Part shown: piece after piece, positions 1 to 64,000 of the stretch | How positions within the stretch are numbered: position 1 is the stretch's first letter | Layout of the letters: every line of letters begins with the position of its first letter | Assembly: GCA_026770705.1 (NCBI GenBank) | Contig: JANJGN010000150.1 | Coordinates: forward strand, 62,001 to 126,000 | Direction of reading: 5' to 3' | Length of the DNA stretch: 64,000 nt | DNA from: Isurus oxyrinchus | Taxonomy: Eukaryota | Made by a program: the position numbers and the translations under genes | The notes under the pieces: model-generated | Told to the model about the DNA's origin: nothing | What the model saw: the letters and a program-made list of their open reading frames with translations, nothing else | Database searches by the model: none

Positions 1-759
1 CATAGTGTCGCTGAGCAGGCCCTGCCCCCTGCTCGCCAACGGGAAAATTCAGCCCGATGACTCCATGCAACAGGACTGTACAGTGATTGAGGAGCGGGAA
101 TGGATCTGATTTCTTCTTGGTTAGGCCTCACCGCTGAGCCTTTGTGTGTAATGACTCCATAGGACCCTGGTCCTGAACAGAAACCTTGGAGATGAAGTCC
201 CGTCCTTTCACTGAGGATACCCTCCATTGTGTTGTGTGGCACTACCACCATGCTGGATGAGCAGGTTATTGTTGAGTCAATGCCTCTTAATGTCGATTAC
301 ACCTTTGTCACTTTGCTTATGATGAAGAGTAAATTAATAAGGTGGTGATTGGCCAGGTTGGAATTGTCCCGCTGGATTGGACATATCCCTGGGCAGTTTT
401 TCACATTGCAGGTTCAGCAGGCCCTCCCTTCGATGCGCTGTAAAGGACATTGTCCAAGAGCAGGCACAGTGGAGTGCTGAGAGTCACAGTCAAAATGTTG
501 TAGGTGATCTCAAATCCTTGTAAGCACTCGGCCAGCCAACAGCCTGAGATGGACACACATGTGGACAGTACTGACACCTGCCAATGGGCCCCTCATTTTC
601 TTACCTTGACAGGCTGTCCCCACTATTTCCCACTGCCAAGTTGTCGAAGAATATCGGATCACAAAGATTCCAGTATGATGCCCTGCCTGCCTTTAAAAAT
701 GACTCCCCGGGAGATGCCTTGCTCATCCCAATAAGATCAAGTTGAATCAGGAGATCCTT

Positions 760-3700
760 CAATGATGCTTCCTCAGTTTCCGTAGCGTAGAAGCTTTCAC
801 CGTTCCCTCTTGCAGCTGCTGGCATTTGTGTTGTGCTAAATGGACTAGATCAATTGACAGACTTGCATTGTCCAGCAGGTGTAATGTTGGAGCTCCTTTG
901 AAACTGCCAATATTGTTGAAACTTTCTGCATATTTCAATGTTATGTCATGAATTGAGGTGATGGGGTAGTATGTGAAACTGGGACAAACATAAATCCATT
1001 GGCTTTTGGCCAGATTGGATAATCCTGGCAGTGGGTGGGGCCAGAAAATCCCACCCCTATGGGACATTTTCAGTTTATTTGATGTGCTGAGAGAGATCAT
1101 TAAGGACAACAATCCACAATTTATTGGCAAGCCACGTCAGGATATGTGTGAGAGGTGGAATATCGATCACCGCTCCTCGTCTCACCGTGCACATCATCGC
1201 CATTTCCTGGTTTGTCTGTCACCACATGTATATGTTCCTGATGGGATAGTGGATGGTCATTCTTATTGCTTGAAGGTTCCCAGTTGTGTAGGGTCTGTTT
1301 GGATCAGCGCACGGCTCTTTGTAGCTGCATCAGCCTTTGCTCTAGTGCCATGCCGCTGTCAATGGCCCTTTCTGCCACAAGCCTTGCAGGATTGGTGGAA
1401 AGCTGGGCATTTCCTTGGTGCCTGCAGAAGGCCACACCTTCCACACGTCTCACTAGGTTTGGATGTTCTAGTGAGTGTGTCAACAATTGATGTTGTACTG
1501 AGGACCTGTAAGCTTCGTTGACCTGCGAGGATTACTTCGTATTTATGTCCATCCTTGAGTAGCTCTTCAATGCTATAGGTTTTGGACTTATCTAGCAGAT
1601 CTTTCTGGAAGGCTTCCATGGGAGTGGATGCGATCACCAACTCAACAACTCTGTCTGCAGGCTCTGTGTTTGAAATCACAGTGCGTACCCTTTTCTCTAC
1701 ATTGGCTGACAAAGTGGTCTATGGATTGTGTAGGCTGATGAAATGACATAAACTCTAGTTGATGAATATGGAGTTTCACCTGATTCTGAACCTGTCTTCC
1801 AAAGTCGTCCATATCTATTGGGGATCCTTTCACTCTTCTGCTGTTAATCCTGACGTGTTCAGCCTGTGTAGACCTTCATTCCCAATCACGAGGTGAATTT
1901 TTATGGCTTGCTCGTCTGGTTCAGTCACACCTGAATCAGGAAACCAGAGCTCTGTACGCTGTTTAAACATTCTGAATTCAGATAGTCGGTCAGCTCCATC
2001 CCAGTTCAAACTGGGGAATTTCGTGGACATTCTGACAATATTCCTTTGACCTTCCTTCTCCTACAGGACCTGGGATGAGTGTCGCTTTAGCCCCTTTCGT
2101 GCGCTTTTCCGAACCTCCGCCCACGAAGACGGGTTGTGGCAGGAACACACCACGGAGTAATGGAGTCTTTGTTTTTTATTCAATTTGCTGTTCAGCAATC
2201 TCGAAGCCGCCCGTTATAATCACTAACTTCTCTGGCCTGATTTTTATAATGGTTTTTGTGTGTTTGACTCTCCCTCGCTCACTATCGATCCAGCCCACAC
2301 CCTGGTCACTCGCCTTCCCTGACTGAGCTAACCCGCTGCTGGTCCTGGCGATACACACTGTCCCACTCACTGACCTACAGGCCGTGTGCTGTAATCTCAC
2401 CACGAGGGATCCTTCAGCTCCCCAGCTCTTTACTTGAGCTCTTTCCCGTCACTGTGTCTTCAAAGGTTTCCTGAGCAGTCAGTACACTGCGATTTCAACC
2501 CTCTCTGATGCTGTGTCTCTGTTGTGGTCTGACCAAAGCGTCGAGGATCGTCTCATGTCATGTAGCTCGATCTAAGGCTGTTCACCACATCATACCTGTA
2601 CTGAATCTTGCTGCCAGAATGTTTGGCCACCGCTGATCACCATGTTGTGTTTTTATAATGATATAAAGGCACCAGCCACTGATACGGAATTGGGTAAATA
2701 CATTGTGGGTTCAGTTATTTAGAACAGGGACATGAGAACAGATATACAAGGATAGAAAGCTGGGAGACACCTGCAGCCAAACTGTGTGAGCTGTGTTCTG
2801 CTCACAGACCAAAGTGAAACTTGGACTGGATGGTGTTATCATCCCAGCTGATGTTACTACTGGGCAAGTCAGATCCCAGGGTGGAACTCAGCTTGATAGG
2901 TCCTAACTTTTATTTTTTATTTAGGAATGTGGAGTGAGGCTACTGAACAGAGTCACAGAGTCATCTGATGAACTTCTAACAAAAGAATAAAACATTTATT
3001 AAACTAGGAAAGACAAACCATATTACATTAATCCTTCACCCAGACCTATACATTTACAGATTCATAAGTAGAACATAAGTTACAATAGCTATCTTATACT
3101 CTCATGTTCACACTAAGTACACAGTCGATGTAAACCAATAGACGACCTGGTGTCAGGGACACCACATTCTGAAAGAAACTGACAGAACCCACTTGGAACA
3201 AATTCTATGTCTCCCTCCTCATCTGTCCCCAGACGCTTGTTACACTGTGAGCCAACCAGTCTCACTGAACTGAGATATCCATATGAGGGTTTCCAATCCC
3301 CACTCTCCAAGAACTCACTTTGGAATCTTCTCCAACATGACACTTTCACTCAGACACCTTCCACAAGGGTCCACTTTCACTATTTCAAACTCTCCTTCCC
3401 ATGTTCCTGCCCCCTGGATCGCCACGTGCATTCAGCCTTCCTTCCACGCCCTGTCTCTCCAATGCTCAGCCGTGTCAATGGAACACCATGGCTTCACATG
3501 GCCGTAGTAATGAGTCACCAACCTGTGGTGTCTCCTAGGATCTTCTGGCTTCTCGCAAGCCTATTTTGCTTTAGGTCTGTGTCCTGCTGCTTTCTCCCTT
3601 TATGTTTGGAGCCTTCTTCTGCTCCTCACTCTTAACTTCACTTAACAGGGCTTTTTCCAGATTTGATAAGAACGTCTTCTTGGGCCCTTTCTCCTGTTCC

Positions 3701-4146
3701 ACTCGATAGTTTTGGCTTCATCTTTACTTTGGGACTGACTATCTGTCCCGCTCCTTTGCTGCTTCTCCTGGCAACTCCTTTCAACAGAACTGAAAGTACT
3801 TTTCTGTTTTTCTCGGTCTCTGTGTGTCCCTCCCTCTGGATCACTGTTGCTAGGCAACAGCACAGTTTCTTCTAACTTGTGTTTGTTTTGACTTCCCTTC
3901 AAGAGTTATAAAAACTCATTAGATAGGCGGCTTCTTCCAAAGTGAAACCAAAACTCAAGTTCCCCCTTTTCAAAACACCCAAATACAGAAATACAAACTA
4001 AACTTGAACTGAAAGATAGACCTTATGCCTAACGCACACAAATACACAGAGAACTTCCTTAAGCCAACCCCAGTTCTGAAAAATCACATGACGCACTTCC
4101 CCTCGAGTGATGTCATGCTGCTGTCCCTGAAAGGCATATTACAACA
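760..4146 (-). mobile_element. Degenerate Gypsy-type LTR retrotransposon (gag with zinc knuckle, pol fragment, PBS, interrupted 5' LTR)
   Basis: Minus-strand ORF pieces include CGRCG...CPAFHQSCKACGRKGH and a gag N-terminus. PBS-like TGGTGATCAGCGGTGG at 2642-2627 abuts the LTR end. LTR start TGTTGTAATATG at 4146; a second LTR-like insert lies at ~2852-4088. Confidence 0.7.
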
Positions 4147-4771
4147 GTGTTATCACTTGGCAGGTGATGTGACCCAGGCAGACCAAGTCCCTGAGAGAAA
4201 GGTGGTCACACGATCATAATGAATTTGCAATTTGTATTTATTATGAGATGTGTGCACTGAATTCAGAAGCAATAAGTCCACCAAGATCTTTAGAGATTTA
4301 AAAAAATAAATTAAAATATTTGTCACAAAAATAAAAGATTTCAAGCACATACATAAGACTACAATGACAGCTATAATAACTCCAAAAATTCCTAATTAAT
4401 CTGACTCCCAGTTACACTCCCTTTAAGGCAACAGACCAAAAATAGATTTTAGATTTAAAACAAACCCAGCAAGTTAACACAATGCCCTGGACAATGGAAT
4501 TCCAAATGGATTTTCCCCAACTTCAGTTCTGTTGGATAGCAGGCTTGTGCACAAACAGGGTCCTGAGGACCATCAGCCAATGTAGAATGAACTTGTCCAC
4601 TCCTGTTTCCAGGATTCTCTCCCATCCATTGTGATACCTTGGGGAGTTCCATGTGTGTCCTGTAGATGGTCCACACTGCAGCCACTGTGCCCCAGTGAAG
4701 GAGGGGGTGGATATCGAGTCTAGTGGATCGTCAAAACACACAGAGTTAAATATTGATATTTCTCTCCCCAG

Positions 4772-5149
4772 TTGGACTGTCACAAGATTGGAAAGGCAAC
4801 ACTCCACGAGAGGTGACAGCGCAGGAAGGTTCGTGTGTACAGATTCCATGTCATTACAGTTACTCATCACATTTGGTAAAGAAAACACATGTCGGAATCT
4901 GGTATATGAGGAGGTACATACAGAACAAATGGTCTAAATGGTCTATAGCCTTTCACTCCAAGGATCACAGTCACGAGTTACCACGGTTCCACCATCGGAC
5001 CCGGCTGTCTGGAGACCTGAAAGATGGTGACTGTTCCCTGATTATAAACAACATCACACGGGAAGATGCAGGACCTTATTTTTTCAGAATAGAATTTGAC
5101 AATGGTCCGAGCCATAACTATTACCCTGTAACCCAGCTTCACGTTTCTG
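4772..5149 (+). CDS. Gene A exon: Siglec-type V-set Ig domain (VGLSQDW...YFFRIEF...QLHVS)
   Basis: ccccag acceptor and gtaagt donor, phase 1-1. Siglec cysteine pattern EGSCVQIPC / DCSLII. F-strand essential Arg in YFFRIE (cf. CD33 YFFRME). Confidence 0.92.
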
Positions 5150-5876
5150 GTAAGTGCTGTGTTATAATTACTCAACAATTCACATCCAACACTCAATGGG
5201 AAATAACACAAACTGTGACGTTTACATATTAACACAAAACACAGCTTATTATAACACACTGACTGATTCTCAATATCCTGGTGATAGCTTCCAGTTCAGT
5301 CCTAAAGCAACATCTAATACTCACTTTAATATCATTGATTAAATGTATTGACTGTGTCCATCAATGTTATCAGGTTATCCACTCCCATCGATCTCTCTAA
5401 TCCTGTCTCGAAGTCTGACATAGCGACAGAAGAAAGATTCACATTTCTATAGCACCTTTCACCACCTCAGAACGTACCAAATCACTTCACAGCCAATGAG
5501 CTGATTCCTGAATTGTATTTACTGTTGTAATGTGAGAAACACAGCAGCCAATTTGCACAGAGCAATCTCCCACAAATTGCAAAGTAATAAATGGCCCAGA
5601 TCGCTGAGTGAATGATGGGGTAGTGCACTCCGAACTCTGGTCTGCTCCTCCACCCTCACCCACTATTATCAGTTCAAGTGTCTCGGAGTGAACATGTATT
5701 AAGCTGAGAGACAGAAACACCAAAGTCTCAAAGCAGGAAATTCTCTCCTGATCGTTGTAACCTCTCAGATCTGATATCATCCTGTAAAAGTGCTTTTTCT
5801 TGTGGGACTGTGGTTTCTATTTGAACTGATGCTTCACGTTATATTTCTCTAAAAGGATCCATTCTCTGTCTGTTAG

Positions 5877-6173
5877 ATTTCACAGATAAACCCACGATAT
5901 TCCCTGCTGAAATTATTGCAGGAAAGCCTGTGGATGTAAGCTGCACCTTCAACACAACGTGCAATGGAACAGCAGCACCTGTCTTAACCTGGGACTCTCC
6001 CACTGACGTACCTGGATCAGTCTCAAACACTGTAACTCAGCATGGTGTCACTCTGACCTATACTTCTGTTCTGACCCTGATCCCATCACTCAAACACCAC
6101 GGACACACTCTCAGCTGCAGAGTGAGATATCCATCTGTTTCATCGGAGCGGACCCTCGTACTAACTGTGCAAG
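5877..6173 (+). CDS. Gene A exon: first C2-set domain (DFTDKP...CTFNTTC...LSCRV...LTVQ)
   Basis: ttag/gtaagt, 297 nt, phase 1-1. The extra BC-loop Cys is typical of Siglec domain 2. Confidence 0.92.
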
Positions 6174-6349
6174 GTAAGTACCGATACCCTTCATTCTACA
6201 TTCGCTGGAATAGTATAAAATGTGCACAGCAAGCTCCCACACACTGCACTTTGTTTACCAACAGACCATTGGTCTTTAACTGGTAAAAAGTGACCCCTGA
6301 CAGGCAGTACATCCTTACTACTGACTCTCCGACAGTACATCATGGACTC

Positions 6350-7620
6350 ATAGACTCCTAGACAGAAGGAGGCCATTTAGTCCATCATGTCCATGCTGGT
6401 TCATTCTGTCCTTCAGAATTCTTACTAGTAACTTCCCCACCACCGAGGTTAGACTGACTGGCCTGTAATTTCCTGATCTATCCCTTCCTCCTTTTTTTAA
6501 TAATGGGACAACATCAGCCATCCTCCAGTCCTCTGGCACCTCACCTGTGGCCAGAGAGGATTTGAAAATTACTGCCAGGGCCCCTGATATCTCTTCCCTT
6601 TCCTCCCTCAACAGCTTTGGATTCATCTCATCCGGGCTTGTGGATTTATCCACTTTTCAGGCCGCTAAACCCACTAGTACCTCCTCTCTCTGTGTTAATT
6701 ACCTCTCATATTTCACAGTCCTCCACCCTGATGTTATACCTGCATCATCCTTTTCCATTGTGAAGACTGATGCAAAGTATTCATTGAGGACTGTACCCAC
6801 GTCTTCCAGGTCCACACACACATTACCTCGATGGTCCCTAATCAGCCCCACTCTTTCCCGAGTTATTCTCCTGCTCTTTACATATTTAAAAAACCCCTCT
6901 GGGTTTTGCTTTATTCTACTCACCAGTGCTTTCTCATGCACTCTCTTATCTTTCCTAATGTCCTTTTTCAGTTCCCCTCTGCACTATTTATACTCCTCTA
7001 GGGACTCTGCTGTATTGAGCCCTCAGTATCTGCCATAAGCTTCTTTTTTTTCTCAGTCCTAACCTTTATGTTCCTTGTCTTCCAGGGTTCTCCAGACTTG
7101 GTCTCCCTCTTTGTCTTTACAGGAAGATATCTGCTCTGTACTCTCGCTATTCCCTCCTTGAATGCCTCCCACTGCTCTGACACAGTTTTATCTGCAAAGA
7201 GCTTCTCCCAGTCCACTTGGGCCAAATCATATCTCATCTTAGTAAAATTAGCCTTTCCCCAGTTTAGAATTTTTATTCCCAGCACAAACTTATCCTTCTC
7301 CATAACTGTCCTAAATCCAATTGAGTTACAGTCACCATCTCCCCTACTGATACGCTTTCCAACTTCCCCGGCGCTTTTCCATATATTAGGTCCAGAACTG
7401 TCCCCTCCCTTGTTGAGCTTTCTATGCACAGACTAAAAATCTTCTCCTGGATGCAACTTCAGAATTTTTCTCCCTCCCTACCTTGCTCACTAAAGCTGTC
7501 CCAGTTAATATTTGGGTAGTTAAAATCCCTGAGTATTACTGCTTTATTATTCTTACACATCTCTGAAATGTGATCACATGTTGGATTGTCCATCTCTCCC
7601 TGACTGTTTGTTGGTTTTAT
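6350..7620 (-). mobile_element. CR1 LINE ORF2 fragment
   Basis: ORF fragments VPEDWRMADVVPLLKKGGRDRSGNYRPVSLTS and LNWGKANF. Confidence 0.85.
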
Positions 7621-7691
7621 ATCTTGAGTCTATGAGTTCACTGGTTGAGTAAACTCGAATTGCATTCCTTCATATACACTTGTTAGTTGAT

Positions 7692-7895
7692 AAAAACAAA
7701 AAAACTGCGGATGCTGGAAATCCAAAACAAAAACAGAATTACCTGGAAAAACTCAGCAGGTCTGGCAGCATCGGCGGAGAAGAAAAGTGTTGACGGTTCG
7801 AGTCCTCATGACCTCAGTTCTGTCGAAGGGTCATGAGGACTCGAAACATCAACTCTTTTCTTCTCCCCCGATGCTGCCAGACCTGTTGAGTTATT
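7692..7895. mobile_element. Penelope-type short element forming a ~64-bp-arm palindrome
   Basis: aactcagcaggtctggcagcatcgg...gacc pairs with ggtc...ccgatgctgccagacctgttgagtt. Related copies at 16113-16245 and 48815-48950. Confidence 0.6.
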
Positions 7896-8159
7896 CTTAG
7901 CTGATGCTCGCTATCAATAACCAAGAGACACCGACATTAGAACAAGCTGATTATTTATTGTAACAGAGGGCAGAGCACTAAATCCTTGCCTGCTCCCACA
8001 ACCACCTCCAGCTCCAGACTTACAGTTAACCAGTGGCCCACACTGTCCAGTGATTGGTCAGTACTGTCACATGGTTTATCCACTTGTATTCTCTTAAAGG
8101 TACCTGGCACTCCACATTATCACAGGAGGCCTATAGTACACACATAACAGCATGTTTGC

Positions 8160-8475
8160 CTCCTCAGCACTGACCCTTCTACAGTGCAGCACTCCCTCAT
8201 TACTGTCTCTCTAATAGTGTAATGATCCCTCAGTAGTGCTCCTCCAACATTGCACTGGTCAATCAGAACTGACGCTCTGACTGTGCAGTTTTATCTCAGC
8301 AGTAACCCTCCTACAGTGCAGCGCTCCCACAGTACTGTCCCTCCTACAGTGCAGCACTCCCTCAGGACTGACCCTCTGACAGTGCAGCACTCCCTCAGTA
8401 CTGAACCTCTGGCAGTGCAGCACTCCCTCAATACTGACCCTCTGACAGTGCAGCACGCCCTCAATACTGAACTGA
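8160..8475 (+). repeat. 33-bp minisatellite (ctccctcagtactgaccctctgacagtgcagca)n
   Basis: Tandem units; gives spurious HSLSTDPLTVQ ORFs. Confidence 0.9.
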
Positions 8476-8602
8476 AGTGTCTGCCTGGATTACGGGCTAT
8501 GTGGTGAAAGAACCTACATTGACATCACACCTTTCACATTCTCAGTGTCTTTCAAAGTGCTTCACAGTCAGTGTAAGTTAACTGATCTGTATTTGTTTTT
8601 AG

Positions 8603-8884
8603 ACGCACCACGGAATCTCTCAATTACTTATCTTGATATGATTAACGCTTCATCGATCAATATAATTGAGGGGAATTCTGCAGTGATAATCTGCTCTGTC
8701 GAGAGCTTCCCAGCTTCTAACCTGACGTGGCGACATCTTAATGTCCCAATGAACAGAACAAGTTCCAACAATGAGCTGTGGTTGGTGATTCCTCACGTTA
8801 CATCCAGGGATACTGGAGAATATCAGTGTGTGGCAGAGAATGAACATGGAGCAGTGGAGGGGTTCCTAACCATTACTGTGGAAT
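8603..8884 (+). CDS. Gene A exon: second C2/I-type Ig domain (DAPRNLS...CSVESFPASNLTW...YQCVAENEHG)
   Basis: ttttag/gtgagt, 282 nt, phase 1-1; canonical C-W-YxC Ig motif. Confidence 0.92.
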
Positions 8885-10588
8885 GTGAGTTACACAGACT
8901 TTAATATTTCTCTCATCTCCGAACACATATACTCAGATGCTCTCCCACACACACACACACAAGCACTCACAAATGTACAGACCCAAAGTGCATGCACACA
9001 CACAATCCCACACTCATGAGCACACAGAAAGACACACTCACACACAAACACATTAGTACACACTTCCCTGTGAGTTACCTGACCTCCCCAGTACTGCACT
9101 GGAGAGTTCTCCTGGATTCTGGGATATGTGTTCCCATTCATATTTATCGAAGAATATCCAAATTACGAAGTCTATTCCAGAAACTCACATGCACAAAGAT
9201 TCCAACTGATACTCCCCACCTCTCCATGTATCTCTCTCCTCCTTTAAGAAGCTTCCTAATCCCTAACTCTTGCCTGTCCTAACTCCTCCTTATAATGCCC
9301 TGTGTCAAATTTTTTGTGTATCTGAGAGAAAGGGAGAAATAAGGAAGTTTAGGAAGGGATTTCCTGTTAGTGAAGAGCTTACTTCATTTTCTCACCTTTC
9401 CAGTGTTCAGTTTTGCCATCATGTCCAATGACCCTGTTTATAATGGGGGCATCCTATGTAAACGTCACACTGTCTTTACGTCCTCCCACCAGTGGTGGCA
9501 CTGTGGTGCTTAAGCTTGCACCTCCCTGCTTTTCAGCCAACTTCACTTCACAATTTGCTACACATGCTGTAAGTTCATCGAAATTAACTTATATATCAAA
9601 CAGTAGATTTGATAATACAGTTTATAGAAAGGTTCATCCACGCTCTGGGAAGGGTTTACACTCTCCAGGAAGCAGGAATAGGCTGGATGTTGGGGAGTTC
9701 ATCTTTTCCCAGAGAGTAGGGATCCTCGGGAATGTGCTGTCAGTGGGTGTGGTGGTTGCTGTCTCTCTGTTGCCTTCAAGAGGGATCTGGAGTGGTTACT
9801 AACTGGGGGAGAGATCATGGAAGTGGAGAATGATACAGCACAGGAGGAGGCCATTCAGCCCATTGTGCCTGTGCCAGATCTTTCAATGTTCTATCCAATC
9901 AGATCCACTAACCACCACTCCACTTTGCCGCCATCTTCTTCCTTCAAGTGTTTATCCAATTTCCCTTTTGAAAGTTCCTGTTGAATCTGCTTCCACCGCC
10001 CTTTCAGGCAGAACCTTCCAGATCACAACAACTCGCTCTGTCAAAACAAATTCTCCTCATCTCCCCCTCCGGTTCGTCAATCTGTGTCCCTCTGGTTACC
10101 GACCCTCCTGCCCCTTAAATACATCGATACTGTTCACCTCAACCACTCCCAGTGGGAGCGAGTTCCACATTCTCCCCTCTCTCTGGGTAAAGATTGGAAC
10201 TGTTTATTAAGCGGGGGGTGTAAGTCCGTGAGGAAGTCCATCTCGATCCTGTCCGATTCGCACACGCATCCGAGATGGATTTCCACCCTGCACTAAACGT
10301 TTCCAGAATTTTCTACAGCACAGTCCTGTACACAGCGATGGAGAGAAACATTGGACAGGGAGTCCAACAGCACAATGATCCATTCTCACCAATGTTCCAC
10401 GCTAAGGGGAAAGTTCCGATTGTCCACTCTTAGAGTGTTTACAATGAAAACATTCATTCCACATTGAATCCCAGTGGATGGGTCAATATTACAGCAAATG
10501 TTGCAGTGATATGAAGCTTGATTGTTCAGCCAGAGTGAGAGATTGAAAGCGGAGAGTCAGTGATGATTTCTTTCTGTGTGTTCTCTAG

Positions 10589-10728
10589 ACAGTGGAGGAG
10601 AGATTCTGCATGTGATCCTGATCCTGGGAATACGAGCTGTGATATTCCTTGTGGCTGTGGTTATCACTATCGCTGGAGTCTGTGTCTGGGAGAGACAAAC
10701 AGTGAAAGGAAGTCGACAGACTGTTTAA
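10589..10728 (+). CDS. Gene A terminal exon: TM with Arg plus short tail (YSGGEILHVILILGIRAVIFLVAVVITIAGVCVWERQTVKGSRQTV*), activating-type
   Basis: Pyrimidine tract plus ctctag acceptor, in phase 1 with the preceding exon. Hydrophobic helix with CGA (Arg) at 10633-10635. TAA stop and no tyrosine motifs in the tail. Confidence 0.82.
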
Positions 10729-10744
10729 AGATTTGGACAGCAAC

Positions 10745-11360
10745 AATCTCATCATGGAACAGAAGAACGGCATTTGGCCCATCTACTCCATGCTGTCTCT
10801 CTGTAAAGCAATCCAGTCAGTCCCATTCCCCCGTTCTATCCCCGTATCCCTTCAAGTTTATTTCTCCTCAAGTGTCCATCCAATTTCCTTTTGAAATCGT
10901 TCATTGTCTCCGCTTCCACCATCCTCGTAGGCAGCGAGTTCCAGCTCATTACCACTCGCTGTGTAAAAAAGTTCCTCCTCACATCCCCCTCTGCCCAAAA
11001 CCTTCAATCTGTGTCCCCCAGTCCTTGTACCATCAGCTAATGGCAACAGCTTCTCTTTGTCTACCTGATCTAAACCCATCATCATCTTGTACACCTCGAT
11101 CAGATCCCCCCTCAATCTCCTTTGCTCCAAGGAGAACAACCCCAGCTTCTCCAACCCAACCTTGTCGCTAAAATCCCTCATCCCTGGACCCATTCTGCTC
11201 AATCTCCTCCCCACCCTCTCAAGGACTCTCACTTCCTTCCCAAAGTGAGGAGACCAGAACTGGACACAATACTCTAGTTGTGACCGAACCAGAGCTTTAT
11301 AAATGTTCAGCATAACCTCCCTGTGTTTGTACTCAATCCCTCGATTTATGAAAAGCTTAT
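10745..11360 (-). mobile_element. CR1 LINE 3' end inserted just after the gene A stop codon
   Basis: LVRSQLEYCVQFWSPH...LEQRRLRGDLIEVYK. Confidence 0.85.
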
Positions 11361-11773
11361 TCTTTCCATCAGCACAAACAGCAATTTCCAAGCGGACTCC
11401 CATCAGCAGACAGAGTGCAATGAAACATCGGCATGCCTGCTTCTTAATGTACGGAGAGAAACCTGGAACGAGAGATTGTCCTTCTTCTCCTCAGCAAGCT
11501 GAAACTTTTCCTTATACCTGGTGCTCCCCAGTCCTGCTGTGTGGACACATCATAACCACGGCATTGTCTGGCTGTGTGCAGCCAACATGGTCGAATAGGA
11601 ATGAACAGAAATGTGACGTTGCTAAACTCTGTTCTCTGATTGGAATGTGCTTTCTGAATGCTGCACCTTTTTCATGCTGCGATAGATTGTAAGAAGCATT
11701 TGGGTTATGAATAAAATTACATTGATTAACACAAGTGATTAAAATGCTCAGCCTGTTCTGTAAATATTTATAG

Positions 11774-11779
11774 ATTAAA
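11774..11779 (+). terminator. Putative poly(A) signal ATTAAA of gene A (equivalents at 39060-39065 for C and 61322-61327 for D)
   Basis: Positionally conserved in three homologous 3' UTR blocks. Confidence 0.4.
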
Positions 11780-12069
11780 ATTCTTATTTTGCTGCCAAAT
11801 TCTTGCCTCAAAGAAAAGCTTCTTGTTGTCACATTTTCTCTATTATATAAATTCCTGTGCCCATCCTTATTATAGAAACTTCCAATGTAAACATGTCACA
11901 TTGTAGTTGCACACTCCTGCCAGTGGTGGTGCCATTCCAAAGCTGTCTTGCTGCACAGACACAGTGAGAAATATTCTCGACGTGTACATGATGTTGTTGT
12001 TACACGGACATCAGGCGGAATCTTGGGCAGTGCCTAGAATGCACTTAGGGCAGTGCAGACCACACTCAG

Positions 12070-13560
12070 AACTGACAGTGCAGCGTTTCCTCAGTGCTGA
12101 CCCTCCGTCAGTTCAGCGCTCCCTCATTACTGTCCCTCTGACAGTGCTGCACTACCTCATTATTGACCCTTTTCAAGTGCTTCACCCCGTCATCATTGAC
12201 CTTCTGACCGTGCAGGATTCCCTCATGGCTGACAATCTGACAGTGCAACACTCCCTGAATACTGACCCTCTGATACTGTACCCCTCCATCACTAATGACT
12301 TTCCGACAGTTCAGCACTCCCTAGGTACAGACACTCTGACAGGGCAGCATTCCCTCAGTATTCAAACTCCCACTATGCAGCTGTCCCTCAGGATTCTCCC
12401 CCCCACAGTGCAACACTCCCTCAGTACTCTCACTCCCACAGTGCAGCACTCCCTCAGTACTCACCCTCCCACAGTGCAGCACTCCCTCAGTACTCACCCT
12501 CCCACAGTGCAGCACTCCCTCAGTACTCACCCTCCCACAGTGCAGCACATCCTCAGTACTCACCCTCCCACAGTGCTGTGCGAGTTGTTTAAATCAAGAC
12601 TGATGCCCAAAGAGGGAGGTTTCAATGCTAAATCATTGAAATCGGAGAACATTATTTTTAGGCTGAGGGGAACTAGACTTAGTTCCTCAAATCCTTTCTT
12701 TAGCAATAACACACAGTACTAGAATCTCTGTTTAAATAAATTCCAGTTAAACTTTGCCATGAAAGGATATCTTCTCACACTCCTCTCTACCTCAGTAGTA
12801 ACCCTCCCACAGTCCGGCACCCCCTCAATACTGACCCTCTGACTGTGCAAATCTCACTCAGTACAGACCCTCCGACAGTGCAGCACTCCCACATTACTGA
12901 CCCTCTGACAGTGCATCACTCCCTCATTAAGGACCCTCTTCCAGTGCAACACTCCCACATTACTGTCCCTCTGACAGTGCAGCACTGCCACATTACTGAC
13001 CCTCTGACAGTGCAGCACTCCTACATTACTGTCCCTCTGACAGTGCAGCACTCCCTCAGTACTGATCCTCCGACATTGCAGCATTCCTTCACTACTGGCC
13101 CTCTGACAGTGCAGCACTCCCACATTACTGACCCTCTGATAGTGCAGCAGACCCTCAGTACTGACCCCACTAACAGTGCAGCACTCGCTCAGTACTGACC
13201 CTCCCACAGTGCAGCACTCCCTCAGTACTATACTCCTGACAGTGAAGCACTCCCTTATTAATGACCCTCTTCCAGTGCAGAACTCCCACATTACTGACCC
13301 TCTGACAATGCAGCACTCCCACATTACTGACACACTGACAGTGCAGCACTCCCACATTACTGTCCCTCTGACAGTGCAGCACTCCCTCAGTACTGACCCT
13401 CCGACATTGCAGCAATCCTTCACTACTGGCCCTCTGACAGTGCAGCAATCCCACATTACTGACCTTCTGATAGTGCAGCACTCACTCAGTACTGACCCTC
13501 ACACAGTGCAGCACTCCCTCAGTACTATACCCCAGACAGTGCAGCACTCCTTCAGTAATG
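12070..13560 (+). repeat. 33-bp minisatellite, two arrays (12070-12578, 12790-13560)
   Basis: Tandem units. Confidence 0.92.
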
Positions 13561-13779
13561 ATATCAGGGATTGTCAACATGTATCATACGGCCAGAGACC
13601 TGTATTGGGAACTCTATCGCCTGCGCTTCAGCCTCTGAGGTGAGGGGGAGGGGTCTAATCCCACGGAGCCAATGGAGAAGCTTGATGACTACAGCTGCCC
13701 AAATATGAGCTGACAGATCATCACATGGTAAACGTTTTGCTGAGAGCACAAAACATCCTCAATCTTCTCACTGATTACC

Positions 13780-13856
13780 CACTTCCTCATTTTGTCTCAC
13801 AGTGACACATCAGCCCTTTCTAATTAAACACACAGAGGGAGCAGCACAGGAAGAGG
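13780..13856 (+). promoter_or_regulatory. Gene B putative TATA-less promoter with PU.1/Ets sites (acttcctc, caggaag)
   Basis: Both motifs are kept at the paralogous gene D position (42842-42915) although the surrounding upstream sequence diverges. Confidence 0.4.
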
Positions 13857-13920
13857 TCATTCAGCCCAAGCAGAGCGTGTGAGCAGTTTCTCCCCAGGCG
13901 AGCAGTCGGACAGGTCCTGG
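13830..13920 (+). other. Gene B putative non-coding first exon (5' end approximate)
   Basis: Strong donor gtaagt at 13921. Near-identical to 42890-42981 upstream of the gene D leader. Ets motifs nearby. Confidence 0.55.
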
Positions 13921-14370
13921 GTAAGTAACGGAACGATTGGAATTCACTTCCACCACCAACACCGTCCTTTGTTGATGTTGTGACTTTATAAAGACAGATT
14001 CCAATGATTGACGCCTTTGAAAGATTTCTACTGATTATTGAGATCTGGGTGTGAGGCTCAAGTCTGTTGTACAGAACATCTTTCGAGCTCAAGGGATGAG
14101 GGAAGTGCAGAGACATGAGCTTTGGGACATCCTGAGGTGGTGAAAGGTGCTATGGAAATGCAAGTCCTTCATTGTTTTTCCTTCTTAAAGCCTTGTAACT
14201 CTCTGCAGAACACCTATCATCCCACAGAGAATCAAACTATTCTGTGAAGACATTGTCTAAAAGCAGATCTGATCTCTCGAGAGCTGTCGGACAAGAGGTG
14301 AGGTCTCATTAACTCCTTTCTCTTTCAGAACTTCAGAGTTAGAAGCTGAGGAAATATCTGGGAGTGGATA

Positions 14371-14410
14371 ATGATCGGGAAATCTTACTTCCTCCTGTCA
14401 CTTCTCCAAG
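14371..14410 (+). CDS. Gene B leader exon, coding part (MIGKSYFLLSLLQ; exon 14329-14410)
   Basis: ATG at 14371 and phase-1 donor gtaata. Spliced to the V exon it gives the signal peptide MIGKSYFLLSLLQVGLS|QEW. Confidence 0.85.
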
Positions 14411-15272
14411 GTAATATCATCGTCAGCTCAGACAGATTTATGGTGAATAGTCTTTGTAAAAGATCATTCTTATTGAGCTGTGATTGGGAACTGATTCAGC
14501 AGTGAGCCAGTGTACAAACTCACACCAAGTCCCATTCACCCATCACCCCTAAACTATCTGACTCCTGGTCCTACAACATCTCAAACTTAAGATTCACATC
14601 TCTTTGTTCAAATGCATCCATTGCCTCACACTGCCTCCTTATCTCTGTAACCTCCTGCAACTCTCCCAACCAACGTCCCAGATCTCTGTGTTACTCCAAT
14701 TCCGGCCTCTTGACCATCCCCCGATTCCCATCACTCCAATACTGGCGGCCGGGCCTTCAGCTGCCTGGGGCCTGAGCTCTGGAATTCACTCCCTAAACCT
14801 CGGCGATGGAGGAGATCAGAGGGTTTCATTTTACTGAAAACCACCACGACTACATCACAGCTGCAGTGAGAATAGACAGAGAGTCCAGCCCTCGCACTTC
14901 CTGCACAGTTTCACCATAGCAACCATAATAAGGAAGTAAAATAACTGAAAGTTAAACCGAAGACAAACCAGTCAGTTTAGAGAGATGAGATGTTTACACA
15001 GTTTCCCTGTGTGTCTTGTAAACACTGTGTTGGGTGGAAGACTGGCTTCACTAAACAGGGTCCTGAGGACCATGAGCCAATGTAGAATGAAGTTGTCCAC
15101 TCCTGTGTCCAGGATTCTCTTCCATCCATTATGAAACCCCTGGGGAGTTCCATGTGTGTCCTGTAGATGGTCCACACTGCAGCCAATGTGCCCCAGTGAT
15201 GGAGGGGGTGGATATCGAGTCTAGTGGATCTACAAACCATCCAGAGTTAAATATTGATATTTCTCTCCCCAG

Positions 15273-15638
15273 TTGGACTGTCACAAGAGTGGAAAGGTGA
15301 CACTCCACGAGAGGTGACAGCGCAGGAAGGTTCGTGTGTACAGATTCCATGTCATTACAGTTATCCAGCACATTTGGAAAATCAACCACGAGGTGGAGTC
15401 TGGATTAATAATGAGAAACAGATTCCCAGGGCTCCCATAGCCTTTCACTCCAAGGATCACAGTCGCGAGTTACCACGGTTCCGCCATCGGACCCGGCTGT
15501 CTGGAGACCTGAAAGATGGCGACTGTTCCCTGATTATAAACATCAGACGGGAAGATGCAGGACCTTATTTTTTCAGAATAGAATTTGACAATGGTCCGGG
15601 CCATAACTATTACCCTGTAACCCAGCTTCATGTTTCTG
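15273..15638 (+). CDS. Gene B exon: Siglec-type V-set domain
   Basis: ccccag/gtaagt, open frame, essential Arg in YFFRIE. One-codon deletion (IINIRR vs IINNIRR). Confidence 0.88.
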
Positions 15639-16496
15639 GTAAGTGCTGTGTTATAATTACTCAACAATTCACATTCAACACTCAATGGGAATTAACACAA
15701 ACTGTGATGTTTACACATTAACACAAAACACAGCTTATTATAACACACTGTCTGATTCTCAATAACCTGGTGATGGCTTCCAGTTTAGTCCTAAAGCAAC
15801 ATCTAATACTCACTTTAATATCAATGATGAAAAGCATTAACTGTATTATCAGTTTATCCACTCCCATCAATCTCTCCTGTCCTGTTTAAAAGGCTGACGT
15901 ATCGATAAAAGAAAGATGTGCATTTCTGCTGCGCAATTTACCACCTCAGGAGGATCCAAATCCCTTCACAGCCAATGAAATTATTCCTGAATTGTAGTCA
16001 CAGATGTTAAACACAGCAGGCAGTTTGTGCACAGCAAGATCCAACAAACACAATGTAATAAATCACCCAGATCACTGAGGAAATGAGAAGCCAGTGAACT
16101 CAAACCTCTGGTCTGATGAAGAGTCATACGGACTCGAAACGTTAACCCTGTCTTCCTCTCCACTGATACTGTCAGACCTGCTGAGTCTTTCCAGCAATTT
16201 TTGTTTTGGTTTCAGATTTCCAACATCCGCAGTATTCTGCTTTTAACTCCAATCTCTGGTCTGAGCCTCTTCTCTCATCCAGTGTTCTCAATTCACATGT
16301 CTCGGAGTGAACGTGTATTAAGCTGAGAGACAGAAACACTACTGCCAAAGAGCAAGAAAATCTTTCCTGATCATTGTAACCTCTCAGTTCTGATATCATC
16401 CTTGTAAAAGTGCTTTCTCTTGTGGGACTGTGATTTCTATTTGAACTGATGCTTCACGTTATATTTCTCTAAAAGGATCCATTCTCTGTCTGTTAG

Positions 16497-16793
16497 ATTT
16501 CACAGATAAACCCATGATATTCCCTGCTGAAATTATTGCAGGAAAGCGTGTGGTTGTAAGCTGCACCTTCAACACAACGTGCAATGGAACAGCAGCACCT
16601 GTCTTAACCTGGGACACTCCCATTGACGTACCTGGATCAGTCTCAAACACTGTAACTCAGCATGGTGTCACTCTGACCTATACTTCTGTTCTGACCCTGA
16701 TCCCATCACTCAAACACCATGGACACACTCTCAGCTGCAGAGTGAGATACCCATCTGTTTCATCGGAGCGGACCCTCGTACTAACTGTGCAAG
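16497..16793 (+). CDS. Gene B exon: first C2-set domain
   Basis: ttag/gtaatt, 297 nt, near-identical to 5877-6173. Confidence 0.88.
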
Positions 16794-17116
16794 GTAATTA
16801 CATACACCTTTCATTCTACATCAGCACTCCCTCAGCGCAGACCCTCTGACAGTGCAGCCCGTTCTCAGTATCCACATTCTAAGGCCTCTCTAAGTGCTTC
16901 AAAGTCGATAGAAGTTAATTGATCTTTATATGATTATTGCTGAATGAAGAGACAAGCTGTCTAAACTTTACATCTCGCACACACCATTCTCCATGGCAAC
17001 ACCTCCACCTATCAGAGACCACTTGCCAACCAATCAGCACTCTCTTCCCATTAAGTATAAATTGTTGTTCACTTTCTGTTGGTAATCCTGTGAACGGGCT
17101 TCTTGATTCCTGCCAT

Positions 17117-17269
17117 GACATCTGAATGTCCAAATGAACAGAACAAGTTCCAACAATGAGCTGTGGTTGGTGATTCCTCACATTACCTCCAGGGACACTG
17201 GAGACTATCAGTGTGTGGCAGAGAATGAACATGGAGCAGTGGATGGGTTCATAACCATCACTGTGGAAC
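17117..17269 (+). pseudogene. Gene B second C2 exon remnant (3' 153 nt only; acceptor and first ~129 nt replaced)
   Basis: Matches 8732-8884. Upstream 16930-17116 is unrelated sequence, and the B-strand Cys and C-strand Trp are missing. Confidence 0.85.
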
Positions 17270-19709
17270 GTGAGTTACACAGACTTCAACATCTCTCTCA
17301 GATTCGAACACTACACAAACACCATCGAACATACACACCTAAATAGACACGTGCAGACACACATATATGACCACACACAAAGACACACTCACACACAAAC
17401 ACTAACACTCACTCCCTCATGGGTTACCTGACCTCCCTCACTACTGCACTGGAGAGTTAGCCTGAATTCTGGGATTTGTGTTCCCATTCATATTTATGGA
17501 AGAATATGGAAATTACTATTACAGACACTCAGATGCTTAGAGGCTCTCACAGATACTCTCTGCGTCTCCAACTCTCTCTCTCCCTTTAAGAAGCTTCCTG
17601 AAACCTAACCCTTTGACGAATCACCAACCCAACTCCTCCTTATCTGATTCTGTGTGATTTTCTTTGTGTATCTGAGAGTAAGAGAGAGTTGGAGAGGTTT
17701 AGGAAGAGAATTCCTGCTGGTGAAAAGCTTACATAATGTTCTCACTATTTCCGTGCACATAATTCCCAGTATGTCCAAAGCCCCTGTTTATAATGATGAC
17801 TGCCTATGTAAACGTCACGCTGTAGTTACAGCCTCTCACCAGTGGTGGCATTGTAGCCCTTAATCCTTGTGTTTCCCAGCTTTCCCAGCAACTCTACTTC
17901 CCAGTTTGCTACACAAGCTGTGAGTTCTTCGGAATTCAATTATTTCTCAAACGGTAGATTTGATGTCATTTTATTGAAAACTTCCTCAGCGCCTCCCTGA
18001 AGGGTTTACACTCTCTGGGAAGCAGGAATAGGCTGGATGTTGGGGAGTTCATCTTTTCCCAGAGAGTAGTGATCCTCGGGAATGTGCTGTCAGTGGGTGT
18101 GGTGGTTGCTGTTTCTCTGTCACCTTCAAGAGGGATCTGGAGTGGTTACTGACTGGGGGAGAGATCATGGAAGCGGAGAATGATACAGCACAGGAGGAGG
18201 CCATTCAGCCCATTGAGCCTGTGCCAGGTCTTTCAATGTTCTATCCCATCAGATCCACTAACCACCACTACACTTTGCCCCCATCTTCCTCCTTCAAGTG
18301 TTTATCCAATTTCCCTTTTGAAAGTTCTTATTGGATCTGCTTCCACCGCCCTTTCAGGCAGCACCTTCCAGATCACAACAACTCGCTCTGTCAAAACAAA
18401 TTCCCCATCCAGTTCGTCAATCTGTGTCCCTCTGGTTACCGACCCTCATGCCCCTTAAATACATCGATACTGTTCACCTCAACCACTCCCTGTGGGAGCG
18501 AGTTCCACATTCTCCCCTCTCTCTGGGTAAAGATTGGAACTGTTTAGTAAGCGGGGGGTGTAAGTCCGTGGGGGAGTCCATCTCAATCCTGCCCGATTGA
18601 GCCAGTGAGCCAGTGTACAAACTCACACCAAGTCCCATTCACCCATCACCCCTGTGCTTACTGATACACACTGACCTCCTGTCTGACAGCAGAATTGGAG
18701 GAGAGCAGAGATCTCAGAGGTTTTTAGGGTTGGAGGAGGTTACAGTGATAGAGAGTGTAGAGGGGGGATGGTGGGGTAAGAAATCAATGATGAGAATTTG
18801 AAATTTGAGTCATTGCTGGACTGAGAGTTAGTGTAGGTCAGCCAGTGACAGGGCAGCGATCGGCTGAATAGAAAATCAGGGATAAAAACTGGGGGATGAG
18901 GTCTATCCTGATGTGAGGTCTCCGATAGCAATGACCTGAAATTTGTGTCCTTTGCTGCCTTTATTCAAAATCGCCCATGAAGACAACACAGCAGCTCCTA
19001 GAATAGACAGGCTGTTCAGTGTCACACTTCCTGTCCATTCTCACCTTGCTAGATACTTCAATAAGGGAGCAAGATAACTGAAAGAGAGAAGGGAGGCAAA
19101 GCTGTCTGTGTGTAAAACTGTCAAATATTCTGAGTTATCATGATTGTCTCTGACCTGCTGCAGAGTTTAAATTTCACAGAATCTGAGCACTTTGCAGCTC
19201 AGAGAGAGACCATTGACTCACTGCCTGAAAGGGCGGTGGAAGCAGATTCAACAGGAACTTTCAGAAGGGGAACTGGATAAATACTTGAAGGGGACATTTT
19301 GCAGGGCTGTGGAGGAGAGAGCAGAGGTGAGAGTGGGACTAATTGGACAGATCTTTCAAAAGCCCAGCACAGGCTCGATGGGCCAAATGGCTTCCTTTTG
19401 TTCCCGATCATTCTACAATCTGATAAATTAAGACCCACATCAATAACTCTTAAGGCTCCAGCTGCAGGGATGGATCTTTGAGAAGGACAGGGAACAAGAG
19501 GTTTCTGGTATCATTTTCAATTTTATTGACAATTACATAACAGTATAGATTTGTTGAATATTTGAGTGTCTAAAGAGTAGAGGTAATCTGCACTTACGCC
19601 CAGATCTTGTGTTGGTAACCTTGTCTGGAGGTGTCTTTAAATGCTCACAGTGATCTGTGGGATTGTCATTCTTGGATGTTGTCCCTGGTTTCAATTGGCA
19701 TTTTGCCCT

Positions 19710-22520
19710 TGATGCAATTGGGGAGGCTTTAAACTAACATGGCAGGGGATGGGATCCAGAGAGGAGGTTCAGCAGAGGGAGATGCACAGCCAAAATTAGA
19801 AGAGAGAGCAAGTGAACCTGGAAGGCAGAGAAATTATTGGCCAGTTAAGGCACAAGATAGCGTGGCAAAGTTGGATTATATTTACTTTAATGCAAGGAGT
19901 CTGTCGAATAAAGCAGATGAGTTGAGGGCACAAATAACACATGGATGTATGATGTCATTGCTGTCACAGACATGGATTAGAGAGGGGCAGGATTGGCCGC
20001 TCAATATTACAGGATACAGGGTCTTCTGGCAAGACAGGGAAGGAGGTAAAAGAGGAGGGGGTATTGCAAGATTGATCAAGGAATCAGTTATTGCAGTGAG
20101 GAGGGAAGACACCTTAGGGGGCTCCTCAAATGAAGCCATATGGGTAGAACCTAAAAACAAATAAGGAACAATCAGCTTGCTGGGAGTGTTCTACAGGCCC
20201 AATGACACTCAGAGAAATAGAAGTGCAGATACAAAGGCAAAATTCAGAGAAGTATAAAAATAATCGGGTTGTAATGGTGGGGCTTTTCACCTTCCCCAAC
20301 AATAACTGGGTTAGTCATAGTGTGATAGTTTTAGAGGGGGCAGAATTGTTAAAATGCATCCAGGAGAGATTTTTAAGCCAGTACATAGAAAATCCTACAA
20401 GAGAGGGGTCGGTCCTGGAGTAAATTTTAAGGAATGTAACCAGGCAAGTTGTAGACGTATCAGTGGGGGAGCATTGTGCAGATAGTGATCATCATTCCAT
20501 TAGATTCTAGGTTGTTATGGAAAAGAACAAGGATGGGCCAGAAATCTGAGTTCTCAATTGGTGGAAGGCTGATTTTAATAAGATCAAATATGATTTGGCC
20601 AGAGTGGAACTGGGAGCAGCTACCTTTAGGGAAATCTGCGTCAGAGCAATGGGACTCATTCAGGAAGGAAGTGGGGAGAGTACAGGGCCAACATATTCCA
20701 GTAAAGGCAAAGGGTGGGACCAACAAATCCAGGGAATCCTGGATGTCGAGAGATTTACAGGATTGGATAAAGAGAAAAAGGGAGGCTTATGGCAGATACC
20801 AAGGGCTCAAAACAGTGGAAGCCTTAGAAGAGTATAGAATGTGTAGGGGGGACCTTAAAAAGAAAATTAGTAGAGCAAAAAGGGGCCATGAAGAAACATT
20901 AGCAGGAAAAATGAAGGAAAATCCAAAGTTATTTTACAAGTACATTAAGAGTAAGAGGATAACTAGGGAAAGAGTAAGGCCCATTAAGGACCATATTGGT
21001 AGTTTGTGTGTGGAACCGGAAGATGTAGGTAGGGTTCTAAATGAACACTTTGTGTCAGTGTTCACAAGTGAGAGGGGCAATGTGGGTTTGGAAATCAGGC
21101 AGAAGGACTGTGATATAGTTAAAGAAATTAGAATAGAAAGGAACGAGGTTCTAAGTTGTCTGGCAGTCTCAAACGTAGATATATCTGCAGGCCCGGATGA
21201 AATGTATCTCAGGCTGTTGAGTGAGGCAAAGGAGGAGATAGCAGGGGTGCTGGCAATAATTTTCAATACATCTCTGGCCAGAGGAGAGGTACCAGAGGAC
21301 TGGAGGACAGCCAATGTGGTAGCGTTATTCAAGAAGGGAGGAAGGGATAAACCAGGGAACAACAGGTCAGTCAGTCTAACCTCAGTGGTGGGGAAACTAT
21401 TGAAAGCAATTCTGAGGGACAGAATTAATCTACACTTGGAGAGGCAGGGATTAATCAAGGACAGTCAGCATGGTTTTGTTAAAGGGAGGTCATGTCTGAC
21501 CAGTTTGATTGAATTTTTTGAAGAGGTGACCAATTGTGTAGATGAGGGCAATGAATTTGACATAGTCAACTTGGACATCAGCAAGGCTTTTGATAAGGTC
21601 CAGCATGGGAGACTGTAAACGAAAGTAAGAGCACATGGGATCCAAGGGAATTTGGCAAATTGGATCCAGAATTGGCTGAGTGCCAGGAAGTAGAGGGTGA
21701 TGGTCGACGGGTGTTTTTGTGACTGGATGCCTGTGTCCAGTGGGGTTCCACAGGGATCGGTGTTGGGTCCCTTGCTGTTTGTGGTATATATAAACGGTCA
21801 AAACTTGAATGTAGGAAGGTTGATCAGTGACTTCGCGGATGATATGGAAATTGATGGGGTGGTAAATAATGAAGAGGATAGCCTTAGATTACAGGGGGAT
21901 ATAGACGGGCTGGTCAGATGGGCTGATCAGTGCCAAATGGAATTTAACCTGCATAAGTGTGAGGTGATGCACTTGGGCAGGATAAACAAGGCACAGGAAT
22001 AGACAATGAATGGTAGGACCCTGGAAAGTAACAAGGATCAGAGGGACCTTGGTGTGCATGTCCACCGTTCCCTTAAAGTAGTGGGACAGGTGGATAAGGT
22101 GGTTAAGAAGGCATATGGAATACTTGCCTTTATTAGCCGAGAGATAGAATATAAGAGCAGGGAGGTTATGCTGGAACTGTATAGAACACTGGTTAGGCCA
22201 CAGCTAGAATATTGCGTGCAGTTCTGGAACCCACATTATAGGAAGGATGTGATTGCCCTAGAGAGGGTGCAGAGGAGATTTACCAGGATGTTGCATAGAT
22301 TGAATCTGGAACTCACTGCCTGAAAGGGTGGGAGAGGCAGAAACCCTCATAACATTTAAGAAGTATTTGGATGTGCACTTGTGATGCCATCGCATACAAG
22401 GCTTTGGGCCCAGTGCATTAATGGGATTAGAACAATTAGGTACTTGTTTGACCGACGCAGATTCGATGGGCCAAAGGGCCTTTTACTGTGCTGTAGAACC
22501 CTGTGAATCTATGACTCTAT
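19710..22520 (+). mobile_element. CR1 LINE, most of ORF2 (endonuclease + RT), frameshifted
   Basis: YFNARSL, QHGFVKGRSCLT, GVPQGSVLGP, FADD and LEYCVQFW motifs; short tandem tail (ctatgact). Confidence 0.92.
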
Positions 22521-22669
22521 GGGCTGAATTTCCTGCCTGTCGGGGGGGTGGGTCTGAATATTTAAATGAGGCAGGATGATGTCGGGGGTTCCTCCTGATG
22601 TCATCCCGCATCATCATAGTGTCGCTGAGCAGGCCCCACCCCCTGCTCGCCAACGGGAAAATTCAGCCC
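22521..22669. mobile_element. Short MITE with terminal inverted repeats GGGCTGAATTT...AAATTCAGCCC (3' part also at 1-55)
   Basis: Inverted termini; inserted in the CR1 3' tail. Confidence 0.6.
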
Positions 22670-23369
22670 GATGACTCCATGCAACAGGACTGTAAGGTGA
22701 TTGAGGAGCGGGAATGGATCTGATTTCTCCTTGGTTAGGCCTCACCGCTGAGCCTTTGTGTGTAATAACTCCATAGGACCCTGGTCCTGAACAGAAACCT
22801 TGGAGATGAAGTCCCGTCCTTTCACTGAGGATACCCTCCATTGTGTTGTGTGGCACTACCACCATGCTGGATGAGCAGGTTATTGTTGAGTCAATGCCTC
22901 TTAATGTCGATTACACCTTTATCACTTTGCTTATGATGAAGAGTAAATTGATAAGGTAGTGATTGTCCAGGTTGGATTTCTCCTGCTGGATTGGACATAT
23001 CCCTGGGCAGTTTTTCACATTGCAGGTTCAGCAGGCCCTCCCTTTGATGCGCTGTAAAGGACATTGTCCAAGAGCAGGCACAGTGGAGTGCTGAGAGTCA
23101 CAGTCAAAATGTTGTAAGTGATCTCAAAGCCTTGTAAGGACTCTGCCAGCCAACAGCCTGAGATGGACACACATGTGGACAGTACTGACACCTGCCAATG
23201 AGCCCCTCATTTTCTAACCGTGACAGGCTGTCCCCACCATTTCCCACTGCCAAGTTGTTGAAGAATATCCGATCACAAAGATTCCAGTATGATGCCCTGC
23301 CTGTCTTTAGAAATGACTCCCCGGGAGATGCCTTGCTCATCCCAATAAGGTCAAGTTGAATCAGGAGAT

Positions 23370-26300
23370 ACTTCAAAGATGCTTCCTCAGTTTCTGTAGT
23401 GTGGAATCTCACCATTCCCTCTTGCAGCTGCTGGCATTTGTGTTGTGCTAAATGGACTAGATCAATTGACAGACTTGCATTCTCCAGCCGGTGTAATGTT
23501 GGAGCTCCTTTGAAACTGCCAATGTTGTTGAAACTTTCTGCATATTTCAATGTTATGTCATGAACTGAGGTGAAAGGGTAGTACGTGAAAGTGGGACAAA
23601 AATAAATCCATTGGCTTTTGACCAGACCAGACAATCCTGGCAGTGGGTGGGGCCAGAAAATCCAACCCCTATGGGAGATTTTCAGTTTATTTGATGTGCC
23701 CAGAGAGATCAATAAAGACAACAATCCATTATTTATTGGCAAGCCACGTCAGGATATGTGTGAGAGGTGGAATATCGATCACCGCTCCTAGTCTCGTCGT
23801 GTACATCATCGCCATTTCCTGGTTTGTCAGTCACCACATGTCTAAGTTCCTGATGGGATACCGGATGGTCATTCTTATTGCTTGAAGGTTCCCCGTTGTG
23901 TAGGGTCTGTTTGGATCAGCCCACGGCTCTTTGTAGCTGCATCAGCCTTTGCTCTAGTGCCCTGCCGCTGTCAATGGCCCTTTCTGCCAAAAGCCTTGCA
24001 GGATTGGTGGAAAGCTGGGCATTTCCTTGGTGCCTGCAGAAGGCCACACCTTCCACACGTCTCACTAGGTTTGGATGTTCTAGTGAGTGTGTCAACAATT
24101 GCTGTTGTACTGAGGACCTGTAAGCTACGTTGACCTGCGAGGATCACTTCGTAATTATGTCCATCCTTGAGTAGCTCTTCAATGCTATAGGTTTTGGTCT
24201 TATCTAGCAGATCTTTCTGGAAGGCCTCCATGGGAGTGGATGCGATCGCCAACTCAACAACTGTGTCTGCAGGCTCTGTGTTTGAAATCACAGTGCGTAC
24301 CCTTTTCTCTACATCGGCTGATGAAGTGGTCTATGGATTGTGTAGGCTGATGAAATGACATAAACTCTAGTTGATGAATATGGAGTTTAACCTGATTCTG
24401 ACCCTGTCTTCCAATATCGTCCATATCTATTGGGGATCCTTTCGCTCTTCTGCTGTTAATGCTGATGTGTTCAGCCTGTGTAGACCTTCATTCCCAATCG
24501 CGAGGTGAATTTTTATGGCTTCTTCGTCTGGTTCAGTCACACCTGAATCAGGAAACCAGAGCTCTGTACGCTGTTTAAACATTCTGAATTCAGATAGTCG
24601 GTCAGCTCCATCCCAGTTCAAACTGGGGAATTTCGTGGAGATTCTGAAAATATTCCTTTGACCTTCCTTATCCTACAGGATCTGGGATGAGTGTCGCTTT
24701 AGCCCCTTTTGTGTGCTTTTCCGAAGCTCTGCCCACGGAGACGGGTTGTGGCAGGAACACACCACGGAGTAATGGAGTCTTTGTTTTTTATTCAATTTGC
24801 TGTTCAGCAATCTCGAAGCCGCCCGTTATAATCACTAACTTCTCTGGGCTGATTTTTATAATGGTTTTTGTGTGTTTGACTCTCCCTCACTCACTATCGA
24901 TCCAGCCCACACCCTGGTCACTCGCCTTCCCTGACTGAGCTAACCTGCTGCTGGTCCTGGCGATACACACTGTCCCACTCACTGACCTACAGGCCGTGTG
25001 CTGTAATCTCACCACGAGGGATGCGTCTGCTCCCCAGCTCTTTACTTGAGCTCTTTCCCGTCACTGTGTCTTCAAAGGTTTCCTGAGCAGTCAGTACACT
25101 GCGATTTCAACCCTCTCTGATGCTGTGTCTCTGTTGTGGTCTGACCAAAGCGTCGAGGGTCATCTCATGTCATGTAGCTCGATCTAAGGCTGTTCACCAC
25201 GTCATACCTGTACTGAATCTTGCTGCCAGAATGTTTGGCCACTGCTGATCACCATGTTGTGTTTTTATAATGATATAAAGGCACCAGCCACTGATACGGA
25301 ATTGGGTAAATACATTGTGGGTTCAGTTATTTAGAACAGGGACATGAGAACAGATATACAAGGATAGAAAGCTGGGAGACACCTGCAGCCAAACTGTGTG
25401 AGCTGTGTTCTGCTCACAGGCCAAAGTGAAACTTGGACTGGATGGTGTTATCATCCCAGCTGATGTTACTACTGGGCAACTCAGATCCCAGGGTGGAACT
25501 CAGCTTGATAGGTCCTAACTTTTATTTTTTATTTAGGAATGTGGAGTGCAGCTACTGAACAGAGTCACAGGAGTCATCTGATGAACTTCTAACTAAAGAA
25601 TAAAACATTTATTAAACTAGGAAAGACAAACTATATTACATTACTCCTTCACCCAGACCTATACCTTTGCAGATTCATAAGTAGAACACATGTTACAATA
25701 GCTATCTTATACTCTCATGTTCACAATAAGTGCACAGTCGATGTAAACCAATAGACGACCTGTGGTCAGGGACACCACATTCAGAAAGAAACTGACAGAA
25801 CCCACTTGAAACAAATGCTATGTCTCCCTCCTCATCTGTCCCCAGACGTTTGTTACACTGTGGGACCACCAGTCTCACTGAACTGAGATATCCATATGAG
25901 GGTTTCCAATCTCCACTCTCCAAGAACTCGCTTTGGAATCTTCTCCAACATGACACTTTCACTCAGACACCTTCCACAAGGGTCCACTTTCACTATTTCA
26001 AACTCTCCTTCCCATGTTCCTGCCCCCTGGATCGCCACGTGCATTCAGCCTTCCTTCCACGCCCTGTCTCTCCAATGCTCAGCCATGTCAATGGAACACC
26101 ATGGCTTCACATGGCCGTAGTAATGAGTCACCAACCTGTGGTGTCTCCTAGGATCGTCTGGCTTCTCGCAAGCCTATTTTGCATTAGGCCTGTGTCCTGC
26201 TGCTTTCTCCCTTTATGCTTGAAGCCCTCTTCTGCTCCTCACTCTTAACTTCACTTAACAGGGCCTTTTCCAGATTTGACTAGAAGGTTTTCTTGGGCAC

Positions 26301-26759
26301 TTTCTCCTGTTCCACTCGATGGTTTTCGCTTCATCTTTACTTTGGGACTGACTATCTGTCCCGCTCCTTTGCTGCTTCTCCTGGCAACTCCTTTCAACAG
26401 AACTGAAAGTACTTTTCTGTTTTTCTCGGTCTCTGTGTGTCCCTCCCTCTGGATCACTGTTACTAGGCAACAGCACAGTTTATTCTACCTTGTGTTTGTT
26501 TTGACTTCCCTTCAAGAGTCATAAAAACTCATTAGATAGGTGGCTTCTTCCAAAGTGAAACCAAAACTCAAGTTCCCCCTTTTCAAAACACCCAAATACA
26601 GAAAGACAAACTAAACTTGAATTGAAAGATATACCTTATGCCTAATGCACACAAATAGACAGAGAGCTTCCTTAAGCCAACCCTAGTTCCGAAAAATCAC
26701 ATGACACACTTCCCCTCGAGTGATGTCATGCTGCTGTCCCTGAAAGGCATATTACAACA
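23370..26759 (-). mobile_element. Second copy of the same degenerate Gypsy element (part of a segmental duplication)
   Basis: Colinear and closely similar to 760-4146. Confidence 0.7.
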
Positions 26760-27385
26760 GTGTTATCACTTGGCAGGTGATGTGTGCCAGGCAGACCAAG
26801 TCCATGAGAGAAATGTGGTCACACGATCATAATGATTCTTGATTTTTTTATTTATTATGAGATGTGTGCACTGAATTCAGAAGCAATAAGTCCACCAAGA
26901 TCTTTAGAGATTTAAAAAAATAAATTAAAATATTTATCATCAAAATAAAAGATTTTAAGCACAGACGTAAGACTACAATGACTGCTATAATAACTCCTAA
27001 AATTCCTAATTAACCTGACTCCCAGTTACACTCCCTTTAAGGCAACAGACCAAAAATAGATGTTAGATTTGAAACAAACTCAGCAAGTTAACACAATGCC
27101 CTGGACAATGGAATTCCAAATGGATTTTCCCCAACTTCAGTTCTGTTGGATAGCAGGCTTGTGCACAAACAGGGTCCTGAGGACCATGAGCCAATGTAGA
27201 ATGAACTTGTCCACTCCTGTTTCCAGGATTCACTTCCATCTATTGTGATACCTTGGGGAGTTCATTGTGTGTCCTGTAGCTGGTCCACACTGCAGCCACT
27301 GTGCCCCAGTGAAGGAGGGGGTGGATATCGAGTCTAGTGGATTGACAAAACACACAGAGTAAAATATTGATATTTCTCTCCCCAG

Positions 27386-27772
27386 TTGGACTGTCCCAAG
27401 AGTGGAAAGGCAACACTCCACGAGAGGTGACAGCGCAGGAAGGTTCGTGTGTACAGATTCCATGTAATTACAGTTATCCAGCACGTTTAGTAGGGAAAGC
27501 ACGTGTCGGAATCTGGTATGTGATATGGTACACATGGAATACATGGAATACAAGGTCTAGCGGGATCATAGCATTTCACTCCAAGGATCACAATCGCGAG
27601 TTAACACGGTTACACCATCGGACCCGGCTGTCTGGAGACCTGAAAGATGGCGAATGTTCCCTGATTATAAACAACATCAGACGGGAAGATGCAGGATATT
27701 ATTATTTCAGAATAGAATTTGACGGCAACAATAGTTACAGCTACTATCCTGAAACCCAGCTTCATGTTTCTG
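27386..27772 (+). CDS. Gene C exon: first V-set domain (long Trp-rich C-C' loop)
   Basis: ccccag/gtaagt, 387 nt, essential Arg in YYFRIE, Siglec Cys pattern. Confidence 0.9.
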
Positions 27773-27999
27773 GTAAGTGCTGTGTTATAATTACTCAACA
27801 ATTCACATCCAACACTCAATGGGAAATAATAGTGTTTGATTTGCTTGTTTTTTGGCCGTGTTAACCAGCGTCACTATTTTTAATGATTTGTCTATTTCTG
27901 CTCCCAGATCCATGAGCTTATTGTATGTGATTGAATCCACATCATAGCTGTAACGTAAACCGAGCTGAGGGGTGATGACACCTCCCCCCTGAGTGAAGT

Positions 28000-29000
28000 G
28001 TCTCCTCCCCACTACACCTTCCACCCCTCACACTGTCCGTGTAAACCCCCGTCCCATCTCCAGCCTCTCTTTCACCTCCAAAGTCCTTCAACGTGTTTCC
28101 ATCTCCTGAATCCATTCCCATCTTTCCCGGAACTCCATGTTTGAATCCCTCCAATGAGGTTCCCACCCCAGCCACTGTGCTGAAACAGCTCTTATCAAGG
28201 TCACAAATGGCATCCTGTGTGACTGTGACAAAGGTCAACTTTCCCTCCTCGTCCTTCTCGATCTGTCTGCAGCCTTTGACACGCTCGACCACACCATCCT
28301 CCTCCAACACCTGTCCACTGTCGTCCAGCTGGGTGGGACTGCTCTCCCCTGGCTCCATTCTTATCCATCTCCTCGTAGCCAGAGAATCACTTGCAATAGC
28401 TTTGCAGCATCATCTGAACAGTGTTAGTTTTCACCTGTCCACTGAGGATCCCCAGCTCTACCTCACCACCACCTCTCTCGACTCCTCCACTGCTGCTAAA
28501 TTATCAGGCTGCTTATCTGACATCCAGTACTGGATGGGCAGAAATTCCCTCCAATTAAATATTGGAAAGACTGAAGCCATTGTCTTCATTCCCCGCTCCA
28601 AGCTCTGTTCCCTCGCGACCAACTCCATTCCTCTCCCTGGCAGCTCTCTGAGATTGAAGACAATCTGTTCACAGCTTTGTTGTCCCATTTGATCCTGAGA
28701 TGAGCTTCCGGCCTCATATCTGCGCCCTCACTAACACCGTCTATTTCCACCTCCGTAACATCGCACAACATCACCCTGTCTCAGCTCATCTGCTGCTGAA
28801 ACCCTCATCCACGCCTTCATTACCTCCAGACTCGACTGTTCCAACACACGCTCCATACTCCATAAACTTGAGGCCATCCAAAACTGCTGACCGCGTCCTT
28901 ACTCACACCAAGTCCCGTTCCCTTATCACCCGCTCTGCTCGATGACCGAGACTGGCTCCTGGTCAAGCAAAGTCTCAATGTCCAAATTTTCATCTTTGTT
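28000..29000 (+). mobile_element. L2-like LINE fragment
   Basis: Motif-like remnants (EDPQLY, LQLNIGKTEAIVF) typical of L2 RT. Confidence 0.65.
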
Positions 29001-29004
29001 TCCT

Positions 29005-29660
29005 CATTATCCCTGTAATCTCCTCTTCCACCTCCAGCCCCTACAACCCACCCTATCTCTGTAACCTCCTCCAGCCCCTACAACACTCCCAATCTCTGTA
29101 AATTATTTCAGTCCCTATAACCACCCCTCCCTCATAAACCTCTTCCAGCTCCAACAACGGTCCATTTCTCTGTAACCTTCTCCAACCGCTGCAACAACCC
29201 CTATCTCTGTAACGTCCTCCAGTCTCTACAGCACTCTCTATCTCTGTAACCTCCTCCAGTCCCTATAAAACTCCCAATCTCTATAACCCCATCCTGTACC
29301 TACAAACCCCCTATCTCCATAACATTTCCCATTCCCGTCCACCCTCCCTATCTCTGTCACCATCTTTATCTCCTAAAGCCTCCCTTTCACTGCAAATTTC
29401 TCCAGTCCCTCCAAACCCCCTGTCTCTGTAACCTACTCATGCCCCTAATGCCTCCCTTACCCTGTAACATCCACCAGTCCCTACACCGACTCCCCTTTCA
29501 CTGTAACTCCTCCAGCCCCTACAACCCTCCCTATCTCTGTAACCTCCTGCATACTCTACAACCCTCCCTAGCTCTGTGAACTCCTACAGCCTCTCCAAAT
29601 TTTCCTAATTTGTAGCCTCTCTGCAGCCTCTGTACAAACTACAGCACCTACAACCCCCCG
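29005..29660 (+). repeat. Degenerate ~37-bp minisatellite (ctacaaccctccctatctctgtaacctcctccagccc)
   Basis: Tandem degenerate units. Confidence 0.75.
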
Positions 29661-30519
29661 AGATCACTGCGCTCCTCCAATTCCAAACTCTTGACCATCA
29701 CCGGATGCTATCGCTCCAAAATTGGCGGCCGTGCCTTCAGCTGCCTGGGACCATAAGCTCTGGAATTCCCACCCGAAACCTCTCCAACTCTCTCTCTCTC
29801 TCTCTCTGTCTCTGTCTCTTTTTCTCTTTCTCTCTGTCTCTCCAAAACACCGACCTCTTCTGGCCAGCTGTCGCTAATATCTCCACATGTGTCTGTGTGA
29901 CATACTTTGTTTTATGACACTCTTGTGTAGCACCTTGGGGTGATTTGTCATGTTAAAGTTGTTGTGTAAATATAAGTTGTTGCCCTTTGACCCGCGACCC
30001 CAGCTCGAGTCTTATTTTTGAGGGAATGTACAACCTCCTTAGATTTCTGACCAAAATGTCATTTGATTATTTTTACTGAGCGAATGCCAAGCCCCGATAC
30101 CGAGTGAGAGCCTCCTCATTTGCGGAGTTTAAGGTGATGAGTCAGCCCCTTAGTCCGTAGAGGGGATTCTCCTCGGTAATGTGCAGCCTTGTTTGTGTCT
30201 CTCCACAAGCGCATGAGGGGTTTGTACAGAGGCTGCAGCGCTGGAGGGGGTCTGCACAGGGGTCCTGGCCTGTCCTGAGCCGGTTTTAGCAAGGACCACT
30301 CTGGCCTTGGCAGCTGAAAGCCAGCCATTGGACAGACGGGGCCTGTCACAAGGAGCCTGTTAGTCACTCCCCCCCGTGTCTCCTGTGCTCGGATCCAGAC
30401 CATGTTGGCTGGTGGACCTGGCTCAGGAAGGGTCCTCCCCATGGGACCCCCAGATGGAAGGTGGGTCGAGCGGGTCAGTCACTTGCATGTTTATTCTGCA
30501 GCTTTAATATTTTAAGAAG

Positions 30520-31355
30520 GTAAGAATGTAGGAACATAAGAAATAGGGACAGGAGCAGGCCATTCAGCCCCTCGAGCCTGCTCTCACTGATCTGGTTGTG
30601 GCCTTAACTCCATTTTCCTGCCTGTCCCCCAAACCCTTGACTCCCTTGTCGATCAAAAACCTGCCTCACTCAGCCTTGAGTCTATTCAATGGCCCAGCCT
30701 CCACTGCTCTCTGGGGAAGAGAATTCCACAGGCTAGCGCCCCTCTGAGAGAGGAAATTCCTCCTCATCTCAGTCTTAAATGGGGGAGCCCTCATTCCGAA
30801 ACTGTGCTCCCTGGTTCTAGATTCCCCCACGAGGGGGAAACATCCTCCCAGCATCCACCCTGTCAAGCCCCCTCGGAATCGGATATGTTTCAATAAGGTC
30901 ACGCCTCATTCTTCTAAACTCCAATGGATACAGGCCCAACCTGCTCAACATTTCCTCACAGGACAGACCCTTTAATCCCAGGAATCAGCCCAGTGCACCT
31001 CCTCTGAACTGCCTCCAATGCAAGTCTATCCATCCCTAAGTAAGGAGACCAGAACTGTATACACTGCTCCTGATACAATCGCACCCTATACAGTTGTAGC
31101 AAGACTTCCCTCCTTTTATACTCCATCCCTTTGCAATAAAGACCAACATTCCACTTGCCTTCCTCATTCCGTGGTGTTCCTGAATGCTGACTTTCTGTGA
31201 TTCATGTACCAGGACACCCAGATCCCTCTGTACTGCATTCTGCCCCCTCTCTCGATTTAAATAATATCCTGTTTTTCTATTCTTCCTGACAATATAATTT
31301 GTTGCATTCCTCCTCATTATTGACCATCCCCCCAATTCAGCCTCATCTGTAAATA
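30520..31355 (-). mobile_element. CR1 LINE 3' fragment abutting the internal V exon
   Basis: QRDLGVLVHESQKVS and LWNSLPQRAVEA remnants. Confidence 0.75.
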
Positions 31356-31413
31356 TCAGGTTCAGTGGATCCACAAAACATCCAGAGTTAAATATTGAGA
31401 TTTCTCTCCCCAG

Positions 31414-31779
31414 CTGAACCCTCACAAGAGTGGAAAGGTGACACTCCACAAGAGGTGACAGTGCAGGAAGGTTCGTGTGTACAGATTCCGTGTCATTACA
31501 GTTATCCATTGTGTCTGGAAAACCAACCGCGAGGTGGAGTCTGGTTTAATAATGAGGAACGGGAAACATCGTCTATAGCCTTTCACTCCAAGGATCACAG
31601 TCACGAGTTACCACGGTTCCACCATCGGACCCGACTGTCTGGAGACCTGAAAGATGGCGACTGTTCTCTGATTATAAACAACATCACACGGGAAGATGCA
31701 GGACCTTATTATTTCAGAATAGAATTTGACAGCAGAAATAGATACAACTATTATCCTGTAACCCAGCTTCACGTTTCTG
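31414..31779 (+). CDS. Gene C exon: second (internal) V-set domain, AEPSQEW start
   Basis: ccccag/gtaagt, 366 nt, YYFRIE; extra Cys in YPLCLEN. Confidence 0.9.
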
Positions 31780-32150
31780 GTAAGTGCTGTGTTATAATTA
31801 CTCAACAATTCACATTCAACACTCAATGGGAAATAACACAAACTGTGACGTTTACATATTAACACAAAACACAGCTTATTATAACACGCTGTCTGATTCT
31901 CAATAACCTGGTGATAGCTTCCAGTTCAGTCCTAAAACAACCTCTAATACTCACTTTAATATCAATGATTAAATGTATTCCACTTCCATTGATCACTCTA
32001 ATCGTGTCTAACAGTCTATCAGGATCGTTGAAACATCTCAGTTCTGATATCATCCTTGTAAAAGTGCTTTCTCTTGTGGGTCTGTGGTTTCTATTTGAGC
32101 TGACGCTTCATGTTATATTTCCCTAAAAGGATCCATTCTCTGTCTGTTAG

Positions 32151-32441
32151 ATTTCACAGATAAACCCACGATATTCCCTGCTGAAATTATTGCAGGAAAG
32201 CGTGTGGATGTAAGCTGCACCTTCAACACAACGTGCAATGGAACAGCAGCACCTGTCTTAACCTGGGACACTCCCACTGACGTACCTGGATCAGTCTCAA
32301 ACACTGTAACTCAGCATGGTGTCACTCTGACCTATACTTCTGTTCTGACCCTGATCCCATCACTCAAACACCACGGACACACTCTGAGAGTGAGATATCC
32401 ATCTGTTTCATCGGAGCGGACCCTCGTACTAACTGTGCAAG
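32151..32441 (+). CDS. Gene C exon: C2-set domain with in-frame 6-nt deletion removing the F-strand Cys (HTLRVRY vs HTLSCRVRY)
   Basis: ttag/gtaagt; 291 nt versus 297 nt in the paralogues. Confidence 0.85.
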
Positions 32442-32601
32442 GTAAGTACAGACATCCTTTATTCTACATTGGCCATTATAGTCCACATGCTACACAGTAA
32501 AAACCCATAAAATACAGTTTGTTTAACAACAGATCATCTGCTTTTATTGATAAAAATTCACCTCTGACATTGCAGAGCTCCCTTCCTACTGACCCCCCGA
32601 C

Positions 32602-33475
32602 NNNNNNNNNNNNNNNNNNNNNNNNNNNNNNNNNNNNNNNNNNNNNNNNNNNNNNNNNNNNNNNNNNNNNNNNNNNNNNNNNNNNNNNNNNNNNNNNNNN
32701 NNNNNNNNNNNNNNNNNNNNNNNNNNNNNNNNNNNNNNNNNNNNNNNNNNNNNNAGACATACGCACACACATACACAGATGCACACACACAGACAGAGAT
32801 ACACATAGATGCACACACAGAGACACATACACACCGATGCNNNNNNNNNNNNNNNNNNNNNNNNNNNNNNNNNNNNNNNNNNNNNNNNNNNNNNNNNNNN
32901 NNNNNNNNNNNNNNNNNNNNNNNNNNNNNNNNNNNNNNNNNNNNNNNNNNNNNNNNNNNNNNNNNNNNNNNNNNNNNNNNNNNNNNNNNNNNNNNNNNNN
33001 NNNNNNNNNNNNNNNNNNNNNNNNNNNNNNNNNNNNNNNNNNNNNNNNNNNNNNNNNNNNNNNNNNNNNNNNNNNNNNNNNNNNNNNNNNNNNNNNNNNN
33101 NNNNNNNNNNNNNNNNNNNNNNNNNNNNNNNNNNNNNNNNNNNNNNNNNNNNNNNNNNNNNNNNNNNNNNNNNNNNNNNNNNNNNNNNNNNNNNNNNNNN
33201 NNNNNNNNNNNNNNNNNNNNNNNNNNNNNNNNNNNNNNNNNNNNNNNNNNNNNNNNNNNNNNNNNNNNNNNNNNNNNNNNNNNNNNNNNNNNNNNNNNNN
33301 NNNNNNNNNNNNNNNNNNNNNNNNNNNNNNNNNNNNNNNNNNNNNNNNNNNNNNNNNNNNNNNNNNNNNNNNNNNNNNNNNNNNNNNNNNNNNNNNNNNN
33401 NNNNNNNNNNNNNNNNNNNNNNNNNNNNNNNNNNNNNNNNNNNNNNNNNNNNNNNNNNNNNNNNNNNNNNNNNNN
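32602..33475. other. N gaps (32602-32754, 32841-33475) in AC-rich sequence; other gaps at 50935-51156, 51927-52129, 62779-62931
   Basis: Runs of n flanked by (AC)n microsatellites. Confidence 0.98.
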
Positions 33476-34754
33476 CGCAGACACACACACACACATACAG
33501 ACACACACACACACAGACATACGCACACACACAGACACACACACACATCCACATCGACTAACACAGACACACACACAGGAATACGCACACACACAGACAC
33601 ACACACACAGAGACACACAAACATCCACATACACAAACACAGACACATACACACACACACAGACATACGCACACACAGTTCCTGATCTCTCAGTTCCGCA
33701 CTGGATCACTCTGGATCACTGTCCTGGTTTTTGGGCTGTGTTGAAACATTCAGTTTGGACTCTCTTTAAAACCGATCTCTTTGACAAAGCTTTTGGTGAA
33801 ACAAACATACGAACACAGGAATGAGGAGCAGCAGGAGGCCACTCAGCCCCTCGAGCCTGTTCCATCTTTCCATAAGGTCATGGATGATCTGATTGTAACC
33901 TCAACCCCACATTCCCTGCTCACCCTTGATGACCTTTCACCCCTTTGTGAATCAAGAACCTATCAAGCTTCACCTTATTCTCCCTGTCAAAATGGACAAT
34001 TTCATCTTTTCCCACGTTATACACTATTTGCCAGATTTTGCCCATTCACTTAAAACTCTGTGTCACTTTGTAGGCTCCTTATGTCCCCTTCACAAGGTCA
34101 TCTGTCCCTAACATCACCTCATGTGACTCAGGGTCTAGACAGGTTTTAGTCAACAGTGAACAGGCAGAAATTGGAGTTTGATTAATAACCAAATATTTCA
34201 TTGATAAAATTATCAATAATTGTTACATTGAAAAGGGTGACCTGTATTTATTGAATGATCAGATTGTCCCAAAACACTTTACAGTCAATGAGATATATTT
34301 GAAGCAATGTCATGTTGTAATGTAGGAAATACGGCACCAAAATGTGTACAGCAAGATCCCACACAAGGTGACAGTGATCTGATAATGGATTATTTTAGTG
34401 AGGTTGGTTGATACGTATATAGAGATCACATGTATAGGGTGGGTCACTAATGTCCATTTAGTGAGGAAAACCTGTCCATTTTAACAGGTCTGGGTGTATA
34501 AGTGACTCCAGTCTGTAACACCAACATGGTTAACTCTTACCTGCCCTCTGAACTGGTCTCCCAGTTTGGGACAAACCAGTGGTTCAGGAGGAAGACCCCC
34601 CACCACCTTCTCAAGGGGAAACTAGGGATGGACAATAAATGTCAGCATTGCCCGAGAATGAGTATTTAAACACTGAGTGAGTGTATCGCTTCTCGAGATA
34701 CATCGGAGCATCATTGTAAACCTGTAGTGCAGTAATTAATGGCTGTTTTTACAG

Positions 34755-34851
34755 GTAGAGACTCCAGTAAATGGACAGTAGGATTGTACACGGCTGGGAT
34801 CATGTTGAGTGTTTTCCTGGCTGGAATCTTCATCTTCATCTGTGTGAGAAA
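34755..34851 (+). CDS. Gene C TM exon (RDSSKWTVGLYTAGIMLSVFLAGIFIFICVRK), uncharged TM
   Basis: ttttacag/gtaagt, phase 1-2; near-identical paralogue at 56842-56938. Confidence 0.88.
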
Positions 34852-35379
34852 GTAAGTCTGAAGATTTAACTTGATTTTAATATAAACATTTGCTTCAATG
34901 CTCTTTCCTTAAGTCGGTAATTGTTTCCCTTGGGATCAGCACCAGGTCCCTCTCTGTAAGTGATCCCTGTGTCCACTATGATCCGGAGAGAACCTTTCAT
35001 TGTCCTGTATCCAGGTAAACAATCACGAGACCCAGAGATTCCTCACTCTGCACGATTACTCCAGGATTGTATCAGGTCACCTTGTGATTCCACACAAGCG
35101 GAGTGACCACACCCCGAAGATTGGTTCATTCACCGGGAATGGCTTTGCAATGTTCCAGGGACTTGAATAAGTAACTGTACATTCCCACGTTGTATCTGCC
35201 TCTCTCTGATTTAGATTCACAGGGATGATATCAGAACTGAGAGGTTATAACCATCACAAAGATTGAACAGTCTGGGTAGTGGGACTAATTGGACAGTTCT
35301 TACAAAGGGCCAGCACAGGCACGATGGGCTGAGTGGCTTCTTCCTAAGCTGCGAGATTTTAAATCCCTACATCGAATGT

Positions 35380-35822
35380 GGCTGTCACTGGTGAGGCCGC
35401 TATTAATTGCCCATCTCTAATTGCCCCTTGAGAAGGTGGGGGTGAGCTGCCTTCTTGACCCGCTGCAGTCCATGTGGTGTAGGTACACCCACAGTGCTGT
35501 TAGAGAGGGAGTTCCAGGATTTTAACCCAGCGACAGTGAAGGAACGGTGATATATTTCCAAGTCAGGATGGTGAGTGACTTGGAGGGGAACTTCCAGGTT
35601 GTGGTGTTCCCATGTGTCTGCTGCCCTTGTCCTTCTAGATGGTAGAGGTCGCGCGTTTGGAAGGTGCTGTTGAAGGAGCCTTGCTGAGTTGCTGCAGTGC
35701 ATCTTGTAGATGGTACACACACTGCTGCCACTGTGTGTTCATGGTGGAGGGAGTGAATGTTTAATGTGGGGGATGGGGTGTCGATCAATCGGGCTGCTTT
35801 GTTCTGGATGGTGTCGAGCTTC
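35380..35822 (-). mobile_element. LINE 3' end fragment (CR1/L2 clade)
   Basis: Reverse complement of the same family as 39780-40510 and 60800-61270. Confidence 0.7.
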
Positions 35823-35958
35823 TTAATTCTGTGCTTTGTGCAGAAGTGATTTAAAGAGACAGTCCAGTCGTTGGTGTAAGTTTACAGTGGGCTCTGTGTC
35901 TGTGCTGCACTGACTCTCTGCTATATGATAACCACAGTGTGATATTGTGTTATTGCAG

Positions 35959-36040
35959 GAGAAAGACAGCGACGCAGGAGAGAGTTTCAGGGACCAGTGA
36001 CATTGCATTGACCCCCAGTCCACTCTCTGTGAAGCACCAG
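35959..36040 (+). CDS. Gene C cytoplasmic exon 1 (RKTATQERVSGTSDIALTPSPLSVKHQ)
   Basis: ttgcag/gtacag, phase 2-0; paralogue at 57611-57692. Confidence 0.82.
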
Positions 36041-36175
36041 GTACAGGAGCTGTTTGCACTCACTCCAAAGCTTCAATCTCAGTGTGTAGACAACACGTGT
36101 CCCAGATTCCCTGCCCAGTTACCCACTGATTTGTACCTGTGGAGTCAGCAATGGTTCAGTATCATGCTGTCTCTC

Positions 36176-62399: not shown

Positions 62400-62512
62400 T
62401 AAAACCACAGGCAGTTCACAGAAACCCACAGGAAACCCACAGAGAGACAGTCACTGAGAAAGTCACTCACTCCTTGTGGTTTCACCTTCTAACCACATCC
62501 TGTCTGTGTGGC
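62400..62512. promoter_or_regulatory. Cluster of RUNX sites with an ETS-RUNX composite (reverse complement CAGGATGTGGTT at 62491-62502)
   Basis: AACCACA at 62403 and 62491, TGTGGTT at 62475, CAGGAAA at 62429. Confidence 0.4.
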
Positions 62513-63891
62513 TTAAATGTTAAACACAGCGGCCACACTCAGGGAGGTTTCACTCTGTGAAGCGCTTGCTCTCTCTCTCTCACAAAAACACACACAGACA
62601 CACACACACAGACACATACACAGACACACCCATACACACATACTCACATACAGAGACACACACACTCACTCACACACACACACAGACACGCACACACACG
62701 TACACAAACAGACATACACATGCTCACACACATACACAAACACACATACACACGCTCACACACTTACAGACAGACACANNNNNNNNNNNNNNNNNNNNNN
62801 NNNNNNNNNNNNNNNNNNNNNNNNNNNNNNNNNNNNNNNNNNNNNNNNNNNNNNNNNNNNNNNNNNNNNNNNNNNNNNNNNNNNNNNNNNNNNNNNNNNN
62901 NNNNNNNNNNNNNNNNNNNNNNNNNNNNNNNAGACAGACACAAACACACTCACATTCTCACACACACACAGACACTCACTTACACACACCCAAACACACA
63001 CCCAAAGACAATATCCTGACAGCAAACTGTGATTTAGAGCTTCCTACAACTTAACTAACTGACCAAAGATGTATTGAACTGTCTAAAAGTGACCTGTTTT
63101 GCAAAGAAATACAAGATTGTACACAGATCAAAAATGGCTGACACAAGTCATCTGATAGCTGATACTGTGAAGTTGATCACTTCTCTGGAAAAGTTCAAAT
63201 GAATTGCACTGCAGACCTGTTGCAGGAAGGTCACGCCTGGGGTGTGTCAGGGTTCACTGCAAACAGGGACACTCTTAAAAGGAAAGCATTAAAATGCAAA
63301 GTGCTGGACTTTGAGCAGCTGTAGTTCTATCAAAACAGTGGGAACTGCTCACCAAGCGGATAATCATCAGCCATTCAAAACCCCCTGTGGAGGATGCAAT
63401 ACCCCCATCTCCTGTTGATTTATATCTTGAAATGCATCAAATGTTTTGGAGATGCAAAGATAAAAAATGTGAATACTTGGCCTTTAACAATGAATGCAAA
63501 ACATGCTGATTGAATTCCCTTTCAGGAATATACAGACAGGAGTTTAACAAATGGTTCTGCCAAGCAGATATAAGAGAAAGGAGGAGGAAAAAGAAATATG
63601 GCAGTCATCTAAAAACCCTGCTAGAAAAGAACAGAAATGATTTCTCCCTCTCTCCCTGTCTCTCTCTCTCTCTCTCTCGCACCTTCTTTCTCTCTCTCTG
63701 TCTGAAGCTAACAGAGTGTCTTCAATCATGTGCAAGTCTGAGCCAGATGAAATACAGGATTCTACAGCAAACCAACTAATTTAAAACAGCTTCAAACTTC
63801 ACAAACTATGCTGCAGTATGATAACTCTTTGATTTTTTTTTTAATTGGGCTCCATAATTATTTTACCTCTGATATCTGTGTGTGTGTTTGT

Positions 63892-63935
<44 letters not shown>

Positions 63936-64000
63936 CTTCCTGTGTGAGCGTGTGTGTGTGTCTGTGCCTGTCTGTGTGTGGGTGTCAGTGTGGTGTGTGT

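What the first reader, a model, noticed from the sequence alone, without database searches (positions are those of the whole stretch)
10589..10728. Hidden activating exon: Arg-bearing TM with a ~12-aa tail, absent from the ORF track
Seen: a phase-1 acceptor gives YSGGEILHVILILGIRAVIFLVAVVITIAGVCVWERQTVKGSRQTV*, with a lone Arg inside the hydrophobic helix. It is unrelated to the TM exon of C and D, yet it is followed by a 3' region homologous to theirs. Established: a TM Arg or Lys recruits ITAM adaptors (Siglec-14 Arg with DAP12; LILRA/OSCAR Arg with FcRgamma). Inference: gene A is an activating receptor.
Basis: partly seen in the sequence, partly recalled or inferred. Interest (0 to 1): 0.8.

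Follow-up and report, generated by a model that had tools for sequence, protein, structure and literature searches.

The report
Shark Siglec-like receptor arginine membrane exon
This is a real, spliced last exon that gives a shark sialic-acid-receptor-like gene a membrane anchor with a buried arginine and a 12-residue tail, the usual build of an activating immune receptor.

Summary

The exon is used. Spliced RNA contigs join 6173 to 10589 (GT..AG) in 4 of 4 runs laid. That skips the C2b exon.

The peptide matches the C-terminus of automatic shark protein models from 7 species in two orders (best E 7e-14). The Arg is invariant in 11 of 11. Against a carpet-shark homologue the module is better conserved (83%) than the Ig domains (53-71%).

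The same module ends Siglec-like, CD22-like and SLAM-like models. Neighbouring genes C and D carry an uncharged membrane exon and a tyrosine-motif tail, so the locus looks like a paired activating/inhibitory cluster.

Adaptor pairing is inferred, not shown. No leader exon lies in the 4.77 kb upstream of gene A. This scan reached the same reading earlier on other pieces of this genome. My library searches found no paper describing it. I file it as a new member of a known kind, of moderate interest.

The parts
4772..5149 (+). Gene A V-set exon (Siglec-type, with the F-strand Arg in YFFRIE). Phase 1 at both ends.
   Evidence: Open frame with AG|TT acceptor and G|GTAAGT donor. Pfam V-set E 4.3e-13 and Ig_CD22 E 1.3e-09. 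Best solved relatives are MAG (8.8e-12), sialoadhesin and Siglec-5, with the Arg and Cys pattern aligned to MAG.
5877..6173 (+). Gene A C2-set exon 'C2a'. Its donor at 6173|GT is the one seen joined to the TM exon.
   Evidence: Pfam C2-set_2 E 2.2e-08. Splice sites read. Joints 6173->10589 in 4 of 4 runs and 6173->8603 in 1 of 4 runs.
8603..8884 (+). Gene A Ig exon 'C2b' (stalk type), open and with canonical sites. Its inclusion before the TM exon is not shown.
   Evidence: Pfam Ig_3 E 1.3e-12 and I-set E 2e-10. AG|AC acceptor and T|GTGAGT donor. Joint 6173->8603 in run X1 only. At the 90% likeness threshold this joint could come from a paralogue.
10589..10728 (+). Coding part of the terminal exon: short stalk, TM helix with R15, 12-residue tail, TAA stop.
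   Evidence: sequence. (acceptor used in 4 of 4 runs). (homologues, invariant Arg).
10729..11735 (+). Inferred 3' UTR of the terminal exon. AATAAA at 11710 and ATTAAA at 11738 are candidate polyadenylation signals.
   Evidence: RNA contigs run from 10587 through 10734, and others cover 11368-11500 and beyond. Signals listed. The 3' end itself is not shown.
10747..11367 (.). About 620 bp present in the window but absent from RNA contigs of organism B. Probably a repeat or retroelement insertion in the 3' UTR of this copy.
   Evidence: Joint 10734->11368 with 12 letters between, in X5 and X7. The 12 letters resemble 10735-10746 as read. A minus-strand ORF at 10861-11490 looks like a reverse-transcriptase fragment (that label is my own recall, no family search was run). 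Weak repeat matches elsewhere in the window.
11518..11932 (+). Block homologous to the region just 3' of the terminal tyrosine-motif exons of genes C and D.
   Evidence: blastn: 11518-11932 vs 38802-39222 at 74.7%, 11570-11735 vs 59041-59209 at 79.3%. Alignments. z 19 against shuffles.
34784..34846 (+). Hydrophobic core of gene C's uncharged TM exon (bounds of the scan window, not exon bounds).
   Evidence: Hydrophobicity scan.
56865..56933 (+). Hydrophobic core of gene D's uncharged TM exon (bounds of the scan window, not exon bounds).
   Evidence: Hydrophobicity scan.
37817..38062 (+). Gene C tail exon. It has TEYAQI; the proximal motif reads LLYANP, which is not canonical.
   Evidence: tblastn, motif scan.
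58767..59012 (+). Gene D tail exon with LLYANI (ITIM pattern) and TEYTQI (ITSM pattern).

Best explanation
10589-10728 is the coding part of the last exon of a shark Siglec-like receptor gene. It is spliced in phase 1 onto an upstream Ig exon. In the RNA contigs seen, that exon is C2a, giving a V-C2-TM protein. The exon supplies a type I membrane anchor whose conserved face carries one arginine, followed by a 12-residue tail with no tyrosine (shown).

By the established rule for modular immune receptors, a membrane-buried basic residue docks onto the paired aspartates of a disulfide-linked signalling dimer of the DAP12, DAP10, FcRgamma or zeta type. On that rule the receptor would reach the surface and signal only together with such an adaptor, and would act as the activating counterpart of the linked ITIM/ITSM-bearing genes C and D (inferred).

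The module is not a mutated copy of the inhibitory genes' TM exon. It is an unrelated cassette exon that also terminates CD22-like, single-V and SLAM-like receptor models in other sharks (shown for predicted proteins). The homology further downstream to the 3' flank of the inhibitory genes suggests that the cassette replaced the TM-plus-tail exons of an inhibitory-type ancestor (inferred).
For: - Sequence and canonical splice sites.
- Spliced joint 6173->10589, GT..AG, one contig in each of 4 of 4 runs from 4 studies and two organism labels.
- phmmer against 1.84 billion representatives: 10 hits at E<=1e-3. Nine carry the module, and in 8 of those 9 it is the extreme C-terminus.
- Two further Scyliorhinus canicula models of 272 and 273 aa have exactly the V-C2-TM build.
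- The junction residue Asp predicted for 6173|10589 is the one found in P0001 and P0012.
- Arg is invariant in 11 of 11 homologues.
- Invariant columns are L6 I11 L12 G13 I14 R15 A16 I18 F19 V23 G29 C31 V32 in the window plus 10 homologues. They include the i-4, i+4, i+8 stripe around R15, as expected of a helix-packing face.
- Against Chiloscyllium punctatum P0003 the module is 82.9% identical, versus V 52.8%, C2a 71.4% and C2b 67.7%.
- Charges follow the positive-inside rule (E4 outside; R35, K39, R42 inside; read).
- No Tyr in the tail.
- Genes C and D have an uncharged TM plus LLYANI/TEYTQI-type tails.
- General rule of basic-acidic TM assembly: PMC13107469, sections 2.2.1 and 2.4.1 and passages read. 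Paired Siglec-5/-14 paradigm: PMC13358205, passages read.
Against: - No adaptor association, surface expression or signalling was tested.
- The runs are labelled 'RNA?' by guess. X1 also holds unspliced or intronic pieces, and contigs were laid at 90% likeness.
- The exon-covering contigs printed for X5, X6 and X7 (organism B) differ at 4 of 148 letters and lack 10747-11367, so they may come from a paralogue or another species rather than from this copy.
- The 8884->10589 junction was not among the joints shown.
- No leader exon in 1-4771.
- Akula et al. 2014 found no FcRgamma homologue in sharks.
- I found no source on DAP12 or DAP10 in sharks.
- The homologues are automatic gene models, not characterised proteins.
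Confidence: 0.7

Rival explanations
1. The exon is real, but this particular copy is not a stand-alone activating gene. Gene A has lost its own leader and is either the 3' half of a fusion with the gene upstream of the window (leader-V-C2...-V-C2-(C2)-TM) or a silent remnant. On this view the RNA contigs come from intact paralogues elsewhere in the genome.
For: - No leader-like exon in 1-4771. The family leader (MIGKSYFLLSLLQ type, as in P0012 and P0013) is found only near 14371 and 43415.
- 1-4771 is a 95.9% copy of 22615-27385, the long stretch that separates the TM-less gene B remnant from the next V exon.
- Gene A's intron-3 homology to gene B stops at 10258/18598, and 18595-18653 matches the intron just after a leader exon.
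- The contigs printed for X5, X6 and X7 differ at 4 of 148 letters and lack 10747-11367.
- First-reader notes place the same fusion junction about 4 kb before the window start (s1-864303).
Against: - All four gene A exons are open with canonical phase-1 sites.
- Run X1 holds near-identical pieces of this very locus (10288-10597 with 1 difference in 310) together with the spliced joint.
- A fusion would still end in this exon and still be an Arg-TM receptor.
Confidence: 0.3
2. The receptor is membrane-bound but does not signal: a decoy or adhesion form. The arginine would serve another purpose, for instance ER retention and quality control, pairing with a non-ITAM partner, or snorkelling near the outer leaflet.
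For: - Within the core conserved in all families (ILGIRA onward, 23 residues in P0009) the Arg sits near the outer end, at position 5.
- Siglec-1 is cited as lacking a signalling domain (PMC13358205).
- No FcRgamma was found in sharks in 2014.
Against: - Invariance of the Arg and of a helical face around it across three receptor families and two shark orders.
- The module is more conserved than the ectodomains. This argues for a specific protein partner in the membrane.
- An Arg near the top of the TM is exactly how CD89 binds FcRgamma (PMC13107469 section 2.2.1).
Confidence: 0.15
3. Chance open frame: a hydrophobic stretch behind an AG that is not an exon.
For: The ORF is only 50 aa and lies under a longer ORF in another frame.
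Against: Spliced contigs in 4 of 4 runs. Database matches with E down to 7e-14 at the C-terminus of shark receptor models.
Confidence: 0.01

Closest known systems
Human Siglec-14 / Siglec-16 (activating partners of Siglec-5 / Siglec-11)
   Same: Siglec-type V-set head. Short tail without ITIM. Basic residue in the TM. Linked ITIM-bearing relatives with similar ectodomains in the same cluster. (Paradigm read in PMC13358205; window features.)
   Different: The shark V domains are only 76-83% identical between neighbours, not near-identical as described for Siglec-5/-14. The TM module is an unrelated cassette rather than a diverged copy of the inhibitory TM. Orthology to the mammalian CD33-related group is not shown. 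The best solved relatives of the V domain are MAG and sialoadhesin. The adaptor is unknown.
Siglec-15 (activating Siglec conserved from fish to mammals)
   Same: A Siglec with a basic TM residue that couples to DAP12/DAP10, present outside mammals (PMC7226832, passages read).
   Different: Siglec-15 uses a Lys and is a single conserved gene. Here an Arg cassette sits in a multi-copy, rapidly varying cluster next to ITIM genes. The window's V domain matches Siglec-15 more weakly (E 4.6e-06) than MAG (8.8e-12).
FcalphaRI (CD89) and macaque activating KIR: Arg-TM receptors coupled to FcRgamma
   Same: An arginine towards the outer end of the TM as the docking residue (PMC13107469 section 2.2.1; PMC8102735, search listing and start of abstract only).
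   Different: Different Ig families. FcRgamma was reported missing from sharks in 2014. In the Siglec-like copies a longer hydrophobic lead-in places R15 at residue 11 of 29, which is more central.
Automatic RefSeq models in sharks, e.g. S. canicula 'sialic acid-binding Ig-like lectin 13' and '14 isoform X2', S. torazame 'CD33-like'
   Same: Same V-C2-TM(Arg) build and same leader type. C2a is 86-90% identical and the module 82-84% identical to the window.
   Different: Other species or paralogues. Tails differ in length: they end at ERRTV in S. canicula, at TVKGS in carpet sharks, and run 12 residues here. None is experimentally characterised as far as my searches show.

Membership tests
Siglec (sialic-acid-binding Ig-like lectin) | N-terminal V-set domain of the Siglec/CD22 type | tested here: met
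   Pfam V-set E 4.3e-13 and Ig_CD22 E 1.3e-09. The top 17 solved-structure matches are all Siglecs: MAG, sialoadhesin, Siglec-5, CD33, Siglec-8, -10 and -7.
Siglec (sialic-acid-binding Ig-like lectin) | Conserved F-strand arginine that binds the sialic-acid carboxylate | tested here: met
   YFFRI in the window aligns with YYFRG of MAG in the phmmer alignment. That this MAG Arg is the essential one is recalled.
Siglec (sialic-acid-binding Ig-like lectin) | Siglec-type cysteine pattern in the V-set domain, followed by C2-set domain(s) | tested here: met
   The Cys of SCVQIPC and DCSL align with those of MAG. The next exon is C2-set_2, E 2.2e-08. The role of these Cys in disulfides is recalled.
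Siglec (sialic-acid-binding Ig-like lectin) | Binding of sialylated glycans | not testable with these tools
   Needs a recombinant ectodomain and glycan binding assays.
Activating member of a paired immune receptor family (adaptor-coupled) | Basic residue inside the transmembrane helix | tested here: met
   R15 within I5-W33. Invariant in 11 of 11 homologues.
Activating member of a paired immune receptor family (adaptor-coupled) | Short cytoplasmic tail without ITIM, ITSM or ITAM | tested here: met
   12 residues, 0 Tyr. Homologue tails run 5-12 residues past the conserved Trp/Cys, none with Tyr.
Activating member of a paired immune receptor family (adaptor-coupled) | Closely related, linked inhibitory counterpart with ITIM | tested here: met
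   Genes C and D in the same window. V is 76-80% and C2a 84-86% identical to gene A. They have an uncharged TM. LLYANI and TEYTQI are present in D, TEYAQI in C.
Activating member of a paired immune receptor family (adaptor-coupled) | Physical, Arg-dependent association with an Asp-bearing signalling dimer | not testable with these tools
   Needs co-immunoprecipitation or surface-rescue experiments. No ITAM-like frame was found in the window itself.
Activating member of a paired immune receptor family (adaptor-coupled) | A suitable adaptor exists in the species | not tested
   I had no permitted query sequence for an adaptor. PMC4016189 reports no FcRgamma in sharks. No paper on shark DAP12/DAP10 was found.
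CD33-related Siglec subgroup | Phylogenetic grouping with mammalian CD33-related Siglecs | not tested
   No tree was built. MAG and sialoadhesin score above Siglec-5 and CD33. PMC7226832 states that fish genomes lack CD33-related Siglecs, and the word 'shark' does not occur in that paper.

The most novel reading that the evidence does not exclude
Sharks may build activating receptors not by mutating an inhibitory gene's own membrane segment, as is described for KIR and Ly49 in mammals, but by grafting one shared Arg-TM cassette exon onto unrelated Ig-superfamily genes. Siglec-like, CD22-like multi-Ig, single-V and SLAM-like genes all carry it. All of these receptors would then plug into one dedicated adaptor. 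That adaptor could be a shark-specific or so far unrecognised one, given the reported absence of FcRgamma.
Probability: 0.35. Interest if true: 0.6.

Novelty: new member of a known kind. Interest (0 to 1): 0.4.

Why it matters
Published surveys read here say that fish have only four conserved Siglecs and lack CD33-related, paired Siglecs (PMC7226832). A 2025 review of vertebrate sialoglycan-binding proteins does not mention sharks at all (PMC13358205).

A tandem shark cluster with Siglec-type heads, ITIM/ITSM tails on some genes and a conserved Arg-TM cassette on others would push the paired activating/inhibitory Siglec logic back to cartilaginous fish, or show that it arose there independently. 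It also offers a compact 45-residue bait for finding the adaptor that shark innate receptors use.

The practical value is modest. The build is familiar, it is already present unremarked in automatic annotation, and this scan has met it before.

Tried and rejected
- Copies of the exon elsewhere in the window: none by blastn (E<=1e-3) or by tblastn beyond chance-level scraps.
- Derivation of the exon from the TM or tyrosine-motif exons of C and D: rejected, since local alignments score no better than shuffles.
- A leader exon for gene A: an ATG/hydrophobic/phase-1 donor scan, tblastn with the P0003 N-terminus and blastn with gene B's leader region all found none in 1-4771.
- An adaptor gene in the window: an ITAM-pattern scan of six frames found nothing.
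- Pfam on the 45-residue module and on the D tail exon: no family.
- Literature: searches found no paper on shark activating Siglecs or on shark DAP12/DAP10. PMC4536121 does not mention sharks. Supplementary files were not opened and might hold gene lists that bear on this.
Exons were handled one by one.
- No structure prediction, atlas search or Rfam search was run. I judged them not to bear on the question.

Full report
**What the window is.** The window is vertebrate DNA with 45% G+C, many interspersed repeats and five N runs. On its + strand it carries a tandem cluster of Ig-superfamily exons.
- Six V-set exons lie near 4772, 15273, 27386, 31414, 47050 and 49084.
- Four C2-set 'C2a' exons and eight full or partial 'C2b' stalk exons follow. 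Six of the C2b exons stand in a row at 50.5-56.0 kb.
- There are two uncharged TM cores (34784-34846 and 56865-56933) and two tail exons (37817-38062 and 58767-59012).

The V exon of gene A hits Pfam V-set and Ig_CD22. Among solved structures it matches MAG, sialoadhesin, Siglec-5 and CD33 best, with the F-strand Arg (YFFRI) aligned to that of MAG. The tail exon of gene D holds LLYANI and TEYTQI. That of gene C holds TEYAQI. The closest database proteins are automatic models from sharks, so the genome is a shark's, as earlier notes of this scan also say.

**The observation.** A polypyrimidine tract and AG at 10587-88 precede the exon start at 10589. AC completes a split codon. The frame then gives SGGEILHVILILGIRAVIFLVAVVITIAGVCVWERQTVKGSRQTV and TAA at 10726-28.

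The 19-residue hydrophobicity maximum is 2.95. The stretch I5-W33 holds one Arg (R15) and one His (H7). The flanking charges (E4 outside; R35, K39, R42 inside) fit a type I orientation. The tail has 12 residues and no Tyr. The start-to-stop ORF in this frame is only 50 aa and is overlapped by a 203-aa ORF in another frame, so an ORF list would indeed hide it.

**Is it an exon?** One search for runs and one laying of contigs were allowed. I laid four runs from four studies (X1 of organism A; X5, X6 and X7 of organism B) on 5700-11500 at 90% likeness.
- In 4 of 4 runs one contig joins 6171->10587. The tool notes that the cut fits equally 2 places to the right, that is 6173|10589 with GT..AG ends.
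- Contig pieces covering 10587-10734 are listed for X5, X6 and X7.

The acceptor at 10589 is therefore used. However, the partner seen is the C2a donor at 6173, which skips C2b. This junction is in frame (G|AC gives Asp).

A 6173->8603 joint (C2a to C2b) appears in X1 only.

Several caveats apply. The runs are 'RNA?' by guess. X1 also holds near-identical unspliced pieces (10288-10597, 1 difference in 310). The X5, X6 and X7 contigs differ from the window at 4 of 148 letters. In X5 and X7 they continue from 10734 to 11368 with 12 letters between. Those 12 letters resemble 10735-10746, so about 620 bp (10747-11367) of the window are missing from those transcripts. I read this as a repeat insertion in this copy's 3' UTR, or as evidence that those contigs come from a paralogue or sister species.

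**Relatives.** phmmer of the 45 residues against 1.84 billion representatives gave 10 proteins at E<=1e-3. One of them (P0008) is a low-complexity repeat protein matching residues 22-39 only. The other nine carry the module.
- In eight of the nine it is the very C-terminus.
- In P0010 it is internal, in what looks like a run-on model.

A word-based search with P0001's module examined 5 candidates and returned 3: P0001 itself and two S. canicula models of 272 and 273 aa. These have the leader MIGKSYFLLSLLQ, V, C2a and the module, which is the two-Ig form that the RNA joint predicts. P0001 and P0012 even show the predicted Asp at the junction.

The source names are CD33-like and Siglec 11/12/13/14. 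The models come from Scyliorhinus torazame, S. canicula, Chiloscyllium punctatum and C. plagiosum.

The same module also ends proteins of other architectures:
- 'B-cell receptor CD22-like' multi-Ig models (P0004 and P0005; 8 and 4 Ig_2 stretches, no Siglec V-set);
- a 171-aa single-V whale-shark model (P0006);
- two SLAM-like models (P0007 and P0009; the name 'SLAM family member 9-like' comes from the source).

That makes seven species. I looked up three of them and they fall in Carcharhiniformes and Orectolobiformes. The orders of the other four are recalled.

**Conservation.** The motif ILGIRA, and with it the Arg, is present in 11 of 11 homologues. An alignment of the window with 10 of them left out P0010, P0008 and the unexamined cluster mate P0011. 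It gives the invariant columns L6 I11 L12 G13 I14 R15 A16 I18 F19 V23 G29 C31 V32. I11, R15, F19 and V23 are spaced by four residues, so one helical face is conserved.

Exon by exon against P0003 of a carpet shark, identity is V 52.8%, C2a 71.4%, C2b 67.7% and module 82.9%. Against the whale-shark single-V protein the V domain is 29% identical but the module 74%. A mere anchor would not be the best conserved part of a fast-evolving receptor. This is the main argument that the helix has a specific partner.

**Relation to the inhibitory neighbours.** The module has no detectable DNA similarity to the TM or tail exons of C and D (z 0.3-1.1) and no other copy in the window. Downstream, 11518-11932 aligns with 38802-39222 (74.7%) and 11570-11735 with 59041-59209 (79.3%). 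AATAAA at 11710 lies inside this block.

I infer that an inhibitory-type ancestor lost its TM and tail exons to the cassette and kept its 3' flank. A general model in which activating receptors arise from inhibitory ones is in PMC2213150, of which I saw the search listing and the start of the abstract only.

**Is gene A complete?** Its four exons are open with canonical phase-1 sites. No leader exon is found in 1-4771, whereas family leaders lie near 14371 (gene B) and 43415 (gene D).

The stretch 1-4771 is a 95.9% copy of 22615-27385. Gene B's homology to gene A's intron 3 stops at 18598, which corresponds to 10258. The next bases (18595-18653) match the intron behind a leader exon. Together with s1-864303, it suggests that the same junction lies about 4 kb before this window.

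Gene A may therefore be read from an upstream leader as a longer fusion that still ends in the Arg-TM exon. I could not see that DNA, so this stays an inference.

**Mechanism.** The following is established knowledge, from a review I read in part (PMC13107469).
- A basic TM residue is the docking site for the aspartate pair of a dimeric signalling module.
- Correct placement of that residue can suffice for assembly and surface expression.
- DAP12 partners carry a central lysine.
- NKG2D uses a central arginine for DAP10.
- CD89 uses an arginine near the top of its TM for FcRgamma.

In the window R15 is residue 11 of the 29-residue hydrophobic run. In the SLAM-like homologues, however, the hydrophobic run starts at ILGIRA, which puts the Arg at position 5. 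The geometry therefore does not single out one adaptor. A top-of-helix Arg leans towards a gamma/zeta-type partner, yet FcRgamma was reported absent from sharks in 2014. I commit to 'Arg-dependent assembly with an Asp-bearing ITAM or YxxM dimer, giving an activating counterpart to genes C and D'. The identity of the adaptor stays open.

**Novelty.** The build is the classical paired-receptor build, and it already sits in RefSeq models of related sharks. This scan has reported the same exon type on other pieces of this genome (s1-871670, s1-868598, s1-871938). I found no paper describing it. Fish Siglec surveys that I read in passages speak of four conserved Siglecs only.

The one less ordinary point is that a single cassette serves several receptor families.

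Noticed in passing
window 17367-18653: Gene B (leader near 14371, V 15273, C2a 16445, half a C2b at 17119-17286) has no TM exon. Its homology to gene A's intron 3 ends at 18598 (= 10258 in A). 18595-18653 matches the intron just behind a leader exon (14493-14550, 96.6%). This is consistent with a deletion that removed B's Arg-TM exon and the next gene's leader.
   Followed up: partly
window 1-4771 and 22615-27385: A 4.77-kb segmental duplicate at 95.9% identity ends exactly at two V exons. Those V exons are themselves only 78% identical at the protein level, so the V exon has diverged far more than its upstream flank.
   Followed up: partly
window 50508-56033: Six tandem copies of the C2b stalk exon in gene D, 82-94% identical in protein to gene A's single copy. 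They are separated by CA-rich simple sequence and two N runs.
   Followed up: no
window 12036-13561, 8160-8470, 37050-37690, 50240-50505, 57900-58480: A 33-bp-period minisatellite, read as SLSTDPLTVQH-like repeats in one frame, recurs in introns and flanks of genes A, C and D. The C (37 kb) and D (58 kb) copies are in the opposite orientation to the one after gene A.
   Followed up: no
window 37817-38062: Gene C's tail exon has LLYANP where gene D has the ITIM pattern LLYANI. C may have lost the proximal ITIM while keeping TEYAQI.
   Followed up: no
P0004, P0005, P0006, P0007, P0009 (other sharks): The same Arg-TM module terminates CD22-like multi-Ig, single-V and SLAM-like predicted proteins. 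This suggests one cassette shared by several receptor families.
   Followed up: partly
window 994-2060 and 23600-24700 (minus strand): ORFs with a CCHC zinc-knuckle-like motif (gag-like retroelement by my recall; no family search was run) lie in the long stretch upstream of the V exons at 4772 and 27386.
   Followed up: no

What the first reader, a model, noticed from the sequence alone, without database searches (positions are those of the whole stretch)
18560..18640. Microhomology deletion fusing activating-type gene B to inhibitory gene C (SIGLEC14/5-like fusion)
Seen: 17270-18598 matches gene A's last intron (8885-10258) up to CCGATT. It then switches to sequence matching the start of the post-leader intron (43536 onward, ggaaCCGATTcagcagtgagccagtg). 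This removes B's Arg-TM exon and 3' end, and C's promoter and leader. All remaining Ig exons are phase 1, so B leader-V-C2 can splice in frame to C V-V-C2-TM-tail (about 724 aa if the gaps hide no exons). Established: the human SIGLEC14-null allele is a deletion that places inhibitory SIGLEC5 under the activating gene's promoter. Inference: a convergent, possibly polymorphic, activating-to-inhibitory fusion.
Basis: partly seen in the sequence, partly recalled or inferred. Interest (0 to 1): 0.8.

Follow-up and report, generated by a model that had tools for sequence, protein, structure and literature searches.

The report
Amplified gene-fusion junction in shark Siglecs
Two neighbouring shark immune-receptor genes are joined here at one junction that recurs in 14 gene copies, some with activating-type and some with inhibitory-type tails, so it likely lengthened the receptor rather than switched an activator off.

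Summary
The junction at 18593-18598 is real, and the spliced model is open (724 aa: leader-V-C2-V-V-C2-TM-tail). It is not a SIGLEC14/5-like null allele. The same junction occurs 14 times on 8 contigs of this shark genome, from one origin. Six copies end in the Arg-bearing TM exon and eight in the uncharged TM plus tyrosine tail. Gene 'A' of this window has no leader and sits behind the same junction, 4 kb upstream of the window. The join is non-homologous (last intron to first intron), about 4.6 kb judged from two unfused look-alike arrangements, and adds Ig domains. Human SIGLEC14/5 instead encodes plain Siglec-5. The window copy got its present 3' half by a separate homologous crossover at 22.1-22.9 kb. 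The microhomology is not clean: every copy carries an 8-nt duplication at the join. The tail's proximal ITIM is degenerate (LLYANP). Splicing across the junction and polymorphism were not shown, and selection tests were null. The surrounding Siglec-like cluster is very large (625 leader-exon sites); I found no description of it in the searched literature.

The parts
13800..14410 (+). Gene B 5' end: likely 5'UTR exons and leader exon (ATG 14371, MIGKSYFLLSLLQ, donor at 14410)
   Evidence: leader-to-V splice joint seen in four probable RNA runs for the family
15273..15638 (+). V-set exon 1, Siglec-like, Arg in YFFRI
16497..16793 (+). C2-set exon; predicted donor for splicing across the junction
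17117..17268 (+). 5'-truncated remnant of a second C2 exon; no upstream AG gives an open frame, so likely skipped
17277..18598 (+). Long-type last intron of the Arg-TM gene class, cut about 330 nt before the TM exon
18593..18614 (+). Fusion junction: CCGATT followed by the 8-nt tandem duplication GAGCCAGT GAGCCAGT; shared by 14 gene copies
18599..27385 (+). First (post-leader) intron of the downstream partner, 8.8 kb, with LINE-like remnants and no leader homologue
   Evidence: the LINE label is my recognition of the ORF fragments, not a database call
22081..22909 (+). Homologous crossover zone: subgroup-1 haplotype upstream, subgroup-2 haplotype (mostly tyrosine-tail genes) downstream
27386..27772 (+). 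V-set exon 2 (first exon after the junction)
31414..31779 (+). V-set exon 3
32151..32441 (+). C2-set exon with a 6-nt in-frame deletion that removes the second Cys
34755..34851 (+). Uncharged TM exon
35959..36040 (+). First cytoplasmic exon
37817..38065 (+). Last exon: degenerate LLYANP and distal TEYAQI tyrosine motifs, stop
4772..10728 (+). 'Gene A' (V-C2-C2-Arg TM): leaderless 3' half of another junction-bearing gene whose leader and junction lie upstream of the window (G000:C150:45228 and 57979)

Best explanation
One old non-homologous join, likely a deletion of about 4.6 kb between two head-to-tail Siglec-like genes, links the last intron of a short Arg-TM gene to the first intron of another gene, and is predicted to give a longer receptor with V-set domains both before and after a C2 domain. 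Shown: the junction, its 14 copies, their exon order and tails, and the haplotype switch in the window. Inferred: the fused unit was then copied by segmental duplication, and homologous crossovers in the shared introns swapped 5' and 3' halves, giving 6 Arg-TM and 8 tyrosine-tail versions; the window copy took its tail half at 22.1-22.9 kb. Inferred and untested: the 10.6-kb composite intron is spliced C2 to V, the protein binds sialylated glycans with up to three V domains, and the tail type sets the sign of the signal. The 8-nt duplication at the join suggests end-joining with a templated insertion or later slippage (mechanism from my own knowledge).
For: 14 exact junction matches on 8 contigs, 0 in the reversed-pattern control. 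All 14 share two derived changes absent from the unfused partners: CTCAAT and the 8-nt duplication. Right-flank tree of 42 rows: fused copies need 1 change, in 89% of bootstrap trees, against a shuffled mean of 11.9; 13 of 14 form a 96/90 clade. Tails 6 Arg-TM and 8 uncharged. Two unfused arrangements show the pre-deletion order, with 4.66 and 4.56 kb between the two break sites (G000:C71:611-635 kb, C1130:144-166 kb). In unfused leader-V..C2-remnant-ArgTM genes with a first intron over 3.9 kb, the last intron is the short type in 7 of 7, whereas every junction has the long type, so two gene classes were joined. Window haplotype switch over 220 diagnostic sites. 11 of 14 fused models are open. 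Family members are spliced leader-V and V-C2 in probable RNA runs.
Against: No C2-to-V splice was listed (11 joints and 734 loose ends were not shown). No purifying-selection signal: pN/pS 0.67-1.09 in fused exon classes, none significant, low power. The open fraction, 11 of 14 vs 21 of 35 unfused, is not significant (p=0.32). The composite intron holds 6 AATAAA sites, so early termination is possible. The left-flank tree needs 2 changes (1 change in only 24% of bootstraps), and the full 14-copy clade has SH-aLRT 46. The two unfused look-alikes lack CCGATT at the right break site and are not the direct donors: they fall outside the fused clade near the join but are within about 1% of subgroup 1 further in. 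The founding tail type is therefore unresolved.
Confidence: 0.7

Rival explanations
1. The founding event fused an activating gene to a tyrosine-tail gene; Arg-TM versions arose later by crossover into activating genes.
For: Subgroup 2 plus the basal copy C121:889917 has 6 of 7 tyrosine tails. Subgroup 1 is within about 1% of unfused activating genes beyond 1.4 kb from the join, as a later crossover into them would give. 7 of the next 10 nearest unfused right-hand relatives have the uncharged TM.
Against: Subgroup 1 has 5 of 7 Arg-TM tails; both unfused carriers of the full-length intron that I found end in Arg-TM; the window's own tail half came in by a later crossover. Even if true, the event is old and amplified, and the product is not the plain inhibitory receptor.
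Confidence: 0.3
2. The junction is tolerated debris: the upstream half ends in the intron as a tail-less or secreted V-C2 product, the downstream half is a promoterless relic, and the 14 copies hitch-hiked on segmental duplications.
For: pN/pS near 1; 3 of 14 copies broken; AATAAA sites in the intron; the window copy lost a structural Cys; other headless or oddly joined genes occur in the cluster.
Against: Only 2 of 40 downstream Ig exons are disrupted, both in one copy, against 17 of 102 in unfused genes, although tail swaps and conversion could refresh them; all splice phases are compatible.
Confidence: 0.25
3. The junction came from a tandem duplication, within one gene or by unequal exchange with the donor gene lying upstream, and not from a deletion.
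For: A duplication gives the same last-intron-to-first-intron join; some fused genes show the block V..C2-remnant twice.
Against: The left intron is the long type, while genes with the long first intron carry the short type (7 of 7); the deletion geometry exists twice unfused.
Confidence: 0.12
4. Misassembly of a repetitive cluster.
For: The cluster is split over many contigs; some loci are about 99% alike over 27-29 kb and may be haplotype duplicates.
Against: 14 copies with tree-structured flank divergence up to 5% and shared derived changes found in neither parent.
Confidence: 0.02

Closest known systems
Human SIGLEC14/5 fusion (SIGLEC14-null allele; PMC4042635, passages read)
   Same: Neighbouring activating-type and tyrosine-tail Siglec-like genes; the 3' half ends up under the upstream gene's promoter; the upstream Arg-TM exon is lost at that locus.
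   Different: SIGLEC14/5 arises between highly similar 5' regions, encodes a product identical to Siglec-5, and is a segregating null. Here the join is non-homologous and offset, adds V and C2 domains, is present in 14 copies with both tail types, and at least 172 sites typical of the Arg-TM class remain. The closer analogue is the homologous crossover at 22.1-22.9 kb.
KIR hybrid/fusion genes (PMC7516082, passages read; PMC2816608, abstract and section list)
   Same: Dense head-to-tail paired-receptor cluster; recombination in introns shuffles binding and signalling halves; frequent birth of fusion genes and tail exchange.
   Different: Different receptor family; KIR breakpoints map in homologous transposon copies, whereas this founding join is non-homologous and increases domain number; the cluster here is far larger.
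CD33-related Siglecs, including two-V SIGLEC12 (two-V architecture recalled, not from a call)
   Same: V-set with the essential Arg, C2 domains, Arg-TM or tyrosine tails; best solved-structure hits are Siglec-5, sialoadhesin, MAG and CD33.
   Different: Tandem V domains are common in the shark homologues (32 of 108 proteins), but V after C2 appeared in only 2 of 108, both unverified database models. Orthology to mammalian CD33-related Siglecs was not tested.

Membership tests
SIGLEC14/5-type null fusion | Crossover within homologous 5' regions, product identical in coding sequence to the inhibitory receptor | tested here: not met
   The join links a last intron to a first intron and adds V-C2; definition from PMC4042635.
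SIGLEC14/5-type null fusion | The junction converts an activating gene to an inhibitory one | tested here: inconclusive
   True of this copy's end state, but 6 of 14 junction genes end in Arg-TM and the founding tail is unresolved.
SIGLEC14/5-type null fusion | Segregating presence/absence polymorphism | tested here: inconclusive
   One assembly only; short-read contigs of four DNA runs listed no bridging piece. Fourteen diverged copies argue against a recent allele, but single copies may vary.
SIGLEC14/5-type null fusion | Removes the activating receptor from the genome | tested here: not met
   172 sites of the intron motif that precedes the Arg-TM exon.
Siglec | N-terminal V-set domain with the essential F-strand Arg | tested here: met
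   Pfam V-set and Ig_CD22; Y[YF]FRI in all three V domains, aligned to Siglec-5 YFFRVE.
Siglec | Siglec cysteine pattern (two Cys in the V B-strand region, extra Cys in the first C2) | tested here: met
   CVQIPC, DCSL/ECSL and CTFNTTC seen in the translations and matched to Siglec-5; the pattern itself is recalled. The window's second C2 lacks one Cys.
Siglec | Binds sialic acid | not testable with these tools
   Needs a glycan-binding assay.
CD33-related Siglec (orthology) | Groups with mammalian CD33-related Siglecs in a tree and is syntenic with them | not tested
   Database names of shark homologues are automatic and mixed: CD33-like, Siglec-12/13, MAG-like, CD22-like.
Inhibitory Siglec | Membrane-proximal consensus ITIM plus distal ITIM-like motif (consensus recalled) | tested here: not met
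   All 8 fused tyrosine-tail genes have LLYANP proximally and TEYAQI distally; gene D in the window has LLYANI. Inhibitory signalling is plausible but weaker than assumed.
Activating Siglec | Basic residue in the TM segment and short tail without tyrosine motif | tested here: met
   ILILGIRAVIF and a short tail in the 6 Arg-TM fused genes; adaptor binding was not testable.
Microhomology-mediated deletion | Junction equals the shared microhomology followed by unchanged partner sequence | tested here: not met
   Expected CCGATTCAGCAGT; all 14 read CCGATTGAGCCAGT. It can still be end-joining with an insertion.

The most novel reading that the evidence does not exclude
One chance deletion founded an expressed subfamily of multivalent Siglec-like receptors (V-C2-V-V-C2) that was amplified to 14 copies and repeatedly re-paired into activating and inhibitory forms, inside a shark cluster of several hundred Siglec-like genes, far more than the fifteen of humans.
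Probability: 0.35. Interest if true: 0.7.

Novelty: new variant of a known kind. Interest (0 to 1): 0.45.

Why it matters
It shows, with both the before and after states in one genome, how a paired immune-receptor cluster can gain a new domain architecture from one non-homologous join and then redistribute signalling tails by homologous crossover. It also points to a very large Siglec-like cluster in a shark (625 leader-exon sites, 226 uncharged-TM exons, 172 Arg-TM-class sites; pseudogenes and possible haplotype duplicates included). A 2020 paper on teleosts states that fish genomes lack inhibitory CD33-related Siglecs (PMC7226832, passages read). The junction alone is an ordinary kind of event for such clusters; the cluster is the larger lead.

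Tried and rejected
DNA contigs of four public runs laid on 18200-19000: no piece bridging the junction was listed and the tables were cut, so no evidence either way; one loose end showed the unfused left partner. No listed holder is on record as RNA. Four probable RNA runs laid on 14300-17400 only: leader-V and V-C2 joints seen, no C2-to-V joint listed, tables cut; the joints cannot be assigned to this paralogue. Search for a hidden leader or promoter in 18599-27385: nothing by homology; 8 ATG..GT mini-frames, none resembling the family leader. Selection counts: null. The contrast of intact 5' halves (9 of 11 fused vs 2 of 11 unfused, p=0.009) was rejected as evidence because several broken genes share one frameshift. 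The sawshark model P0016 with V after C2 starts with a diverged MAG-like half and may be an annotation merge, so I do not count it as support. Hidden exons under the window's N stretches: not read; none of the 6 other fused copies with C2 followed by the uncharged TM has an extra Ig exon there. Earlier scan notes: none. Literature searches for shark Siglec expansion and for Siglec exon shuffling found no description of this cluster or junction; subscription journals are mostly not covered, and PMC516556 was not held. No supplements were read. No fold or complex prediction was run.

Full report
Observation. Exon mapping finds no TM exon after B's C2 exon and no leader before the V exon at 27386. 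A sensitive search with both leader regions of the window finds nothing in 18599-27385. The nine exons have AG/GT ends, compatible phases and one open frame of 724 aa. The exon remnant at 17117-17268 has no usable acceptor.

What the genes are. The V exons match Pfam V-set and Ig_CD22. Their best solved relatives are Siglec-5, sialoadhesin, MAG and CD33. The nearest named homologues are shark proteins, with white shark and basking shark at 72-74% identity. The window lies at G000:C150:62001-126000 in a 4.98-Gb genome. Pattern counts give 625 leader-exon ends, 226 uncharged-TM exon starts and 172 sites of the intron motif before the Arg-TM exon. These counts include pseudogenes and perhaps haplotype duplicates: some loci are about 99% alike over 27-29 kb.

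The junction is old and amplified. It occurs 14 times on 8 contigs, with none in the control pattern. I fetched the surroundings of all 14. Six end in the Arg-TM exon and eight in the uncharged TM with a tyrosine tail. One of the six is the window's own gene A, whose leader and junction lie upstream of the window. All 14 share two changes that the unfused partners lack: CTCAAT for CTCGAT, and CCGATT-GAGCCAGT-GAGCCAGT where a clean join would read CCGATTCAGCAGT. On a tree of the right flank (42 rows: the 14 plus 28 unfused introns from the 1.24 Mb I held) the fused label needs one change, in 89% of bootstrap trees; 13 of 14 form a 96/90 clade, but the full clade has SH-aLRT 46. The left-flank tree (31 rows) needs two changes and does not exclude one. 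I read this as one origin followed by duplication. Misassembly does not explain diverged flanks with shared derived changes.

How it formed. Two unfused loci show a short Arg-TM gene directly upstream of a gene with the same 8.8-kb first intron, with 4.66 and 4.56 kb between the two break sites. That spacer holds the Arg-TM exon, the intergenic stretch, the promoter and the leader. The junction's left intron is the long type; unfused Arg-TM genes of this build with a first intron over 3.9 kb carry the short type in 7 of 7 cases. So two gene classes were joined, and deletion is more likely than duplication within one gene. These two loci are relatives of the donor, not the donor: they lack CCGATT at the right break, and they fall outside the fused clade near the join while lying within about 1% of subgroup 1 further in. 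The 8-nt duplication fits end-joining with a templated insertion, or later slippage; this step rests on my own knowledge.

How the tails were dealt out. The fused copies split into subgroup 1 (5 Arg-TM, 2 tyrosine-tail) and subgroup 2 with one basal copy (1 Arg-TM, 6 tyrosine-tail), 3-5% apart in the first 1.4 kb. Over 220 sites that separate the subgroups, the window copy follows subgroup 1 up to 22080 (3 exceptions), is mixed to 22909, and follows subgroup 2 after that (2 exceptions; the sites were defined from 5 subgroup-1 and 7 subgroup-2 copies, leaving out the window and C52:2743227). Its tail half therefore arrived by homologous crossover about 4 kb downstream of the junction. The tail of the founding fusion cannot be fixed: both unfused carriers of the full intron end in Arg-TM, 7 of the next 10 relatives end in the uncharged TM, and tails swap often.

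Is it functional? Not shown. Eleven of 14 fused models are open, against 21 of 35 complete unfused genes (p=0.32). Downstream Ig exons are disrupted in 2 of 40 cases, both in one copy, against 17 of 102 in unfused genes, but swaps and conversion can refresh them. Variant counts show no excess of synonymous changes. Probable RNA runs show leader-V and V-C2 splicing for the family but listed no C2-to-V joint, with tables cut. The window copy lacks one Cys in its last C2 domain.

Comparison. Human SIGLEC14/5 forms between similar 5' regions, encodes plain Siglec-5 under the SIGLEC14 promoter, and segregates as a null (PMC4042635, passages). This junction fails two of those features and leaves two open. 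It works more like the hybrid genes and tail exchanges of KIR clusters (PMC7516082, passages; PMC2816608, abstract and outline), with the difference that the founding join adds domains. Tandem V domains are common among the homologues (32 of 108), V after C2 is rare (2 of 108, unverified models). Searches (listings only, plus passages of PMC8455134 and PMC7226832) found no account of this cluster or junction; most subscription journals are not covered and I read no supplements.

Verdict. Real feature, new variant of a known kind. Interest 0.45, held up mainly by the before-and-after record in one genome and by the size of the cluster.

Noticed in passing
G000 contigs C52, C71, C121, C150, C189, C323, C385, C546, C557, C646, C724, C838, C926, C1130, C1184, C1343: Very large Siglec-like paired-receptor cluster: 625 leader-exon sites, 226 uncharged-TM exons, 172 Arg-TM-class sites; no description found in the searched literature.
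   Followed up: partly
window 42827-59016 (gene D): Intact leader-V-V-C2a gene with six tandem copies of the second C2 exon and a consensus-type LLYANI motif plus TEYTQI.
   Followed up: partly
G000:C150:891394-903621: Another leaderless V-V-C2-ArgTM half, placed directly behind the last exon region of a tyrosine-tail gene by a different join near 893176.
   Followed up: no
G000:C52:2713507-2702120 (-): Gene with V-C2-V-C2 order without this junction; its second V and C2 are broken.
   Followed up: no
G000:C52:2755946-2761643; C385:3097-8499; C1130:175273-178962: Tyrosine-tail genes with the two cytoplasmic exons duplicated in tandem, which could allow alternative tails.
   Followed up: no
G000:C150:141843 and 25444; C838:65648: A third TM exon type (RDSNEWKAGLLG...), uncharged, about 75% like the main one, with no matching tail exons found by my templates.
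   Followed up: no
window 8159-8470, 12036-13561, 37048-37693, 50240-50504, 57906-58478: 33-bp minisatellite arrays in introns and between the genes, in both orientations; possible recombination aids.
   Followed up: no
G000:C1130:153150-180000 vs C385:3768-30588: 99.3% identical over 26.9 kb starting at the break site, one unfused and one fused, but only 96.4% identical upstream; could be recent paralogues or recombinant haplotypes.
   Followed up: partly
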